A stretch of 44,271 nt of DNA from Desulfobacterales bacterium (GTDB lineage: Bacteria > Desulfobacterota > Desulfobacteria > Desulfobacterales > UBA11574), in contig JBAUWG010000584.1 of assembly GCA_049583675.1 (NCBI GenBank), forward strand, positions 1 through 44,271, in the 5' to 3' direction. Under the pieces are notes generated by a model. The model made no database searches. It saw only the letters and a list, made by a program, of their open reading frames with translations, and had not been told where the DNA came from. The position numbers were made by a program, and so were the translations under genes. This document shows, one piece after another, positions 1 through 44,271 of this stretch. How positions within the stretch are numbered: the first letter of the stretch is position 1; the number at the start of each line of letters is the position of its first letter.

Positions 1-152
1 AACCCTCCAAGGCAGAGCATCTAACTCTGACTTGGCCCAGAGCGCAGATTTTCAGAACGAAATGTGTGGAGTCTTGAAAAAAGAAAGGGGGTGGAAAGGT
101 CAAATTCGTCATCACCAAACATATGAATACGTTAATGAATGAGGAGGTGGAA

Positions 153-1328
153 ATGAAAAAAAGTTCTCTGATCATCGTTACTGCGGCGGCGATTATCTGT
201 TTCATGCTGGGTTCATCACTGGGTTATAGTGCAGAGCCCATTAAAATTGCAGGAATATTTGCTCTAACCGGCCGTGCGGCGCATATCGGAACCGCACAAA
301 GAGATGCGGTTGTGATTGCCATTGATGAGGTGAACCAACAGGGCGGCATCAACGGCCGCAAGCTGGAAATGGTAATGGAAGATACGGAAAGCAACCCGAC
401 CAAAGCGGTTATGGCGCTGAAGAAGGTTTTAGAGTCCGAAGACGTGGTGGCCATTATCGGACCGACCCTCACCGGAACCGCCATGGCCATGAGGGGATTT
501 ATTGAAAAAGAAAAGATTCCCGCTTTCATGCATTCGGGCGGGGATGTAATTCTGCTGGCACCGCTCAATAAAAAGGATCCGAATTCGCGGCCTAAATGGA
601 CATTTAAATCGCCATATAAGGCGGCAGATGCCATGGGTAAGATCTGCCAGTACATGAGTCGGCACGGCATCAAAAAAATCGGATTTATCTATTCAGACGA
701 AGGGTTCGGCAAAGACGGACTCAGAAACGTAAAGATCCAGGCGCCAAAGTATCGAGTCACGGTGGTGGCGCAAGAGGCTTTTCAACCCAAAGATGTGGAT
801 ATGACGGCCCAGCTCACCCGCATTGAGGCAAAAGGCGTTGACGGGATCATCGCCTGGACCGTGGGGCCGGCCATGGGGATCATTGCTAAGAATGTCAAAC
901 AATTGGGTGTAAAATCGCCGTTGTTCGAATGTCACGGCGCCGGAGATCCCATTTTCTGGAAGGTTGCCGGAGAGGCCGGAGAAGGTGTTATGATGCCGTC
1001 TACTAAAATTGTGGTGGGCGATCAGCTTCCCGACAGCGATATTCAGAAAAAGAAAATTATCGACTATGTGAACGCCTATCGAAAAAAATTCAACCGTGAA
1101 CCCGGAACCATGGTGGCCTACGGGGCCGATGCCGCCTTTATCGTTGTGAATGCCATTAAAGAAGTAGGGCCCGACAGGACAAAAATTCGGGATGCCATCG
1201 AAAATACAAAAGGCTATGTTGGACTCAGTGGGATCTACAATATGAGCCCAATGGATCATAATGGTCTTTCTATGACAGACATTGTCATGATAAAGGCAAC
1301 CCAAGGGGGATGGAAACTGCTTAAATAA
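153..1328 (+). CDS. ABC transporter substrate-binding protein, Leu/Ile/Val-binding (LivJ/K-like) family
   Basis: Track ORF 123..1328. The preferred start is ATG 153 (MKKSSL...), 6 nt after GAGGAGG at 141-147. A hydrophobic signal peptide (IIVTAAAIICFMLGSSLGYSA) is followed by PIKIAGIFALTGRAAHIG and EVNQQGGINGRKLE, typical of the type-I periplasmic binding family. Confidence 0.85.
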   Translation: MKKSSLIIVTAAAIICFMLGSSLGYSAEPIKIAGIFALTGRAAHIGTAQRDAVVIAIDEVNQQGGINGRKLEMVMEDTESNPTKAVMALKKVLESEDVVAIIGPTLTGTAMAMRGFIEKEKIPAFMHSGGDVILLAPLNKKDPNSRPKWTFKSPYKAADAMGKICQYMSRHGIKKIGFIYSDEGFGKDGLRNVKIQAPKYRVTVVAQEAFQPKDVDMTAQLTRIEAKGVDGIIAWTVGPAMGIIAKNVKQLGVKSPLFECHGAGDPIFWKVAGEAGEGVMMPSTKIVVGDQLPDSDIQKKKIIDYVNAYRKKFNREPGTMVAYGADAAFIVVNAIKEVGPDRTKIRDAIENTKGYVGLSGIYNMSPMDHNGLSMTDIVMIKATQGGWKLLK

Positions 1329-1348
1329 ACGGTTCTATCAGGTACACG

Positions 1349-1378
1349 ATACTCCCCTTTCCAACGAAAGGGGAGTAT
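1349..1378 (+). terminator. Stem-loop after the binding-protein gene (intra-operon attenuator or terminator)
   Basis: ATACTCCCCTTTC (1349-1361), loop CAAC, GAAAGGGGAGTAT (1366-1378). This is a perfect 13-bp stem 21 nt after the stop codon. The downstream sequence is only moderately T-rich. Confidence 0.6.
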
Positions 1379-1563
1379 TGTAGTTTATTCGGTTTTGAAA
1401 AACCTCGTCCTTTGGGCTATGTAAGCGTTTTTTGGCTCTGCTGTGGGGTGTTGTATTAAAAATTACAACCAATAACTATCAATCCCGCTGCCAGGTGGGA
1501 CAAATCCCCTCAGGGGATAACTAACGCTGAGTCCTCTGGGCTCGGATTCTTTTGCTTATGGTT

Positions 1564-2451
1564 ATGGATTTTTCCCAGCAAATTGCGCAGTATATTATTA
1601 CCGGTTTGACCATCGGGGCCATTTACGCCATTGTGGCCATGGGATTTAATATCATTCATAATGCCACTGGAATCGTCAATTTTGCCCAGTGCGAGTTTAT
1701 ATCCCTTGGCGGCATGTTTATGTATTCGCTGGTGGTTTTATTCAAGGTCAATTTGGCCGTCTCATTTATCCTGTCCATGGTCGGCGTCGCCCTCATTGGC
1801 GCCCTGATAGAAATCGGCCCCATCAGACATGCCCGGTCAAAGGACATCATTATTCTTATTTTTTTAACCATCGGAATATCGGAAGTTATCCGGGGATCCG
1901 CCCAAGAGATTTGGGGAAGCGATAATGTCGGCGTTCCGTCATTTTCAGGCGACACCCCGATTCATCTATTAGGCGGAGCAACCATCGTTCCCCAGCATAT
2001 TTGGGTGTTTGCCATCACCGTCTTGGTCATGTTGATGCTGCATTATTTTTTCAAAAGAACATTAATGGGAAAAGCCATGCGGGCAACGGCGGTGAATCGG
2101 CGGGCGGCGGTCCTTACGGGGATTTGCGTGAATCGCATGATCCTTTTTTCTTTTGCCTTCAGCGGAGCGCTGGGGGCGGTGGCCGGAATGATCATCGCGC
2201 CCATTTCAACGACATCCTATGATACGGGCATCATGCTGGGTTTGAAAGGGTTTGCGGCAGCCATCTTAGGCGGTTACGGCAACTTCGCCGGCGCGATACT
2301 GGGCGGAATTATTTTGGGTATTTTGGAATCGCTGGGAGCGGGTCTCGTATCGTCACAATATAAGGATGCCATTGCATTTTTCGTTCTTCTTTTGGTGTTG
2401 TTTTTAAAACCAACGGGGATTATGGGGCATGGTGAATCGGAAAGAGTATAA
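1564..2451 (+). CDS. livH: Branched-chain amino acid ABC transporter permease (LivH family)
   Basis: Track ORF 1552..2451. The protein is polytopic and hydrophobic and collinear with the second LivH copy at 35098..35985. MDFSQQIAQYIITGLTIGAIYAI parallels the usual LivH N-terminus. The start is ambiguous (TTG 1552, ATG 1558, ATG 1564) and there is no clear RBS. Confidence 0.8.
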   Translation: MDFSQQIAQYIITGLTIGAIYAIVAMGFNIIHNATGIVNFAQCEFISLGGMFMYSLVVLFKVNLAVSFILSMVGVALIGALIEIGPIRHARSKDIIILIFLTIGISEVIRGSAQEIWGSDNVGVPSFSGDTPIHLLGGATIVPQHIWVFAITVLVMLMLHYFFKRTLMGKAMRATAVNRRAAVLTGICVNRMILFSFAFSGALGAVAGMIIAPISTTSYDTGIMLGLKGFAAAILGGYGNFAGAILGGIILGILESLGAGLVSSQYKDAIAFFVLLLVLFLKPTGIMGHGESERV

Positions 2452-2556
2452 TAGTTTCCCACCAGAAATTGCCCTTTTCCGCAATCTCTACGTCATTGGA
2501 AACTTATTTGTGTCCATATAGATTTATGGATGGACAACAGATAAGATATAAAAATA

Positions 2557-3522
2557 ATGAACATATTTTTTAAACATAAAGACATCTTCGGCTTCACCCT
2601 GCTGGCCGTTATGATCATTATCCTGCCGGTGTTTGTTAAGAGCAAATACTACTTCATCGTTCTTAATGTGATCGGTCTAAACACTATCGTGGTGGTGGGA
2701 CTTAATCTGCTGATCGGGTTTGCCGGGCAGATTTCATTGGGGCATGCGGCCTTCTACGGCCTGGGTTCGTACTTTTCGGGTATCCTTACGGTAAATTACG
2801 GATTCCCTTTATGGCCCGCGATGGTCGTGGGGATGCTGGCCACCGGTGTTGTCGCCTATTTGATCGGCTATCCTGCGTTAAAGCTTCGAGGCCACTATCT
2901 GGTCATGGCCACCTTGGGGTTCGGCATCATTGTAAATTTCCTTATGGGGGAGTTGGAGCAGTTCACCGGCGGACATGATGGTTTGATGGGTATTCCTCAT
3001 CTGTCCATCGGCGGCATGTTGTTTGATACGGATCTTAAAAACTTCTACCTGATCTGGGGGTTTGTTTTTGTGTCTATGCTGGCTGCCAGAAATCTTCTTA
3101 ACTCAAGAGTGGGCCGGGCATTGCGGGCAATTCACGGCAGTGAGGTGGCCGCAAACTCCCTGGGCGTCAATACCGCCGACTATAAGGTAAAGGTTTTTGT
3201 GCTCAGTGCCATGTTTGCGTCCATATCCGGCAGTCTTTATGCGCATTATATCACGTTTATCAGTCCCGGCTCTTACGATTTTTATTATTCCATCCAGGTT
3301 GTGACCATGGTCATCGTCGGGGGAATGGGAAGTCTTTGGGGTTCGCTTTTCGGTGCCGGAATTCTCACCTTTATTTCCGAAGCGCTTCATGTCGCCAAAC
3401 AATATCACGTCATTGCGTATGGCATTTTTTTGTGTCTGGTGCTTGTTTTTCTGCCGGAAGGGATCCTGGCGGGTATTTATAATTTTTTTGTAAGGAAAAA
3501 GACTCAAAAATTGTTAACCTGA
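2557..3522 (+). CDS. livM: Branched-chain amino acid ABC transporter permease (LivM family)
   Basis: 321-aa membrane protein with GQISLGHAAFYGLGSYFSG and PALKLRGHYLVMATLGFG motifs, shared with the LivM copy at 33953..34978 (GVLPLGHSAFVGIGAYTS, PTFKMRGAYFALATIAFG). Confidence 0.85.
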   Translation: MNIFFKHKDIFGFTLLAVMIIILPVFVKSKYYFIVLNVIGLNTIVVVGLNLLIGFAGQISLGHAAFYGLGSYFSGILTVNYGFPLWPAMVVGMLATGVVAYLIGYPALKLRGHYLVMATLGFGIIVNFLMGELEQFTGGHDGLMGIPHLSIGGMLFDTDLKNFYLIWGFVFVSMLAARNLLNSRVGRALRAIHGSEVAANSLGVNTADYKVKVFVLSAMFASISGSLYAHYITFISPGSYDFYYSIQVVTMVIVGGMGSLWGSLFGAGILTFISEALHVAKQYHVIAYGIFLCLVLVFLPEGILAGIYNFFVRKKTQKLLT

Positions 3523-3782
3523 ATGTTGCGCAAATCGGCGGCATTCAAATAATCTAATGATTCTCGTTCATGTCCACGCAAGATTCAGACGACAACACCC
3601 AGGGGGGAAAAAATAAAAAAAAGCATCCGTGATTAAAAAAATGCTTGATTCGTTGTTTTAATTCTGTTAGCAGAAACTCCAATAACGCAATATATTCCCG
3701 AGTCCTTAACTTTGCCTGGGTCGTAAACCGATGATTTGTGCGAGAAAACGTAGCCTCCCACTGATACGGCCCAGGCCCTTTT

Positions 3783-4757
3783 TTATCCCCTTTTAAATTT
3801 GTTGCAATACTCCGGGATTTCAATAATGGGGGGCCTTTCGTGATCCTCAATTTTATAAATATCCGGCTTGTATTCACCTTTAACAAGGTTAAATTGTATC
3901 ATTTCATCAAAAAGTTTCTCTTTATAATTCACTAACCCCAATTTTATTTTGCGTTCAATAAATGTTTGCAGGATCGCAAAGGCCATCTTCCCGAGCGCTT
4001 TGGTGTCACGGTTTCGGTGAATCCGTCTATCCAGATCCACTTGCGCGATCACATCGAGACCCCATTTTTCATAAATATCGAGAATCATGCTAGTTTCGAC
4101 GCCGTACCCGATGGGGAAGGGGATTTGTTCGAATATTTCCCTATAGCCGGCATATTCACCGGACAGCGGCTGCAGTATCTGAGTAAGATCCGGGAAAAAA
4201 AGCGAAAACAACGGCCGAACAACAAGTTCGGTCACTCTGCCGCCGCCGGTGGGTCTGATTTTGCTTTTTCCAATGGCAATGGGACGGTCGTAAAAAGCCT
4301 TAACATATTTTATGTGATCGAAAAGAATCAGCGGTCCCAGAAGTGCATAGGCAAACCGGTGATGAATATTCTTTATATCCGCATCCAGGTAGACGATGAT
4401 GTCCCCTTTGGTGATGTGCAGGGCCTTCCAGAGATTTTCGCCCTTGCCGATGAATTTTTCAAGGTGGGGAAAGATTTCCGATGCTTCATACACATCGGCG
4501 CCATATCCCCTTGCAATTTCTCTGGTTTTATCTGTTGAACCGGAGTCCACGACAACGATCTCATCGAGAATGGGATAGCGCGTCATCAGCTCTGATTTCA
4601 TGATCAGGATTTCTTTAGCGATGGTTTTTTCTTCATTCAATGTCGGCAGGCATAGTGAAATTGTCAGATTTTTCCGCTGTTTTTCATCGACCAGCCGATG
4701 AAGATCGCTGAATTCCGAATAATGAAAGGTATTGTTATCAATCCAGCGCTTATTCAT
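3783..4757 (-). CDS. gpgS: Glucosyl-3-phosphoglycerate synthase (GT81 family)
   Basis: Track ORF 3783..4928. The chosen start is ATG 4757 (MNKRWIDNN...), because the longer version overlaps the upstream gene by about 180 nt. Motifs: LPTLNEEKTI, VVVDSGSTDKT, GKGENLWKAL, YLDADI (DxD), GGGRVTELVVRPL, LQPLSGEYAG, GYGVE, IAQVDLDRRIHRNR. By eye these are collinear with characterised GpgS such as the mycobacterial enzyme. Confidence 0.8.
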   Translation of the reverse strand: MNKRWIDNNTFHYSEFSDLHRLVDEKQRKNLTISLCLPTLNEEKTIAKEILIMKSELMTRYPILDEIVVVDSGSTDKTREIARGYGADVYEASEIFPHLEKFIGKGENLWKALHITKGDIIVYLDADIKNIHHRFAYALLGPLILFDHIKYVKAFYDRPIAIGKSKIRPTGGGRVTELVVRPLFSLFFPDLTQILQPLSGEYAGYREIFEQIPFPIGYGVETSMILDIYEKWGLDVIAQVDLDRRIHRNRDTKALGKMAFAILQTFIERKIKLGLVNYKEKLFDEMIQFNLVKGEYKPDIYKIEDHERPPIIEIPEYCNKFKRG

Positions 4758-5907
4758 CACATACCCCGTTGTCAATGGCCATGATGACACCAATGATTTG
4801 TGCAATCCCCGTAAATATAGGCTCGATTTCCACACGGGCGTTTGGTTGATGATGGTTGTCCCCCCGGGTAATGCCGAGGGTGATGGACGGGATGTTACGG
4901 GACAGAAAAATGGAAAGTTCGGATTCACTGGGACCGCTGACCGGTGTCAAATCGAGTTTTTTCATCACATTCACGGCGCTTTTTACCAAGGGATGGTTGA
5001 ACTGCAATCTCGCAGCGTGAATATTGCTCAAGGAGTTTAACGTTAAATCAACCTCATACTCGTGGCTCGTACCTTCGACGATATCCTTGATGCTGTTAAA
5101 AATCGACTTGACCATTTTATCGGAATTGCTTTGAATTTCAAACCCCAAAGAGGCATCGTACGCGATCATTCCATGCTTGAATCCCCCTGAGGTTTTGCCG
5201 ATAATCACCCTTGAACGGGGTTTTTGTGGCAAGCGCAGTTTCAAGATCTGATTGATGACTTCATTGATGACCAGGATGGCATTGGGCTTGAACTTATGCT
5301 CGAATCCGCCGATCGGTGAAATGTTGCAGTCGATTTCGCATCGAATCATGCCGTCGGCATAATAATTCAGCCTGCCGAGCTCGGCGCCCTCTATGCAGAC
5401 CGCCCCTCTGATAGGGGTTGTCCATGTCTTCAAGAGATGCCGGATGCCCCTGAGGTTGCCCTTGCCTAAAGATTGTATGACGCCGGCTAAAACAATATCC
5501 GATTCAAAACGCAGGCCCAACCTTCGAAAGAGCTCCGGCAATGAAGCCAGAACCCCGACTCCCACGGAATTGTCGATGATACCCGCACCCCTGATGGTGT
5601 TCTCCTGAATGGAATAATAATGGTCGACGTCTTTGTCGAAGATGGTGTCCAAATGGGCGACCACAAAAATAGGCGGTTTTGATTCGGAAGTTCCTTTAAT
5701 GATGCCGATGGGGTTTCGATAGCCGTCGGTGGTGCATTCATCCACCTGAAATTCAGCCAGCCTTTCCATGAAAACACTGGTGCGTTGCTTTTCTTTGAAT
5801 GTGGGAGCGGGGGTTTGACCGATCAAGACAATGTTGGTAATGACGGTTTCCTTGATTGATTTGATCGTGTCGACAAATCCCGGCAATTTTTCAAGATAGT
5901 CGCTCAT
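4750..5907 (-). CDS. M20/M25/M40-family metallohydrolase-like protein, possibly catalytically degenerate
   Basis: 385 aa. It has FVVAHLDTIFD (HxD), RGAGIIDNSVGVG (metal-bridging Asp region) and a C-terminal ...HHQPNARVEIEPI motif. Where M20 enzymes carry DEE, the sequence reads IQSLGKGNLRG. The stop TAA at 4750-4752 overlaps the gpgS start by 8 nt, suggesting translational coupling. Confidence 0.6.
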   Translation of the reverse strand: MSDYLEKLPGFVDTIKSIKETVITNIVLIGQTPAPTFKEKQRTSVFMERLAEFQVDECTTDGYRNPIGIIKGTSESKPPIFVVAHLDTIFDKDVDHYYSIQENTIRGAGIIDNSVGVGVLASLPELFRRLGLRFESDIVLAGVIQSLGKGNLRGIRHLLKTWTTPIRGAVCIEGAELGRLNYYADGMIRCEIDCNISPIGGFEHKFKPNAILVINEVINQILKLRLPQKPRSRVIIGKTSGGFKHGMIAYDASLGFEIQSNSDKMVKSIFNSIKDIVEGTSHEYEVDLTLNSLSNIHAARLQFNHPLVKSAVNVMKKLDLTPVSGPSESELSIFLSRNIPSITLGITRGDNHHQPNARVEIEPIFTGIAQIIGVIMAIDNGVCDE

Positions 5908-6066
5908 AACAGCTCCCTAAACTTGAAACAGACCGCAGTGATTTCATTGTGCCGAGTCATTCGGATACCATCAAGGATATACCATATCATTAAAAGAGGT
6001 CAATATGTCTTTGAATTTCGATAGCGCGTTATCGCTCCATCGGGGTATTAAATCTTGAAAGATTTC

Positions 6067-7074
6067 ATGATCGACATTATGATTATAAATATGATCCAGA
6101 CAAGCGGCATCGCCACAGACAGGAAGTTTTCAGCCTTTGATTTTATGACCGGCGCCGATCAACGATCCCTTCGCTATGGTATATGGCCTATTCCAAAAGA
6201 AAAGCGGAAAGGATCGACCCTTTTGCTGGTCGGCAGAAGTGAATTTTTGGAAAAATATTCGGAAACCATCGGCGAACTGAATCAAAAAGGGTTTGACGTT
6301 TACAGCTTTGACTGGCGCGGCCAGGGCCTTTCAAGCCGAATGCTGGCAAACCGGCATAAAGGATTCATCGACAATTACGATATTTATTTGAATGACCTCC
6401 AGGTGTTTTTCGATAGGATCGTAAAGCCTGAAGCCGCTCGTCCGTTGATCATCATCGCACATTCCATGGGCGGGCACATTGCGCTCCGTTTTTTGCATGA
6501 TCATCCGGACGCGGCAGATATGGCGGTCCTGACGTCACCGATGATCGACATTTTTAGATCCAATGTGTTCCGTTGGCTTGTCAAACTCATGACGCGTATT
6601 GTCGTCCAAAGCGGATTCAAGCATGTGTATGCCATAGGGTCAGGCGATTATAGGGACCAAAAATTTAATGGGAATCAACTGACCTCGGATCCCGTGCGTT
6701 TTATGGATGCCATCAAAGCCATTGAAAAACAACCCGATCTCGCGCTGGGGGGCGTGACCTATGGATGGTTGTCCGCCACTTTGGCATCCATCGATATCCT
6801 CAATCAGCCCGGATATGCGGCAAAGATTACCACTCCGATTTTAATGATCAGTGCGGGCGAGGATAAAATAGTATCCATCAAGGCGCAGAAGAAGATGTGT
6901 GCATGGCTGCCAGCGTGTCGATTCGTTGAGATCCCGGGAGCGCGTCACGAAATTTTTAAAGAAACGGATGCTGTCCGATCAATCATCTGGCGGGAATTTG
7001 AAAGATTCACGCACATGGAAACGGGAGTATTGAATGCATTGGGCATTAACGGTCGCTCTCTTTTTGCGCCGTAA
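6067..7074 (+). CDS. Alpha/beta hydrolase (lysophospholipase / monoacylglycerol-lipase-like)
   Basis: Track ORF 6055..7074 starts at TTG; the first ATG is 6067. It has the nucleophile elbow AHSMGGHIAL, a late Asp (SAGEDKIV) and His (GARHEIFKE), plus a GRSEFLEKY...FDWRGQG N-terminal region typical of lysophospholipase-type hydrolases. Confidence 0.75.
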   Translation: MIDIMIINMIQTSGIATDRKFSAFDFMTGADQRSLRYGIWPIPKEKRKGSTLLLVGRSEFLEKYSETIGELNQKGFDVYSFDWRGQGLSSRMLANRHKGFIDNYDIYLNDLQVFFDRIVKPEAARPLIIIAHSMGGHIALRFLHDHPDAADMAVLTSPMIDIFRSNVFRWLVKLMTRIVVQSGFKHVYAIGSGDYRDQKFNGNQLTSDPVRFMDAIKAIEKQPDLALGGVTYGWLSATLASIDILNQPGYAAKITTPILMISAGEDKIVSIKAQKKMCAWLPACRFVEIPGARHEIFKETDAVRSIIWREFERFTHMETGVLNALGINGRSLFAP

Positions 7075-7111
7075 AATGGAATATTGAAAGAATAGGAAAT
7101 TGGGCCTAAAC

Positions 7112-8563
7112 ATGGAAAATAGAATTCGTACCCAACGCCCTTTAAAAAGAACCAAAATCATGGCGACACTGGGTCCGGCCAGCGATAAGGAAGACACGCT
7201 CCGGCGAATGATTCTCGCCGGATTGGATGCGGTTCGATTTAATTTTTCTCACAGCACCCATGAATATCTCATACCGCTGATCCAGCGGATTCGGAAATTG
7301 GAAGAACACATGGGGGTCCCTGTTGCCGTTATCGGCGACTTGCAGGGGCCGAGAATACGAATCGGAGAAATTGCAGAAGGTAAAGTGACAGTGACAACCG
7401 GTCAAGAGATTTGTCTGACTCCCCGGCAAATGACCGGAAACAAGGATACGGTTTCGGTCAGTCATCTCAACATGGCAAATGACGTCCATATCGGCAGCCT
7501 GATCCTGATCGATGACGGCAACATTGAACTTGAAGTAGAAAACATTGATGCCGACGGAGATATCCGTTGCCGTATACTCAGGGGTGGGAATCTCTCGGCC
7601 CGGCGGGGCATCAATCTTCCGGGGTTGCGGGTCAATCTCCCGTCCATCACGCCGAAAGATTATGCGGATATCGATTTTGCCGTGGCACAAAATTTCGATT
7701 TTCTGGCGCTGTCGTTTGTACAATCTGCCGAGGATGTTCGCATTTTAAAGAATTATCTGAAGCAGAAGGGATCCAGCATCTCAATCATCGCCAAGATTGA
7801 AAGACAAAACGCTTTGGATGAAATCAAGGCGATTGCTTTCGAAAGCTGGGGCGTTATGGTGGCCCGGGGGGATTTGGCTCTGGAAATGAGTTTGCAGGAG
7901 GTCCCTATTGCACAAAAACGCATTATCGACGTTTGCCGCCGGGCGGCGATTCCGGTGATCACCGCCACCCAAATGCTCGAATCGATGATCGAAAAATACA
8001 AGCCGACCCGGGCTGAGGCCACGGATGTGGCCAATGCCATTTTGGACGGCACAGACGCATTAATGCTGTCCGGTGAAACAGCCGTCGGCCGGCATCCCAT
8101 TGAAACCGTGACAACGATGTCCGAGATCGCTGTAGCCGTCGAAAATGCTTGGTTTGAAAAGAAATTATCCGGCCCCATGCCCTTTGCGCCGCCCGATGAT
8201 ATTGAGCCGATGGTGGCGTATGCCGGCAATTTGGTGGCGGAATCCTTAACGGCAAAAGCGATCGTGGCTTACACCTCCTCAGGTTTGACCGCTTGCCGGG
8301 TGGCCTGCCACCGCCCGCATCGCCCTGTGCTGTCATTATCTATAACCCCTCGGGTTCAACGACGGCTTGCACTGGCCTGGGGTGTGGAAAGTGCTTTAAT
8401 TGAGCCCATAAAAGCAACAGATAATATGGTCGATGTTGCTTTGAAGCAGGTGCAACATCTCGGTCTTGCCGGAACCGGAGATATCGTTGTTATTGTTGCC
8501 GGGACGCCGCCTCTTGGACGAAGCGGTCGCACCAATACGCTCAAGGTTGAGAAAATACCCTGA
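7112..8563 (+). CDS. pyk: Pyruvate kinase
   Basis: Track ORF 7100..8563; the first ATG is 7112. Motifs: KRTKIMATLGPAS, DAVRFNFSHS, GDLQGPRIR, IIAKIERQNAL, VMVARGDLALEM, ATQMLESM, MLSGETAVG. Confidence 0.95.
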   Translation: MENRIRTQRPLKRTKIMATLGPASDKEDTLRRMILAGLDAVRFNFSHSTHEYLIPLIQRIRKLEEHMGVPVAVIGDLQGPRIRIGEIAEGKVTVTTGQEICLTPRQMTGNKDTVSVSHLNMANDVHIGSLILIDDGNIELEVENIDADGDIRCRILRGGNLSARRGINLPGLRVNLPSITPKDYADIDFAVAQNFDFLALSFVQSAEDVRILKNYLKQKGSSISIIAKIERQNALDEIKAIAFESWGVMVARGDLALEMSLQEVPIAQKRIIDVCRRAAIPVITATQMLESMIEKYKPTRAEATDVANAILDGTDALMLSGETAVGRHPIETVTTMSEIAVAVENAWFEKKLSGPMPFAPPDDIEPMVAYAGNLVAESLTAKAIVAYTSSGLTACRVACHRPHRPVLSLSITPRVQRRLALAWGVESALIEPIKATDNMVDVALKQVQHLGLAGTGDIVVIVAGTPPLGRSGRTNTLKVEKIP

Positions 8564-8577
8564 ATAAGGAGGACAAC

Positions 8578-9096
8578 ATGGAACTTAATGGTAAAAAAAT
8601 TATAATCCTGGTTGAAGAGATGTTTAATGTGTTTGAATTCTGGTATCCTTACTATCGCCTGAAAGAAGCCGGTGCCGAGGTCACGGTGGTCGGTTCGGGA
8701 AGAACCGATGAATTCACAGGTAAACCCGGCACCCAGGTCCGGCCGGATATCAACGCGGAGCAGGTATCTGCCGGGGATTATGACGCCGTCATCATTCCCG
8801 GAGGGTACGCGCCGGATATGATGCGCCGCTATCCGGCCATGGTACAAATCGTTAAAGATATGTTCGATGCCGGGAAAATCGTTGCCGCCATTTGTCATGC
8901 CGGCTGGATGCTGGCCTCTGCCAATATACTCGACGGCCGAAAGGCCACCTCATATTTTTCTATAAAGGATGATATGATTCATGCCGGTGCCCTGTGGATG
9001 GACGAATCCGTGGTCATTGACGGCAATCTCATCACCAGCCGTAGACCCGATGACCTTCCGAATTTTATGAAAGCGGTTATTGCTGCACTCAAGTAA
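8578..9096 (+). CDS. DJ-1/PfpI family protein (type-1 glutamine amidotransferase-like fold)
   Basis: 172 aa with RBS AAGGAGG 6 nt upstream. Motifs: YDAVIIPGGYAPD, the nucleophile elbow AAICHAGWML (Cys-His), and GNLITSRRPDDLP. Confidence 0.85.
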   Translation: MELNGKKIIILVEEMFNVFEFWYPYYRLKEAGAEVTVVGSGRTDEFTGKPGTQVRPDINAEQVSAGDYDAVIIPGGYAPDMMRRYPAMVQIVKDMFDAGKIVAAICHAGWMLASANILDGRKATSYFSIKDDMIHAGALWMDESVVIDGNLITSRRPDDLPNFMKAVIAALK

Positions 9097-9347
9097 AAAG
9101 TTTGACAGAAAATAGAAAATGGGAATTAGCAAATAGTTAACTGCAAATGAACGCTAATATTATTATTTGTGTTCATCCGCGGTTCTCTTTATCCACTTGC
9201 CTAATTCTGACCGGAGAAGCAAGATCTTGGCAGTCGGATTAACTGGGAAAGAATCACCGATGGCAAAAGGGACATTCCGTTGTAAATCAAAAAATTGTTG
9301 TGGAATTTATTGTCCTTGTGAACCTAAAGCAAAAAAGGAGGTGAAGC

Positions 9348-10268
9348 ATGCGTATCATACTGGTCGGCCAGGCGGCATTCGGCGCAAAGGTTTTGGAAAG
9401 GCTGCTGGAGCGAAATGAAAACATCGTAGGGGTTTATACGCCGCCGGATGGACCGGGAGGACGGCCTGATCCCCTCAAGGATGCGGCGATCGCCAGGAAC
9501 ATCGATGTTTTTCAGCCCCAAACGTATAAAGATGACGCGGTTTTTGCCGAATACAAGAAGTTGAATCCCGATCTCACCGTCATGGCGTTTGTTACGACGA
9601 TTACACCGACGCGTTTTTTTGACGTTCCCTCTTACGGCACCATCTGTTATCATCCGTCTCTCTTGCCGCGTCATCGCGGCGCCAGCGGCATTAACTGGGC
9701 CGTGATTATGGGGGACAGCAAAACCGGATTAAGCATCTTCTGGCCGGACGAGGGTATCGATACCGGCCCAATACTTCTTCAAAAAGAGATCGCCATCGGA
9801 CCGGATGACACCACCGGTTCCCTCTATTTCAACCATCTCTTTCCCATGGGGGTTGATGCGGTTTTAGAGTCCATTGATCTGATAAAGGCGGGCAATGCTC
9901 CCAAAATCGTTCAGGACGAAGCCGGGGCTACCTATGAACCGCCTTGCGATGACCGGGTGGCGGACATCAATTGGAAAAAACCGGCAAATGAGCTTTACAA
10001 CCTGATTCGCGGGTGTGACCCTCAACCCGGTGCTTTTGCAGTGTTGAAAGGGGAAAAAATTCGGTTTTACAATGCGAAACGCGTCGAAAAAATTGCGGAT
10101 GAAGCCCCGGGAACCATACTGGATATTACGGATAAAGGGATTCACATGGCGTTATCCGGGGGACAGCTGATGGTGGGAAAGATAAGACCCGCAAAAGGCC
10201 CAAAAGCAGCAGCAGCTGAATTCGCTGCCGAGAGGGGATTAAAAGCCGGAGACAGGTTTGACACATAA
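9348..10268 (+). CDS. Formyltransferase-fold protein (Fmt-like; resembles the N-terminal hydrolase domain of 10-formyl-THF dehydrogenase)
   Basis: 306 aa with RBS AAGGAGG at about 9334-9340. Motifs: MRIILVGQAAFG, YHPSLLPRHRGASGINWAVIMGDSKTGLSIFWPDEGIDTGPILLQKE (catalytic His and Asp of the formyltransferase fold), and an Fmt-type C-terminal domain. No def gene is adjacent. Confidence 0.75.
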   Translation: MRIILVGQAAFGAKVLERLLERNENIVGVYTPPDGPGGRPDPLKDAAIARNIDVFQPQTYKDDAVFAEYKKLNPDLTVMAFVTTITPTRFFDVPSYGTICYHPSLLPRHRGASGINWAVIMGDSKTGLSIFWPDEGIDTGPILLQKEIAIGPDDTTGSLYFNHLFPMGVDAVLESIDLIKAGNAPKIVQDEAGATYEPPCDDRVADINWKKPANELYNLIRGCDPQPGAFAVLKGEKIRFYNAKRVEKIADEAPGTILDITDKGIHMALSGGQLMVGKIRPAKGPKAAAAEFAAERGLKAGDRFDT

Positions 10269-10301
10269 AAGGCAGAAATAGAAAAGAGAAAATAGGAAGG
10301 G

Positions 10302-10323
10302 AAAAAGAGGTTTACCCTCTTTT
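10302..10323 (+). terminator. Rho-independent terminator after the formyltransferase-like gene
   Basis: AAAAAGAGG (10302-10310), loop TTTA, CCTCTTTTT (10315-10323). This is a 9-bp stem running into a T tract. Confidence 0.6.
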
Positions 10324-10343
10324 TGTGGTGTGGAACCCAATGA

Positions 10344-10382
10344 AAAGGCCTTTGAAAAACGGTGAATTTTTCAAAGGCCTTT
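10344..10382. terminator. Bidirectional terminator hairpin between convergent genes (fmt-like and fdhA)
   Basis: AAAGGCCTTTGAAAAA (10344-10359), loop CGGTGAA, TTTTTCAAAGGCCTTT (10367-10382). This is a perfect 16-bp stem. It is flanked by an A-run and ATTTTTTA, so it has a U-tract on both strands. Confidence 0.8.
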
Positions 10383-10408
10383 ATTTTTTAATGGGCTGCT
10401 TGCTGAAA

Positions 10409-12445
10409 TCAAGCGGCTTTTTCGATTTTTGCCGCACAGACTTTAAACTCCGGAATTTTGGCAATCGGATCAAAGGCGGAATTGGTCAGTATGTTGGCCG
10501 GACTTTCTGCAAAATGAAACGGAACGAAAAGCACGCCGGGCTTGACCTTTTTGCCGACTTGGGCAACAGCTTCCATCTCTCCCCTGCGGGTGGCAAGATG
10601 CACCCTGTCACCGTCATTAACGCCCAACGTTTTTGCGTCTTTTAGGTTGATTTCTACGTATCCGGTTTTCTGCTCGGTGTGCAAATGCGGGGAGACGCGC
10701 GTCATGGTGCCGGTATGGAAATGAGCGAACATCCTGCCGGTGGTGAGCCAATAGGGGTATTCGTCATCCGGCATCTCCGCAGGATCAAGATATTCAATGG
10801 CATGGAATAGGCCCTTTCCGCGGGTGAATTGATCTTTATGTAAAAACGGCGTACCCGGATGCTCGGCGTTCGGGCAGGGCCATTGAAGTCCGTCAAGACC
10901 TATCCTTTCATACGTCATTCCGCCGTAACTCGGTGTCAAAGCGGCCATTTCGTTAAAGATTTTTTCAGGACTCTCATAATTCATTTCATAGCCCATAGCT
11001 TTAGATAATCTGGAAATGATTTCCCAATCGTTAAGCGTATTTTCGATGGGATCAATGGCTTTATTCACCTTCATACAGCGTCGTTCGGTATTGGTAAATG
11101 TCCCTTCCTTTTCGGCCACCGAAACCCCGGCAAATACCACATCCGCCTTCTGTGCGGTTTCAGTGATATAAATATCCTGACACACCAGGAACTCAAGATT
11201 TGCAAGGGCCTTGTCGAGATGGTTCTGGTCTGGATCGCTTACTTTCGGATTCTCACCGATGACATAAAGGGCCTTTAATTTACCATCAATCATGGCTTGA
11301 ATCATATCGGTGACGGTATAACCAATCTTGTTCGAAAGCGGTTTTCCCCATGCTTTGGAAAATTTTTCAGTGTTGGCCTCAACGGTCACCGGCTGATAGG
11401 CAGGAAACACATTGGGCAAGCCGCCCATGTCGCAGGCGCCCTGAACATTGTTTTGGCCTCTCAAGGGATTCACACCGCCGCTTTTGACGCCCACATTTCC
11501 GCAAAGCATAGCGATATTGCAGCAGGATTTTACATTGTCCACGCCTGTGGTGTGCTGGGTAATCCCCATGGCATAGAGTAATGCTGCCGGGGAATTAGTG
11601 GCATAAAGCTCGGCCATTTTTTCAAGATCACTTTGCGCCACACCCGTGATGGTTTCAACCTTATCCGGTGTATACGACTCGACCACCGCCTTAAAATCAT
11701 CAAACCCCTCGGTTCTATTTTCAATGTAAGTTTTGTCGTGCCAGCCGTTCTTGAGAATAATATGCATCATGCCGTTAAGCAACGCCACATCACTCCCAAG
11801 TCTATGATGGACGACAACATCCGCAAAACGGGCCATCTGGATATCTCTGGGATCGGCCACAATGAGTTTGGCGCCTTTTTCCTTGGCCCTGAAGACACGC
11901 CGGGCAATGAGCGGATGGCACGCGGATGTGTTCGAACCGATGATAAAAATAGACGCTGAATCTTCAAATTCGGCAATGGAATTGGTCATGGCCCCACTTC
12001 CAAATGCAGCGGCAAGACCTGCCACCGTGGAGGAATGTCAGAGCCGGGCGCAGTGGTCCACATTGTTGGTCCCGATCACTGCTCTGGCAAATTTTTGGGC
12101 CAGGTAATTCTCTTCATTGGTGATTTTTGCGGAAGCCAGCACACCGACACTATCCGGCCCATGGTCATTAATGATGCTCTTGAATTTGTCGGCCGTCACT
12201 TGTATGGCCTCGTCCCATGTCACTTCCTGCAATTCTCCGTTCTTTTTTATCAAAGGTGATTTAAGACGCTTCTCGCTGACGACATGTTCATGAAGGTTCC
12301 ATCCCTTAATGCAGAGTCTTCCCTGGTTCACCGGATGGGTTTTCATGGGCATGGTATCAATAAGCCGGCCGTCCAGCACTTGAAAAAGGACACCGCAACC
12401 GGTGCCGCAATATGAACATGTTGAAGGAATGATTTTAAAATCCAT
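10409..12445 (-). CDS. fdhA: Formate dehydrogenase catalytic subunit, selenocysteine-containing, cytoplasmic (FdhF-like; Mo/W-bis-MGD)
   Basis: Track ORFs 12038..12445 and 10409..12025 are one gene. Reading the minus strand gives ...NNVDHCARL-TGA(12040-12038)-HSSTVAGLAAAFGSGAMTNS, the canonical FdhA Sec site. The N-terminal CSYCGTGCG...C motif binds a 4Fe-4S cluster. There is no twin-arginine signal. Total length is about 678 codons. Confidence 0.95.
12007..12027 (-). promoter_or_regulatory. SECIS-like hairpin for the fdhA UGA
   Basis: The minus-strand RNA is CGGUGGCA-GGUCU-UGCCGCUG. It forms an 8-bp stem (2 G.U pairs) with apical loop GGUCU, starting 10 nt after the UGA. The core GCAGGUCUUGC resembles the E. 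coli fdhF SECIS apex GCAGGUCUGC. Confidence 0.75.
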
Positions 12446-12543
12446 TCGTATCGCTCCTTATCGCGTTGAAAATTTTGGATTGGATATTGACGCCTTTTTA
12501 TGCCACGGCAAAAAAGGACCTCACCGCTTCAATCGTTGAGTCT

Positions 12544-13341
12544 TTAAATGGGTTTGGGTTTTAGTGTAACCTCTTCTCCCAGCATGTTAAACGGTGATTG
12601 GTCTGAACGGGTTCCGGTGGTGTAATCGAATACATCGGTTACGATTTCATTGACTTTTCGATAGAGCAGCCGCAAAGGAATATCAACCGGGCAGGCATCT
12701 TCGCACAGACCGCAATCAATACACCGGCCCCCCATATGAACCGCCCGAACCAGATGAAAAATCGGAACTTCCGGCGGAATACCGCCGGTGGCGATCAGGT
12801 CGGTGTGTTCAAGACTGCATTCCTTGCAAAAGCATACCGGACAAATATCGCGGCAGCCGTAACATTTGATGCATTTTTGAAGTTCATACATCCACCGGTT
12901 GAATCTTTCTTTCTGGTTGAATTCCTCTGCTGCTTTAACTTGCATGTTGTTGTCGATGCCGATCATCTTTTTAATTGGCGGGGCAAGCTCCGGCTCCAAA
13001 TAGGAACAATCGCCGTGTTCCTTGAGGGTGGACGGGCAGCAGTTAACTCCGATGGTTTTAATGTTTTCCGGGTTCAACTGGTTCCAGATATAAAGAACAT
13101 TCAAGGCCCGTTGATTGCAATCCCTTGTTAAAATTCCTATTTTCACTTCCTTATGTTCCGCGGCGATTTTTGTGGCCATTTTTTCAAGGGGATACCTAGC
13201 CTTTCCGACAATCAAATCATTAAGGTCATCCGGATTCTTTTTGGTGAAGCAATAGGGCAGCGGGTGCCCCTGAATCATTTTATATCCTAAAAATATGTCG
13301 ATGTGACCTTGTTCAAGCCACTGTTTGATTTGTTCCTGCAT
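12544..13341 (-). CDS. 4Fe-4S dicluster electron-transfer protein (AsrA / sulfhydrogenase-beta HydB-like)
   Basis: 265 aa. Motifs are CIKCYGCRDICPVCFCKEC (the CPxCxC signature of the AsrA/HydB-beta family) and CIDCGLCEDACPVDIP. The start codon lies 2 nt after the mvhD stop. Confidence 0.65.
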   Translation of the reverse strand: MQEQIKQWLEQGHIDIFLGYKMIQGHPLPYCFTKKNPDDLNDLIVGKARYPLEKMATKIAAEHKEVKIGILTRDCNQRALNVLYIWNQLNPENIKTIGVNCCPSTLKEHGDCSYLEPELAPPIKKMIGIDNNMQVKAAEEFNQKERFNRWMYELQKCIKCYGCRDICPVCFCKECSLEHTDLIATGGIPPEVPIFHLVRAVHMGGRCIDCGLCEDACPVDIPLRLLYRKVNEIVTDVFDYTTGTRSDQSPFNMLGEEVTLKPKPI

Positions 13342-13342
13342 A

Positions 13343-13825
13343 TCATCCTCCCTCTATGCTCGCAGTATCTTGCGCTGCTTCGCTTAAACTCATTACGGCG
13401 GACATGTCAAATTCGCCGGACAGAGGGCTGGGGCCTAATGATTTTATTTTATTTGTAAAATGGGTGACAACCTGCACAAATTTTTGGGCTTCTGCCGAAG
13501 ATATCCAGTCCAAATGCAGCCGGCCTTCCAATCCCATAAAGGCCAATAGTTCCTGCAGAAAGGTCATCCGTTTGATCGTCATGTAATTACCATACAGGTA
13601 ATGGCAGTCGCCGACATGTCACCCGCCCACCAGGACTCCGTCGGCACCGCTTTGAAAGGCTCTTAAAATGTGATGCGGCGACACCGTGGCGGAACACATG
13701 ACCCGAATAGGACGAATATTGGGCGGGTATGCCAGTCGACTGACACCCGCCAGGTCCGCCGCGCCGTAGGCACACCAGTTACACATAAATGCGATGATTT
13801 TCGGCTCGAATTTATCCTCGTTCAC
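13343..13825 (-). CDS. mvhD: MvhD/FlpD-type (methyl-viologen-reducing hydrogenase delta subunit-like) protein, selenocysteine-containing
   Basis: Track ORFs 13619..13825 and 13343..13582 join in frame through TGA 13621-13619. The joined sequence reads ...[19 protein letters not shown]...[58 protein letters not shown]... It matches the MvhD GCHxGDCHY core with Sec in place of the first Cys. Total length is 160 codons. Confidence 0.85.
13586..13602 (-). promoter_or_regulatory. SECIS-like hairpin for the mvhD UGA
   Basis: The minus-strand RNA is AUUACC-UGUAU-GGUAAU, a perfect 6-bp stem starting 16 nt after the UGA. It is short and AU-rich, so weaker than the other two. Confidence 0.45.
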
Positions 13826-13846
13826 ACTTTTCTCCTTTCCAACGGA

Positions 13847-16800
13847 TCAGGCGCTCAATGCGCTCTTGATCTGGGCGTAAAGTTGATTGTTGTTAAAGCC
13901 CATGAGTATGGGCGCCTCCGATGGGCATACCGCCGCGCAGGCACCGCACCCTTTGCACAGGGCCGCATTGACCTTGGCCACATATTCTTGACGGTCGAAA
14001 GTGATGGCGCCATAGGGGCAGACATTGATGCATCCCAGACAGCCCGAACACAATTCAGCCCGAATATCCGTGACAATGCCGCCCACCTTAATGCTCTCCA
14101 AGGACAGAACAGTTGCCGCTCTTGCCGCCGCCGCCTGGGCCTGGGCAATGCTTTCTTCGATGGGCTTGGGATAATGGGCCATGCCGCACAAAAAAATACC
14201 GTCATTGGCAAAATCTACCGGCCTCAATTTTTGATGGGCTTCCAAAAGCCATCCATCCGAATCCAGAGGGACTTTGAAGAGCTGGGCCAGCGATTGATCC
14301 CAATGGGAGACAATGGCGGAGGCCAAACATAAAATATCAGCTTTAACGGCCAATTTTCGGTTGAGTATCCGGTCCGTAAATTCAACGATAACCTGATCGC
14401 CGTTGGCCGTTACCTCGGGTTTTTGATCGACGGAGTACGAAAAAAAGAGCACCCCGGCCGCTCTTGCCTCGCGATATAAATCTTCTTTTTTACCGTATGT
14501 CCGAATATCCCTGTAGAGAATCGCAACATTTATATTTGGATTTCTTTTTTTAAAGTCAATAGCACTTTTGACGGAATGCGTACAGCAAACTTTGGAACAG
14601 TAAGGCCGCTCTTTATCTCTGGATCCCACACACTGAATAAACACTACATTTTCGCTCCGGTCAAGTCTCGGGTCGTTTTTTTTGAAAAGTTCGTCGAGTT
14701 CCAGCAGGGTCAACACAGCATGGTGTTTCCCATAAAGGTATTCGTCGGGTTTATATTCTTTGGCACCGGTGGCGATCACCGCCACGCCATGCTCGATGGT
14801 TTGTGTTGCGTTTTGGCTGTGAAGATCGGTTTTGAAGTTACCGACAAAGCCATCCACATTGCTGATGCTGGTTTCGGTATGAACGGTAATACGATCTTCG
14901 GATTTAACGGTATGAATCAGTGTTTCAACAAAAGCCCCTACATCTTCGTTTTGGGGGGTCTTGTTCAGCATTAAAGCATTTCCGCCCAAAGCGCCGGATT
15001 TCTCCACAAGATCCACCGGATATCCCTGATGTGCCAGCGAAACCGCGGCCGTCATTCCGGCAATTCCTCCGCCGATCACCAACGCGGAATGGGATACCGG
15101 GAGATCGGTCTGCTTCAGGGGCGCTAAAAGGTTGGTTTTCGCAACCGCCATTCGAATGAGGTCCTTGGCTTTTTCAGTGGCGGCGTCCGGATCGTTTGCA
15201 TGGACCCAGGAGTCATGATTCCGAATATTGGCCATTTCAAAGAGATACTTGTTGAGACCCGCGTTAATCAGGGTTTCCTGGAATAGCGGTTCATGGGTTT
15301 TGGGAGTGCAGGCGGCCACAACCACGCGGTTGAGCCCCTGTTGATTGATAATATCGGATATTTTATCCTGGGTATCCTGGCTGCAGCTGAAAAGATTTTC
15401 TTCGACATACACCACATTAGGCAAGGTTTTGGCGTACTTTACCACCTCCGGCACTTTGACCACGCCGCCGATGTTGATCCCGCAGTTGCATACGAACACG
15501 CCGATTTTAGGCGGTTCTTCGCAGACATCTCTTTCAGGGGGGAGTTCAAGGATTTTGGTCCGGGTATTGCGCGCCGATGCCAAGTGTTCTGTTGCCGCAC
15601 AGGCCGAGGCGCTGGCTTCCATCACCGACTGGGGAATATCTTTCGGGCCGGTGAACACACCGCAAGCATAGATGCCTTCCACAGAAGTCCCTACGGGATG
15701 GAAACTATCGGTTTTTGTAAAGCGGTATTCATCGAGATCGATGCCGATACGTTTGGAAAGATCTGCAATATCCTGATTGATTTCAAGGCCTACGGACAGA
15801 ACGAACATATCGAAAATTTCGTCTCTGATGGTTCCGTCCTCCTCGATGTATCGAACCGACACATCATCGGTTCCCGGAACCGGGGCAATGGTGTGAATTC
15901 GTGATCGGACGAATTTGACCCCTTGCCTCCTGGCATTCTCATAATATTTATCAAAATCTTTGCCGTGGGTTCGCATATCCATGTAAAAAACCGCGCAGTC
16001 GAGAGGGTTCTTACTGTGTTCCGTTGCGATGACGGTCTGTTTAATGGCATACATACAGCACACCGATGAACAGTAGGCATTATCACAACGGTTGAGGTCC
16101 CTGGAACCGACACATTGCAACCAACCGATTTTTTGAGGTTCCTTGTGATCGGATGGTCTGACCAAATGACCTGAAAAGGGTCCGGTGGCGGAGAGAATCC
16201 GTTCAAATTCCAAAGAGGTAACCACATTGGGCAGATGGGTATAGGCATAGGTGTCAAACCGGCTGGGGTCAAAGGCGTCAAATCCGGGGGCCAGGACAAT
16301 GGATCCAACGTCAAGCTCGACAATTTCATCTTTCTGTGAATGATCGATGGCGCCGACCGGACAAAAATCGGCGCATATCTTGCATTCGCCGGTCTTGAAA
16401 TGAACGCATTTGCTCCGGTCGATGGCGGGCGTATTGGGAACGGCTTGGGCATACGGCACATAGATCGGTTTCCGGCCTTTAAGACCGGCATCATATTCCG
16501 AGGGAATCTTTTTAACCGTGTAAGTGGTAATGTTATCTTTGATCTTATCCAGGGTAATGTGCCCTGTGGGGCAAACAGTAGCACAGGCGCCGCAAGCCAT
16601 ACAGACATCCGTCTGAATGTGAAAGGGGGTGTCCACTTTCATCTCCACCCCTCGGCCGGTGAGGCTGATGGCGCTGTTGCCCATTCTTTGACAGATTCTT
16701 GTACAGAGGCCGCAAAGGATGCAGGTGTCACCTTTAATCTTAAAGCGTGGTTTTTCGATACCGTATTTTGCCGCAAGCGCCTTTATGACAGGGATTTCCG

Positions 16801-17089
16801 GACAGCGGGCCAGCAACAACTCAACATTTAGTTTTCGACCTTCGTGTACTGTTTCCGTGTTGGTTTTGACTTCCATGCCTTCCCAGATGGGATAGTTGCA
16901 TGCGGTGACAAACCGAGTCCGGCGACCGTCAAAAAGCTCCACGGTGCAAAGTCGGCACATTCCGGCGGGCTCGAGTGCTTTATGATGACACAGCGTTGGA
17001 ATTTCAACCCCATATTTTTCAGCAACTTGAAGGATATACTGCCCTTCTTCTCCCTGAACTTTTTGTCCGTTGAGCTTAAACGTAATCAT
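13847..17089 (-). CDS. Multidomain FeS flavoprotein: HydA/NuoG-type N-terminus fused to a truncated HdrA unit and a second HdrA-like FAD unit
   Basis: 1080 aa.
- Residues 1-about 95: 2Fe-2S domain (MITFKLNGQKV...PTLCHH...GMCRLCTVEL).
- Two 4Fe-4S motifs (CILCGLCTRIC, CMACGACATVCPTGHI).
- HdrA inserted-ferredoxin second half and thioredoxin-reductase-fold core (RKPIYVPYAQAVP, CVHFKTGECKICADFCPVGAI, VGSIVLAPGF, LEFERILSATGPFSGH, WLQCVGSRD..YCSSVCCMYAIK, MDMRTHGKDF, YACGVFTGPKDIPQS).
- A Cys-rich domain (IGVFVCNCGINIGG...VVVAACTPKTHEPLF).
- A second complete FAD unit (ALVIGGGIAGMTAAVSLA...FIQCVGSRDKERPYCSKVCCTHSVK...GIFLCGMAHYPKPIEES).
- A C-terminal 2x4Fe-4S domain (CSGCLGCINVCP, CKGCGACAAVCP). 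Confidence 0.85.
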   Translation of the reverse strand: MITFKLNGQKVQGEEGQYILQVAEKYGVEIPTLCHHKALEPAGMCRLCTVELFDGRRTRFVTACNYPIWEGMEVKTNTETVHEGRKLNVELLLARCPEIPVIKALAAKYGIEKPRFKIKGDTCILCGLCTRICQRMGNSAISLTGRGVEMKVDTPFHIQTDVCMACGACATVCPTGHITLDKIKDNITTYTVKKIPSEYDAGLKGRKPIYVPYAQAVPNTPAIDRSKCVHFKTGECKICADFCPVGAIDHSQKDEIVELDVGSIVLAPGFDAFDPSRFDTYAYTHLPNVVTSLEFERILSATGPFSGHLVRPSDHKEPQKIGWLQCVGSRDLNRCDNAYCSSVCCMYAIKQTVIATEHSKNPLDCAVFYMDMRTHGKDFDKYYENARRQGVKFVRSRIHTIAPVPGTDDVSVRYIEEDGTIRDEIFDMFVLSVGLEINQDIADLSKRIGIDLDEYRFTKTDSFHPVGTSVEGIYACGVFTGPKDIPQSVMEASASACAATEHLASARNTRTKILELPPERDVCEEPPKIGVFVCNCGINIGGVVKVPEVVKYAKTLPNVVYVEENLFSCSQDTQDKISDIINQQGLNRVVVAACTPKTHEPLFQETLINAGLNKYLFEMANIRNHDSWVHANDPDAATEKAKDLIRMAVAKTNLLAPLKQTDLPVSHSALVIGGGIAGMTAAVSLAHQGYPVDLVEKSGALGGNALMLNKTPQNEDVGAFVETLIHTVKSEDRITVHTETSISNVDGFVGNFKTDLHSQNATQTIEHGVAVIATGAKEYKPDEYLYGKHHAVLTLLELDELFKKNDPRLDRSENVVFIQCVGSRDKERPYCSKVCCTHSVKSAIDFKKRNPNINVAILYRDIRTYGKKEDLYREARAAGVLFFSYSVDQKPEVTANGDQVIVEFTDRILNRKLAVKADILCLASAIVSHWDQSLAQLFKVPLDSDGWLLEAHQKLRPVDFANDGIFLCGMAHYPKPIEESIAQAQAAAARAATVLSLESIKVGGIVTDIRAELCSGCLGCINVCPYGAITFDRQEYVAKVNAALCKGCGACAAVCPSEAPILMGFNNNQLYAQIKSALSA

Positions 17090-17116
17090 GAATCTTAACC
17101 TTGTTGGTTCCGTGGA

Positions 17117-18970
17117 TTATTTAATGAGTATGGCATCGAATTTACAGGCATCGTAACAGATGCCGCACTTTATGCATTTTTCCACGTCTAAAAGGTGCGG
17201 TTTTTTCTTTTCACCGGTAATGGCTCCGTCGGGACATCGTTTTGCACAAAGGGCGCAGCCGGTGCAGGCTTCTTCATCAATCTCATAATGAAACAAAGGT
17301 TTACACACGCCCGCAGGACATTTTTTGTCTTTGATGTGGGCTTCATATTCATCCCGGAAATAGAGTATCGTCGTCAGCACGGGATTGGGGGCCGAAGTCC
17401 CCAGTCCGCAAAGTGAAAACTTTTGAATCATCATCCCAAGATTTTCCAAAAGCTCGATATCGCCTTCTTTGCCGTTTCCTTGGCAAATATCGGTCAGGAT
17501 ATCCAGCATCGCCGTAATCCCCTCACGGCAGGGATTACATTGACCGCAAGATTCTTCTTTTAGAAAATCCAGAAAATATCGGGCCACGTCCACCATGCAT
17601 GTGTCCTGATCCATCACAATCATGCCGCCGGAGCCCATGATGGAACCGACCTTTGTCAGCTCATCAAAATCGACCCCCAAATTTAAAAATTGTTCCGGAA
17701 TGCATCCTCCCGACGGTCCCCCGGTCTGGACGGCTTTGAATTTCTTTTTGTTTGGAACCCCGCCGCCGATGTCGTAAATAATCGTGCGCAGCGTCGTCCC
17801 CATCGGCACTTCGACCAACCCCGTGTTTGTGACCTTGCCGACCAGTGAAAAGATTTTGGTGCCTTTGCTTCTCTGAGTTCCGATGGCAGCATACCAATCC
17901 GCACCCTTGTCGATAATCACCGGCACATTGGCCCAGGTTTCGACGTTGTTCAAATTCGACGGGTTATTTCGGAATCCTTTTTCTACGGTATGGATGTATT
18001 TGGCCCGGGGTCGTCCGGGCATCCCCTCCAGAGACGCCATCAATGCGGTGGATTCACCGCACACAAAAGCGCCCCCGCCGCGACTGATATGAATGTTTAA
18101 ATCGAATCCAGAGCCCATGATATTCTTGCCCAGAAATCCGAGTTCTTCAGCTCGCCGCAAGGCAATAGATAAATTTTTTACCGCCAGCGGATATTCGTGT
18201 CGTACATAGACATAGCCTTCATTGGCGCCGATGGCAACGGCACCGATAATCATACCTTCCAAAACCAAATGAGGGTTGCCTTCCAAGAGACTGCGATCCA
18301 TATAAGCGCCGGGATCGCCTTCATCGGCATTGCAGATGACATACTTGTCGCCGTCATGCCTGCGACAGGTTTCCCACTTGATGCCGGTGGGGAAACCACC
18401 GCCGCCGCGACCCCTCAAGCCGGATTTTTTGACTTGATCGACAATTTCTTCGGGCGTCATATCAAACACTGCTTTTTCAAGCGCTTTATATCCGCCCACC
18501 GCAATATAGTCTTCAATGCTGGTAGGGTCGATGGCGCCGTTATTCCCAAAAATAATTCTCTGCTGAAGTTTGTAAAAAGAAACATCCTTTTCATGTATAA
18601 TTTTTTCTTTTGTCGCAGGATCCTTATAAACGAGCGACGGAACCAGTTCCCCATTCTTGATAGTTTTTTCAACAATTTCAGGAATATGTTCCTCTTTAAT
18701 TTGTGGATAAAATATGCCTTCCGGATGAATCACCAAAATCGGTCCTTTCTCGCAGAAACCGTGGCAACCTGAAAGCTTTACATCCACCTCCTTTTCCAAA
18801 CCATGCTTGGCCAACTCTTGAATTAACGAATCATGCACTTTTGCAGTTCCATAGGCACCACATCCCGAACCTGCACAAAGAGAAATTAATTTCTTTTTCC
18901 GGCTTTTTTGTTCAGTCAAAAGAGAGTTTCGATATGACTCCAGTGCCAATCTATTTTCTAATTTTGCCAT
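17117..18970 (-). CDS. NuoF/HydB-like NAD(P)H-binding FMN flavoprotein with N-terminal 2Fe-2S and C-terminal 2x4Fe-4S domains (Bfu/HndC architecture)
   Basis: 617 aa. Motifs: a thioredoxin-like 2Fe-2S domain (CAGSGCGAYG...SGCHGFCEKGP), GLRGRGGGGFPTGIKW, ICNADEGDPGAYMDR, ESCGQCNPCREG, and terminal CTGCALCAKRCP and CIKCGICYDACK. Confidence 0.9.
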   Translation of the reverse strand: MAKLENRLALESYRNSLLTEQKSRKKKLISLCAGSGCGAYGTAKVHDSLIQELAKHGLEKEVDVKLSGCHGFCEKGPILVIHPEGIFYPQIKEEHIPEIVEKTIKNGELVPSLVYKDPATKEKIIHEKDVSFYKLQQRIIFGNNGAIDPTSIEDYIAVGGYKALEKAVFDMTPEEIVDQVKKSGLRGRGGGGFPTGIKWETCRRHDGDKYVICNADEGDPGAYMDRSLLEGNPHLVLEGMIIGAVAIGANEGYVYVRHEYPLAVKNLSIALRRAEELGFLGKNIMGSGFDLNIHISRGGGAFVCGESTALMASLEGMPGRPRAKYIHTVEKGFRNNPSNLNNVETWANVPVIIDKGADWYAAIGTQRSKGTKIFSLVGKVTNTGLVEVPMGTTLRTIIYDIGGGVPNKKKFKAVQTGGPSGGCIPEQFLNLGVDFDELTKVGSIMGSGGMIVMDQDTCMVDVARYFLDFLKEESCGQCNPCREGITAMLDILTDICQGNGKEGDIELLENLGMMIQKFSLCGLGTSAPNPVLTTILYFRDEYEAHIKDKKCPAGVCKPLFHYEIDEEACTGCALCAKRCPDGAITGEKKKPHLLDVEKCIKCGICYDACKFDAILIK

Positions 18971-19000
18971 GGTATTATATAACCTCCGTACCCATGCCGC

Positions 19001-19486
19001 TTAAGAAACGTGTTGGTTATCATATTCATCGATGATTTTTACCACACTGGAACGGTTTAAGCCTCCGTGGGTATTCTGATTGACGGTGATAACCGGCCCG
19101 GAGGCGCAGCACCCGACACATCGAACAGCTTCAAGGGTAAACAGATGATCATCGGTGGTTTCGCTCTCTTTGACATGGAGGCGATTTTCCAACGCTTCCA
19201 TAATTTTTTCAGCACCTCGTACATGGCACGCCGTGCCGGTGCAGACGCTGACGATGTATGTTCCGCGAGGTTCAAGGCTGATCGTCTTATAAAAGGTGGC
19301 AACGCTGTAAACCAGGCTTGGCTTTATGCCAAGCTTATCGACCAGAACAGATACCACTTCCGGCGGAACATAGTGATAAATGTCACTGATATCCTGCATT
19401 ATCATCAACAAGGCTTCACGATCATTATGATACGCTTCGATAATTTCGTCTATCTTCTGCCAATCGATGTCCATTTTATTTTCCAT
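19001..19486 (-). CDS. NuoE/HydC-like 2Fe-2S thioredoxin-fold subunit
   Basis: 161 aa with ALLMIMQDI..YVP, VCTGTACHVRGAEKI and CVGCCASGPVITVN motifs. A GGGG-type RBS lies upstream. Confidence 0.9.
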   Translation of the reverse strand: MENKMDIDWQKIDEIIEAYHNDREALLMIMQDISDIYHYVPPEVVSVLVDKLGIKPSLVYSVATFYKTISLEPRGTYIVSVCTGTACHVRGAEKIMEALENRLHVKESETTDDHLFTLEAVRCVGCCASGPVITVNQNTHGGLNRSSVVKIIDEYDNQHVS

Positions 19487-19619
19487 AATGGAACACCCCT
19501 TATCAATTGAGGCAAAAAAGGTTAAATTTCACATAACATATTCAGTCAAGATTGTTCGAACAAGCAAAACGGGATTTGAGAACAAATAAAAATTATTACA
19601 GATAGTAACAGCAATATAA

Positions 19620-20003
19620 TTAACCGTGTGCCTGATACATCACCGGACAGTTTTCAACGCAATTACCGCATCCCGTGCAAAGGTCCATGTTGATGCTGCG
19701 AGCATGCTTTCTAACCTTTACTTTAAAATGCCCTGCAGATCCTTCAACAGATTCTAGATCCGCATATGTGATAATCTCAATATTCAGATGCCGGCCGACC
19801 TCGACCAGTTTCGGGGAGATAATTCACATGGCGCAATCATTGGTGGGGAACGTCTTGTCCAGTTGGGACATTACCCCGCCGATGGAAGGGGATTTTTCTA
19901 CGAGATAGACGTAATATCCTGCGTTGGCGAGATCCAGAGCGGATTGCATCCCTGCAATTCCACCCCCTAAAACCAGAACCGATCCGATTACATCATTGGC
20001 CAT
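19620..20003 (-). CDS. hdrA: HdrA N-terminal fragment protein (FAD GxGxxG fold plus Sec site plus one 4Fe-4S motif), selenocysteine-containing; not in the supplied ORF track
   Basis: Codon-by-codon translation of the minus strand from ATG 20003 gives [60 protein letters not shown](TGA 19826-19824)[70 protein letters not shown](19622-19620). The RBS GGAGGA (20016-20011) lies 7 nt upstream. The context TFPTxDCxM-U-I matches the known HdrA Cys/Sec position. Confidence 0.8.
19791..19808 (-). promoter_or_regulatory. SECIS-like hairpin for the hdrA-fragment UGA
   Basis: The minus-strand RNA is CUGGUCG-AGGU-CGGCCGG. It forms a 7-bp stem (2 G.U pairs) with a GGU-containing tetraloop, starting 15 nt after the UGA. 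Confidence 0.6.
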
Positions 20004-20326
20004 CGTTCGATCCTCCTTAAAAAGAACGGTGTTGAGGGAATTCCCCTTATTGTTGTTGAAAAAATCAAAGGTTTTACCTATAAGAAATAGTAAAATTTGT
20101 CAATAAAATTCTATGGGTAAGACAATGTGATATGCCCGGAAGTCTCTGTTTTCACATAAAAGACTGATTGCTGAAGAATTGGATCCGAGAGTCCGGTCAA
20201 TATTTTGTTTTTTTGCAGTCGTTTTTCTTTTTGTGAAACCGTATCTTTCAATTGGATGGAAATTATGCTACAAGTCCTCTATTTGAATGAAAGGGTATAT
20301 ATAAACATTATTTTAAAGGTTCTATC

Positions 20327-20965
20327 ATGACACAAAATGACGATGACAGGATGGATAGGTTTGGGCCGGATCCGAATGATGTTAATGATAACGAGCAATA
20401 TTCGCTATTCAAAGAGAAAAGGAAAGTGAACTTCGGACCGAACTCTCCCAAAATTTCTCAAAAAATCCCTTTTTCGAAATTGGGTGTCGGATTTTTAATG
20501 CTGATAATTTTAGTGCTTTTGTTGTTTGTTAGAAACAAGATGGCCGGGTTTGAAAACAGGATCAATGCATTGGAACATCGTGTAAAGAGTGTTGAAGAAA
20601 AAGATCAGCAGCTGGATGCAATACGTTACGGTATGGCAAAAATGGGAGAACTGTCCCAATCGGTCGAACAGCTTAATGTCCGCTTGGATCACTCTGAAAA
20701 AAGTTTGACGTCTAGGATGGACCAGATTTCAAAAGCATTTGAAATGCTCAAACAACAGACTCTCAAGGAAGGAATACGAAAAGAAAAACCGTCAAAAACA
20801 TCCAAAAACGCGGCGAGGAACCGCTATCACATTGTTAAATCCGGTGAAACACTCTATACCATTGCCCGCCGGTATGGCGTGACAGTGAAAGAATTACAAA
20901 AAATCAATAAACTGAGTGGCGGCGGCGTCATACATACGGGTCAAAAACTTTTAATAAATCCTTGA
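20327..20965 (+). CDS. LysM domain-containing membrane-anchored protein
   Basis: 212 aa. It has one TM segment (VGFLMLIILVLLLFV), a coiled-coil-like middle region and a C-terminal LysM domain (YHIVKSGETLYTIARRYGVTVKELQKINKLSGGGVIHTGQKLLI). Confidence 0.8.
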   Translation: MTQNDDDRMDRFGPDPNDVNDNEQYSLFKEKRKVNFGPNSPKISQKIPFSKLGVGFLMLIILVLLLFVRNKMAGFENRINALEHRVKSVEEKDQQLDAIRYGMAKMGELSQSVEQLNVRLDHSEKSLTSRMDQISKAFEMLKQQTLKEGIRKEKPSKTSKNAARNRYHIVKSGETLYTIARRYGVTVKELQKINKLSGGGVIHTGQKLLINP

Positions 20966-20981
20966 GCCCCGTCTTTGATCT

Positions 20982-21179
20982 TTACTCGAAAAAGACCTTA
21001 TTCTTATCGGAAATTTTATATCCTAAAGCCAAAAGTATTTTACGCTTTGTTTCCATTCTGCAAGGCATCCCCTGTTCGATTCTTGTGATGGTGATGGGTG
21101 ATATCCCGGCTTTTCTGGAAAGCTCGGCTTTACTCATCATCAATGATTCTCTGATTTTTTTTAGGTGATTTTTGCTCAT
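20982..21179 (-). CDS. XRE-family helix-turn-helix transcriptional regulator
   Basis: 65 aa. LKKIRESLMMSKAELSRKAGISPITITRIEQG is a canonical HTH_XRE segment. Confidence 0.8.
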   Translation of the reverse strand: MSKNHLKKIRESLMMSKAELSRKAGISPITITRIEQGMPCRMETKRKILLALGYKISDKNKVFFE

Positions 21180-21260
21180 GTCGGAAAAATTTCCACTGTC
21201 TTGTCTTTTCCTATAATTAACAGTTATATCATAAACTTGTATTTCTTTTATGTCAAGTAG

Positions 21261-21285
21261 AATTATATATAAATTATATATAATT
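21261..21285. repeat. 25-nt AT palindrome / 11-nt tandem duplication upstream of the XRE gene (candidate operator)
   Basis: AATTATATATAAATTATATATAATT equals its reverse complement except at the central base. It also reads as AATTATATATA repeated twice. It lies 82-106 nt upstream of the XRE start, within a 440-nt AT-rich spacer. Confidence 0.4.
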
Positions 21286-21619
21286 TTATTGAATTAGGAT
21301 ATATTGTATTTCACTAAAATAAGTTGCCATATATTGTGCCCATTTAAATCAATATGCCCTTTTAAACCGGTTTGAGCAAATGATACGTTATCTTAAATCC
21401 TCGCATAGTTGCCATTAAAACTCCCCGACTCCTCTTTGACGTGACGTTGCGATGGATGATATCAGGGCATTTAAAGGTCGATTTTTTGTTATCCACATCC
21501 ATACAATTCATTTAAGTTTTTAATCAGGATGTCGATAAATTGAATAGATCGAACACTGCTTGGTTTTTGAGAAAATGCTGTTTTTAAAGTAAATTTATTT
21601 ATAGGGTAATGGTCTGCCG

Positions 21620-22501
21620 TTGGAATACCGTCATCGATTAACAATACTCGAGCATTATATCACGGAATTGCCGCCCTTCCCTTCAACCATTGACAAAGTC
21701 ATGGAAATCTGCGCTGAGTCAAACACCTCGCCGATAGATTTGACCAAAGTCATCAGTCTGGATCCTGTGCTGACGGGAAAAATTATGCAATTGGTCAACT
21801 CGGCCTATTTTGGTCTCTCCCGCGAAATCATCTCTTTGGTTCGAGCGGTTATTATGTTGGGGATGAATACCGTTAAAAATCTGGTTCTGGGCGCTACCGT
21901 GTTAAACACCTTTGGAAAACGCCAAAACTTTCGTGCCTTGAACATGGATATGTTCTGGGAACACTCCCTAGGCGTCGGGGTAATTGCCAAGTTGATTGCC
22001 AAAAAGCGCGACATAGATAAAAGGCTGCTGGAAGGATACTTCATTGCAGGGCTTTTGCATGATATCGGTAAAATACCACTAAACAGCAAATTTTCAAATG
22101 AATACATGAATATCTTAGACGTTCCGGGGAAAGAATCTCAACCGCTTTTTATTTCTGAAAAAAGACTTTTGGGAGTTGATCATACCCACGTCGGAAACCT
22201 TATTGCTGATAAGTGGAAACTGGGGGAAGAAATTTCGGATACCATCACATTTCATCACGCCTCCGAAACATATGAAGGTTTCCAGAATGATATTCTTTTT
22301 ACCGTTATTCTCTCGGACTATTATGCAAATAGCGCCCAAATCGGTTTTTCCGGAAATCACCATATGGAAAACGTCTGCCCTGAAGCGTTACAATATCTTG
22401 CGGATAACGCGGATTTTTCTTTTTATGACATCGATGCGTTTAACGGCGAAGTTGAGCAGGAGATAGAAAAGGCCCAAATATTTTTAAAAGTTGCCGGGTG
22501 A
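21620..22501 (+). CDS. HDOD domain-containing signalling protein
   Basis: 293 aa. LPPFPSTIDKVMEICAES..SPIDLTKVISLDPVLTGKIMQLVNSAYFGLSREIISLVRAVIMLGMNTVKNLVL and GLLHDIGKI match the HDOD / HD-related fold. The track start is TTG and the true start is uncertain. Confidence 0.8.
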   Translation: MEYRHRLTILEHYITELPPFPSTIDKVMEICAESNTSPIDLTKVISLDPVLTGKIMQLVNSAYFGLSREIISLVRAVIMLGMNTVKNLVLGATVLNTFGKRQNFRALNMDMFWEHSLGVGVIAKLIAKKRDIDKRLLEGYFIAGLLHDIGKIPLNSKFSNEYMNILDVPGKESQPLFISEKRLLGVDHTHVGNLIADKWKLGEEISDTITFHHASETYEGFQNDILFTVILSDYYANSAQIGFSGNHHMENVCPEALQYLADNADFSFYDIDAFNGEVEQEIEKAQIFLKVAG

Positions 22502-22511
22502 GGAGGTAACC

Positions 22512-23432
22512 ATGAAGCTTCGCTTCTGGGGAGTACGCGGCTCTATTGCATACCCCGGACCGAGTACGGTGGAATTCGGGGGCAACACCCCATGTTTGGA
22601 ATTGCGGTTCAGTGAAAAAAACAGGCTCATCATTATCGATGCCGGAACCGGAATTCATCCGCTGGGAAATCGTCTGGTATCAGAAGATATCAAGGACGGT
22701 CCCATAGCTGCCGAGATATTCATAACCCATACTCACTGGGACCATATCATCGGGTTTCCTTTTTTCAGACCCATATATATTCCGGGTACGAAACTGAATG
22801 TCTACGGACCGATAACCTTCGAAGATGATTCCCTTGAAAAAATTATCGGCGATCTTTTGCGGTACCGTTACTTTCCGGTACTTCATGGTGAGCTTAGGGC
22901 AAATATCAAGTACTTTCAGCTTGGTGAATGCAAAATGGATCTTGGCGACGGGATCATTCTGAAAACAAAATATCTGAATCATCCGCTGCTTTGCCTCGGA
23001 TACCGATTTGAATTTGACGGCAAAGTACTATGTACCGCCTACGACACGGAACCGTTTAGGAACATCTTTTCCACGGACGAAAAAGCTCCGGATTTTGATC
23101 CTGTCGTTCGTGCTGAAGGAGAAGAGGCAGCCCGTAAGGAAAATGAAAAATTACTCGATTTTTATCGAGATGCAGATATCCTCATCCATGATTGTCAATA
23201 CACCAGGGAAGAATACATTTCATCAAAAATAGGCTGGGGGCATTCATTTTTTGAACAGGCCATTGATTCCGCTCGCGCGGCCAATGTTAAAAAAGTCGTT
23301 CTTTTTCATCACGATCCTCTGCGGACCGACAAGGAATTGATGGCACTTGAAAAATACTGCCGGGAGCTTGTAAACAATCAATGGGATCTAAAAGTCGTGG
23401 TGGCCAAGGAAGGGATGGAAATTGAGCTTTAA
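22512..23432 (+). CDS. MBL-fold metallo-hydrolase
   Basis: Track ORF 22491..23432. The preferred start is ATG 22512 (MKLRFWGVRGS), after GAGGAGG. Motifs: ITHTHWDHIIGFPFF (HxHxDH), HDCQYT and LFHHDP. Confidence 0.85.
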   Translation: MKLRFWGVRGSIAYPGPSTVEFGGNTPCLELRFSEKNRLIIIDAGTGIHPLGNRLVSEDIKDGPIAAEIFITHTHWDHIIGFPFFRPIYIPGTKLNVYGPITFEDDSLEKIIGDLLRYRYFPVLHGELRANIKYFQLGECKMDLGDGIILKTKYLNHPLLCLGYRFEFDGKVLCTAYDTEPFRNIFSTDEKAPDFDPVVRAEGEEAARKENEKLLDFYRDADILIHDCQYTREEYISSKIGWGHSFFEQAIDSARAANVKKVVLFHHDPLRTDKELMALEKYCRELVNNQWDLKVVVAKEGMEIEL

Positions 23433-23484
23433 CGTGTAACTGATGTTAGCGGTCTATGATGGCGATAAAACTAAAGCGCTCCGC

Positions 23485-23739
23485 TTATTCGCCGGGCTCC
23501 TGAGAGTAGCCTTCAACATGGATGATGTTTTTTCCCTCTTTACACTGAACGGTTCCGTATAACTCCACTTGCTGTCGAAGCATCTTAATCATTTCTTTGC
23601 TTTTGATGTTTTTTACAATAATGTATTCGTTTTCGTCATCTGCATAAAGGGCGATATCTTGAACACTTCCGTTTTCATCCCATTTGACAGGAAGTAAAAC
23701 GCCTTTAATTTTTTTAAAAGATCCTTCCATGTTATCCAT
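23485..23739 (-). CDS. Hypothetical small protein (84 aa)
   Basis: Clean ORF with no overlapping alternative. I recognise no family. It lies downstream of a strong terminator, so it probably has its own promoter. Confidence 0.5.
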   Translation of the reverse strand: MDNMEGSFKKIKGVLLPVKWDENGSVQDIALYADDENEYIIVKNIKSKEMIKMLRQQVELYGTVQCKEGKNIIHVEGYSQEPGE

Positions 23740-23856
23740 TTTGATACGGCATAATTTTATTGTTTAAGCCATCATCAATGTTCATTAATGAATCAATCAA
23801 AGAAATTTTATGGTCCATAAAATCAGCTTACAGTGGCCGAAATCCTTTTAAATCAA

Positions 23857-23904
23857 TTCGCCGGCGGCGGGGGGGGGGATATATTCCCCGTCGCCGCCGG
23901 CGAA
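23857..23904. terminator. GC-rich hairpin terminator downstream of hup
   Basis: TTCGCCGGCGGCG(GGGG...) pairs with (CCCC)GTCGCCGCCGGCGAA. There are at least 13 perfect G+C-rich bp plus a G/C extension around an ATATATT loop, 60 nt after the hup stop. Confidence 0.75.
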
Positions 23905-23964
23905 AGGAGGAAAGGAAATCATCGCTTCGGGCAATTAACCCCACGACCCCGATCGCTCAGATGC

Positions 23965-24234
23965 TTATTTTACAGCTTCTTTTAAAACTTTGCCCGGAAC
24001 GAATTTCGGAGCCTTGGTCGCCTTAATATCTATTTCTTCGCCGGTTGCGGGGTTGCGGCCTTTTCTGGCTTTTCTTTTGATGACTTTAAATGTGCCAAAG
24101 CCCACTAACGTAACGTCCTGTCCTTTTTTGAGTGTTTTAGTAACCGAGTCCAGCACACAATCCACGGCTGCCTGCGCTTCTTTTTTTGTGCTGACGACTT
24201 TTGCCACTTCATTGATCAAATCTCCTTTGTTCAT
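23965..24234 (-). CDS. hup: HU-family nucleoid DNA-binding protein
   Basis: 89 aa. MNKGDLINEVA...VTLVGFGTFKVIKRKARKGRNPATGEEIDIKATKAPKFVPGKVLKEAV is the canonical HU/IHF signature. Confidence 0.95.
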   Translation of the reverse strand: MNKGDLINEVAKVVSTKKEAQAAVDCVLDSVTKTLKKGQDVTLVGFGTFKVIKRKARKGRNPATGEEIDIKATKAPKFVPGKVLKEAVK

Positions 24235-24297
24235 ACCATCTCCTTTACCAATTTTCGTGAAAAGTTATTCCATTGATGCGCTTTTTTGCATTGTTCA

Positions 24298-24660
24298 CTA
24301 TGTGCCGGTCAGCCGCTCCTTGGCTTCTATTCGGGTTTTACATTTAATGCAATGATGGGCAACAGGTCGGGCTTTCAGCCGTTCGATGGAAATATCATCA
24401 CCACATCTTTGGCAGATCCCGTATTCACCGTTTTTGATGTCTGCCAATGATTGCCTGATTTTGTTAATCAGGATGCTTTCTCGGTCAAGGATACGCAGTT
24501 TAAAGTCGTGGGTTGACTCGAAAGTGGCGCGATCGAGCAGATCCGGCATGGACGATTCTGATTCTAATAATCCACCCACTGAATCATCGGCATGATGCAA
24601 TAGTTCGTGGAGCCAATTCTCCAAGATATTTTTAAAATAGGTCAGTTGTTTTTGATTCAT
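24298..24660 (-). CDS. dksA: DksA/TraR-family C4 zinc-finger RNA-polymerase-binding regulator
   Basis: 120 aa with a coiled-coil N-terminal part containing acidic residues, followed by CQRCGDDISIERLKARPVAHHCIKCK (C4 finger). Confidence 0.85.
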   Translation of the reverse strand: MNQKQLTYFKNILENWLHELLHHADDSVGGLLESESSMPDLLDRATFESTHDFKLRILDRESILINKIRQSLADIKNGEYGICQRCGDDISIERLKARPVAHHCIKCKTRIEAKERLTGT

Positions 24661-24680
24661 TCTTCATCAAGTCCCGGTAA

Positions 24681-24848
24681 TTATTTTCCCCACAAATCGT
24701 CATCAAATTCACTGAAGTTATTTTCATGTATAATATGGTTTTGGCCCAAATCATCATCGAATTCGAATATATCAAGTTCATCTGAATAAGCATTGAAGTG
24801 AGAATCTAACGCATATTTTGAAAAATACAATCTGTCGCTGGGATTCAA
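24681..24848 (-). CDS. Candidate 55-aa acidic small ORF between the zinc-ribbon gene and dksA
   Basis: It is not in the track because it is shorter than 60 aa. TTG 24848 lies 9 nt after GGAG (24861-24858) and the stop is TAA 24683-24681. The translation is (M)NPSDRLYFSKYALDSHFNAYSDELDIFEFDDDLGQNHIIHENNFSEFDDDLWGK, which contains a duplicated FxEFDDDL motif. It fills an otherwise empty 203-nt gap. The non-ATG start and lack of a family match keep confidence low. Confidence 0.3.
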   Translation of the reverse strand: MNPSDRLYFSKYALDSHFNAYSDELDIFEFDDDLGQNHIIHENNFSEFDDDLWGK

Positions 24849-24863
24849 ATCTTGATTCTCCTT

Positions 24864-25079
24864 TTACATTGAATCATCATCATATTTCATTCGATAATGT
24901 TTTTTCTTTTTATTTCGAGATTTTCGGGTATCATCATTGGGTTCACGCCGCTTATTCTTTCGGCAATCCGGACATCGTCTAGGTTCGTCAAAGCCTCTTT
25001 GCATATAATATTCCTGTTCGGAATCCGTTAGTTCGAAAGTATTACCGCATTGGATGCATTCTAATGTTCTGTTTTGCAT
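24864..25079 (-). CDS. Zinc-ribbon domain protein (CxxC...CxxC, basic tail)
   Basis: 71 aa. LECIQCGNTFELTDSEQEYYMQRGFDEPRRCPDCRKNKRR matches the 'probable zinc-ribbon' small-protein family pattern. The C-terminus is Lys/Arg-rich. Confidence 0.7.
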   Translation of the reverse strand: MQNRTLECIQCGNTFELTDSEQEYYMQRGFDEPRRCPDCRKNKRREPNDDTRKSRNKKKKHYRMKYDDDSM

Positions 25080-25299
25080 AACGTTAAGTGGTTCCTGTAC
25101 AATTAAAAATAAAAATGTTTGGCTTTGCCAATATTTTAGTTAGTGTCCATCCATAAATGGTCTTTTTGCCCGATCTCGGCGTTATGCTCAAAAAATAATC
25201 CTCTGAATATCGACTTCAACTATATTTGTGTCTCTCCCGATAGATTTTCCGTAAGGGCAATTATTTTTGGCATTCATGGACAAGACGAAGCAATTGAAT

Positions 25300-25315
25300 A
25301 GCAATCCTTGTGCCA
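25300..25315 (-). promoter_or_regulatory. Sigma-54 (-24/-12) promoter reading towards the zinc-ribbon gene, dksA and hup
   Basis: The reverse complement of 25298-25318 is TTTTGGCACAAGGATTGCTAT. This gives TGGCAC-N5-TTGCT with exact consensus spacing, about 220 nt upstream of the zinc-ribbon start. Confidence 0.7.
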
Positions 25316-25465
25316 AAATCATAACATATTGGAATGGATTGAGATTTTGGGAAACAGCATCAGATGGTTGGAAAAAAAACCTTCTGATAAAATTGACCGG
25401 AGAGACCGCTTAAATGTATTATTCGCCCATATAGATGTTAATATGTTGAAATGACTTTATTTATT

Positions 25466-25518
25466 AAAAAGAACTTCAAATTCCGCAAATTCAATTATCG
25501 GAACTCGAAGTTCTTTTT
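25466..25518 (-). terminator. Compound hairpin terminator downstream of the sigma-54 activator gene
   Basis: AAAAAGAACTTC (25466-25477) pairs with GAAGTTCTTTTT (25507-25518), with an inner TTCCG/CGGAA stem. On the minus strand the hairpin is followed by TTTTTAATAAATAAA. Confidence 0.55.
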
Positions 25519-25645
25519 TCATTTTGAGCCTCGAATTCTTAAGAACTTCGTATGGAATTTGCCAATTTCAATGGATGGGATTTAAGGTCCTAAGCAGATG
25601 AATTAATATCATAAAATTATATGGAATTATACATTCTGGAGGAGG

Positions 25646-27040
25646 TTATTTAAACGCTTCTTTTCGAAGCCCGTGTTTTTTCATCAACTTGTTTAGCTGA
25701 CGCGAGCTGATGCCGGCGACCTCTGCCGTATCTTTTATTTTTCCACTTTTTTGAGAAAGGATTTCCTTAAGATACAACCTTTCGACATTTTCGACTGCTT
25801 TTCGTCTCACTTCTTCCAAAGTAAAGGAAGTGCTGACTTTTAAATGTGTAGAAGCTTCGTCGGTACCAAATAGTTCACAAGGAAAGCTTTCCGGGGTCAG
25901 CATATGCGTCGTTTCCAATATATAGGCTCGTTCCACGAGATTTTCCAGTTCTCTTATGTTGCCCGGCCACTTGTATTTATTAAACGCCTCTATTATTCGC
26001 GGATGAATGCCGCGAATTTTTTTTTGATGAAATTTGTTCATTTTTTTCAAAAATATTTCCGCGAGAAAAGGGATGTCCTCTTTTCTGTCTGTAAGGGTCG
26101 GAATCTCGATGGGGAAAACATTCAGCCGGTAATATAGATCTTTTCTGAATGTTCCTTCATCGCACATGGCTTTAAGATCCATATTGGTTGCAGCAATTAT
26201 TCTCACATTCGAGCTGATGATTTCTTCCCCCCCCACACGCTCAAAGATACCATCTTGAAGCACCTGTAAAATTTTTATTTGTGACGCCGGAGAAATGGTG
26301 CCAATTTCATCAAGAAAGATGGTGCCCCCTTTAGCAATTTCGAATTTGCCGAGTTTGCGTCTTATTGCACCGGTAAAGGCCCCTTTTTCATGACCGAAAA
26401 GCTCACTTTCAATAAGGTTGTCCGGGATTGCTCCGCAGTGAACACTGATAAACTTTTCATTCATTCGATGGCTGTGTCTATGTATCAGCTTTGCCAATAC
26501 CCCTTTTCCTGTTCCGGTTTCTCCAACAATCAATACAGTACTTTTGGTAGGAGCAACGGAACGCACTTTGTCAAAAACCAGCTTCATTTGCGGACTTCTA
26601 GTTTGAACAAGTTCTAACGTATCGGATTTCCAAAATTTATCCCTTAGGTAATCCAGCTCCGACTGAACGATGAGGAATTCATGTAAATTTTCAATGGTGT
26701 GTTTGACTTCTTCGGGATTAAAGGGAAAGGTCAGGTAGTCGCTGGCACCTGCTTTCACAGCGATGACGGCATCGCGAATAGTTTCCTGGGCAGCGACAAC
26801 AATGACTTCAACGGATGGAGAAATATTCCAGAAACGGTGAAGTGTATCAGCGTAGCCATTGGTCGTTTCTGAACGCAATGCTTCTATGGGAACCAAAATA
26901 ATATCATATCGCTTTCCACTGAGCAGTTCCAGCGCTTGTTCCAAGCGTTGTCCATGATCTATCTTGTATCCCGAGTTCAGAATCTTCCGAATGGTTTTAT
27001 ATTGATCTTGATTTGAGGTGATAAAAAGTATCGATTTCAT
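25646..27040 (-). CDS. Sigma-54-dependent transcriptional activator (NtrC/Fis family) with a degenerate receiver domain
   Basis: 464 aa. The AAA+ core has VLIVGETGTGKGVLA (Walker A), GAFTGA, TIFLDEIG (Walker B) and RKDLYYRLNV. The C-terminal HTH is AEVAGISSRQLNKLMKKHGL. The N-terminal CheY-like fold lacks the acidic pocket. Confidence 0.9.
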   Translation of the reverse strand: MKSILFITSNQDQYKTIRKILNSGYKIDHGQRLEQALELLSGKRYDIILVPIEALRSETTNGYADTLHRFWNISPSVEVIVVAAQETIRDAVIAVKAGASDYLTFPFNPEEVKHTIENLHEFLIVQSELDYLRDKFWKSDTLELVQTRSPQMKLVFDKVRSVAPTKSTVLIVGETGTGKGVLAKLIHRHSHRMNEKFISVHCGAIPDNLIESELFGHEKGAFTGAIRRKLGKFEIAKGGTIFLDEIGTISPASQIKILQVLQDGIFERVGGEEIISSNVRIIAATNMDLKAMCDEGTFRKDLYYRLNVFPIEIPTLTDRKEDIPFLAEIFLKKMNKFHQKKIRGIHPRIIEAFNKYKWPGNIRELENLVERAYILETTHMLTPESFPCELFGTDEASTHLKVSTSFTLEEVRRKAVENVERLYLKEILSQKSGKIKDTAEVAGISSRQLNKLMKKHGLRKEAFK

Positions 27041-27245
27041 TCAGATCTACGCTTGAAAAACATAAACCCATTAAAATATTTCTATATCGACAACTAGTGC
27101 GCCTTTATCGTTTTTTTTCCTATAATGTCAATAGGTGATATGATTTTAATACCATAAAACGTATTTTTTCGGCATCATGAGGATAAATAATACGATTTAA
27201 ACTGTCATATTTCGATGATTCATGATTTTCTAAATATCAAAGGGG

Positions 27246-27273
27246 TTGAAAAATTTTTTGTCAATATTATACT
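27246..27273 (+). promoter_or_regulatory. Candidate sigma-70 promoter for the GT4 gene
   Basis: TTGAAA (27246-27251), a 16-nt spacer, then TATACT (27268-27273), about 55 nt upstream of ATG 27329. Confidence 0.4.
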
Positions 27274-27328
27274 AACCTTCAGGCATAACCGTTAATTCTA
27301 TCCGAAGGATTGGGGAAAAATCGTTATT

Positions 27329-28588
27329 ATGAAAAACATCGGCTTTATTTCCACGCGCTTTTCAGGCACCGACGGTGTTACCATGGAAGCCAGCAAGTGG
27401 TCGAAAGTTTTAAATCAAAAAGGGCATAACTGTTTTTGGTTTGCCGGTGAATTGGACAGAGATCCGAAAAAAAGTTTCCTGGTTCCCGAAGCCCATTTTA
27501 AATACGAGAAAAATCAGTGGATCAATGATCGAATATTCGGCCACAAAGAACGACATCATATCGTAACAGAAACAATCTATGAATTAAAAGTACTCTTAAA
27601 AAAACGAATTCAAGAATTTATTTCTCAATTTGGTCTGGATCTTCTCATCGCCCAGAATGTACTCACCATTCCGCTGCAAATTCCACTGGGAATTGCCTTA
27701 ACCGAGATTATCGCTGAAACGCAGATTCCCACGATTGCCCACCACCATGATTTCTATTGGGAAAGAACACGGTTTTTCGTCAACGCAGTGGGGGATTATC
27801 TGCGAATGGCGTTTCCCCCCAACCTGTATAATATCGAGCATGTGGTGATCAATTCGGCGGCCCAAGAAGAACTGGCACTTCGCACGGGGATGTCGTCTAC
27901 GATCATTCCCAATGTTCTGGATTTTGATAATCCACCGGGAATAGACGCCGGCCAAACCGCGGCTTTCCGAAACTCTTTGGACCTCGAACCGAAAGATCAT
28001 ATCATATTGCAGCCAACCCGCATTGTCCAGCGTAAAGGAATCGAGCATGCCATTGAATTGATTGAAAGCCTTAACGATCCTCAATACAAGCTGGTTATTT
28101 CCCACGAAGCCGGAGACGAGGGGTACGAATATTCGGAATGGCTCATGGAAACCGCACGGGCACGAGGCGTCGATCTGCGGCTGGTGAAAACGCGGGTATC
28201 GGATCCGCTGAATTCTCAATCGGGCACCAATTCGAACCCTTCGCTGTGGGATATTTATCCTCATGCCGATTTTATTACCTACCCCAGTCTTTACGAAGGA
28301 TTCGGCAACGCGTTTCTTGAAGCCGTCTATTTTAAAAAGCCCATACTGATCAATCGATACGCAACATTTATCAGAGACATCGAGCCCAAGGGGTTTGACT
28401 TGATCGTTATGGACGGATTCCTCACCAAAAAAAATGTTCAACAGGTCAAAGAGGTTTTAAATTCGCCTCAGACAAAAGAGAAAATGGTCAATCATAATTA
28501 TGAAACAGCCAAACGCCACTATTCCTACGCGCTATTGCGCCGCTGGTTAAGCGCCATTTTGATAAATTTCTTTGGCATTGATAAATAA
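27329..28588 (+). CDS. GT4-family (group 1) glycosyltransferase
   Basis: 419 aa. The C-terminal half carries the retaining GT-B signature YPSLYEGFGNAFLEAVYFKKPIL (E-x7-E). The N-terminal half (ISTRFSGTDGVT...HHHDFYWER) is the acceptor domain. The substrate cannot be inferred. Confidence 0.75.
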   Translation: MKNIGFISTRFSGTDGVTMEASKWSKVLNQKGHNCFWFAGELDRDPKKSFLVPEAHFKYEKNQWINDRIFGHKERHHIVTETIYELKVLLKKRIQEFISQFGLDLLIAQNVLTIPLQIPLGIALTEIIAETQIPTIAHHHDFYWERTRFFVNAVGDYLRMAFPPNLYNIEHVVINSAAQEELALRTGMSSTIIPNVLDFDNPPGIDAGQTAAFRNSLDLEPKDHIILQPTRIVQRKGIEHAIELIESLNDPQYKLVISHEAGDEGYEYSEWLMETARARGVDLRLVKTRVSDPLNSQSGTNSNPSLWDIYPHADFITYPSLYEGFGNAFLEAVYFKKPILINRYATFIRDIEPKGFDLIVMDGFLTKKNVQQVKEVLNSPQTKEKMVNHNYETAKRHYSYALLRRWLSAILINFFGIDK

Positions 28589-28633
28589 GTGCACGGTTTA
28601 AGATGGCGCTCTATACGGTTTATCTGCTTGGGT

Positions 28634-28999
28634 CTACTCTCGAACGATGAATCTTGATTTGACGCTTTCGGCGCCGAAGAACGCTTTTGTAAATCTTTCC
28701 GCATGCTTTTCATCATAGGCTTTACATGAGAATATATTGATATAGACGGTTCTTTTATATTCTGAAAAGTGGCCGACAATGGAACTGGTTTCAATGAATT
28801 GAACCAGTGAATATCCTTTGGTATGGAGTTGATTTTCACCGAAATACGGCGTAATCGGATCTCCATAGGGTTTCATCCCCAGCAGGTCACATAGTTCTGT
28901 TGCATACCTGCGGATCATTTTTTCGTTTGAAATTGCTGTTGGATCACATTCATAAAGATCCAAAATCAGCTCCCATCCAAATTTGGTTTCAGAGGACAT
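28634..28999 (-). CDS. S-adenosylmethionine-decarboxylase-fold (SpeH/AdoMetDC class 1) paralogue of unknown substrate
   Basis: 121 aa. GWELILDLYECD...GYSLVQFIETSSIVGHFSEYKRTVYINIFSCK is collinear with the speH self-cleavage region (ILQESHMSIHTWPEYEYAAIDIFVCG), but the ES|H site is replaced by ETSS. Confidence 0.65.
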   Translation of the reverse strand: MSSETKFGWELILDLYECDPTAISNEKMIRRYATELCDLLGMKPYGDPITPYFGENQLHTKGYSLVQFIETSSIVGHFSEYKRTVYINIFSCKAYDEKHAERFTKAFFGAESVKSRFIVRE

Positions 29000-29034
29000 G
29001 CCGAAAATTCCTTCAATTAAGTTGAGAAATTCTT

Positions 29035-29889
29035 TTATTTTAAACGGTTTTTAAAAAATTGAGGAAGATGAAACGATCCGATATGGATGCCGGGGTTGTA
29101 GTAAGTCGTTTCAAGGGAAACTTCGTTGACTTTGGTTTGAATCTCATCAGAACGGATGTTTTTGGGGTTAATGCTCTCCGAGCAGAAAACCGATGAAAAG
29201 AGGCCTCCGATATACGTTGGAACACAATAGACATAAAAAGCAACATGGGTAAAAATGTTCCTCAAAACCTTATGAGCCTGTTTCTGCTCATCGGCTTGTA
29301 TCTGAAGTGAACCGGTCTGCCGGACCATGATGCCGTTGGAATTCAACCGCTGGTGAACCTGAACATAAAACTTTTCAGAAAAAAGAACTTGGGCGGGGCC
29401 TATGGGATCCGGAGAATCAACGATAACCACGTCGTAGGCATCATCTGTTTTTTCAACATATCCGGCCCCGTCGGCAAAGATAATTTTCGCTCGTTTGTCT
29501 TCAAAGGCGCCGTTATTGATGGAAGGAAGATATTTTTTGGAAAAATCGACCACGTTCGAATCGATTTCAACCATGACCGTTTTTTCCACCTGAGGATGGC
29601 GCAGAACTTCGCGAAGAATACCACCGTCCCCACCGCCGATGATCAGCACCTGTTTGGGATCCGGATGGGCCAGCATCGGAACATGGACCATCATTTCATG
29701 ATAAAAAAACTCGTCTTTTTCAGTGGTCTGTACGATTCCGTCCAAAAGCAACATCTTGCCGTACTCATGGGTATCCACCAGTTGAATGTGTTGAAACTCG
29801 CCATTTTCCTCATAAAGGACCCTTTTTATGCGATAGCGCGTTTCAATATTTTTCCATTTTTCTTTCACCCATTGAACGTGTTGCGTCAT
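29035..29889 (-). CDS. speE: Spermidine synthase (polyamine aminopropyltransferase)
   Basis: 284 aa with motifs LDGIVQTTEKDEFFYHEMM, VLIIGGGDGGILREVLRH, VEIDSNVV and VDSPDPIGPA. The ATGA overlap with speH suggests coupling. Confidence 0.9.
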   Translation of the reverse strand: MTQHVQWVKEKWKNIETRYRIKRVLYEENGEFQHIQLVDTHEYGKMLLLDGIVQTTEKDEFFYHEMMVHVPMLAHPDPKQVLIIGGGDGGILREVLRHPQVEKTVMVEIDSNVVDFSKKYLPSINNGAFEDKRAKIIFADGAGYVEKTDDAYDVVIVDSPDPIGPAQVLFSEKFYVQVHQRLNSNGIMVRQTGSLQIQADEQKQAHKVLRNIFTHVAFYVYCVPTYIGGLFSSVFCSESINPKNIRSDEIQTKVNEVSLETTYYNPGIHIGSFHLPQFFKNRLK

Positions 29890-30299
29890 CCCAGGATCCC
29901 CCGCTTGATTTCCTGAATTTCGGTTCTTTTAGGCTGGAATCCTTGCTCCAGTATCGGAAGGGCTAGGTATGGATCAATCGTGCCGCATACAAAAATATCG
30001 ATAGCCGCATATTCATATTCCGGCCAAGTGTGTATGCTCATATGGGATTCTTGTAAAATGGCTACGCCTGAAATGCCGCCGTTGGGTGAGAAGGCATGAA
30101 GATCAATGCCGAGCAAGGTTGCCCCGCACGTTTCAATGGCTTTGATAAGGATTTCCCGGATACGTGACGAATCGGTCAAGTGCCTGGCATGCCAAAGTTC
30201 TATCAAAAGGTGAATGCCGGCATACTTCAGCGCCCCGTCACGTATGCAAAACTCCTTTATGTCTTCCGTCTTTTTTGCAGCTGTCAGAATTTTCATCAA
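29886..30299 (-). CDS. speH: S-adenosylmethionine decarboxylase proenzyme (pyruvoyl, class 1b)
   Basis: 137 aa. GIHLLIELW...GVAILQESHMSIHTWPEYEYAAIDIFVCG contains the canonical E-S self-cleavage site and the HTWPE motif. Confidence 0.88.
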   Translation of the reverse strand: MMKILTAAKKTEDIKEFCIRDGALKYAGIHLLIELWHARHLTDSSRIREILIKAIETCGATLLGIDLHAFSPNGGISGVAILQESHMSIHTWPEYEYAAIDIFVCGTIDPYLALPILEQGFQPKRTEIQEIKRGILG

Positions 30300-30468
30300 C
30301 GTCCATAAATCCTCCTTTAAGTACTTTTTAATTCAAGCCTATTTCTATTAATTCAACTTTTTTTTTTATACAAGAAAATAATGCATTTTATGATGCATTC
30401 AATGAAATTTTAAGCGCATCACAGCCTGAAATACCTTAAACGGCCGTTTTGTAAAAAAGCCTAAGCGA

Positions 30469-32250
30469 TTAAAATCCCTTCGATGGTAAGGGTTCGCCTT
30501 TTTCATCCCATCCGCGTTCTTTATAATATTCGGATAGAAGCTGTTTCATTTGATCTTCGGTAATAATTTTATTGGTTTCAGGCAGCGCTTCTCTAAAAAA
30601 TCTTCGTGGGATGCAATCATCTTCTGGCGTGAGACCTTCTCTTAAATTAAACCGTCTGATGTTGTCAAGAATGTCACCGGCAATGGTTCGCATTCCTTGA
30701 GCGGTGAGATCCATGCCGGTTGTTGTTCGAATTATGGCGGAAAGTTCATCCCACTGGTAAAGATCCCGATAAAAGCGGCACAAAATCAGGGCATCAAAAA
30801 TCGTCAGACGGTCTTCCCATTCTGTAAACATTTTGGCCTTTCCGTCGATCCGGTCAGGTTCGATGAGCCCGGCCAGTTCGGGTTTGTAGAATGTGGCGCG
30901 AAGGTGGCAGGCGCCTCTGGCTGATGTCCCATAAGCCAGACCCATTCCTTTCAGCACCCGAGGGTCATAGCCTGCCGGCTCGAGGCCTTTGACATGAATG
31001 GCTTGATCTTCCATGTTCCAGGCTTTGGCCGCATATTTGATTCCTCTGGCCAGTACATCGCCGATACCGCGACGCCGGGCGGTATCATCTAAAAGCCTTG
31101 CCACGGCATCGACCTGGCCATAGTCCAGCGTCTCATCGATTTTTCCTTGTCGGGAGGCTTCGATGGCCAATGCCGCCAGATTGCCTCCGCTGATCGTATC
31201 CATGCCGAGGCGATCGCAGATATCATTTAAATAAGCGATTTCCTCGATGCTGTCGATTTCACAAAGACCGCCGAATGCGTAAATAGTTTCATATTCCGGC
31301 CCTTCGACCTTAAGTCCTTTGTGCCTTCCATTTTTGACGGTGGAGAGTCGACCGCAGGCCATAAAACATTTCAGGCAGGCATGGGGTTGGACATCGCATC
31401 TTTCATGAAGGGCCCGGGCATTGATTTTATCGGCATGTTCAAATTGCCCCTTTTTCCAGTACCGGGTGGGGAATCCGCCGGCCTTGTTCATGATATCCAC
31501 CAACATGGGCGTACCCATGCTTTTGTATGCTTTTACGCCGGCATCGTCTTTTGACCGCTGTGCTATGGATTTGGCGAAAGTTTTCATCCCATCGACGTCG
31601 GCAAATTCCTTTTTCCGGTTTCCCCAAAAGGCAAAGGCTTTGATATTTTTTGAACCTGCGACCGCCCCAACACCGGTTCGGCCCGCACTGCGCCAGTAAT
31701 CGTTTTCGAGGACCGCAAAACTGACCTTGTTTTCGCCGGCCGGTCCGATACAGACCACCCCGCACCTTTTCGCGTCCGGACGATGTTGTTTGATCCACGC
31801 CTTGACGCGGTCTTCTGTTTCATATGTGTCTTTTCCCCAGAGATCATCAGCCGGATGGAACCACACTTTTTCTTCTCCAATCTCTATCCAGACAGGGCTT
31901 GGGGCGGCACCGCCGATCATGACGGCATCGAATCCCGTAGCACTCATGTGGTCGGCGACGGTTCCTCCTGAATAAGATTCGGAGAAAAAGCCGGTCTGGG
32001 GAGACTTGGTGAATACCCCGTGACGGCAGGAGCCCCAGATCGCGCTCCCGGTCAACGGACCGATGGCAAATATCAAATGATTTTCAGGGCTCAACGGATC
32101 CACGCCCGGCGGATTGTGGCGAAGCAACAGATCGGTGGCGAGCCCTCTTCCGCCCAGATTGGTTTTCAAAATAAAGTCATCTATTGGCGCGATGCGATAC
32201 ATTTCTTTATTCAAATTAATTTTTAGAATTTTTCCATAAAATCCGTACAT
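30469..32250 (-). CDS. Aldehyde:ferredoxin oxidoreductase (tungstopterin AOR family)
   Basis: Track ORF 30469..32265. The preferred start is ATG 32250 (MYGFYGKILKINL), preceded by AGAGGA. AOR N-terminal domain: GGRGLATDLL, GPLTGS. Catalytic domain: motifs including CLKCFMACGR, EGPEYETIYAFGGLC and GACHLRA. Confidence 0.9.
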   Translation of the reverse strand: MYGFYGKILKINLNKEMYRIAPIDDFILKTNLGGRGLATDLLLRHNPPGVDPLSPENHLIFAIGPLTGSAIWGSCRHGVFTKSPQTGFFSESYSGGTVADHMSATGFDAVMIGGAAPSPVWIEIGEEKVWFHPADDLWGKDTYETEDRVKAWIKQHRPDAKRCGVVCIGPAGENKVSFAVLENDYWRSAGRTGVGAVAGSKNIKAFAFWGNRKKEFADVDGMKTFAKSIAQRSKDDAGVKAYKSMGTPMLVDIMNKAGGFPTRYWKKGQFEHADKINARALHERCDVQPHACLKCFMACGRLSTVKNGRHKGLKVEGPEYETIYAFGGLCEIDSIEEIAYLNDICDRLGMDTISGGNLAALAIEASRQGKIDETLDYGQVDAVARLLDDTARRRGIGDVLARGIKYAAKAWNMEDQAIHVKGLEPAGYDPRVLKGMGLAYGTSARGACHLRATFYKPELAGLIEPDRIDGKAKMFTEWEDRLTIFDALILCRFYRDLYQWDELSAIIRTTTGMDLTAQGMRTIAGDILDNIRRFNLREGLTPEDDCIPRRFFREALPETNKIITEDQMKQLLSEYYKERGWDEKGEPLPSKGF

Positions 32251-32543
32251 GCTCATCCTCTTCATTTTTTAAACAAAAATCCTGGCCAAGGGGCCGTTCC
32301 AGAAGAAATTTGCTTTACTGAGTGTTCGTTTTAGAAAATCAGAAATAGGAATTGGAAAATAGATAACTGCGTATGGACGTAAATATAATTAGAAGATGAG
32401 GAGGTTAGGAAGTTAGAAGTTTGGAAATCACGTAAATGTGCTGACCTTCTAATCTTCTTGCTTTCTTATTTTTCGAAATATTTGTGTTCATTCGTATTCA
32501 TCCATGCTTTCCTCTTTCCTTTTTGCTCTTTTCTATTAGGAAC

Positions 32544-33260
32544 TTACAGCCCCAGATAAGCGGTTTTGATATGGGGATCCTGCAGCAATTTGTCGGCCGG
32601 GCCTTCCATGGCAATACGGCCGTGTTCCAGTACATACCCGCGATCGCTCAAACTCAAAGAATGTTTTACATCCTGTTCCACCAGCAGTACAGTGGTGCCT
32701 TGATCGGCAATTTTTCGAACCGTCCGGAAAATATCTTTGATTAAGATGGGAGCGAGACCTAAGGATGGCTCATCGAGCATCAACAACTTCGGACGGGCCA
32801 TAAGCCCACGACCTATGGCAACCATCTGCTGTTCTCCTCCGGACAAGGTCATGGCCAACTGGGATTCTCTTTCTTTGAGCTTTGGTAATAAAGAATAGAC
32901 ATCTTCCATGGTTGCCGCCATATTTTTTTCGGCACGGCTGTTGTAGGCCCCGATGATCAAGTTGTCTTTCACGGACATTAAGGTAAAGAGCCGTCGTCCC
33001 TCAGGTACCTGAATAATGCCGCGCTCAACGATTTCTTCGGGAGGAGCGGTTTGAATGGGAGCATTTTCAAACACAATTTTCCCTTTTGACGGATTTATCA
33101 ATCCGGAAATGGTTTTTAAAAGCGTAGATTTACCGGCGCCGTTGCCGCCGATGATGCTGACCACTTCACCTTCTATGACTTCAAGAGAAAGATCAAAAAT
33201 AACCTGAACATCTCCATAAAACACATCGATATTTTTCACCTCAAGAAACGACATATTCAT
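32544..33260 (-). CDS. livF: Branched-chain-type ABC transporter ATP-binding protein (LivF family)
   Basis: 238 aa with Walker A GGNGAGKSTLL, signature LSGGEQQM and Walker B LLMLDEPS. Confidence 0.9.
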   Translation of the reverse strand: MNMSFLEVKNIDVFYGDVQVIFDLSLEVIEGEVVSIIGGNGAGKSTLLKTISGLINPSKGKIVFENAPIQTAPPEEIVERGIIQVPEGRRLFTLMSVKDNLIIGAYNSRAEKNMAATMEDVYSLLPKLKERESQLAMTLSGGEQQMVAIGRGLMARPKLLMLDEPSLGLAPILIKDIFRTVRKIADQGTTVLLVEQDVKHSLSLSDRGYVLEHGRIAMEGPADKLLQDPHIKTAYLGL

Positions 33261-33966
33261 CTCCCAGATAGGCTTTGATCACATTTTCGTTCGAGGCAAC
33301 CTCTTGAGGAGAACCTTCGGCGATTTTTTTCCCAAAATGAATCACCACGATCCGGTCCGATAGGGCCATAATGGCACGCATGATATGTTCAATCACGAAA
33401 ATAGTGATTCCCTGATCGCGAAGATTTTTAATAATTTGAACCATTTCATCCACTTCGGCGGGTCTTAGGCCGGCCATCACCTCATCGAAAAGCAATAATT
33501 TGGGTTCGGTGGCCAGGGCACGGGCAATTTCAAGACGTTTGAGTTCGGCAATGGTCAGGTTCCCGGCTCTATCATCTTTTTTGTTCTCAAAGGAAAGCAG
33601 TTTTAAGACTTCCAGGGCTTTTTCTTCAGCGGCAGCCGCCTTATCCCTGGTGGCAAAACTTCCCACCATCACATTGTACAGCACACTTTTGGATCTGAAG
33701 GGCTTGACGATCTGAAAGGTCCGGGCCAGACCGTTTTTACAAAGGTTCCAGGGCTTAGCCCCGTTAATTTTATTGCCGGCGAAAAAGATGTCGCCTTTTG
33801 TCGGGGTATAGACCCCTGCAATGCAATTGAAAGCCGTGGATTTTCCGGCACCGTTGGGACCGATCATGCCCAGGATCTCTCCTTTTTTTATGAAGAGGCT
33901 CAAGGCGTCCACCGCTCTCAGTCCACCGAAATCCTTTACAAGATCGTTGATTTCAAGAATATTCAT
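33241..33966 (-). CDS. livG: Branched-chain-type ABC transporter ATP-binding protein (LivG family)
   Basis: Track ORF 33241..34026. The preferred start is ATG 33966 (MNILEINDLVKDFGG), overlapping the livM stop by 14 nt. Motifs: Walker A GPNGAGKSTAFN, Walker B LLLFDEVMAG, and the LivG-type C-terminal YLG. Confidence 0.9.
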   Translation of the reverse strand: MNILEINDLVKDFGGLRAVDALSLFIKKGEILGMIGPNGAGKSTAFNCIAGVYTPTKGDIFFAGNKINGAKPWNLCKNGLARTFQIVKPFRSKSVLYNVMVGSFATRDKAAAAEEKALEVLKLLSFENKKDDRAGNLTIAELKRLEIARALATEPKLLLFDEVMAGLRPAEVDEMVQIIKNLRDQGITIFVIEHIMRAIMALSDRIVVIHFGKKIAEGSPQEVASNENVIKAYLGDEYVVS

Positions 33967-34978
33967 GTCCGGCCTTTTCTTGGGGAGCTTGTTGGAGAAT
34001 TTTGTCAAGAATCTTATTGTAAGCATTCAGCAGCGGTTCCTGCAAACCACGGGGTTGAAAGATCATGACCAGGACAAGAACCATACCGAAAATGATCAGA
34101 TGAAGCCCCGGCAGGGTTGAACCGAAGTAAATCCGTGAAAAATCGCTCACCGGCCGAAGAAGCAGGGCGCCCAGAATAGGTCCGGCTATGGAGCCTCTTC
34201 CCCCGATGAGTGCGATAAAGGCGATTTCAAAGGAAAGATCCAAGGACATGACGCTTTTTGGATAGATGTAGAGAGTAAATTGTGCGTAAAAGGTCCCGGC
34301 CAGCGCCGTTAAAAAGGAGCTCATGGCCATGGCGATGAGCTTGGCCCGCGCGACATTGACCCCCAGCGACATGGCGGCTTCGGGTTCCTCCCCCCCTGCA
34401 TTCAAAAAATAACCCAGTTTGGAGCGTGAAATAAAATAGGTGAAAGCGATAACACCGATGAGCATCACCAGAATAATATAATAGTACGGCTCTTTTGTGT
34501 TAAACATGAAGTTGACGAATCCAGTATGCGTGGGAGGGATCTCCAACCCCCTGGGCCCTCGAATATTTAATGGGCCGAGGGTTTCGATGTTTTCGAACAT
34601 GACGCGAATCCCTTCGCCGAAAGCAATGGTCGCCAAAGCAAAATAGGCCCCGCGCATTTTAAATGTGGGCAGACCGATGAGGATCCCCACAATGCCGGCT
34701 AAAAATCCGCCGACGATCATGCCTAGCCAGGGACTGATACCGTACTGAAGGGACAGGACAGTGGAGGTATAGGCACCGATACCGACAAATGCGGAATGAC
34801 CCAGCGGAAGAACGCCGGCAAAACCGCCCACCAGATTCCAGCTCGTCGTCAGGTAGGCATAGAAAAAGAGCAAACAGATAATATGGAGATACGTCGGACT
34901 TCGAAGTACCAGCGGTATCCCAAAGGCAACAACCCCCAGTAAAATAAGCGCCGATGTGTTTATCGTTTTACGCGTCAT
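33953..34978 (-). CDS. livM: Branched-chain-type ABC transporter permease (LivM family)
   Basis: 341-aa polytopic membrane protein sharing LivM motifs with 2557..3522. Confidence 0.88.
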   Translation of the reverse strand: MTRKTINTSALILLGVVAFGIPLVLRSPTYLHIICLLFFYAYLTTSWNLVGGFAGVLPLGHSAFVGIGAYTSTVLSLQYGISPWLGMIVGGFLAGIVGILIGLPTFKMRGAYFALATIAFGEGIRVMFENIETLGPLNIRGPRGLEIPPTHTGFVNFMFNTKEPYYYIILVMLIGVIAFTYFISRSKLGYFLNAGGEEPEAAMSLGVNVARAKLIAMAMSSFLTALAGTFYAQFTLYIYPKSVMSLDLSFEIAFIALIGGRGSIAGPILGALLLRPVSDFSRIYFGSTLPGLHLIIFGMVLVLVMIFQPRGLQEPLLNAYNKILDKILQQAPQEKAGHEYS

Positions 34979-35003
34979 ACCCTTTCCTGTTCAATTAGAA
35001 GCC

Positions 35004-35081
35004 CTATCAAAAAAGTCTTTTCGTCCGATATCGGCGTTGAGCCCTCGTCTCAATCTCGACCGAAAATCCTAATTTTGAGAT
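35004..35081. repeat. Short (78-nt) copy of an inverted-repeat (MITE-like) element, in the livH-livM intercistronic spacer
   Basis: CTATCAAAAAAGTCTTTTCGTCCGATATCGGCGTTGAGCCCTCGTCTCAA|TCTCGACCGAAAATCCTAATTTTGAGAT is near-identical to both ends of 42294..42477. The termini are imperfect inverted repeats. The flanks GAAGCC and GGCTTC extend the pairing. Confidence 0.75.
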
Positions 35082-35097
35082 GGCTTCCAGTTTATGC

Positions 35098-35985
35098 CTA
35101 CCAGTCGTATTTTACACCAAACAGTCCTGAAGGCTTAACGAAGAGGAACACCAGAAAAAGACCGTACACAATTGCTTCCGCCCAAGTGGCGGTCATAAAC
35201 ATGGGCGCGACCGATTCAATCAGGCCAATGATAATTCCTCCGATAATGGCGCCGCCGATACTGCCCAATCCCCCGAGCACCACAATGATGAATCCCTTGA
35301 TATCGAAGAGCACACCGACGGAAGGGAAAATATTATAAAAAGGTACCAGGGTGACTGCGGAGATACCGACAATCGCCGTACCGATGCCAAAAGCGATGTT
35401 GTAGATTTTAAACTGATTAATGCCCATGAGGCTGGCGGCTTCACGGTCAAGACTCGTGGCGCGGATGGCCCTGCCCGTCCGTGTTTTTTGCAAAAACCAG
35501 TAAACGGCTATCGCAGTGATCACCGCGGTGACAAACCCCCAGAGTTTTGGGACGGATATCAACATATTCCCGATGTCCAGCATTTTTCCTCTCAGCGGGT
35601 TGTTTTGAATGCCGCGGTATTGCGGGCCGAATATCAGTAATGTCAGGTTGTCCAGGATGTACCAGATGCCGGTGGTGACGATAATGACCGTAATCGGCTC
35701 ACGAACATCCTTTTCAGCCTTGAATATGGGTTTGATGACGATGTCCTGAAGATAATACCCGAAAAAGTACATGACCGGAACGACGATAATCAGCGAAAGA
35801 TATGGATGCACCCCTGTATATATGAGGACCCAATACGCGACATACATACTCACCATGATCAGGGATCCGTGTGCAAAGTTAATCACCTTGAGGACACCGA
35901 AAATCACGGTCAGGCCCAAAGCGGTCAGTCCGTAAATCGATCCCATACAAATACCGTTAAGTATACTTTCGAAAATATAATTCAT
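35098..35985 (-). CDS. livH: Branched-chain-type ABC transporter permease (LivH family)
   Basis: 295-aa polytopic membrane protein. MNYIFESILNGICMGSIYGLTALGLTVIFG is a typical LivH N-terminus. Confidence 0.88.
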   Translation of the reverse strand: MNYIFESILNGICMGSIYGLTALGLTVIFGVLKVINFAHGSLIMVSMYVAYWVLIYTGVHPYLSLIIVVPVMYFFGYYLQDIVIKPIFKAEKDVREPITVIIVTTGIWYILDNLTLLIFGPQYRGIQNNPLRGKMLDIGNMLISVPKLWGFVTAVITAIAVYWFLQKTRTGRAIRATSLDREAASLMGINQFKIYNIAFGIGTAIVGISAVTLVPFYNIFPSVGVLFDIKGFIIVVLGGLGSIGGAIIGGIIIGLIESVAPMFMTATWAEAIVYGLFLVFLFVKPSGLFGVKYDW

Positions 35986-36066
35986 ATCCGCGTCTCGATT
36001 ACAAGCTATGGAGAAGAGAGCGCCGTTTGGCCAACGACGCTCTCATTTGAATAAACATGGCGTCGA

Positions 36067-37326
36067 TTATTTGTTGGGCATTGGAAATACCGGTGTATAT
36101 CCGGCGCGCCGCGCGCTTTTGGGCCATACCGTAATTCGTTCCAGACCTTTGCCGATATCGTTAATCTGGACCATGACCAAAGACGCATTCTTGTTCTGGC
36201 CGTTCTTGTCAAACTCAACCGAATTATAGCCGACGATCATGCCGGGCCCGCTGGTCAAGTGTGTGGTGGCCAATGCTTCTCGAATTTTGGCCGGATCTAA
36301 AGAGCCGGCCCGTTCCAAGGCATCTTTGAGGACATACATGGCCAGATAAGCGTCCACGGATTCACCGGCCAGGTTGTATCCGTATTTGGCTTTAAATTTG
36401 GCATTGGCTTCTTTGGCGCCCGGTTTATTGACATCGGTTTCCCATTCGACAATATCGAAGAGATACCGGGCATTCTTTCCCGTTGCCTTTAAAAAGGAAG
36501 GATCCGCATGCCCGCCGCCGCTGGCGATAACAGCCTTGAGCTTTACCTTGTACGATGCCAACGTATTGGTTAAAAGGATCGCATCAGCGGCATTGGATAC
36601 CAGCATCAACACATCGGGCCTGGCGCGTCGAATCTTTTGAACCACCGGACTCAGATCCGTGGCTGTGGAAGGATACGGTTCGTCCAGGACAACCTTATAT
36701 CCGCCTTTCTTCGCCAGGATTTTCCATTGGCTCGCAAATCCTTGGCCCCAATCGCCGTTTTCATAAACAAAGGCCAGTTTTTTCACCGGTGTTTTAAACT
36801 CTTTTTCCATATCTTTGAGAAATGCAAACTGGTCGCGGGTCCACCAACTGTCTTTTGCTGCAATTCTGAATACATTTTTGAAACCCTGCTCCGTGATTTT
36901 ATCGGCAACGGAAACCGGAACGATGAACGGAATGCCGTAACGTTCCGCCACCGCCGTTGTCGGATAGGTCACCGCAGAGTTCCAGCAGCCGGTCAATACA
37001 TTTACTTTTTCAGTGTTGATCAAACGTTCGGCTTCGGCCACGCCTCTTTCCGGCTTGGATTCGGAGTCAGCGTAAATCATCTCGAGTTTTGCGCCGCCCA
37101 ATGACTTGATGCCGCCGGCGGCATTGATCTCTTCAACCGCCATTTCACGGGCCTGTTTTCCCTGTTGGCCCACCGATGCCGAGGGTCCTGACAGCGGGAT
37201 AATGTTCCCGACCTTGACCACGTTTTCCGCCGCTGCCGGTGCGGGCAACACGAAAAAGGCGGCCACAAGCGCCAGGGTTGAAAAAAACACGGTTAATTTC
37301 CCCATAAATTTACTGTCAACTTTCAT
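36067..37326 (-). CDS. ABC transporter substrate-binding protein (Leu/Ile/Val-binding family; ligand unknown)
   Basis: 419 aa with a signal peptide (LTVFFSTLALVAAFFVLPAPAAA), followed by VKVGNIIPLSGPSASVG and EINAAGGIKSLGGAKLE family motifs. Confidence 0.85.
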   Translation of the reverse strand: MKVDSKFMGKLTVFFSTLALVAAFFVLPAPAAAENVVKVGNIIPLSGPSASVGQQGKQAREMAVEEINAAGGIKSLGGAKLEMIYADSESKPERGVAEAERLINTEKVNVLTGCWNSAVTYPTTAVAERYGIPFIVPVSVADKITEQGFKNVFRIAAKDSWWTRDQFAFLKDMEKEFKTPVKKLAFVYENGDWGQGFASQWKILAKKGGYKVVLDEPYPSTATDLSPVVQKIRRARPDVLMLVSNAADAILLTNTLASYKVKLKAVIASGGGHADPSFLKATGKNARYLFDIVEWETDVNKPGAKEANAKFKAKYGYNLAGESVDAYLAMYVLKDALERAGSLDPAKIREALATTHLTSGPGMIVGYNSVEFDKNGQNKNASLVMVQINDIGKGLERITVWPKSARRAGYTPVFPMPNK

Positions 37327-37378
37327 TGATTGCTCCTCCTTTTGTTCATAGTGGTTAATTTATTTTCGAGCATAGACG

Positions 37379-37693
37379 TTAAATAAGGCTGCCGTAGGAA
37401 AAGAACGTCATATCATCAGGGATCCCGGTATTTAGAACGTCCTGCATTATATGATCTGCTCTGTTTGGATCAACTCTTACCACCAGCAAAGATAATCCGA
37501 GGTGTTTGTCGTAGTGAATTTTGGAATCAAAGATTCCCAGATTTAACTGCGCGATGCCATGAATGATGTTATGAAATACATCCTTATCGACGGATGAAAA
37601 GGTCTTTTCAAAGATCAGGTAACTGTAAGCAGGGTCCAGTGACCGTTTGATCTTCTCAAAAACCGGGGAATGAGGCTTGGATGCTTTTTTCAT
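37379..37693 (-). CDS. Hypothetical protein (104 aa), co-operonic with gabT and the ABC transporter
   Basis: Clean ORF whose start lies 1 nt after the gabT stop. I recognise no family. Confidence 0.5.
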   Translation of the reverse strand: MKKASKPHSPVFEKIKRSLDPAYSYLIFEKTFSSVDKDVFHNIIHGIAQLNLGIFDSKIHYDKHLGLSLLVVRVDPNRADHIMQDVLNTGIPDDMTFFSYGSLI

Positions 37694-37694
37694 T

Positions 37695-39002
37695 TTATTT
37701 TGAAATAAACCCGAGGCCTTCTTCTAAAATGGCCAGGCCCCTATTCAATTGTTCGTCTGTGATAACCAGCGGCATTAGGGTTCGAATAACGTTCCCGAAG
37801 TTGCCGCAGGACAATAAGATCAACCCCTTGTCATGACAGAATTTGACCAGCGCCTTGGCTTTATCTGCTGCGGGTTCTTTGGTCTGCCGGTCTTTCACCA
37901 GTTCCATGGCGAGCATGGGGCCTAATCCGCGGACTTCTCCGATAAATTCGTATTCACGTTGAAAGGCATCAAAATGTTTCCGCACCTTTTTGCCCAGATC
38001 TTTAGACGTTTGAAGCAGATTTTCCTGTTCAAAAATTTCCATGACCGCAAGACCCGCTGCGCAGGCGACCGGGTTGCCCCCGTAAGTACCGCCCAACCCA
38101 AACGGGTGAACCGTTTCCATAATTTCCTTTTTCCCCACCACTGCGCTCAGCGGCATTCCAGCCGCAAGACTTTTGGCGACCGTCACAAGGTCAGGCGCCA
38201 GATTCCAGTGTTCTATGGCAAACATCTTGCCGGTGCGTCCCATGCCGGTTTGAATTTCGTCGGCGATAAACAGAATTCCGTAGTCGCTGCATATGTTGAC
38301 CAGTTTAGGAAAATACTCCGGCGGCGGCGTGATAAAGCCGCCTTCGCCCATTATCGGTTCCGCGATAACGGCCGCTGTTTTTTCAGCAGCGACATGACTG
38401 ATAAAAAACTCTTTGAGATGATCCGCGCATACGACATCACAGCCGGGATACGCCAGGCCGAACGGGCAGCGATAACAATAGGCATAGGGCATCCGGTAAA
38501 TTTCAGGGGCAAATGGGCCGAATCCGAACTTATACGGCTTGACCTTGCTGGTGAGGGTCATGGTTAAGAGTGTGCGGCCGTGGTAGCCGTTTTCAAAGGC
38601 AATGACGGCAGGTCTTTCGGTATAATATCGAGCGATTTTGACGGCATTTTCAACCGCTTCAGCCCCGCTGTTGATAAAAAGGGCTCTTTTCTCAAAAGAT
38701 CCCGGCGTTGCATTGCATAACTTCCGGGCCAGTTCCACCGGTTGTGCATACGGCATCACCATAAAACATGTATGGGTGAATTTTTCCGCCTGATCCTTGA
38801 TGGCTTTAATCACCTTGGGATGAGAATGCCCGACATTCATCACACCGATACCGCCGGCAAAGTCGATGAACTCTTTGCCCTCCACATCCCGGATCAGCGC
38901 GCCCTTGGCTGATTCTACGTAGCTGGGTGTTATACTCCCGTGGCCGGAGGGTATATATTGGGCCCGTATTTTCCCCAGATTTTCATTGGTAACATGCGCC
39001 AT
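37695..39002 (-). CDS. gabT: Class-III PLP aminotransferase, 4-aminobutyrate:2-oxoglutarate transaminase-like
   Basis: 435 aa. Motifs: DFAGGIGVMNVGHSHP, NSGAEAVENAVKIAR, ADEIQTGMGRTGKMFA, TVAKSLAAGMPLSA (PLP-binding Lys) and GGTYGGNPVACAA. It is collinear with GabT-type omega-transaminases. Confidence 0.85.
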   Translation of the reverse strand: MAHVTNENLGKIRAQYIPSGHGSITPSYVESAKGALIRDVEGKEFIDFAGGIGVMNVGHSHPKVIKAIKDQAEKFTHTCFMVMPYAQPVELARKLCNATPGSFEKRALFINSGAEAVENAVKIARYYTERPAVIAFENGYHGRTLLTMTLTSKVKPYKFGFGPFAPEIYRMPYAYCYRCPFGLAYPGCDVVCADHLKEFFISHVAAEKTAAVIAEPIMGEGGFITPPPEYFPKLVNICSDYGILFIADEIQTGMGRTGKMFAIEHWNLAPDLVTVAKSLAAGMPLSAVVGKKEIMETVHPFGLGGTYGGNPVACAAGLAVMEIFEQENLLQTSKDLGKKVRKHFDAFQREYEFIGEVRGLGPMLAMELVKDRQTKEPAADKAKALVKFCHDKGLILLSCGNFGNVIRTLMPLVITDEQLNRGLAILEEGLGFISK

Positions 39003-39076
39003 TAGAATACTCCTTGCTTGATGGTTGCGTAAGCAGTTTGTTTTATTGAACGGTATTTCTATTTTTCTCGATTCAA

Positions 39077-39092
39077 AGCAATATCTGTTCCA
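39077..39092 (-). promoter_or_regulatory. Sigma-54 (-24/-12) promoter for the gabT-ABC operon
   Basis: The reverse complement of 39075-39095 is CATTGGAACAGATATTGCTTT. This gives TGGAAC-N5-TTGCT with GG and GC at consensus spacing, about 75 nt upstream of the gabT ATG. Confidence 0.65.
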
Positions 39093-39169
39093 ATGGTTGC
39101 ATGCATAAAGACAATATAAGAGATTCGAATGGGTTGAGCGTTTTGATGCAGAGATATGGTTTGACGGGA

Positions 39170-39189
39170 TTGATTCATTTATGAATCAA
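39170..39189. promoter_or_regulatory. Perfect inverted repeat, candidate enhancer (UAS) for the adjacent sigma-54 activator
   Basis: TTGATTCAT-TT-ATGAATCAA has 9-bp perfect arms and lies 80-100 nt upstream of the -24 element. A related GATTCA-TTAT-TGAATC repeat sits at 39297-39312, and AATGATGCA(A/T)AAT occurs twice (about 39191 and 39228). Confidence 0.45.
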
Positions 39190-39302
39190 AAAATGATGCA
39201 AAATCGCGCCGGGTAAGCCATTGTGGAATGATGCATAATTGAATCATAATGCATTTATTTTAAATTCATTCATAACAGAGAATTAAACACTTTTTTGATT
39301 CA

Positions 39303-41060
39303 TTATTGAATCGTCTTTCGGTATAGACCATGTTTTTTAAGTTTGCGAACGATGCTGGGTTGGCTGATTTTCAGGAACCGCGCCATTTCTCTGGTGGTCC
39401 GGCAGCATCTCATGGCATGTTGCAAAATATCCTTTTCCAGGTTCAGCATCTGACCGGTGAGCCCTTTTTCCTGGGATGAATCATCCACTGAAGTCGTAAA
39501 GGCGCACATGCCTGATGGAAGACCCTGATAGATAACCTCATCAATAAAATGAGTTTCGCTCATCAAGACCGCTTTTTTAATCATGTTTTTCAATTCACGA
39601 ACATTTCCGGGAAACGGATAAGCTTGCAATAATTTAAGGGCATCCGGAGAGATCCGCCGATTTAACCCGTATGTTTTTCCATATTCTTTCATATAGAAAC
39701 TCACCAGTTCAAAAATATCGTCAATTCTTTCCCGAAGCGGTGGAATTCGTATGGTAAAGGTATTGAGCCGAAAAAAGAGATCCCTTCGGAACCGTTTTTC
39801 TTGAACCAGACCTTCTATGTCACGATTTGTAGCGGCAATTATCGTGCAATCAATTTTCTTTGCTTTAAGGCCTCCCAGACGCATAACCTCATGATCATCC
39901 AAGTATTTCAATAATTTTGCCTGGAGAGAATGCGGTAAATCCCCGATCTCGTCGAGAAAAAGGGTTCCTTCGTGGGCCAGTTCAAAAAGGCCGGCTTTTC
40001 CTTCCTGCCGGGCGCCGGTAAATGCACCTTTTTCATAGCCGAAAAGTTCGGCTTCTAAAAGGTATTCCGGTAAGGTGGCACAGTTGATCTGAATGAAAGG
40101 TTTCTTGTTTCGATGGCTGTTCTTATGTATGAATTTGGCCAAAAGCCCTTTGCCGGTTCCGGATTCTCCCAGAATCAATATATCCGATGCTGAAAGATGG
40201 GCCAGCTTTAAGGCGAGGTGCAGAACTTGGCGCATCTTTTTATCTTCAGCGACAATCTCCTGATCTTTTAATTCCAAAAGGCTGAGTTCAGCCAGTTTAT
40301 CCTTATATTTCTCCGTCACCATTCGGGAATTTTCAAGCTGTTTCTGGATGGCGTTCAATTGGGTCATATCCCGCTCATTGACCACCACAAGAAAGATATG
40401 ACCATCATCATCAAAAGCGGGTGTGCCGGTGGCCAGCAAAAGCTTTTCCGTTCGTTTTATTTTTTGGATGACACTGACCTGGCGTTTGGTTTCAAGCACT
40501 TCCAAGGTTACCGAACGATCAAACAGACCGCCTTCTACAAGATCGATCACGTTTTTGCCGATGATATCCGTTGCATGAATCCCATTCAATTTTTCAGAGG
40601 CTTCGTTGATGTCAATCACTTTGCCTTGTCCGTCGCAGACCCATATTCCATCATGGGACGCTTTAAAAATGGTTTTCAGCTGCTGATTCAGGTAACTGCT
40701 CGACGCCAGCTTGTCCGGCGAAATTTTAAATTGCTTCATATCCTGGAAATTACAAACGGTCCCCAATATTTTCTTTCCCCGGCGAATCAGGGTAATATTG
40801 AGCACCATATCGAGCTTTTCTCCGATAACATGGTGCCCCCATTTGGGCGTGCCGGTTTTCAAGCATTCTAAGACCTGTGGACCGGTGATAGGGAGCAGTT
40901 CTGAAATATAAACGCCGTTGTGCTTTTTGGCACTGCAACCCAGTATTTTTTCAGCCTGAGGATTGATATAGGCAATGGTTCCCGACACATCCGTTGCAAT
41001 GATGCCGTTTGACGTTGCATTGAAAATCAGGTCATATGTTATACTTTTGTCCATGGTCAT
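39303..41060 (-). CDS. Sigma-54-dependent transcriptional activator with two PAS-like sensor domains
   Basis: 585 aa. The N-terminal PAS-like segments include IFNATSNGIIATDVSGTIAYINPQAEKILG and IFKASHDGIWVCDGQGKVIDINEASEKLNG. The AAA+ core has ILILGESGTGKGLLA, GAFTGA, TLFLDEIGD and RRDLFFRLN. The C-terminal HTH is ARFLKISQPSIVRKLKKHGL. Confidence 0.9.
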   Translation of the reverse strand: MTMDKSITYDLIFNATSNGIIATDVSGTIAYINPQAEKILGCSAKKHNGVYISELLPITGPQVLECLKTGTPKWGHHVIGEKLDMVLNITLIRRGKKILGTVCNFQDMKQFKISPDKLASSSYLNQQLKTIFKASHDGIWVCDGQGKVIDINEASEKLNGIHATDIIGKNVIDLVEGGLFDRSVTLEVLETKRQVSVIQKIKRTEKLLLATGTPAFDDDGHIFLVVVNERDMTQLNAIQKQLENSRMVTEKYKDKLAELSLLELKDQEIVAEDKKMRQVLHLALKLAHLSASDILILGESGTGKGLLAKFIHKNSHRNKKPFIQINCATLPEYLLEAELFGYEKGAFTGARQEGKAGLFELAHEGTLFLDEIGDLPHSLQAKLLKYLDDHEVMRLGGLKAKKIDCTIIAATNRDIEGLVQEKRFRRDLFFRLNTFTIRIPPLRERIDDIFELVSFYMKEYGKTYGLNRRISPDALKLLQAYPFPGNVRELKNMIKKAVLMSETHFIDEVIYQGLPSGMCAFTTSVDDSSQEKGLTGQMLNLEKDILQHAMRCCRTTREMARFLKISQPSIVRKLKKHGLYRKTIQ

Positions 41061-41195
41061 ACATCTTAAATGATATTTGAATGGTTTTACACGTCAATAT
41101 TTTATAATATTTTCCGGTTCCCGGGTCAAGGCCGGGCTTGACCTTTACTATACATGTGAATATTATCTAATTCACTTATGTCGAAAGGGGAAAAG

Positions 41196-41663
41196 ATGCG
41201 GAAACAGAAAAATTCCAGAGGCTGTTTTCTGTGCGGACTTGAGAATGAATTATCGCTGAAAATGAAATGGTACGAAGATCAACAGACGCGGCAGGTGCGG
41301 TCCACGGTGACGGTTCCGGATCATTTCAACGGCTATCCGGGAGTGGTTCACGGGGGGATTGTTTCGGCAATACTGGATGAAACATCCGGACGCGCCGTCA
41401 TGTTGAAAAACGGCGAGGATGCATTAATGGTGGCGCTGAAGCTGGAAGTAACGTTTCGCCGTCCGACCCCGACCAATACGTCGCTTACGGTTACCGGCTG
41501 GGTGATCAAGCAGTCCTCAAGCCGGGCTCAGGTCGCCGCAGAGATCCGGCTTCCCGATGGAACCCTTACCGCCGAATGCAAAGCCGTCGTCGTTCGTCCG
41601 CCCCGGGAAATACTTGACAAATGGGAAAATGAAAAACCTTATTGGAAGGTTTATGATGATTGA
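41196..41663 (+). CDS. PaaI-family hotdog-fold thioesterase
   Basis: Track ORF 41178..41663. ATG 41196 has the better RBS (AAGGGGA). Motifs: NGYPGVVHGGIVSAILDETSGRA and a C-terminal beta-sheet region. An N-terminal CFLCG motif is present. Confidence 0.75.
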   Translation: MRKQKNSRGCFLCGLENELSLKMKWYEDQQTRQVRSTVTVPDHFNGYPGVVHGGIVSAILDETSGRAVMLKNGEDALMVALKLEVTFRRPTPTNTSLTVTGWVIKQSSSRAQVAAEIRLPDGTLTAECKAVVVRPPREILDKWENEKPYWKVYDD

Positions 41664-41756
41664 ACAATTCACTTTTAATATATTATTTTGGATGGAATCG
41701 GCTAAAGGCGAAAATGTTTGTGTCGGGTTTTATCTAACGTGTTAAGGAGGCTTTAA

Positions 41757-42239
41757 ATGCAAATTTTGGTTCTTTATTTTTCTAAGGGCGGCAACACCAA
41801 AAAACTGGCTGAAGCGATCTTTAAAGGGATTGAAAGTGTCGAAGGCGTTAACGGCATATTAAAACATACCGATGATGTCACCAAAGAGGATTTTGTTTCA
41901 TCAAGCGGAGTGATTGCCGGTTCCCCAGTCTATTTCGGGGTCATGGCGGCCCAGCTCAAAAAGATTTTCGACGAATTTGTGGGCATTCGGAAAAAAATGG
42001 AGGGCAAGGTCGGTGCTGCCTTTGCAACATCCGCAGATCCTTCGGGCGGAAAGGAAACCACAATGATGTCCATTATCCAAGTCATGTTGATTTACGGGAT
42101 GGTGATTGTGGGGGATCCCCTGTCCGCTACCGGACATTTTGGGACGGCCTGTGTCGGTGCGCCGGACAGCGGCAATCTTGAAAATGGTATGAAACTGGGA
42201 CAGAGGGTGGCGAAACTGGCAAAAAAACTCGGAGATTAA
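41757..42239 (+). CDS. Flavodoxin-fold FMN protein (WrbA / NAD(P)H-dependent oxidoreductase-like)
   Basis: 160 aa with RBS AAGGAGG. MQILVLYFSKGGNTKKLAEAI is a flavodoxin-type phosphate-binding loop, and GSPVYFGVMAAQLK is also present. Confidence 0.8.
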   Translation: MQILVLYFSKGGNTKKLAEAIFKGIESVEGVNGILKHTDDVTKEDFVSSSGVIAGSPVYFGVMAAQLKKIFDEFVGIRKKMEGKVGAAFATSADPSGGKETTMMSIIQVMLIYGMVIVGDPLSATGHFGTACVGAPDSGNLENGMKLGQRVAKLAKKLGD

Positions 42240-42293
42240 GAAAAACGGCATTTTATAATGATACCGGGTTCCGAACCTGAATATCACGAGAAG

Positions 42294-42477
42294 CTATCTC
42301 AAAAAAGTCTTTTCGTCCGATGTCGGCGTTGAGCCCTCGTCTCAAGTCCTCGACATACTTGAGTATGCGTGTCGAAGATCCCGCTAACAGACGGGGCGAG
42401 TTGATCCTCAGCCTTGCGTTTTTGTCCCGACGATCTTGGGCGGGAGATCTCGACCGAAAATCCTAATTTTAAGATAG
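42294..42477. repeat. Long (184-nt) copy of the inverted-repeat (MITE-like) element
   Basis: Its ends match 35004..35081. The left end is CTATCTCAAAAAAGTCTTTTCGTCCGATGTCGGCGTTGAGCCCTCGTCTCAA and the right end is TCTCGACCGAAAATCCTAATTTTAAGATAG. An extra 102-nt core (42346-42447) contains internal hairpins such as TCGACA...TGTCGA and CCCG...CGGG. The terminal inverted repeat reads CTATCT.AAAA....TTTTCG.TCGA on both arms. Confidence 0.75.
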
Positions 42478-42531
42478 ATTTTAAAGGCGCTGTCAAGCGC
42501 AGGCCGAAATATATTGTTTGAGGAAAATAAA

Positions 42532-42927
42532 ATGAAAGGAATTTTTCTGAGATGGTTGATTCTGACATTTTCAATCATGGCGACATCATATATGATTGAT
42601 GGGATTCAGGTCACCGGCTTTTTATCCGCATTTTTTGCCGCCGCTATTTTGGGAATACTGAATGCTTTTTTTCGACCGATCCTGTTCATATTGACCCTCC
42701 CGGTCAATATCCTGAGTCTGGGGCTTTTTACCTTTGTGATCAACGCTGTGATGCTGATGATGGTTTCCGCCGTGATAACCGGTTTTAAAGTTCACGGATT
42801 CTGGTCTGCCGTGTTTGGATCGCTTTTAATCAGTTTGGTCAGTTGGCTTCTAACATCTTTTATCAGTGAACGGGGAACGGTTCAGTATATTGATTTAAAA
42901 CATGTCGGACGCAACCGATGGGAATGA
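42532..42927 (+). CDS. DUF360 / phage-holin-4-2 family small membrane protein
   Basis: Track ORF 42514..42927. The preferred start is ATG 42532 (MKGIFLRWLIL), after GAGGA. It has four TM segments and the sequence FFAAAILGILNAFFRPILFILTLPVNILSLGLFTFVINA, typical of the family. Confidence 0.75.
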   Translation: MKGIFLRWLILTFSIMATSYMIDGIQVTGFLSAFFAAAILGILNAFFRPILFILTLPVNILSLGLFTFVINAVMLMMVSAVITGFKVHGFWSAVFGSLLISLVSWLLTSFISERGTVQYIDLKHVGRNRWE

Positions 42928-43370
42928 TAACGGCGGGTCCGGAGGCTTTTCCAACAAATTAAATCCTTCTTATCCTGTTACCCAAATTACTCAGTATGTA
43001 ATGCATGTAATAGTAAATGTGGTATTCATTTCATAAAGATTTTATGCGCACCCAAATAGTTATCGATAACTATCTGAAATATAAGGAAACAAAAAAACCT
43101 TCTCGATTTTGCATGATTTTTGCATAATTTCTACAATAAACTTTTGGCGTTTTAAATAACCCAACTTCGATATTTTTCTGCAATTGATTTTCGGCGACTT
43201 CCTTCTAAATGTCACCGGGAAACTCGGGAGACGATCCAAATTTAGCCTCTGATAAAAGGATTCTTCCCAAAAGGAAGCTTCAGAGAAACGTACGATTCCG
43301 ATTATTCAAACGAACACCGGTATTCATGGCGTGGTTTACCATGAGCGGTGGGTGTTATCTGAGGAAAGAT

Positions 43371-43571
43371 ATGAAAAAGAAATATATAGGAGCACTTGTG
43401 CTCCCATTCCTTTCTATATTTGGGTTCATTGTTGTTTCGGCAATTGCCGGTGCTGAATCCAGGACTTTAATCTCTGACCTGATCCCCGTTCCGGAGCCTG
43501 CCAGCATTCTCTTGTTGGGTGTTGGTTTGGTCGGTCTGGCTGGATTAGGGCGCAAAAAGCTTAAAAAGTAG
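43371..43571 (+). CDS. Minimal PEP-CTERM sorting-domain protein (66 aa)
   Basis: Track ORF 43209..43571. The preferred start is ATG 43371 (MKKKYIGALVLPF...), 5 nt after GAGGAA. A signal peptide ending AGA-ES is followed about 12 residues later by the PEP-CTERM tag VPEPASILLLGVGLVGLAGLGRKKLKK. Confidence 0.75.
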   Translation: MKKKYIGALVLPFLSIFGFIVVSAIAGAESRTLISDLIPVPEPASILLLGVGLVGLAGLGRKKLKK

Positions 43572-43577
43572 CGTACC

Positions 43578-43727
43578 ATGAAGACGCCATGGCCAGCAAC
43601 TGACGATAGGCGCCTATGTGTTGACCGGCGTCAATTTTCCTATGATAAACATATTCCGGAGCGAAGATCCGGCAAGGAGAGGAGACGCAAATTCGACGGA
43701 CGTCTGGAATCGAGTCAATCCGAATAG
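43578..43727 (+). CDS. Candidate 49-aa Arg-rich small ORF downstream of the PEP-CTERM gene
   Basis: It is not in the track because it is shorter than 60 aa. The translation is MKTPWPATDDRRLCVDRRQFSYDKHIPERRSGKERRRKFDGRLESSQSE. It starts 6 nt after the PEP-CTERM stop and is followed by the terminator at 43746. There is no clear RBS, so confidence is low. Confidence 0.25.
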   Translation: MKTPWPATDDRRLCVDRRQFSYDKHIPERRSGKERRRKFDGRLESSQSE

Positions 43728-43745
43728 TTAAATGCTATCCCAAGG

Positions 43746-43774
43746 GGCGGAGTCCGATAGGATTCCGCCTTTTT
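43746..43774 (+). terminator. Rho-independent terminator
   Basis: GGCGGAGTC, loop CGATAG, GATTCCGCC (9 bp including one G.U pair), followed by TTTTT. Confidence 0.75.
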
Positions 43775-43827
43775 AATAGTTAAGGAATTCGAATATCCGC
43801 AAAGCTCCATCCATTCAATGATATCAA

Positions 43828-44271
43828 ATGCTTCAAAATACCTTTCTCCATATTCCGGGTATCGGGATTAAAAAAGAAGAACACTTATGGAACATCGGCA
43901 TTTTTAATTGGGATCTTTGCACCAAAACTGGCGATTCAAGTTTTTCGCTAAAGAAAATGGGAACAATGGCCGACTGCCTCCGGGAATCAAAAACTCAGAT
44001 GGCTTCGCTGAATCCAAACTACTTTGCCGAACGTATGCCGGCGAGTCATCACTGGCGCTTTTTCCCAGAATTTAGAGATGTCACCGCCTACCTTGACATT
44101 GAAACGACAGGATTGAGTCGTTATGATGAAGCCATCACCACCATTGCACTCTATGACGGAAAATCGATTTTTCATTATGTTAAAGATCGAAATTTGGATG
44201 ATTTCCCAGAGCAAATCAAACGATACAAAGTCATCGTGACCTATAACGGAAAATGTTTCGATGTTCCCTTC
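43828..44271 (+). CDS. RNase-H-fold 3'-5' exonuclease-like protein (YprB / PolB-exonuclease-related), 5' partial at window end
   Basis: The open frame runs from ATG 43828, preceded by an in-frame TGA at 43819, to the window edge. It is 148 codons with no stop, so it is absent from the track. The translation MLQNTFLHIPGIGIKKEEHLW...VTAYLDIETTGLSRYDEAITTIALYDG...VTYNGKCFDVPF carries DEDD exonuclease motif I (DIETTG) and the YNGxxFDxPF motif. Confidence 0.7.
   Translation, partial: MLQNTFLHIPGIGIKKEEHLWNIGIFNWDLCTKTGDSSFSLKKMGTMADCLRESKTQMASLNPNYFAERMPASHHWRFFPEFRDVTAYLDIETTGLSRYDEAITTIALYDGKSIFHYVKDRNLDDFPEQIKRYKVIVTYNGKCFDVPF

Follow-up and report, generated by a model that had tools for sequence, protein, structure and literature searches.

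The locus consists of seven intact genes, g1 to g7, on the minus strand from position 20003 to 10409 of a 44,271-nt contig from a Desulfobacterales bacterium, the whole of which is referred to here as the window (Table 1). The genes are co-directional and tightly spaced, as a preliminary description of the same DNA had noted, with intergenic gaps, in order from g1 to g7, of 133, 30, 27, 21, 1 and 98 nt; the g1-g2 and g6-g7 gaps could accommodate internal promoters. A putative sigma-70 promoter located ~70 nt ahead of the ATG of g1 escaped a consensus scan because its second hexamer lacks the final T, and g1 is preceded by a ribosome-binding site (AAGGAGGA) 7 nt from its start codon. The terminator proposed for the end of the operon is present where the convergent genes fdhA and fmt meet, with a T-run that is good on the plus strand and weak on the minus strand. 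No CCG-domain protein of the HdrBC/BamD type was detected among the ORFs of at least 200 aa in the window, in agreement with the absence of HdrB and HdrC reported before. The neighborhood survey that had been proposed found the identical seven-gene order again on independent contigs, and the arrangement is therefore not due to chance; it is kept to ~79% g4 identity, with differing upstream contexts.

Table 1. Features of the operon and its flanks, numbered by position in the window
Feature	Position	Strand	Basis or remark
Possible sigma-70 promoter, TTGACA-17 nt-TAGGTA	20075..20103	-	putative; read directly from sequence
g1, N-terminal piece of split HdrA unit, 127 aa	19620..20003	-	translation and NCBIfam HdrA2
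g1 Sec codon (UGA), context DCAM-U-IISP	19824..19826	-	77 TGA vs 4 Cys codons
g2, NuoE/HydC/BamG-like [2Fe-2S] subunit, 161 aa	19001..19486	-	PF01257
g3, long NuoF/HydB/BamH-type subunit, 617 aa	17117..18970	-	Pfam and PDB matches
g4, 1080-aa fusion	13847..17089	-	profiles, PDB mapping, homologue alignment
g5, MvhD/VhuD-type [2Fe-2S] adaptor, 160 aa	13343..13825	-	PF02662; short form, GTG start
mvhD (g5) Sec codon, context VGG-U-HVGDC	13619..13621	-	63 TGA vs 9 Cys codons
g6, FdhB-derived FeS subunit, 265 aa	12544..13341	-	PDB FdhB chains
g7, cytoplasmic Sec-FdhA, 678 aa	10409..12445	-	TIGR01591; PDB 9t1s_L
fdhA (g7) Sec codon	12038-12040	-	17 TGA vs 0 Cys codons
fdhA Sec codon with SECIS hairpin	11985..12043	-	Rfam RF01989 (SECIS_3)
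Inverted repeat, 16 bp, terminator-like hairpin	10344-10382	.	between convergent fdhA and fmt

Domain content of the seven proteins

Pfam and NCBIfam searches with the seven proteins recovered all of the domains named in the preliminary description and uphold its gene list. The g2 protein matches PF01257 (E = 1.3e-47) and the NuoE/HoxE families of NCBIfam. The g3 protein contains an N-terminal Trx-like [2Fe-2S] domain, an FMN/NADH site, an SLBB domain, a [4Fe-4S] domain and a C-terminal 2x[4Fe-4S] domain (Pfam), and its full-length PDB matches are bifurcating HydB-type subunits (7t2r_B, 1.5e-239; 9mqx_B; 8a6t_B; 8oh5_B). A NuoG/HydA-N/BamI-like [2Fe-2S] plus 2x[4Fe-4S] domain, matching NuoG/HydA-N-like PDB chains, forms residues 1-180 of g4. 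It is followed by the remainder of a first HdrA unit (residues ~195-505), which has a second ferredoxin motif (C228..C243) and a TrxR core with a C..CC cluster, and by a second HdrA unit (residues 521-1080) composed of an N-terminal Cys domain, a second FAD domain lacking both ferredoxin insert and CxxC, and a C-terminal 2x[4Fe-4S] domain. The protein maps on the PDB HdrA chain 8rvu_a (2.2e-152) and on 9mqx_A, HdrA chains of Fdh-MvhD-Hdr complexes rank among its top PDB matches, and its more than 120 full-length homologue clusters display invariant Cys columns. Physically, g4 is a fusion of a BfuA-like domain with HdrA; by homology, its N-terminus makes up a HydBC/Bfu-type NADH/ferredoxin module together with g2 and g3.

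For the other three proteins, the closest relatives of known structure belong to Fdh-MvhD-Hdr complexes. The g5 protein matches PF02662 (E = 5.9e-49), PDB 5odc_D (E = 4.2e-49) and the MvhD chains 8rvu_F and 7bkb_F of Fdh-Hdr complexes. The g6 protein had been termed an AsrA/HydB-type dicluster protein; it is an FeS protein, but that label is less precise than its match to the FeS part of methanogen FdhB (9t1s_M, 5.8e-32; also 8rvu_E and 7bkb_E), where the aligned stretches are g6 139-250 on FdhB 271-377 and g6 64-102 on FdhB 87-125. No FrhB/FdhB Pfam domain was found in g6 at E ≤ 0.01 and the F420/FAD-binding part is absent; g6 is better described as a truncated, flavin-less FdhB remnant. The g7 protein has a [4Fe-4S] domain and Mo/W-bis-PGD domains, scores 841 bits against TIGR01591, over its cut-off, and is closest to 9t1s_L, the FdhA of an archaeal Fdh-Hdr complex (E = 9.6e-244). 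Its translation begins directly with the Cys motif and contains no twin-arginine leader, as previously stated. Judged by these homologies, FdhA, the FdhB remnant and MvhD have their counterparts in the archaeal Fdh-MvhD-Hdr complexes.

The three in-frame selenocysteine codons proposed earlier, in g1, mvhD and fdhA, are borne out by comparison: at the homologous position across the fetched homologous loci there is either TGA or Cys (counts in Table 1). By position, the g1 site would correspond to the Cys59-Cys62 pair of BamE (bioRxiv 10.64898/2026.04.10.717634). The mvhD ORFs of relatives appear split (68 + 64 aa), and the fdhA hairpin, which at 53.3 bits (E = 2.7e-10) is under the SECIS_3 gathering score of 63, is preserved across 16 sequences, including an AU<->CG swap.

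The divided HdrA unit

The g1 protein contains the FAD-binding GxGxxG, a C57-x2-U60 pair and, from the inserted ferredoxin domain, the first CxxCxxCxxxCP motif. It aligns with positions 138-257 of the NCBIfam HdrA2 profile (E = 1.1e-47), which g4 residues 194-505 continue directly at 256-562, and g1 plus g4 are also collinear on unsplit homologues. On this collinearity, g1 is the N-terminal part of one HdrA unit; of the original designation "hdrA N-terminal fragment", the HdrA identity stands and the notion of a leftover fragment falls. The cut lies inside the inserted ferredoxin domain, the unit resumes at g4 residue ~195, and nuoE, nuoF and the NuoG/HydA-N-like domain are encoded within the cut. 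The split is present in 35 of 80 species-representative loci, its position is conserved and the Cys motifs of the two ferredoxin halves do not vary; together with FdhA it is found in one clade only (at least seven distinct contigs). In split loci g1 always ends 5-17 aa past the CP of the ferredoxin motif, and in all Desulfobacterales split loci it stops at one common point; in three loci (L047, L049 and L051) it runs on in frame into NuoE. A GltD/NfnB-like NADPH module sits at the same site in HdrL-type proteins. Together, g1 and g4 are predicted to form a fused HdrA dimer with the architecture of BamE of class II benzoyl-CoA reductase (BCRII).

At first glance g1 is a 127-aa fragment broken by TGA, of which automatic gene callers give only 59 aa, but its interpretation as a decaying pseudogene or an assembly/rearrangement scar, a broken hdrA beside unrelated nuoEF genes, is extremely improbable and is contradicted by its standing as the best-conserved segment (78-97% identity over split loci, dozens of independent assemblies), by the exchange of its TGA with Cys codons among loci, by its own ribosome-binding site, by the fixed end point and the NuoE fusions, and by the fact that it supplies precisely what g4 is missing.

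Relationship to known systems

BCRII (BamBCDEFGHI) is a characterized pairing of both bifurcation-module types, in which the MvhD-like BamF links HydBC-like BamGHI to the fused-HdrA-dimer BamE (PMC9304861, where it is termed 'Bam-Bfu'; bioRxiv 10.64898/2026.04.10.717634). In Geobacter metallireducens and Desulfosarcina cetonica it is Bam[(BC)2DEFGHI]2, and BamI passes electrons to BamF and to the C-terminal ferredoxin domain rather than to the inserted one (bioRxiv 10.64898/2026.04.10.717634). The window operon has in common with it the HydBC/Bfu-type module (BamG, BamH and BamI correspond to g2, g3 and the g4 N-terminus), predicted from Cys motifs to match the reported BamGHI clusters (three [2Fe-2S], five [4Fe-4S] and FMN); the fused HdrA dimer, with a CxxC/U pair and inserted ferredoxin domain in unit 1 (BamE, g1+g4); the Sec-containing MvhD-type adaptor (BamF, g5); and a catalytic end composed of a pterin enzyme and an FeS partner. 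Unlike BCRII, the catalytic module is FdhA plus a truncated FdhB instead of the W-AOR BamB plus BamC, and the HdrBC-like BamD is missing, so that no high-potential exit is encoded. In addition, g5 is a short 160-aa MvhD without the ~100-aa extension by which BamF contacts BamI, HdrA and the BamI-like domain are fused in one polypeptide, and the HdrA gene has a cut that falls in the inserted ferredoxin domain and holds nuoE and nuoF, such that the module junction is probably elsewhere than in BCRII.

The archaeal FdhAB-MvhD-HdrABC complexes (PDB 7bkb, 8rvu, 9t1s) contain direct homologues of FdhA, the FeS part of FdhB, MvhD and HdrA. In contrast to them, the window operon lacks HdrBC and the F420/FAD part of FdhB, its HdrA units form a covalent pseudo-dimer in which the domain losses are complementary, and it adds the NADH/ferredoxin HydBC-type module. 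The Bfu-family NAD+/ferredoxin formate dehydrogenase HylABC-FdhF2 of Gottschalkia acidurici and Clostridium autoethanogenum ('Fdh-Bfu', PMC9304861) shares the BfuB/BfuC core architecture and the net reaction predicted here, between formate/CO2 and NAD(P)H plus ferredoxin; there the formate dehydrogenase is wired straight to BfuA, whereas here the HdrA dimer and MvhD lie between. These gene families have been noted in this bacterial lineage, at annotation level only, as HdrL / HdrA-MvhD-FdhB-FdhA loci of Desulfobacterium autotrophicum HRM2 (PMC2702500), HdrBCA-MvhD-FdhBA of Desulfobacula toluolica and marine Chloroflexi (PMC5736913) and nuoEFG-mvhD-hdrA clusters of Desulfotignum phosphitoxidans (PMC4046663), none of which pairs a NuoEF-split HdrA with FdhA. 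HdrL carries its GltD-like NAD(P)H module fused in frame where the window has the nuoEF cut, and unsplit and HdrL-type FDH-linked relatives were recovered (L021, L038 and others). In the literature we found no characterization of the formate dehydrogenase version of this pairing, which lacks HdrBC/BamD, and as far as that literature goes this version is uncharacterized; the earlier statement that the combination is not a characterized enzyme thus holds for the formate dehydrogenase version and not for the pairing of module types, for which BCRII is the precedent (PMC9304861).

Proposed complex and alternative readings

A soluble formate dehydrogenase/CO2 reductase complex with NuoEF(Bfu)-type and HdrA-type flavin modules, as first suggested, is still the reading best supported by the domain homologies. 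We propose, with a probability of about 0.55, that the seven genes encode one soluble, cytoplasmic, Sec-dependent super-complex in which the two module types would be joined in series, like BCRII. Electrons would pass from FdhA (Sec, Mo/W-pterin) through the g6 FeS subunit and the MvhD adaptor (Sec) to the FAD of HdrA unit 1, a route modelled on the archaeal Fdh-MvhD-Hdr complexes. In the latter, formate acts as the mid-potential electron donor for the HdrA flavin. The low-potential arm, in HdrA as in BamE, is the ferredoxin domain inserted into unit 1. Unit 1 would be built from two polypeptides, g1 and g4 residues ~195-505, and would constitute with g4 unit 2 a BamE-like covalent pseudo-dimer. 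Its inserted ferredoxin domain would be rebuilt in trans from the g1 (C109-C119) and g4 (C228-C243) motifs and would lead covalently into the BamI-like FeS domain, the putative docking site for the g3 and g2 module. This wiring, suggested by gene-fusion topology and co-inheritance, departs from the only solved precedent. The net function would be a reversible coupling of formate/CO2 to NAD(H) plus ferredoxin. The single complex, the electron path, its direction and the flavin that splits electrons energetically are what we infer from the observed homologies, split, conservation and fusions in relatives. Since no HdrBC/BamD-type output is encoded in the window, canonical HdrA-type bifurcation would be short of one acceptor, and a Bfu module alone, of the HylABC-FdhF2 type, could couple formate, NAD and ferredoxin with no need for HdrA; these points, like the departure from the BCRII wiring and the two gaps with room for internal promoters, count against the proposal.

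HdrA-type bifurcation needs a high-potential branch, and the same complex might instead run a BCRII-like two-stage reaction with a separately encoded high-potential acceptor, such as an HdrBC/BamD-like protein, DsrC, an ETF or a quinone-linked protein. In one direction, confurcation of NADH and reduced ferredoxin at g2/g3 would be followed by bifurcation at the HdrA FAD, which would send one electron down to FdhA for CO2 reduction and the other up to the acceptor; the flow would be reversed when formate is oxidized. BCRII operates in this manner with BamD/ETF (bioRxiv 10.64898/2026.04.10.717634). A close relative (L084) has a g4 orthologue (82% identical) with an HdrC/E-like FeS/heme-b-type protein and a CCG protein encoded directly behind it, in one gene string with mvhD and g6, and split loci without FdhA (L002) continue with Flx-like proteins and DsrC. 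We nevertheless regard this as rather unlikely: neither the operon nor the window contains an acceptor gene (for CCG proteins, among ORFs of at least 200 aa), the operon without one is conserved in several genomes, and the CO2/formate potential lies within reach of ferredoxin, which leaves no obvious need for a boost in two stages.

It is less probable still that a shared transcript encodes two separate enzymes, an NADH/ferredoxin-linked NuoEF-HdrA (g1-g4) and an FdhA-FdhB'-MvhD that gives electrons to free ferredoxin or another carrier. The g1-g4 module does occur with other partners and the halves differ in nearest relatives, g1 to g4 residue ~260 being most like split loci without FdhA, and g4 residue ~270 through g7 most like unsplit FdhA-linked loci. 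However, this breakpoint falls within g4, so that HdrA unit 2, which shares its polypeptide with the NuoG-like domain, belongs to the FDH-linked part. To our knowledge MvhD is solely an adaptor bound to HdrA, and the close spacing of g4, g5 and g6 also argues against two enzymes.

The conserved operon pairs a Sec-dependent cytoplasmic formate dehydrogenase with two different electron-splitting modules, and the presence of both bifurcation-module types in one enzyme has so far been characterized only in the ring-reducing BCRII.

Subunits, selenocysteine codons and layout of the operon

The seven co-directional minus-strand genes of the preliminary description, numbered here g1 to g7 in transcription order, are all intact in the window sequence and are separated, in that order, by 133, 30, 27, 21, 1 and 98 nt. 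Pfam and NCBIfam profiles recover every domain that had been listed from the sequence alone. The g2 protein (2Fe-2S_thioredx, PF01257, 1.3e-47) is a NuoE-like [2Fe-2S] protein of the BfuC/HydC type. The g3 protein combines an N-terminal Trx-like [2Fe-2S] domain, Complex1_51K with its FMN/NAD(H) site, SLBB, NADH_4Fe-4S and a C-terminal 2x[4Fe-4S] ferredoxin-binding domain, as in BfuB/HydB, and aligns over its full length with bifurcating HydB-type subunits (7t2r_B, 1.5e-239; 8a6t_B; StnB 8oh5_B). Residues 1-180 of g4 contain Fer2_4 and 2x[4Fe-4S] domains, resembling the [2Fe-2S] + [4Fe-4S] feeder of BfuA, and match HydA (8a6t_A) and 9mqx_A, from a structure containing NuoG-like and NuoF-like chains. 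Together, g2, g3 and the g4 N terminus are predicted to form a HydABC-type (Bfu) bifurcating module with a BfuBC core.

Genes g5 to g7 provide the predicted formate dehydrogenase (FDH) arm. The g5 protein is an MvhD-type [2Fe-2S] adaptor (FlpD, PF02662, 5.9e-49; PDB 5odc_D, 4.2e-49) that aligns end to end with 140-aa MvhD proteins, including the MvhD chains of solved Fdh-Hdr complexes. The g6 protein, FdhB', matches the FeS region of methanogen FdhB in such complexes (9t1s_M, 5.8e-32; 8rvu_E; 7bkb_E); about 145 residues of FdhB, its F420/FAD part, have no counterpart, and the F420/FAD-binding Pfam domains FrhB_FdhB_N/C have no match in g6. The g7 protein is FdhA, with the Sec/Cys position, [4Fe-4S] and bis-PGD domains of the catalytic subunit (Molybdop_Fe4S4, Molybdopterin, Molydop_binding; TIGR01591, 841 bits against a cut-off of 666), and its best solved relative is 9t1s_L (9.6e-244). 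Its sequence opens directly with the Cys motif; a Tat leader is absent, in agreement with the proposed cytoplasmic location. The reported absence of HdrB/HdrC also holds: no CCG domain, and hence no HdrBC-type high-potential output, was found in the operon or in any window ORF of at least 200 aa.

Genes, selenocysteine (Sec) codons and other features of the window
Feature	Position	Strand	Description
g1	20003..19620	-	127 aa, hdrA N-terminal piece
g2	19486..19001	-	161 aa, nuoE-like
g3	18970..17117	-	617 aa, long nuoF
g4	17089..13847	-	1080 aa, fusion protein
g5	13825..13343	-	160 aa, mvhD, GTG start
g6	13341..12544	-	265 aa, FeS protein (fdhB')
g7	12445..10409	-	678 aa, fdhA
g1 Sec codon	19824-19826	-	TGA, context DCAM-U
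mvhD Sec codon	13619-13621	-	TGA, context VGG-U-HVGDC
fdhA Sec codon	12038-12040	-	TGA, context CARL-U-H
fdhA SECIS	11985-12043	-	Rfam SECIS_3 match
g1-nuoE gap	19487-19619	-	133 nt, AT-rich
Inverted repeat	10344-10382		16 bp, between convergent fdhA and fmt
Sigma-54 consensus, perfect	25300-25315	-	TGGCACAAGGATTGCT
Sigma-54 activator/response regulator	25646-27040	-
Sigma-54 site, one mismatch	39077-39092	-
Second sigma-54 activator	39303-41060
AOR-family gene	30469-32265	-	tungstopterin
First Liv/Urt-type ABC transporter set	123-3522		binding protein, permeases, ATPases
Second Liv/Urt-type ABC transporter set	32544-37326		binding protein, permeases, ATPases

Selenocysteine had been assigned to g1, mvhD and fdhA, and throughout the fetched homologous loci from other genomes (L-numbers below) the corresponding codon is either TGA or Cys: 77 TGA versus 4 Cys codons in g1, 63 versus 9 in mvhD and 17 versus 0 in fdhA. 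Alternation of TGA with Cys is the classical Sec/Cys signature. The SECIS match of fdhA (E = 2.7e-10) scores under the Rfam gathering cut-off, and its hairpin is conserved in 16 sequences with AU<->CG exchange. Hairpins downstream of the g1 and mvhD UGA codons fold no better than shuffles as single sequences, with 3-4 pairs surviving in consensus folds over 59-72 sequences. SECIS function of these two hairpins is plausible but weakly supported, and the Sec assignment in g1 and mvhD thus rests on the TGA/Cys pattern.

The terminator proposed at the end of the operon corresponds to the inverted repeat between fdhA and fmt. The g1-nuoE gap, which recurs at similar size in relatives, has no terminator-like site, and an Rfam search of the 133-nt and 98-nt gaps for riboswitches or other RNAs gave nothing but the fdhA SECIS. 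Neither tRNA-Sec nor any other tRNA was found in the 44-kb window. Because relatives have sigma-54 activators next to the operon, a sigma-54 promoter was sought; the sequence upstream of g1 (20004-20330) has no match. The only perfect sigma-54 consensus in the window is found a short distance downstream of a gene for a sigma-54 activator/response regulator, and the site with one mismatch lies below a second activator. PAS histidine kinases, a sigma-54 activator and a response regulator precede the operon in two related loci (L087:1-6853, L089:207-6781), unlike the window, where a LysM gene does so; regulation may therefore differ between lineages. The operon neighbors in the window are housekeeping genes. 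The window also holds two separate Liv/Urt-type ABC transporter sets, the second adjoined by a class-III aminotransferase gene.

The divided HdrA unit

One of the unusual features of the operon is the division of an HdrA unit between two genes. Of the 777 positions of the HdrA2 profile, g1 takes up 138-257, and the match resumes in g4, whose residues 194-505 align with 256-562. Unsplit homologs in other genomes show no break at this point, and L021 has the uninterrupted sequence "...CIACGTCAEKCPKKTDDIYNERLIQRKAIYVPY...CIYFKKGKCKACEKFCP..."; aligned to it, g1 terminates in a stretch of 19 residues (not shown) and g4 picks up at "IPSEYDAGLKGRKPIYVPY...CVHFKTGECKICADFCP". The split consequently falls between the two Cys motifs of the ferredoxin domain inserted in HdrA. 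Encoded inside the cut are nuoE, nuoF and the NuoG/HydA-N-like [2Fe-2S] + 2x[4Fe-4S] domain, the last as the N terminus of g4.

Residues 123-173 of g4 constitute a complete 2x[4Fe-4S] domain common to HydA and the NuoG-like chain (8a6t_A, 9mqx_A), which leaves the g4 motif C228-C243 as an orphan half. Its natural partner is predicted to be the g1 motif C109-C119; both motifs are invariant among homologs. The phmmer alignment pairs C228-C243 with g4 C163-C173 instead, a pairing that we rejected as the main reading because C123-C133 and C163-C173 together make up the complete domain and because the g1 motif is invariant across all split loci.

Besides its Fer2_4 and 2x[4Fe-4S] domains, g4 carries two HdrA-type flavin units. 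The second (residues 521-1080) combines the N-terminal Cys domain with the C-terminal ferredoxin domain; the CxxC/U pair and the ferredoxin insert are absent from it. The full set of HdrA features (TrxR-like FAD domain, C..C..CC [4Fe-4S] motif, ferredoxin insert, N-terminal Cys and C-terminal ferredoxin domains) is present, spread over g1 and both units of g4, with the ferredoxin insert shared by two polypeptides. Judged by domain content, g1 and g4 together amount to a covalent HdrA pseudo-dimer whose two units have lost complementary domains. Conservation of the split-gene architecture argues that it is functional.

Homologous loci and mosaic origin

More than 120 full-length homolog clusters of g4 exist, annotated only as "HdrA" or "FAD-dependent oxidoreductase". 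Among 80 species-representative loci, the split arrangement g1-nuoE-nuoF-g4 occurs in 35, with FdhA in none of them (0/35), and the unsplit fusion occurs in 42, in 10 of which mvhD-fdhB'-fdhA continues. The neighborhood survey called for in the preliminary description found the split + FdhA gene order on other contigs of the window's clade only: L081-L083 (including MAG GCA_022340885.1), L087, L088, L090, L091 and L093, the last of which is missing the stretch upstream of g4. Two further loci, L089 (ending within g6) and L092 (beginning within g4), are probable cases. Contigs with this gene order differ in their upstream context.

The position of the cut is constant. In all Desulfobacterales split loci g1 ends 5-17 aa past the CP motif, and in three Desulfobacca/Thermodesulfobacteriota loci (L047, 309-1190; L049; L051) g1, Sec codon included, and NuoE form one in-frame ORF. 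In HdrL-type proteins (L038:10088-14520, L063, L073-L076, L094, L095) an in-frame GltD/NfnB-like NADPH module separates the same pair of Cys motifs in the ferredoxin insert, and mvhD-fdhB'-fdhA continues after the HdrL-type gene in L038, L094 and L095. The NuoE fusions and HdrL insertions at the cut site indicate that the ferredoxin insert of HdrA has repeatedly served as the insertion site of NAD(P)H modules.

Other loci place the split module in different surroundings. In L002:13300-17247, a common split locus without FdhA, mvhD comes next after the split module, then three Flx-like proteins (FeS proteins of 315 and 357 aa and a FAD/NAD-binding [2Fe-2S] protein) and finally DsrC, which suggests that the same chassis is linked to sulfite-reduction electron flow. 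A tandem pair of split-HdrA modules is found in L084:5689-23167 and likewise in L085 and L086. Downstream of the first module of L084, which has a 1103-aa NuoF::GltD fusion and no mvhD, lie a 590-aa HdrC/E-like FeS protein that includes a nitrate-reductase-gamma-like segment and then a CCG protein; mvhD and the FdhB remnant (g6) come after the second module.

Segment-wise identities divide the window operon in two. From g1 to about residue 260 of g4, identity is ~75-89% to split loci and ~49-66% to unsplit FdhA-linked loci. From about residue 270 of g4 through g7, the unsplit FdhA-linked loci are closest and the split loci lower: g4 521-1080 and g5 are 52-58% identical to split loci versus 65-74% and 69-89%, respectively, to unsplit FdhA-linked loci, their best match; g6 is 23-28% versus 50-75% identical; and g7, for which the split loci have no fdhA, is 68-73% identical. 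These values, being segment identities rather than a formal phylogeny, are consistent with a mosaic operon produced by module exchange.

Relation to known enzymes and proposed electron flow

The closest characterized enzyme is class II benzoyl-CoA reductase, BamBCDEFGHI. There, BamGHI serves as the HydBC-type confurcating module; BamE, a fused HdrA dimer, holds the bifurcating FAD in its unit 1, beside the Cys59-Cys62 pair; the MvhD-type adaptor BamF contains Sec; the inserted ferredoxin domain supplies BamC/BamB; and BamD is the high-potential exit (bioRxiv 10.64898/2026.04.10.717634; PMC9304861). The window has a BamE-type fused HdrA dimer and a BamGHI-type module, a likeness drawn from the published description of the architecture (bioRxiv 10.64898/2026.04.10.717634). 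However, its catalytic end is FdhA/FdhB' rather than BamC and the W-containing, AOR-family BamB; it has no HdrBC/HdrD-like BamD and no CCG protein; its MvhD is short, in contrast to the long BamF with a winged-helix extension; the BamI-like domain is fused to HdrA; and the HdrA gene is split. Sharing the chassis yet differing in these five respects, it is not a Bam enzyme. The only AOR-family gene of the window was considered as a BamB and rejected: it has a generic AOR match only, lies ~10 kb from the operon and adjoins ABC-transporter genes and the polyamine-synthesis genes for SAM decarboxylase and spermidine synthase. No link to the FDH operon was seen.

The archaeal Fdh-MvhD-HdrABC complexes are equally close, and differ from the window in having HdrBC and the flavin part of FdhB. 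Related bacterial clusters have been reported at annotation level only (PMC2702500, PMC5736913, PMC4046663). We found no description of the combination of split HdrA, NuoEF, MvhD and FdhA in the literature, although an earlier mention in reviews is possible. The locus is an uncharacterized relative of the HydBC + HdrA tandem complexes and of the FDH-Hdr complexes, with an unusual split-gene architecture.

The proposal of a soluble FDH/CO2 reductase complex in the preliminary description was founded on a real observation, and as a prediction it appears essentially right. By homology with the archaeal complexes, FdhA, g6 and MvhD would connect to the FAD of HdrA unit 1. The NADH/ferredoxin module g2/g3 would sit on the ferredoxin insert of the same unit, judging from the topology of the gene fusions, from the fusions to NuoE in related loci and from the co-inheritance of g1, g2, g3 and g4 residues 1-260. 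We infer, with a probability of about 0.55, that the net reaction is a reversible coupling of formate/CO2 to NAD(H) and ferredoxin, which may run toward formate oxidation, as a step of acetyl-CoA oxidation, or toward CO2 reduction in autotrophic growth. Given the absent high-potential exit, one option is that the HdrA unit would convert between one- and two-electron transfer, leaving the energetic coupling to the HydBC module. It is rather unlikely that the high-potential electron instead goes to a partner encoded outside the operon; the gene contexts of L084 and L002 hint at such a separately encoded partner. A tentative and somewhat doubtful generalization is that the ferredoxin insert of HdrA is a plug-in socket wiring NAD(P)H modules to the low-potential arm of a bifurcating flavin, filled by the GltD-like module in HdrL and by NuoE-NuoF-NuoG' in the window, where the ferredoxin domain would be reassembled in trans from two polypeptides.

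The authors of the benzoyl-CoA reductase structure termed that enzyme exceptional (bioRxiv 10.64898/2026.04.10.717634). The same chassis of HydBC, fused HdrA and MvhD occurs commonly across Desulfobacterales and related orders, and its catalytic ends are exchangeable: FDH in the window, Flx-like/DsrC or HdrBC-like modules elsewhere. To our knowledge, before the 2026 structure no oxidoreductase was known with two different flavin-based bifurcation modules. The split gene offers a natural system in which to examine a [4Fe-4S] ferredoxin domain built from two chains, and the conserved set of seven genes gives heterologous expression and cryo-EM a defined target. The FDH version would be relevant to the balance of NADH, ferredoxin and formate/CO2 in complete-oxidizing or autotrophic sulfate reducers. 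If the socket reading is true, the window would encode the first FDH with HydBC-type and HdrA-type bifurcation sites in series and no heterodisulfide-reductase-like output; this FDH would represent a second, widespread class of double-bifurcation enzyme beside benzoyl-CoA reductase and could determine the energetics of the Wood-Ljungdahl formate step in complete-oxidizing sulfate reducers.

Follow-up and report, generated by a model that had tools for sequence, protein, structure and literature searches.

What is a single protein of 1080 aa doing with both the electron entry domain that normally partners NuoEF-like subunits and two HdrA-like flavin units? The question is raised by a locus in a 44-kb window (the whole 44,271-nt stretch that was analyzed). 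A first-pass annotation had proposed a covalent fusion between such an entry domain and tandem HdrA-like units, and this is borne out for a domain of the BfuA/HylA type, with nuoE- and nuoF-like genes directly upstream. The locus appears to comprise a seven-gene set (head-Sec, BfuC, BfuB, BfuA::HdrA::HdrA', MvhD-Sec, FdhB-like and FdhA-Sec; Table 1).

Table 1. Positions of the genes, domains and RNA element of the locus within the window.
Feature	Position	Strand	Evidence or details
hdrA-head, 127-aa selenoprotein	19620..20003	(-)	tblastn, ORFs; upstream of nuoE/nuoF; UGA (Sec) 19824-19826; TAA stop 19620-19622
Putative SECIS hairpin of head gene, ACUGGUCGAGGUCGGCCGGCA	19789..19809	(-)	7-bp stem, AGGU loop, +18 to +38 from UGA; in MFE fold
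NuoE/HydC/BfuC-like [2Fe-2S] subunit, 161 aa	19001..19486	(-)	PF01257, E = 1e-47
NuoF/HydB/BfuB-like subunit, 617 aa	17117..18970	(-)	Pfam and full-length structure matches
BfuA-like::HdrA-body::HdrA' fusion, 1080 aa	13847..17089	(-)	ORF, Pfam, HdrA alignment, AF2/Foldseek
Minimal BfuA/BamI/WorA-like domain, residues 1-183: [2Fe-2S] A1, two [4Fe-4S] A2/A4	16541..17089	(-)	WorA alignment
Orphan inserted-ferredoxin half, residues 194-250: segment between the motifs plus second cluster motif	16340..16510	(-)	5ODC 259 onward
TrxR1 middle domain and C-terminal FAD segment GPKDIP, residues 251-512	15554..16339	(-)	HdrA and family alignments
HdrA N-terminal domain of unit 2, residues 525-655; [4Fe-4S] site C534/C536/C569/C594	15125..15517	(-)	HdrA and family alignments
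Complete TrxR2 unit, residues 660-1000; GGGIAG; cluster C820/C831/C835/C836	14090..15112	(-)	6TJR alignment, AF2
C-terminal 2x[4Fe-4S] ferredoxin domain, residues 1001-1080	13850..14089	(-)	Pfam, HdrA alignment
MvhD/FlpD-type [2Fe-2S] adaptor, 160 aa, Sec	13343..13825	(-)	UGA 13619-13621; 'VLVGG-U-HVGDCHY'
FdhB-like/FlxC-like FeS subunit, 265 aa	12544..13341	(-)	Fer4 matches only (Pfam)
Cytoplasmic Sec formate dehydrogenase alpha subunit (FdhA)	10409..12445	(-)	UGA 12038-12040; TIGR01591

The ATG of the fusion lies 27 nt past the stop of the nuoF-like gene. Every point of the domain order given in the first-pass annotation was confirmed by the ORF, Pfam and the HdrA alignment. In the N-terminal part, Pfam places a Fer2_4 [2Fe-2S] domain at residues 1-78 and a Fer4 dicluster at 117-179. 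The claimed [2Fe-2S] and two [4Fe-4S] clusters are thus present, but their assignment to the HydA/NuoG type does not hold. The nearest relative is WorA (9MQX_A, E = 7e-41), with gap-free colinearity to WorA 21-184; no His-ligated A3 site was found in the WorA/HydA alignment, and the A3-binding region is about 25 residues shorter than that of HydA. WorA also lacks A3 (PMC12318220). The linker that leads from the final BfuA motif into the HdrA segment is just 17-22 residues long.

HdrA (5ODC) 259-511 aligns with residues 194-451 of the fusion and the C-terminal FAD segment 'GIYACGVFTGPKDIP' follows, the HdrA part of unit 1 extending overall over HdrA 259 to ~567. Only the second cluster motif of the inserted ferredoxin is encoded here (C228, C236, C239 and C243-P, with Cys invariant in the family alignment); its partner motif sits in the separate head protein. 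Unit 1 also carries a [4Fe-4S] site (C326/C340/C344/C345) and K350 ('CCMYAIK'), the equivalent of HdrA Lys409, which is invariant across the family. As claimed, an N-terminal Rossmann motif is lacking: no GxGxxG occurs within residues 1-660.

The Cys-rich CNCGINIGG...AACTPKTHEP domain is real and, given the alignment of HdrA 2-234 with residues 525-756, is the N-terminal [4Fe-4S] domain of unit 2. 6TJR sHdrA 4-337 aligns contiguously with residues 669-992. Alignments to HdrA and 6TJR agree with the annotation that unit 2 has GGGIAG, no Cys/Sec site and no ferredoxin insert; the Cys pair is judged absent because the corresponding HdrA segment aligns to 'NKTPQNEDVGA-F'. The Lys409-equivalent position is variable in unit 2, and 'YPKPI' stands where unit 1 has GPKDIP. 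The flavin-site hallmark is therefore kept only in the split unit 1, with C57/U60 coming from the head gene and K350 invariant. HdrA 514-648 aligns with residues 944-1076, including the C-terminal 2x[4Fe-4S] domain. The AF2 model of the fusion is matched in Foldseek by HdrA chains (TM 0.74-0.75 over ~650 columns) and by sHdrA (TM 0.84), with pLDDT of 80-95 in the TrxR2 unit. Modeled without the head, residues 120-262 have pLDDT < 50 and unusable geometry.

The separate Sec fragment posited earlier was located by tblastn at 20003..19620(-), where it matches HdrA 145-258 (E = 1e-42 to 1e-46). The head encodes a Rossmann GGGIAG, C57-A-M-U60 (DCAM-U) and the inserted ferredoxin's first CxxCxxCxxxCP motif. 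The split is seamless, as the head ends at HdrA 258 and the body begins at HdrA 259. An AAGGAGG Shine-Dalgarno sequence precedes the head ATG. The UGA column is Cys in 49 head sequences and TGA in 27. A 21-nt SECIS block is fully invariant in 24 Sec-type orthologues, third-codon positions included, although flanking synonymous sites vary, and it is unconserved in 49 Cys-type orthologues. Sec decoding in the head is thus supported, at the level of sequence, by the UGA/Cys alignment together with the invariant block.

Of 80 GTDB loci fetched, 67 carry the fusion; they come from many phyla, and a separate head occurs in 48 of the 51 loci that have at least 3.3 kb of DNA upstream. These heads show 56-88% identity, and each stops directly past the first ferredoxin motif. 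The gene order head-nuoE-nuoF-fusion-mvhD is conserved, and a Pirellulales MAG has head and NuoE joined in one protein. Given this frequency in databases, the split fusion is not peculiar to this genome. The possibility raised with the annotation, that this is a common and already characterized family, is correct for the first part only: no characterized HdrL/Qmo protein corresponds to it, and no description or characterization of a split HdrA/BfuA arrangement was found in the literature searched.

Gene decay, or an assembly or frameshift artefact, would leave unit 1 flavin-free and the head unmade. Public gene callers do shorten the head to 59 aa, and this fragment is all that they report; RNA-fold z-scores of single sequences are also unremarkable. 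However, the same split recurs across many phyla with heads of 56-88% identity, Cys takes the place of the UGA in orthologues, the 21-nt block does not vary even at synonymous sites, the Shine-Dalgarno sequence is strong and a natural head::NuoE fusion exists. This explanation is extremely improbable and already close to refuted.

The remaining genes suggest the electron routes. The NuoF-like protein has an N-terminal Trx-like [2Fe-2S] domain, an FMN/NAD(H) core, a [4Fe-4S] site and a C-terminal 2x[4Fe-4S] ferredoxin domain. Its full-length matches (7T2R_B, 1.5e-239; 9MQX_B, 5e-236; 8A6T_B, 1e-226) indicate that it is of the full HydB/BfuB type. The UGA column of mvhD is Cys in 44 orthologues and TGA in 21. 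Pfam detects no FrhB/F420 domains in the FdhB-like subunit; over residues 134-251 this subunit matches the FeS domain at the C-terminus of FdhB from methanogen Fdh-Hdr complexes (9T1S_M, 5.8e-32; 8RVU_E; 7BKB_E). The two halves of FdhA match TIGR01591 at 2e-48 and 3e-193; a hairpin 3' of its UGA is fdhF-like with an AGGUC loop, and a signal peptide is absent. The module past mvhD differs by locus, being FlxCBA(+DsrC), MvhGA(+HdrCB) or, as here, Fdh (FdhB-like plus Sec-FdhA), and HdrCB adjoins many sister loci. This variability fits the canonical ports, with MvhD as donor, HdrBC as high-potential acceptor and the inserted ferredoxin as low-potential exit. No HdrB, HdrC or DsrC genes were identified within the 44-kb window, which leaves the high-potential branch without a visible partner at this locus.

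We tentatively propose that the 1080-aa protein serves as the scaffold subunit in a cytoplasmic FDH-linked complex that, like class II benzoyl-CoA reductase, unites HdrA-type and Bfu-type bifurcation. The function is likely formate-driven HdrA-type bifurcation, with the low-potential exit hard-wired into the Bfu (NAD/ferredoxin) module. The head would dock on fusion residues ~194-512 to rebuild a complete HdrA unit 1, placing the bifurcating FAD between the two polypeptides, and both inserted-ferredoxin [4Fe-4S] clusters would be ligated by Cys of head and fusion together. In the BamE structure, a fused HdrA dimer, the bifurcating FAD is in TrxR1 (Lys280, Cys59-Cys62) and TrxR2 is structural (preprint 10.64898/2026.04.10.717634). 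Unit 2 may be a BamE-TrxR2-like partner, probably structural and with a non-bifurcating FAD, that supplies both the cluster of the N-domain and, for the docking of MvhD, the C-terminal ferredoxin. The path would start with formate oxidation at FdhA and run via the FdhB-like subunit, the MvhD [2Fe-2S] and the C-terminal ferredoxin clusters to the unit-1 FAD. The low-potential electron may pass from the Cys/Sec pair through the split inserted ferredoxin to A4, A2 and A1 of the attached BfuA domain and on to BfuBC, which would reduce NAD+ and ferredoxin. A4 is the electron entry into BfuA in WorABCSL (PMC12318220). The high-potential electron would exit by the C326/C340/C344/C345 cluster and reach an acceptor that this locus does not encode; in sister loci this acceptor may be HdrBC or DsrC. 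Against the formate-driven reading, plain Fdh-Bfu is thermodynamically enough for formate-dependent reduction of NAD+ and ferredoxin, which leaves the need for the HdrA module unexplained.

In an alternative that we consider unlikely, bifurcation occurs at the Bfu FMN/FeS site only. Between FDH and BfuA, the tandem HdrA would then act as a long wire for electrons and as an adaptor from one- to two-electron steps, and the enzyme would in function be a formate:NAD+/ferredoxin oxidoreductase of the FdhF2-HylABC type. Fdh-Bfu enzymes with the same overall reaction are known (PMC9304861), a high-potential acceptor gene is absent from both operon and window, and BamE unit 2 has already been seen as structural (10.64898/2026.04.10.717634). 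Harder to reconcile with a wire are a costly Sec with a frozen SECIS, the invariant K350 and unit-1 FAD motifs kept across phyla, while HdrCB or DsrC genes adjacent to many sister loci point to a working third port.

The complex could also operate in the direction of benzoyl-CoA reductase, which we regard as similarly doubtful. In Bam, Bfu is the input and is joined via BamI to the C-terminal, not the inserted, ferredoxin, so an opposite direction or other wiring is possible. BfuBC would confurcate NADH and reduced ferredoxin and pass mid-potential electrons via the BfuA domain to the bifurcating HdrA flavin. Working as a CO2 reductase, FDH would form the low-potential output, reached by way of MvhD and the FdhB-like subunit, and the high-potential electron would go to some other partner. 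In the sole characterized enzyme with both modules, BamGHI serves as the input and BamF (MvhD-like) joins it to BamE. The host is a Desulfobacterales bacterium, and relatives such as Desulfobacterium autotrophicum, capable of autotrophic growth, have cytoplasmic FDHs adjoining hdrA/hdrL-mvhD-fdhB (PMC2702500). However, CO2/formate (-430 mV) requires no potential below that of ferredoxin; BfuA is tethered (17-22 residues) to the inserted rather than the C-terminal ferredoxin; the Flx, Mvh and Fdh modules past mvhD are canonical donors of Hdr systems; and MvhD here is short (160 aa), without the BamF extension that contacts BamI.

Judged by sequence colinearity, what is found here is the fused HdrA dimer of BamE type in split form. 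Head and body align in order along the BamE-type proteins that a single ORF encodes in class II benzoyl-CoA reductase loci (61% and 46% identity, respectively, in Desulfosarcina variabilis). Such single-ORF loci have an AOR-family (BamB-like) gene upstream, and some (L053, L058, L064 and L079) have HdrC-like matches. The gene order has the appearance of a BamE-like tandem hdrA gene that took up bfuC-bfuB-bfuA within the part encoding its inserted ferredoxin. The BamE-BamF-BamGHI core of class II benzoyl-CoA reductase from Geobacter metallireducens (10.64898/2026.04.10.717634) is similar in several respects. Its fused HdrA pseudo-dimer runs in the same succession, from head and inserted ferredoxin through TrxR1, N-domain and a TrxR2 that lacks the Cys pair to the C-terminal ferredoxin; its MvhD-like adaptor likewise contains Sec; and it has a HydBC-type NuoEF module with a minimal, three-cluster NuoG-like subunit. 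Unlike here, BamE is one polypeptide, not cut inside the inserted ferredoxin, and BamI is separate, encoded past bamH, rather than fused to the downstream HdrA piece. Genes for BamB/C (tungsten AOR) or BamD are lacking in our locus, where FdhB-like and FdhA genes lie past mvhD; MvhD is short and Bfu is probably wired differently.

Methanogen HdrABC-MvhAGD and Fdh-Hdr complexes (5ODC, 7BKB, 8RVU) share the HdrA fold and cofactor sites (34-37% identity, TM 0.74-0.75), the Cys/Sec197 and Lys409 equivalents found in unit 1, and the FdhA-FdhB-MvhD-HdrA chain. They contain a homodimer of identical HdrA chains, whereas here an asymmetric tandem chain is combined with a trans-acting head, HdrBC is missing from the operon, FdhB is cut down to its FeS part and BfuA is joined to the inserted domain that reduces ferredoxin. 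Relative to the BfuABC family (HydABC 8A6T/7P5H, NiFe-HydABCSL 7T2R, WorABCSL 9MQX, Nfn/Stn 8OH5; PMC9304861), BfuB and BfuC are full-length and BfuA has A1/A2/A4 and no A3, as in WorA, BamI and HytD, but the 'third-substrate' module on BfuA is an HdrA-type flavin unit. A term search of the main text of the 2022 classification (PMC9304861) found no 'Hdr-Bfu' fusion type; Bam-Bfu is the only type with HdrA described in that text, and there it is unfused.

HdrL of D. autotrophicum (PMC2702500) and its archaeal parallel, type III HdrA of ANME-1/Bathyarchaeota (PMC12054007), are likewise large HdrA-derived proteins followed by mvhD and sometimes fdhB-fdhA. In HdrL-type relatives a GltD NAD(P)H module lies between the same two inserted-ferredoxin motifs, so that an NAD(P)H-reactive module occupies this site in both systems. 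There it is an in-frame domain of one polypeptide, whereas here three Bfu genes separate a split protein and only BfuA is fused. In FlxABCD-HdrABC of Desulfovibrio (Ramos et al. 2015), MvhD (FlxD) and a FlxC-like FeS subunit also feed HdrA, and FlxCBA and DsrC follow mvhD in many sister loci of the split-fusion family. Compared with that system, Fdh replaces FlxAB in the window, HdrA is tandem and split, Bfu is attached and HdrBC is absent.

Canonical HdrA (5ODC, 654 aa) maps on the 1080-aa protein as three out-of-order pieces in a phmmer search of PDB sequences, and the short sHdrA (6TJR) matches residues 669-992 contiguously. Because the HdrA pieces and sHdrA map in this way, the six-part order proposed in the first-pass annotation ([2Fe-2S] domain, two [4Fe-4S] motifs, headless HdrA unit, Cys-rich domain, complete FAD unit, C-terminal 2x[4Fe-4S] domain) is correct. 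The Cys-rich fourth part is the HdrA N-terminal [4Fe-4S] domain of the second HdrA unit (unit 2, or HdrA'). Unit 2 has this 4-Cys domain, a Rossmann motif, the TrxR fold and a C-terminal 2x[4Fe-4S] domain. As proposed, it lacks the Cys/Sec site, NKTPQNEDVGAF ('NEDVGAF') standing where HdrA has 'NDCSIC', and it lacks the ferredoxin insert, the sHdrA match being uninterrupted there. Also borne out is the absence of a Rossmann motif from the first unit (unit 1): no GxGxxG precedes residue 673, residues 1-660 being without it. Pfam found no Fer4_20 or GltD-type Pyr_redox_2 matches in the fusion, and NCBIfam has no model for the architecture (best match HdrA2, 789 bits against a cutoff of 1100). 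An AF2 single-chain model of the fusion, built from a 98-sequence alignment, has a mean pLDDT of 71.8 (80-95 in unit 2, moderate in the unit-1 core and <50 at residues 120-262). With this model, Foldseek recovers HdrA chains at TM 0.74-0.75 over ~650 columns and sHdrA at TM 0.84.

Table. Genes and features of the window (nucleotide positions) and segments of the 1080-aa fusion protein (residues)
Feature	Position	Strand	Description or source
Gene 1, head (Sec)	20003..19620	-	
Second tblastn match of unit-2 head	19982-19722	-	
Public gene call for head	19824-20003		ends at UGA
Gene 2, NuoE/BfuC-like		-	[2Fe-2S]
Gene 3, NuoF/BfuB-like		-	full-length matches to HydB-type bifurcating subunits 7T2R_B (1.5e-239), 9MQX_B, 8A6T_B
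Gene 4, BfuA::HdrA fusion ORF	13847..17089	-	1080 aa; ATG 27 nt 3' of nuoF-like stop
Fer2_4 [2Fe-2S] domain	fusion residues 1-78		Pfam
N-terminal Fer4 dicluster	fusion residues 117-179		Pfam
HdrA 259-511	fusion residues 194-451		phmmer, 5ODC
HdrA 2-234	fusion residues 525-756		phmmer, 5ODC
Sole Rossmann/Pyr_redox_2 start	fusion residue 669		Pfam
HdrA 514-648	fusion residues 944-1076		phmmer, 5ODC
C-terminal Fer4 dicluster	fusion residues 1010-1059		Pfam
Gene 5, MvhD with Sec	UGA 13619-13621	-	'GG-U-HVGDCHY'
Gene 6, 265-aa FeS protein		-	residues 134-251 match FdhB FeS domain of methanogen Fdh-Hdr complexes (5.8e-32)
Gene 7, cytoplasmic Sec-FdhA	UGA 12038-12040	-	
Palindromic hairpin	10344-10382		16 bp, perfect, between A/T runs
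Formyltransferase-like gene	9348-10268	+	
AOR-like ORF	30469-32265	-	598 aa

The missing part of unit 1 is encoded by a separate gene (the head), recovered as the second match in a tblastn search of the window with the unit-2 head and preceded by a strong AAGGAGG ribosome-binding site. It is invisible in ORF lists, which break at UGA. With Sec substituted by Cys, its product matches HdrA 145-258 (E = 1e-42 to 1e-46); the fusion resumes at HdrA 259, thus the split is seamless. Of the two CxxCxxCxxxCP motifs of the inserted ferredoxin, one falls on each side of the split, so that both are present but on different polypeptides (C109-C119 in the head, C228-C243 in the HdrA-derived body of the fusion). 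The head supplies in trans the FAD Rossmann motif that unit 1 lacks on its own chain (GGGIAG, residues 13-18), the equivalents of Cys194 and Cys(Sec)197 (C57 and U60) and the first ferredoxin motif. The claim that a separate Sec fragment provides the hallmark residue of the first unit therefore holds; by the tblastn search, that fragment is the head and not MvhD. A circular permutation, in which the lone Rossmann head at residues 660-757 would serve unit 1, was dropped once the separate gene was found. Judged from sequence, the parts list, the split and the fusion are almost certainly as described.

In an alignment of related head sequences, the position of the in-frame UGA of the head holds Cys in 49 and TGA in 27. 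A 21-nt SECIS block, ACUGGUCGAGGUCGGCCGGCA, lies at +18 to +38 from the UGA and forms a 7-bp hairpin with an AGGU loop. This block is invariant in 24 Sec-type orthologues, including third-codon positions, while adjacent synonymous sites vary, and the same stretch is unconserved in the 49 Cys-type head genes. Single-sequence RNA folding of SECIS candidates gave z-scores near zero; the real evidence came from comparative nucleotide analysis. A Cys-aligned UGA and a SECIS hairpin, the criteria for a bacterial selenoprotein, are both present, and the UGA is predicted to be read as selenocysteine. The UGA of MvhD likewise lines up with Cys in 44 orthologues and with TGA in 21, and downstream of the FdhA UGA is an fdhF-like hairpin whose loop reads AGGUC, making three selenoproteins in seven genes. 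In public gene calls the head ends at its UGA, leaving a 59-aa fragment that is found unchanged on 86 contigs under no better name than 'heterodisulfide reductase subunit A-like polyferredoxin'; a 14-kDa selenoprotein is systematically shortened by gene callers.

Residue conservation was read from 98 family members and across 80 loci. Body residues C326, C340, C344 and C345 of unit 1 (HdrA Cys386, Cys399, Cys403 and Cys404) are invariant in the 98 sequences, as is K350 in 'CCMYAIK' (HdrA Lys409), and 'GPKDIP' is kept too. Taken with the head, unit 1 thus has the Cys/Sec pair, the [4Fe-4S] site and the Lys409 equivalent of canonical HdrA. Unit 2 keeps the Rossmann motif and cluster Cys and reads 'YPKPI'; its Cys pair is never present and its Lys409-equivalent position is variable (D/E/K/T/H), in accord with the proposal that only the first unit retains the hallmarks. 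This asymmetry mirrors that of BamE, the fused HdrA dimer of class II benzoyl-CoA reductase (Bam), in which cryo-EM places the bifurcating FAD in TrxR1 (Lys280, Cys59-Cys62) and a non-bifurcating, structural FAD in TrxR2 (preprint 10.64898/2026.04.10.717634). Three Fdh-type loci (L019, L020 and L021, including Desulfobacteraceae Eth-SRB2) have an in-frame TGA in the fusion gene at the codon of window Cys536, which with three other invariant Cys makes up the N-domain [4Fe-4S] site ('VCH*GINI' vs 'VCNCGINI' in the window; ~9597-9599 in L020). By alignment, this may be a selenocysteine at, or adjoining, a cluster ligand.

Residues 1-183 of the fusion give a gap-free alignment with WorA (9MQX_A, E = 7e-41). 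The BfuA N-terminal domain typically holds clusters A1-A4 in a Y-shaped array; here the motifs for the [2Fe-2S] cluster and two [4Fe-4S] clusters (A1, A2 and A4) are present, and lacking is the region that binds the His-ligated cluster (A3) in HydA/NuoG; AF2 confidence is low at residues 120-179. The same A1/A2/A4 set without A3 is found in WorA, BamI and HytD. WorA has only A1, A2 and A4, and electrons enter at A4 (PMC12318220). Only 17-22 residues link the last BfuA cluster motif to the inserted-ferredoxin segment. The NuoF-like protein has the Trx-like [2Fe-2S], FMN/NAD site, [4Fe-4S] and C-terminal 2x[4Fe-4S] required of BfuB, and the FdhB-like protein corresponds to the FeS part of FdhB only, with no FrhB/F420 domain. 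No match to HdrB, HdrC, a CCG domain or DsrC was found over the 44 kb of the window; such genes could sit elsewhere in the genome. The palindromic hairpin separates fdhA from the convergent formyltransferase-like gene and is probably a bidirectional terminator; a promoter and terminator scan of the window gave nothing else informative. Another ORF of the window looks, on inspection by eye, like a member of the aldehyde:ferredoxin oxidoreductase (tungsten AOR) family, with 25-30% identity to BamB-like genes of loci in which head and body form one ORF (unsplit loci). Its neighbors are unrelated ABC-transporter and aminotransferase genes.

More than 120 protein clusters (90% identity; 1076-1088 aa) span the whole fusion query at 63-98% identity; their annotations go no further than 'FAD-dependent oxidoreductase' or 'heterodisulfide reductase subunit A'. 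Related stretches number at least 595 in a scan of GTDB species genomes, and 67 of the 80 loci fetched encode the fusion; this architecture is not rare. The lineages include Desulfobacterales, Desulfatiglandales, Spirochaetales, Planctomycetota, Fibrobacterota, Cloacimonadota, Armatimonadota, Gemmatimonadota, Acidobacteriota-related MAGs, Altiarchaeales and Thermoplasmata, with no cultured organism carrying the split form identified among the 80 loci kept. Where at least 3.3 kb of upstream sequence is available (51 fusion loci), a separate head gene (56-88% identical) is present in 48, nuoE in 48 and nuoF in 49, in unchanged order. The genes after mvhD vary: FlxC-FlxB-FlxA in 18 loci (DsrC in 10 of them), MvhG/MvhA in Planctomycetota-type loci with HdrC-HdrB upstream, and FdhA with the FdhB-like gene in the window and L019-L021. 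In L002 (14930-15247) and nine more Desulfobacterales loci, DsrC directly follows mvhD-flxC-flxB-flxA, with no hdrBC nearby. A Pirellulales MAG (L036, 2094-2972) has the head fused in frame with NuoE (292 aa, with Cys replacing Sec), hdrC-hdrB upstream and mvhD-mvhG-mvhA downstream; ~2.8 kb of regulatory-looking genes (CBS/HATPase-like, PHP-like) separate nuoF from its fusion.

Twelve of the 80 loci, among them Desulfosarcina variabilis and MAGs bearing the labels Geobacter and Malonomonas, are unsplit: a single head-and-body ORF of ~1000 aa precedes mvhD-nuoE-nuoF and a short nuoG. An AOR-family (BamB-like) gene lies upstream in seven, and four have HdrC-like matches next to the gene, on its upstream side in L053, L064 and L079 and on its downstream side in L058. 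The unsplit loci are bam-type clusters. The window head and body are colinear with BamE-type proteins, with 61% and 46% identity to D. variabilis. In a neighbor-joining tree the unsplit proteins group as a single clade; being unrooted, the tree gives no order of descent for the two forms. In five loci (L045, L048, L042, L049 and L061) a split copy fused to BfuA and a BamE-like tandem HdrA of the unsplit form lie a few kb apart, each with its own mvhD. A third configuration, found among 1.8 billion representatives, has the same tandem body in proteins of 1300-1530 aa whose two ferredoxin motifs flank a GltD-like NAD(P)H module (Fer4_20 + Pyr_redox_2). In three of these relatives (P0154, P0157 and P0163; 1328-1510 aa) the insert lies just before the second inserted-ferredoxin motif, and a fourth, P0159, has a polyferredoxin insert in its place. 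By domain content the GltD-bearing proteins are classed as HdrL type, first noted in D. autotrophicum (PMC2702500) and paralleled by the 'type III HdrA' of ANME-1/Bathyarchaeota (PMC12054007).

The possibility that this is a common, already characterized family is half right: the split BfuA-fused form is common in nature and mis-annotated at its head gene, and no characterization or description was found in the searchable literature, outside which lies one relevant review (Appel et al. 2021, HdrA modules). What the literature does describe is Bam-Bfu, HdrL and type II/III HdrA. In a term search, the main text of the 2022 Bfu classification mentions HdrA only within Bam-Bfu, and genome papers, such as that on Desulfotignum phosphitoxidans, mention only 'nuoEFGmvhD'-type clusters. 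Not until 2026 was an enzyme that couples HdrA-type and Bfu-type bifurcation reported: benzoyl-CoA reductase, where the coupling was presented as unprecedented (preprint 10.64898/2026.04.10.717634). The window locus has the same two modules in another configuration, covalently wired, which spans many anaerobic phyla and pairs with formate dehydrogenase, [NiFe] hydrogenase or Flx NAD(P)H dehydrogenase as exchangeable donors. The arrangement is a natural experiment on the wiring of the low-potential branch of HdrA, and it predicts that two polypeptides share a flavin site and two Fe-S clusters. In sulfate reducers, the locus is a candidate, probably energy-coupling, route linking formate, NAD(H) and ferredoxin in carbon and sulfur cycling.

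We propose that the head docks on the body to complete unit 1, whose FAD site would be shared by the two chains. In a 2x[4Fe-4S] ferredoxin fold, three Cys of one motif and one of the other bind each cluster; therefore both inserted-ferredoxin clusters would bridge head and body. Flx, Mvh and Fdh are the classical mid-potential donors to HdrA via MvhD, HdrBC is the classical high-potential acceptor, and the inserted ferredoxin, the third port, normally reduces free ferredoxin. The varying gene sets after mvhD suggest that the donor enters via MvhD. Here the third port is tethered to the BfuA domain by the 17-22-residue linker. Electrons from formate would pass through FdhA, the FdhB-like protein, MvhD and the C-terminal ferredoxin to the unit-1 FAD. 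The low-potential electron would proceed via the Cys/Sec pair and split ferredoxin to A4-A2-A1 and BfuBC, which would reduce NAD+ and ferredoxin, and the high-potential electron would exit via the unit-1 cluster. A weak point is that, thermodynamically, a plain Fdh-Bfu enzyme would be enough. One main rival is reverse electron flow as in class II benzoyl-CoA reductase, where the Bfu module is an input joined to the C-terminal ferredoxin, whereas our path makes it an output from the inserted ferredoxin; the other takes HdrA as a wire. Given the Bam precedent, the sufficiency of plain Fdh-Bfu and the lack of HdrB, HdrC and DsrC in the window, we rate the direction and wiring of the proposed path at somewhat below an even chance. 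A further, less likely reading makes the family a distinct, widespread 'serial' bifurcating class in which the HdrA-flavin low-potential electron would go to the Bfu mid-potential port, never to free ferredoxin, injected through two inter-subunit [4Fe-4S] clusters. If so, three acceptors (NAD+, ferredoxin and a thiol/disulfide acceptor) would be reduced together at the expense of a single donor, be it formate, H2 or NAD(P)H, and in loci without HdrBC (the window and FlxCBA-DsrC loci) the head Cys-Sec pair might itself be the disulfide- or DsrC-reducing site.

The window shares the FdhA-FdhB-MvhD-HdrA chain with methanogen Fdh-Hdr, but lacks the HdrBC heterodisulfide-reducing partner of that module. 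With HdrL/type III HdrA it has in common an NAD(P)H module set into the inserted ferredoxin. BfuB and BfuC have the sequence features of the BfuABC family. The locus falls outside canonical HdrA (head in trans, unit 2 without hallmarks), BamE proper (split, no Bam partners) and HdrL (no GltD). BamE is a single polypeptide encoded in bamBCDEFGHI with tungsten BamB and BamD, and BamI is a separate protein, whereas the window protein is split, its cluster lacks BamB/C/D and the BamI counterpart is fused into the 1080-aa protein. Among characterized systems, the BamE-F-G-H-I core of class II benzoyl-CoA reductase comes closest; the window has modules and domain order in common with it, including the tandem order TrxR1(+inserted ferredoxin)-N domain-TrxR2-C-terminal ferredoxin of BamE in the head and body.

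Follow-up and report, generated by a model that had tools for sequence, protein, structure and literature searches.

HdrA of the Methanococcales is a known selenoprotein. In BamE, the double-HdrA protein of the Geobacter metallireducens class II benzoyl-CoA reductase, the bifurcating FAD is bound by TrxR1 through Lys280, and no bifurcation takes place at TrxR2; residues Cys59 and Cys62 form a disulfide, and the low-potential path was proposed to run from FAD through this disulfide and cluster E3 to clusters E5/E6 of the inserted ferredoxin domain (bioRxiv 10.64898/2026.04.10.717634). The same preprint called the coupling of a Bfu module to a HdrA-type module unprecedented (bioRxiv 10.64898/2026.04.10.717634), and among Bfu modules Bam is the one HdrA-containing case (PMC9304861). 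In Desulfobacterium autotrophicum HRM2 the large HdrA-like selenoprotein HdrL is followed by mvhD and often by fdhB/fdhA (PMC2702500), and in Desulfotignum nuoEFG adjoin hdrA and mvhD (PMC4046663). The selenocysteine (Sec) HdrA and BamE genes of Desulfococcus multivorans (dmul_C02770/80 and dmul_C24500/10) have a UGA and a SECIS, and each bears two locus tags because of the UGA (PMC5109826). Sec in HdrA, HdrL, MvhD, FdhA and BamE of Desulfobacterales has already been described (PMC2702500, PMC5109826). Unlike the locus analyzed here, the D. multivorans genes were described as ordinary HdrA/BamE, with no separate small subunit or interposed nuoEF (PMC5109826), and we found no description in the open-access literature of a split 127-aa Sec subunit, of a cassette-in-gene architecture or of a NuoE-fused form.

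The locus lies on the minus strand of a 44,271-nucleotide stretch of DNA from a Desulfobacterales bacterium (hereafter the window) and resembles BamE/F/G/H/I in having a fused double HdrA together with an MvhD-like adaptor that contains Sec and a Bfu (NuoE/F/G-like) module. Whereas BamE forms a single polypeptide and BamI is a subunit of its own, the gene of our locus is interrupted by the Bfu cassette, so that one part of TrxR1 is a 127-aa Sec subunit and the rest is fused to BfuA. The BamE pair as described consists of two Cys, whereas the second residue is here predicted to be Sec, and the BamB/C tungsten enzyme and BamD, whose genes are absent from the operon, are replaced by FdhB-like and FdhA proteins. 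In HdrL too the first cluster motif of the inserted ferredoxin domain is immediately followed by an inserted NAD(P)H-oxidising module, but that insert is GltD-like (Fer4_20 + Pyr_redox_2) and belongs to one continuous chain of ~1480 aa, whereas the insert in our locus amounts to three genes' worth of Bfu module and breaks the reading frame. The MvhD-like and FdhB-like connectors are homologous to those of the methanogen Fdh-Hdr supercomplexes (PDB 5odc, 7bkb, 8rvu); methanogen HdrA, however, is one chain of 650 aa, forms dimers and acts together with HdrBC, in contrast to the two fused units found here, one of them split, with no HdrBC and with a Bfu module added.

The interval 19620..20003 (minus strand) is very probably a real gene, translated into a selenoprotein of 127 residues that represents the separated N-terminal portion of the first, bifurcating-type (TrxR1-like) HdrA unit of a BamE-like double-HdrA flavoprotein and would assemble in trans with the 1080-aa fusion protein encoded downstream. 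The frame put forward in an earlier sequence-only reading held on rereading, running from ATG 20003-20001 to TAA 19622-19620 over 127 sense codons with a single in-frame TGA at 19826-19824 (codon 60), and the proposed Shine-Dalgarno sequence GGAGGA was found at 20011..20016, 7 nt 5' of the ATG. Also as first described, the product has a GGGIAG FAD-binding beta-alpha-beta motif, the segment DKTFPTNDC57-A-M-U60 and one CxGCGxCxxxCP cluster motif, and ends 7 residues past the CP of the latter. The gene seems absent because the mechanical ORF list gives only its first 59 codons, as the minus-strand ORF 19824-20003; the earlier remark that the interval holds only antisense ORFs was, given this entry, slightly inaccurate. 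With U replaced by C, the product matched the solved HdrA chains 8rvv_A, 8rvu_a, 5odc_A and 7bkb_A far beyond chance (E 1e-46 to 4e-39) over HdrA residues ~142-256, with 54-60% identity and on both sides of the UGA, the codon itself falling on the second Cys of the DCSMC segment of the solved proteins. The small product has the N-terminal GxGxxG FAD fold and the DKTFPTxDCxxC/U segment of the HdrA family. Its score against the curated HdrA model NF040770 was 163 bits (profile positions 138-257 of 777; cut-off 1100), and the HdrA domain set, incomplete in this single chain, is complete only when the small product and the fusion protein are combined.

The fusion protein (13847-17089, minus strand), for which an exact database look-up returned no record, consists of three segments. 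Residues 1-181 (16547..17089) correspond to a complete NuoG/BfuA-like module with the BfuA motif set, namely one [2Fe-2S] motif and two [4Fe-4S] motifs of the form CxxCxxCxxxC (C123 and C163). Residues 182-520 (15530..16546) are the remainder of the first HdrA unit, with the C228 motif (the second of the inserted ferredoxin domain), CVGSRD...CSSVCC, Lys350 within CCMYAIK and the C-terminal FAD part. Residues 521-1080 (13847..15529) form the second HdrA unit, with an N-terminal cluster domain, TrxR2 and a C-terminal ferredoxin domain. The earlier observation that the first unit lacks both GxGxxG and the CxxC/U pair was borne out, the sole GxGxxG of the fusion being the GGGIAG at residue 673, in the TrxR2 domain of the second unit. 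Alignment to full-length HdrA placed fusion residues 155-450 on HdrA 246-517, next to ~142-256 for the small product, and residues 521-757 and 933-1079 on HdrA 6-243 and 510-654, respectively. Across all architectures described below, unit 1 conserves the lysine of CC(M/T)YxxK almost without exception and unit 2 varies at this position, in agreement with the bifurcating TrxR1 (Lys280) and non-bifurcating TrxR2 of the preprint. We also considered K841, the lysine at the flavin position of unit 2, as the mark of a second active flavin and rejected it, the position being variable across the family.

Residues 18-181 of the fusion align end to end with residues 21-186 of the stand-alone NuoG-like chain 9mqx_A, and the alignment takes in both cluster motifs, CILCGLCTRIC and CMACGACATVCP. 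The latter had been said to occupy the position of the small subunit's motif, which is correct as to position, with the implication that it had replaced that motif, which did not stand. Judged by this alignment, CMACGACATVCP belongs to the NuoG/BfuA-like module itself, as its second cluster motif, and the small subunit's motif has not been replaced, since the module already owns both of its cluster motifs.

A scan of one genome per species returned at least 598 confirmed relatives, and we kept the best 80 of these; with L001-L005 added, 84 loci in all were classified. Unsplit double-HdrA proteins of ~1010 aa were found in 24 loci, mostly with TGA (for example in a Desulfosudis oleivorans MAG and in Desulfoluna spongiiphila), and 29 loci encoded ~1480-aa proteins of the D. 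autotrophicum HdrL type (PMC2702500), with Fer4_20 and Pyr_redox_2 inserted after the first cluster motif. Twelve loci were split as in the window (7 with TGA, 5 with Cys), and in nine, from Bacillota, Spirochaetes, Cloacimonadota, Fibrobacterota and one archaeal locus, the fragment was fused in frame to NuoE and followed by nuoF and the fusion gene (8 with Cys, 1 with TGA). The remaining 10, L047 and L020 among them, were either left unclassified or truncated at the end of a contig. Residues 1-120 of the fragment were 74% identical to residues 1-120 of the unsplit homologue L013, and fusion residues 155-1074 were 55% identical to its residues 101-1007, making fragment and fusion colinear with the unsplit ~1014-aa BamE-like double-HdrA homologues; the proposal that the fragment carries the piece missing from the fusion was in this way substantiated. 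By eye, HdrA homology begins in the fusion at KKIPSEYD, equivalent to KKIVDTYN of L013 and located directly after the L013 CP, and the break is therefore clean. Combined, the two products show the features of a BamE-type double HdrA, with two tandem units and a CxxC pair and flavin lysine in the first, a comparison based on residue numbers in the preprint rather than on alignment to the BamE sequence. A single polypeptide accompanied by BamB/C (tungsten AOR-type reductase) and BamD (HdrD-like) was not found, the unit being distributed over two genes. Because the relatives show three architectures (unsplit, split and NuoE-fused), the splitting of hdrA by a nuoE-nuoF-nuoG' cassette, earlier named nuoE-nuoF-hydA', is supported as an evolutionary reading; a complete BfuC-B-A cassette would have been inserted directly after the first cluster motif.

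The cassette and the genes that follow it lie on the same strand. The NuoE/BfuC-like [2Fe-2S] subunit (161 aa; 19001..19486), whose gene comes after the small gene in every split locus, is separated from the latter by an interval in which no terminator was found and promoter-like matches stayed at background level. The NuoF/BfuB-like FMN/NADH subunit (617 aa; 17117..18970) has an N-terminal [2Fe-2S] domain and a C-terminal domain for two [4Fe-4S] clusters, and matched B subunits of bifurcating enzymes (7t2r_B, 9mqx_B and 8a6t_B) over their full length. With a NuoE-like protein, a NuoF-like protein bearing extra N- and C-terminal cluster domains and the BfuA motif set, the module is of the Bfu (HydABC/NuoEFG-like) kind. 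Downstream of the fusion are an MvhD/FlpD-like gene (13343..13825; 135 bits with the VhuD model), with TGA 13621-13619 within VGG-U-HVGDCHY; a gene for a 265-aa FdhB-like Fe-S protein (12544..13341), whose C-terminal 110 residues correspond to the Fe-S part of methanogen formate dehydrogenase beta subunits (9t1s_M, 8rvu_E and 7bkb_E; E 6e-32 to 3e-26); and a gene for a 678-aa FdhA-type molybdopterin formate dehydrogenase (10409..12445), with TGA 12040-12038 within CARL-U-HSS and, after it, a hairpin whose loop is GGUCU. Other split loci have FlpD, Fe-S proteins and a FAD/NAD oxidoreductase as their tail instead of Fdh. An AOR-family gene is located ~10 kb away, with unrelated genes between it and the operon.

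The residue at the Sec position was Cys in 93 and recorded as W in 25 of the best 120 of 3608 relatives (metagenomic clusters) of the small protein, and related loci yielded 49 distinct homologue sequences with TGA at the codon-60 position. The hairpin noted earlier, CUGGUCG-AGGU-CGGCCGG (7 bp, AGGU loop), was located at 19791..19808, 15 nt after the UGA and within codons L66-R71, and its sequence is unique in the window, where no match is expected by chance. The 18-nt element CTGGTCGAGGTCGGCCGG was identical, and at the same distance, in 48 of the 49 distinct TGA-bearing sequences, the remaining one differing by one base; it was identical in none of 34 distinct Cys-bearing sequences, in which the same residues were spelled in 32 different ways. 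Synonymous sites just beyond the element varied freely in both groups. In L022, which has TGC at the Sec position, the element is one base off, and for that reason we consider that the sequence suggests a recent Sec-to-Cys change. For the covariance-model search suggested by the earlier reading, Rfam was scanned with the window and with the interval; no SECIS family matched, the sole hit being a chance Xist, and the folding energy of the 71-nt hairpin region was not exceptional relative to shuffled sequences (z = -1.0). Since this fold resembles those of shuffles, the argument for the hairpin is one of comparative conservation and not of energy. The marks of a bacterial selenoprotein gene are nonetheless present, with a UGA at a Cys position and a downstream stem-loop that has a G/U apical loop and is conserved in UGA-bearing genes. 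No selA, selB, selC, selD or tRNA-Sec gene was found within the 44-kb window; Sec machinery in the genome is indirectly supported by the two further Sec genes of the operon, those for the MvhD-like protein and FdhA described above, the latter with a classic site.

That the UGA might instead be read as Trp or Gly (genetic codes 4 or 25), or be bypassed, could be argued from the W entries, but these are best explained by gene callers using an alternative code. In the loci examined the homologous residue is Cys and never a genomically encoded Trp codon. TGA moreover terminates 11 of the 32 window genes, which implies a standard code with local recoding at three sites of one operon, and the SelB-type hairpin with its GGU loop is strictly tied to TGA. 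Together with the classic CARL-U-HSS site of FdhA in the same operon, these observations make alternative decoding extremely improbable. Decoding of UGA-60 as selenocysteine, aided by the hairpin 15 nt downstream, is supported by the sequence comparisons.

Purifying selection acts on both sides of this codon. Pairwise dN/dS between the gene of the window and other split genes was 0.04-0.11 across the whole small gene (0.04-0.15 over both calculations), with values of 0.02-0.07 upstream and 0.03-0.13 downstream of the UGA, and the frame was intact in all split loci examined. In the best 120 clusters among the 3608 relatives (69-94% identity) the protein was 120-205 aa long (median 133), and each ended 6-30 residues past the CP motif. 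A stand-alone protein of 120-150 aa encoded 5' of nuoE, nuoF and a ~1085-aa fusion occurs in many Desulfobacterota and in other phyla, and the order small gene, nuoE, nuoF, fusion and mvhD/FlpD recurs on long contigs of several lineages, for example on a 1.2-Mb contig (L001), in GCA_976602765.1 (L003) and in L004/L005, where the fusion is ~1087 aa long and followed by FlpD. The small protein of these loci (P0105) is assigned by NCBI to a candidate division WOR organism.

A pseudogene fragment left by an hdrA rearrangement, and no longer translated beyond the TGA, would account for the stop codon that interrupts the small ORF, for a coverage of just ~115 of the ~650 HdrA residues and for the public annotation of the Sec forms as pieces of 54-68 aa or as hypothetical proteins. 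Such a remnant would, however, hardly retain the constraint measured after the TGA, the intact frames or a length and end point shared by more than 100 distinct metagenomic clusters; uninterrupted Cys versions of the gene exist, the hairpin is invariant only alongside TGA, and the first unit of the fusion would otherwise have no FAD-binding fold. We regard this explanation as very improbable. Because the split is conserved in many anaerobic bacteria, comparison of the related sequences confirmed the small protein as belonging to a conserved, putatively working subunit family and not as a decaying remnant, the gene of the window being the Sec form of a widespread split subunit. The earlier claim of a hidden selenoprotein gene was sustained by the Cys at the TGA position, the TGA-linked hairpin, the selection past the UGA and the two additional Sec genes, and the check suggested with it showed the fragment, its TGA or Cys codon and the split to be conserved in related genomes. 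By the same comparisons, the split event is old and widely inherited, and not peculiar to this genome.

In the assembly that we propose, the small subunit would bring to the first HdrA unit its only dinucleotide-binding fold for FAD (GGGIAG), together with the redox-active pair C57-x-x-U60 and, for the inserted ferredoxin domain, the first CxxCxxCxxxCP motif, and would assemble in trans with fusion residues ~182-520. The latter would contribute K350, the lysine at flavin N5, along with the C-terminal FAD part, the CVGSRD...CC cluster and the second ferredoxin motif, placing FAD and the two inserted-domain clusters at the interface of two chains. Because the NuoG-like module owns its two cluster motifs, the small subunit's motif is the only available partner for the fusion motif C228-x7-C-x2-C-x3-CP and is probably needed to pair with it; we predict that two [4Fe-4S] clusters are ligated by both chains. 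Motif and numbering, used without a BamE alignment, point to C57-x-x-U60 as the counterpart of BamE Cys59-Cys62. U60 would then act in the low-potential relay as the selenenylsulfide-forming partner of C57, a placement proposed because the unsplit homologues carry C57/U60 and K279, close in motif and numbering to the Cys pair and lysine of BamE in the preprint.

The selenoprotein could alternatively be real and yet act alone or with another partner, for example with NuoE only or as a redox sensor, without completing the first HdrA unit. Several phyla have the fragment joined to NuoE instead of the rest of HdrA, and the predicted structure of the Cys homologue P0004 as a stand-alone chain is of moderate confidence (pLDDT 70). 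This model has the pair at the start of a helix (residues 56-71) and superposes on HdrA chains with TMq 0.67 and TMt 0.14-0.22, covering just the first fifth of HdrA; its disordered residues, 45-57 and 117-127, are those at which cofactor and partner contacts are expected, which speaks against independent action. The small chain furthermore has no C-terminal half of any FAD-binding domain, its colinearity with the unsplit proteins is exact, and the first unit of the fusion keeps a flavin lysine and cluster motifs that would be useless without a FAD fold. The NuoE-fused fragments also share an operon with the fusion protein. Action alone or with another partner is therefore unlikely, and assembly of the small subunit with the fusion protein remains the favored interpretation.

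By position, the BfuA clusters would continue from the inserted (low-potential) ferredoxin domain, and FdhA, the FdhB-like protein and MvhD would lie on the usual input side, as in the methanogen Fdh-Hdr complexes. The small subunit, BfuC, BfuB, BfuA::HdrA'::HdrA, Sec-MvhD, the FdhB-like protein and Sec-FdhA would form one soluble complex, which would couple formate/CO2 to NAD(H) and ferredoxin via two bifurcation modules. The operon has no HdrBC/BamD-like protein as a high-potential exit, which makes this overall reaction tentative.

For annotation, the locus represents an operon with three Sec genes that standard pipelines truncate or miss. The coexistence of unsplit, split and NuoE-fused forms illustrates clearly how the insertion of a cassette can split a gene, and a naturally detached 14-kDa subunit with a FAD fold and a Cys-x-x-Sec pair offers a handle on the debated role of that pair. 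Mechanistically, the pairing of Bfu and HdrA-type modules appears interleaved at the gene level across many anaerobes, with other partner enzymes. We tentatively propose, giving it slightly less than an even chance, that HdrA has a general 'socket' in the loop of its inserted ferredoxin domain that follows the first cluster motif, and that this socket has repeatedly been filled with NAD(P)H modules, GltD-like in HdrL and the Bfu cassette here. In the Bfu version, two chains would share the bifurcating flavin site and two [4Fe-4S] clusters, with the relay Sec supplied by a separate 14-kDa subunit, and the resulting soluble enzymes, each coupling a Bfu to an HdrA-type bifurcation module, would constitute a widespread, previously undescribed family outside aromatic-ring reduction, the member in this window being tied to formate dehydrogenase.

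In the public databases, the Sec forms of the small protein, the HdrA N-terminal piece (127 residues in the window), were represented by fragments of 54-68 aa (protein cluster of P0019, members P0123-P0136) carrying the names "hypothetical protein", "4Fe-4S binding protein, partial" or "heterodisulfide reductase subunit A". Other Sec-form records in the cluster of P0019 were 133-aa products with tryptophan at the Sec position. The TGC (Cys) form in L022, a locus of a Candidatus Adiutrix MAG, kept the SECIS element bar one base (CTGGTCGAGGTCGGGCGG), and this near-intact element after the Cys codon suggests that Sec was replaced by Cys recently.

Two further arrangements of the HdrA N-terminal piece were found among the related loci. 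In L024, L031, L033, L040, L051, L070, L080 and L084, distributed among Bacillota, Spirochaetes, Cloacimonadota and Fibrobacterota plus one archaeal locus, NuoE was fused in frame to the piece in a protein of about 290-315 aa (match at about position 10001 in most of these loci). All eight carried the Cys form, and the NuoE-fused gene was followed by nuoF and the NuoG'-HdrA fusion. In L047 (10000-10972), a polyferredoxin was fused to a Sec-containing HdrA N-terminal piece, giving a 324-aa protein; an fdhA homologue came next and the remaining HdrA units were encoded only after it.

The MvhD/FlpD-like gene of the window operon (13343-13825, minus strand) had an in-frame TGA at 13619-13621 (VGG-U-HVGDCHY) and was given by ORF callers as two pieces of 68 and 79 aa; it is probably the second selenoprotein gene of the operon. 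The FdhA-type formate dehydrogenase gene (10409-12445, minus strand), listed among the ORFs as pieces of 135 and 538 aa, had its TGA at 12038-12040 in a classic CARL-U-HSS Sec site, with a hairpin with a GGUCU loop beginning 13 nt 3' of the UGA.

Elsewhere in the window, about 10 kb from the operon and with unrelated genes between, a gene of the aldehyde:ferredoxin oxidoreductase family (30469-32265, minus strand; AFOR_N and AFOR_C, 598 aa) adjoined a branched-chain amino-acid ABC transporter. BamB belongs to the same enzyme family.

The flavin-lysine position of the second HdrA unit was variable across the family. It was occupied by Lys at residue 841 of the window fusion (13847-17089, minus strand; CCTHSVK) and by Glu or Asp in the unsplit homologues, and Gln768 has been reported there in BamE.

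The operon tail also varied. Formate dehydrogenase was not the tail in the split loci L001 (15139-18384) and L003 (15024-18204), where FlpD, a 315-aa Fe-S protein, a 350-aa Fer4_22 protein and a 281-aa FAD/NAD oxidoreductase (DHODB_Fe-S_bind) were encoded instead; the partner module is therefore exchangeable.

Follow-up and report, generated by a model that had tools for sequence, protein, structure and literature searches.

Gene organization of the locus

The window studied here, a stretch of 44,271 nucleotides, corresponds to a contig of a metagenome-assembled genome (completeness 86%) of an uncultured member of the Desulfobacterales, a relative of sulfate reducers. It carries an operon that is located, together with the gene for its putative activator, entirely on the minus strand. 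In the 5' to 3' direction, the gene for a PAS-PAS-AAA+-HTH activator is followed by a −24/−12 promoter, gabT, an ORF encoding a protein of 104 amino acids, the five genes of a Liv-type importer, and a gene for a stand-alone aldehyde:ferredoxin oxidoreductase (AOR). The features are as follows:

39303–41060, minus strand: sigma-54 activator with two PAS domains, Sigma54_activat, AAA lid and HTH (Pfam, NCBIfam)
39171–39313, minus strand: three candidate enhancer palindromes (read from the sequence)
39077–39092, minus strand: sigma-54 −24/−12 promoter TGGAAC-N5-TTGCT, 75 nt 5' of the gabT ATG
37695–39002, minus strand: gabT, class-III 4-aminobutyrate:2-oxoglutarate transaminase (TIGR00700)
37379–37693, minus strand: 104-aa ORF, beginning 1 nt past the gabT stop codon
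36067–37326, minus strand: Liv/HAAT-type periplasmic binding protein with signal peptide (Peripla_BP_6, 6.7e-68)
35098–35985, minus strand: livH, permease (Pfam, NCBIfam)
33953–34978, minus strand: livM, permease (Pfam, NCBIfam)
33241–34026, minus strand: livG, ATPase (Pfam, NCBIfam)
32544–33260, minus strand: livF, ATPase (Pfam, NCBIfam)
32266–32543, minus strand: livF-AOR spacer, largely a dispersed intergenic repeat
30469–32265, minus strand: stand-alone AOR (AFOR_N and AFOR_C), with a probable true start at 32250

All genes named in the initial annotation were recovered on the minus strand, and the activator gene indeed lies immediately upstream of gabT. Gaps of 1 to 55 nt had been described for the genes between gabT and livF; this description does not extend to the junctions of the binding protein gene with livH (81 nt) and of livH with livM (119 nt), the latter of which contains an inserted 78-nt repeat element. 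Contigs from RNA of other strains are interrupted at positions 35008–35053. The AOR gene follows livF on the same strand, as had been noted, but the ATG at 32250 (MYGFYGK) is the most likely candidate for its conserved start; the spacer would therefore span 293 nt instead of the 278 nt originally given. Within the operon, the AOR gene is the only one for an aldehyde-oxidising enzyme.

Sigma-54-dependent control elements

The activator retains the GAFTGA motif, which is invariant in 15 homologues, and activator homologues with amino acid sequence identities of 48–91% adjoin gabT in related loci. The combination of a GAFTGA-containing AAA+ domain, a C-terminal HTH and an rpoN gene in the genome is that of a sigma-54 regulon. 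The promoter sequence noted earlier 5' of gabT was confirmed (TGGAAC-AGATA-TTGCT; 39092–39077); its GG-N10-GC spacing is correct, and it is conserved in orthologous loci. Matches to a loose sigma-54 pattern occur at chance level across the window (12 versus 11.45 expected), and the promoter gains its weight from where it lies and from its conservation: in related loci, such an element precedes gabT in 29 of 47 cases and the AOR gene in just one of 39. The sequence TGGAAC...TTGGC in the livF-AOR spacer was rejected as an AOR promoter, as its spacing is wrong and it lacks the TGC. Palindromes resembling TGATTCA-N4-TGAATCA are present at 39313–39296, 39246–39229 and 39188–39171, and most related loci with this type of activator likewise contain two to three copies of the same palindrome, with at most two mismatches, 5' of gabT; these sites are candidate enhancers to which the activator may bind.

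The GabT and AOR proteins

GabT passes the equivalog model TIGR00700 (574.7 bits; cut-off 506.65) and matches the E. coli GabT protein (PDB accession code 1SF2) with an E value of 6.6e-124. When aligned to the latter, it retains Ile50, Gly111, Tyr138, His139, Arg141, Glu211, Asp239, Gln242, Lys268, Thr297 and Arg398, among which we take Lys268 to be the PLP-binding lysine and Arg141 and Arg398 to be the arginines that hold the substrate carboxylate; two changes occur in the aligned motifs (Ser112 to Ala and Val241 to Ile). GabT and DavT, and likewise GabD and DavD, are inseparable by sequence, and GABA cannot be distinguished from 5-aminovalerate as the substrate here.

The AOR protein exceeds the cut-offs of both Pfam domains (AFOR_N, 232.9 bits; AFOR_C, 395.8 bits), and its PDB matches include 9MQX (7.8e-116) and 1AOR (5.7e-107). 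An alignment to the P. furiosus enzyme (1AOR) revealed that Cys288, Cys291, Cys295 and Cys494, the ligands of the [4Fe-4S] cluster, are preserved, as are Glu313 and His448. Both D-x-x-G-x-(D/C) pterin motifs are kept as well; the second of these has Ile in place of Gly492 and retains Asp489 and Cys494. The protein would be a ferredoxin-linked enzyme of the tungsten family. Members of the same AOR clade also occur outside gab clusters, one example being a paralogue (57% identity) that lies in another context of this genome.

The Liv-type importer and the 104-aa protein

Besides its binding protein, the importer has a pair of BPD_transp_2 permeases and a pair of ATPases, of which one carries a BCA_ABC_TP_C tail, a composition typical of HAAT/Liv-type systems. 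The best PDB match of the binding protein is 8WCH (SAR11_0655; E value 1.7e-56), the closest characterized protein, which binds L-pyroglutamate (PMC11485210). The third-best match is Atu2422 from Agrobacterium (3IP5; E value 1e-27), a binder of GABA, Pro and Ala (PMC3656012). The match to E. coli LivJ (8.5e-17) is weaker than both, and the protein stays far below the cut-off of the LivJ equivalog model for a branched-chain ligand (PRK15404; 104.9 versus 477 bits). A Liv-type binding protein dedicated to an omega-amino acid had been singled out as being of interest; with regard to GABA, Atu2422 provides a precedent.

Sequence searches with the 104-aa protein yielded no Pfam, NCBIfam or PDB match, the ACT models of Pfam included. 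The protein has 45 close homologues, and a profile search retrieved 193 clusters. Its AlphaFold2 model (pLDDT 80) has a beta-alpha-beta-beta-alpha-beta fold, with ACT domains as the nearest folds (TM scores 0.59–0.65), and a Foldseek search of this model against the PDB returned generic ferredoxin-like folds only (E value about 4e-4). The protein is one of a family of small stand-alone proteins, as yet unnamed, that resemble ACT domains in fold only. This family travels with the type of activator present at this locus, and modeling hints that the 104-aa protein may contact the activator's PAS region.

Conservation of the gabT-AOR linkage

Orthologues of the binding protein (78–96% identity) were found at 80 loci. 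The full gabT-SBP-livHMGF-AOR order is present at 26 of these, and a separate activator-gabT-AOR operon lies beside the transporter genes at eight; five loci contain gabT and the transporter genes without an AOR gene, and two possess gabT-gabD instead of AOR. Where gabT is present and the downstream region is resolved, the AOR gene occupies the operon position in 34 of 41 cases, directly after livF or gabT. True gabD genes score 702–728 bits against TIGR01780 (cut-off 646); they follow gabT at loci L107 and L098, and AOR at L065, and an AOR-then-gabD order is found at several loci.

The pairing of gabT and AOR is common in relatives of the studied bacterium. It persists through at least four gene orders, among them the rearranged forms gabT-orf104-AOR-like and gabT-orf104-another Liv system-AOR, and spans Desulfobacterales, Desulfocapsaceae and Syntrophobacteraceae. 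The genes 3' of AOR differ among relatives; AOR itself is constant. The cultured bacterium Desulfopila aestuarii DSM 18488 carries an activator-gabT-AOR operon. A literature search retrieved no published description of a GabT-AOR pairing, and nothing relevant was found on AOR in connection with succinate semialdehyde, 4-aminobutyrate or GABA, or on GABA use by sulfate reducers.

Transcript coverage

Metatranscriptome contigs from four runs of one study span the region from gabT through AOR. Coming from RNA libraries, these contigs are no proof of one continuous transcript, and DNA may be among them. One of these joins livF to AOR at a depth of 133, with flanks of 515 and 115 nt around a 34-nt spacer, and stems from a strain other than that of the window. 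The window's own livF-AOR spacer is crossed by no contig at 95% identity, a lack of coverage that is not evidence in itself. The same applies to the activator region (39175–41300), where the RNA depth in the four runs is 0–3, compared to 10–850 over the operon. One RNA contig ends, and continues into adapter sequence, at 39053, 24 nt 3' of the −12 element; a contig end is not equivalent to a transcript start, and the low depth over the activator gene is not taken as proof of DNA-free libraries.

Aldehyde dehydrogenase genes in the genome

In agreement with the reported absence of an NAD-dependent succinate-semialdehyde dehydrogenase (SSADH) gene, the Aldedh matches of this genome all fall on other contigs. 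SSADH-like Aldedh genes are present elsewhere in the genome; one of them, on another contig, reaches 562 bits against PRK09406, below the cut-off of this model, and none passes that of TIGR01780. An SSADH of TIGR01780 grade was thus not found in this 86% complete genome. Many family members possess near-cut-off SSADH-like genes (about 600 bits), and in the genus an SSADH-like gene is present in four of ten genomes with the cluster and in five of six without it, a sample too small, and of genomes too closely related, to be drawn upon.

A proposed ferredoxin-yielding route for omega-amino-acid catabolism

The gene identities, the intact key residues, the conserved promoter and enhancer-type sites, the gabT-AOR linkage and the RNA contig bridging livF and AOR are the observations from which we infer the substrate, the AOR reaction, its electron acceptor and its metal. 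We suggest, with a probability of roughly 0.6, that the operon serves the catabolism of an omega-amino acid, most likely GABA and possibly 5-aminovalerate, and that AOR takes the role of the NAD(P)-dependent GabD enzyme. In the envisioned pathway, the PAS-PAS activator would bind to the TGATTCA-N4-TGAATCA sites and, once induced, open the sigma-54 promoter at 39092–39077; transcription would then produce a single RNA that covers gabT, the 104-aa ORF and the five genes of the transporter and that reaches AOR by read-through. The Liv-type ABC system would import the amino acid, GabT would transfer its amino group to 2-oxoglutarate to yield succinate (or glutarate) semialdehyde, and AOR would oxidize the semialdehyde to the dicarboxylate, with the reduction of ferredoxin providing low-potential electrons. 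The initial annotation had read the locus in the same way, as one for GABA-type import, deamination and oxidation by AOR, and comparative genomics lends support to this through the linkage, the occurrence of gabD in the same position, the promoter pattern and the RNA contig. Its wording that AOR acts instead of a dehydrogenase is better phrased as "in place of or alongside", because AOR-then-gabD clusters exist and SSADH-like Aldedh genes are found elsewhere in the genome.

The same mechanism might act on another omega-amine, such as 5-aminovalerate, beta-alanine or a related compound, with a broad-range AOR oxidizing glutarate or malonate semialdehyde or a different aldehyde. The inseparability of GabT from DavT and of GabD from DavD speaks for this, as do the lower similarity of the binding protein to Atu2422, which binds GABA, than to the binder of pyroglutamate and the finding that the AOR clade also adjoins other class-III aminotransferases only 32–37% identical to this GabT. 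Nevertheless, we regard it as rather unlikely, given that GabT passes the GABA-transaminase equivalog model, that the equivalents of the carboxylate-binding Arg141 and Arg398 are retained, and that orthologous loci hold a gabD of the SSADH subfamily. Considerably less probable still is that AOR is merely adjacent, is transcribed from a promoter of its own and acts outside the gab pathway, in the general scavenging of aldehydes or the reduction of acids. The long spacer of 278–293 nt with its weak hairpin and T run, the five gabT-transporter loci without AOR and the same-clade paralogue would fit this idea; however, the spacer stems from the insertion of a dispersed repeat, of which the genome contains 23 further, partial copies, and measures 12–130 nt in most relatives, and the hairpin folds no better than shuffled sequences (z −0.02). 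A terminator scan listed no terminator in this spacer. The linkage to gabT through at least four gene orders, the missing sigma-54 element 5' of AOR at 38 of 39 loci and the livF-AOR RNA contig equally argue against an independent AOR.

The coexistence of AOR and gabD in some relatives, in clusters such as L065, implies that AOR need not be the sole or main semialdehyde oxidizer. It could be an auxiliary or conditional route, used when tungsten is plentiful or aldehyde builds up, with the main flux running through an NAD(P)-dependent Aldedh from another locus; the SSADH-like genes of this genome and those of about 600 bits in many family members are compatible with such a division of labor. 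We give this little credence, since no SSADH-like gene with an E value of 1e-150 or better was found in this genome or in three relatives with an 87–94% identical orf104 (G005, G010, G014; completeness of the four genomes 86–96%), and since AOR is the operon's sole aldehyde-oxidising enzyme. A more far-reaching and speculative extension of the proposed GABA pathway, which we consider doubtful, is that the 104-aa protein represents a new class of sigma-54-activator accessory: a stand-alone sensor of small molecules, ACT-like in fold, that binds to the activator's PAS region and tunes the induction of amine-catabolic operons, for example by reporting the level of semialdehyde or glutamate. Such a sensor, combined with the AOR step, would amount to an undescribed ferredoxin-yielding GABA pathway in anaerobes with its own feedback device.

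If AOR oxidizes succinate semialdehyde, a GABA or 5-aminovalerate pathway of strict anaerobes reduces ferredoxin and not NAD(P); this would change the energy yield of amino acid and polyamine breakdown in sediments, make the pathway dependent on tungsten or molybdenum, and provide a physiological substrate for one clade of bacterial AORs, a large family that is mostly unassigned. It would also place a family of small proteins that lacks a name, and a Liv-type binding protein of high conservation, in a context linked to function. The pathway is directly testable in D. aestuarii DSM 18488.

Comparison with known systems

The gab cluster of Bacillus thuringiensis comprises gabT, gabD and the gene for GabR, a PAS-AAA+-HTH sigma-54 activator, and its inducers are GABA and succinic semialdehyde (PMC4279683). 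Both systems share a PAS-containing sigma-54 activator gene next to gabT, a −24/−12 promoter ahead of the latter, and repeat sites upstream. The likeness is one of layout; two PAS domains, the Liv-type importer, the ACT-like 104-aa ORF and AOR in place of gabD set the locus described here apart. In E. coli (gabDTP) and Pseudomonas (davDT), GabT/DavT cooperates with an NAD(P)-dependent GabD/DavD enzyme. The class-III transaminase as first step and the expected products, succinate or glutarate, are the same, whereas the assignment of the second step to AOR, uptake via an ABC system rather than a GabP permease, and sigma-54 control differ.

Characterized AORs are broad-range oxidizers of aldehydes derived from amino acid breakdown. 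With the enzymes from P. furiosus (1AOR), Aromatoleum aromaticum (8C0Z) and Thermoanaerobacter sp. X514 (PMC10816221), the AOR studied here has in common the two-domain architecture, the FeS cysteines, Glu313/His448 and the pterin motifs. It differs from them in that no genes for AorA/AorC-type partner subunits adjoin it and in its ties to an omega-transaminase and an importer; dicarboxylate semialdehydes as physiological AOR substrates are not documented in the papers searched.

The 104-aa protein shares the beta-alpha-beta-beta-alpha-beta fold with stand-alone ACT/RAM-type small regulatory domains (TM scores 0.59–0.65 to ACT-domain models and an aspartate kinase regulatory subunit), from which it is distinguished by an extra N-terminal helix and by the lack of a Pfam ACT match. 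Finally, Atu2422 and SAR11_0655 belong to the same Peripla_BP_6 fold family as the binding protein of this locus; Atu2422 is a general amino acid binder, whereas the protein described here is 78–96% conserved across several families of the Desulfobacterota and tied to gabT.

Composition and gene order of the module

The source MAG comprises 3.7 Mb at 86% completeness, with the window as one of its contigs, and Desulfobacterales is the label found on close homologues. The genes of the proposed omega-amino-acid module, the upstream activator gene and the promoter described by the initial annotation were all recovered on the minus strand:

Activator gene, minus strand: 585 aa; two PAS domains, sigma-54 interaction domain, AAA lid, HTH
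Activator-gabT intergenic region: 300 nt
39092-39077: TGGAAC-AGATA-TTGCT promoter element, 75 nt from the gabT ATG
gabT, minus strand: 435 aa
104-aa ORF, minus strand: starts 1 nt past the gabT stop
Binding protein gene, minus strand: Peripla_BP_6, signal peptide present
livH, livM, livG and livF, minus strand: downstream of the binding protein gene
32266-32543: livF-AOR spacer, 278 nt
Aldehyde:ferredoxin oxidoreductase (AOR) gene, minus strand: 598 aa

Gaps of 1-55 nt or overlaps had been reported between these genes, which is correct for most junctions except two intergenic gaps of 81 and 119 nt; the latter contains a 78-nt repeat element. This element (livH-livM, 35004-35081) is polymorphic between strains, and RNA-library contigs from four runs break at 35008-35053 and then continue into unlike sequence. 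The placement of the AOR gene behind livF on the same strand stands, while the 278-nt distance has to be revised, as the conserved start is most likely the ATG at 32250 (MYGFYGK), which corresponds in alignments to the first residue of solved AORs and to the AOR starts of relatives.

Only in the closest relatives is the AOR gene followed by speD and speE together with a second AdoMetDC-fold gene (window, 28634-30299), which places these three genes outside the conserved module. On the other side, a divergent unit (41178-42927) encoding a thioesterase, a flavodoxin-like protein and a holin-4-family membrane protein adjoins the activator gene family-wide.

The livF-AOR spacer and metatranscriptome contigs

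The long livF-AOR spacer of the window is an insertion. It can be aligned with relatives at its ends only, and most of it is a dispersed intergenic repeat, of which other contigs of the genome contain 23 partial copies at 70-85% identity; the livF-AOR distance is 12-130 nt in most relatives and in one RNA contig. A hairpin considered within the spacer folds no better than shuffled sequence.

Four sediment metatranscriptome runs from one study contain 50-63% of the words sampled from the stretch, and their contigs cover gabT to AOR and continue into speD. One of these contigs (depth 133) bridges livF (515 nt) and AOR (115 nt) across 34 nt, compared with 288 nt in the window. Contigs from RNA libraries are no proof of a single RNA, and DNA carry-over is possible; even so, the bridge is the outcome that co-transcription predicts.

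The transaminase and the aldehyde:ferredoxin oxidoreductase

GabT scores above the cut-off of the curated GABA-transaminase model (574.7 versus 506.65 bits) and matches the E. coli enzyme with an E value of 6.6e-124. In the alignment, it retains the residues that we take to form the active site of E. coli GabT (1SF2), among them the PLP lysine and the two arginines for the substrate.

The AOR protein matches the solved enzymes 9MQX (7.8e-116) and P. furiosus AOR (5.7e-107), and retains Cys288, Cys291, Cys295, Cys494, Glu313, His448 and both pterin motifs. Since no partner-subunit genes flank it in the window, it appears to be a stand-alone enzyme that depends on ferredoxin. In a tree, the gab-linked AORs group in a single clade (SH-aLRT 95), separate from two distant paralogues of the source genome, with the gabT-adjacent type nested within the livF-adjacent type. 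The clade extends beyond gab clusters, because a 57%-identical paralogue of the source genome in an unrelated context belongs to it; downstream of this paralogue (contig C37 of the source genome, 9346-14888) lie ORFs of 164, 317 and 715 aa.

Conservation of the gene cluster

The order activator-gabT-104-aa ORF-binding protein-livHMGF-AOR is kept in three genera of the host's family, which differ downstream of AOR (speD-speE, a glycosyltransferase gene, or other genes). A synteny survey with one genome per species covered 80 loci with a binding protein at 78-96% identity. Represented among them are Desulfobacteraceae, Desulfosarcina, Desulfococcus, Desulfamplus, Desulfocapsaceae (Desulfopila, Desulforhopalus), Desulfobulbus and Syntrophobacteraceae.

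Table. Gene arrangements among the 80 surveyed loci
Complete gabT-binding protein-livHMGF-AOR order: 26
AOR behind livF, locus cut on the upstream side: 4
Transporter under a kinase/response-regulator pair, with an adjoining separate activator-gabT-AOR operon: 8
gabT-gabD, without AOR: 2
gabT-transporter without AOR: 5
Truncated: 7
Transporter alone, 10 kb considered: 28

In the separate operons, the gabT-AOR gap measures 104-150 nt in seven of the eight loci and 517 nt in L125. A cultured organism, Desulfopila aestuarii DSM 18488, carries an activator-gabT-AOR operon (L085). The aldehyde dehydrogenases encoded beside gabT at locus L107 (Desulfamplus magnetovallimortis) and at locus L098, as well as that encoded downstream of AOR at locus L065, pass the cut-off of the succinate-semialdehyde dehydrogenase subfamily (702-728 bits versus 646). 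AOR thus stands in the place of gabD or shares that place with it. Comparative genomics thus supports the proposed sequence of import, deamination and oxidation by AOR, and the claim that AOR acts instead of a dehydrogenase only in part.

Rearranged forms were found via the 104-aa family: gabT-104-aa ORF-AOR-like; gabT-104-aa ORF-a different Liv system (binding protein 27% identical)-AOR; and gabT-transporter-AOR remnant-104-aa ORF-glutamate dehydrogenase-AOR. In a related metagenome cluster (L131, 5577-5996; L132, 1140-5019), a short AOR remnant (68-139 aa) comes after livF, and behind it lie the small ORF and the genes for glutamate dehydrogenase and a full-length AOR. At five loci from Desulfocapsaceae and Desulfamplus (L066, L085, L095, L098, L107), the transporter with the same binding protein adjoins a gene for a ~725-aa protein, taken for a putative sensor kinase, paired with an NtrC-type response regulator. 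This pair stands where the transporter of the window has the PAS activator; four of the five loci have it upstream in the same orientation, and in L107 it is divergent.

Promoter elements and the 104-aa protein

The genome encodes rpoN. Further upstream of the gabT promoter lie three TGATTCA-N4-TGAATCA-like palindromes, and two or three copies occur upstream of gabT in most related loci with the same activator. A TGG-N9-TGCW element precedes gabT in 29 of 47 loci (up to 350 nt searched) and AOR in 1 of 39, against a chance rate of ~0.05 per such region as estimated from the window's own background. Elsewhere on the minus strand, a response-regulator-type sigma-54 activator gene (27040-25646) has a perfect TGGCAC-N5-TTGCT (25300-25315) downstream of it.

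The 104-aa ORF is a genuine gene with 45 close homologues, and searching 1.8 billion representatives with a profile gave 193 clusters, all of stand-alone proteins of ~100-125 residues; the family is present in 22 of 250 genomes of the order but is rare in a sample from the rest of the phylum (1 of 400). Its AlphaFold model (pLDDT 80) consists of an N-terminal helix and a beta-alpha-beta-beta-alpha-beta unit, with ACT domains as the closest folds (TM 0.59-0.65). Its most constant neighbor in 18 further loci is a homologue of the PAS activator of the window (14 loci); AOR is present in 11 of the 18 and gabT in 9. In some loci the family member comes first behind the activator, in operons that encode quite different enzymes. 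Co-folding of activator residues 1-262 with the 104-aa protein gave an ipSAE of 0.51 (runs 0.46-0.51), while the highest of three controls scored 0.00; contact agreement between runs was at least 71% and the partner pLDDT at least 74. The tool grades this value as 'weak support'. Of 80 solved complexes, 58 reached the mark, as did 2 of 110 mismatched pairs; values up to 0.60 were given by only 7 of the 80 solved complexes and by both mismatched pairs that passed. The predicted contact with the PAS region is a lead only.

In a related genome of the order (L037, G038:C63, 12977-17685), pylS-like, pylB-like (radical SAM), pylC-like and pylD genes precede a pair of small ORFs, of which one belongs to the family, as well as succinyl-CoA ligase genes and an aldehyde dehydrogenase gene. 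Family members also occur in other amine/amino-acid operons: of those at L034 (G047:C27, 10157-18058) and L035 (G038:C16, 741-15518), one reads livHMGF-M20 amidohydrolase-ORF-PNPOx-like-AOR-SnoaL, and another PAS activator-ORF-APC permease-metallophosphoesterase-SDR-Liv system-glycyl radical enzyme.

Probable substrate and relation to known GABA pathways

GABA is the favored substrate, since GabT fits the GABA-transaminase model and keeps the arginines for the terminal carboxylate, orthologous loci carry SSADH-type gabD, and one related cluster encodes a glutamate dehydrogenase. Because the GabT and GabD families also act on 5-aminovalerate, this compound is kept as an open candidate beside GABA. 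The binding protein is distant from LivJ (104.9 bits versus a cut-off of 477), and the GABA-binding Atu2422 of Agrobacterium is its third-best match; its nearest solved relative is SAR11_0655, which binds L-pyroglutamate below 5 nM (PMC11485210).

Taken together, sequence comparison supports the reading of this locus as a module that would import GABA or a related omega-amino acid and process it via GabT and AOR. No relevant paper on AOR in connection with succinate semialdehyde, 4-aminobutyrate or GABA came up in full-text literature searches. GabT and GabD are a textbook pairing, and Liv-type proteins that bind GABA are already known; what is new is the proposed AOR step, combined with the ABC importer and the ACT-like small protein. 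The module resembles the gabT system of Bacillus thuringiensis in its sigma-54/PAS-activator control, established there with GABA and succinic semialdehyde as inducers (PMC4279683).
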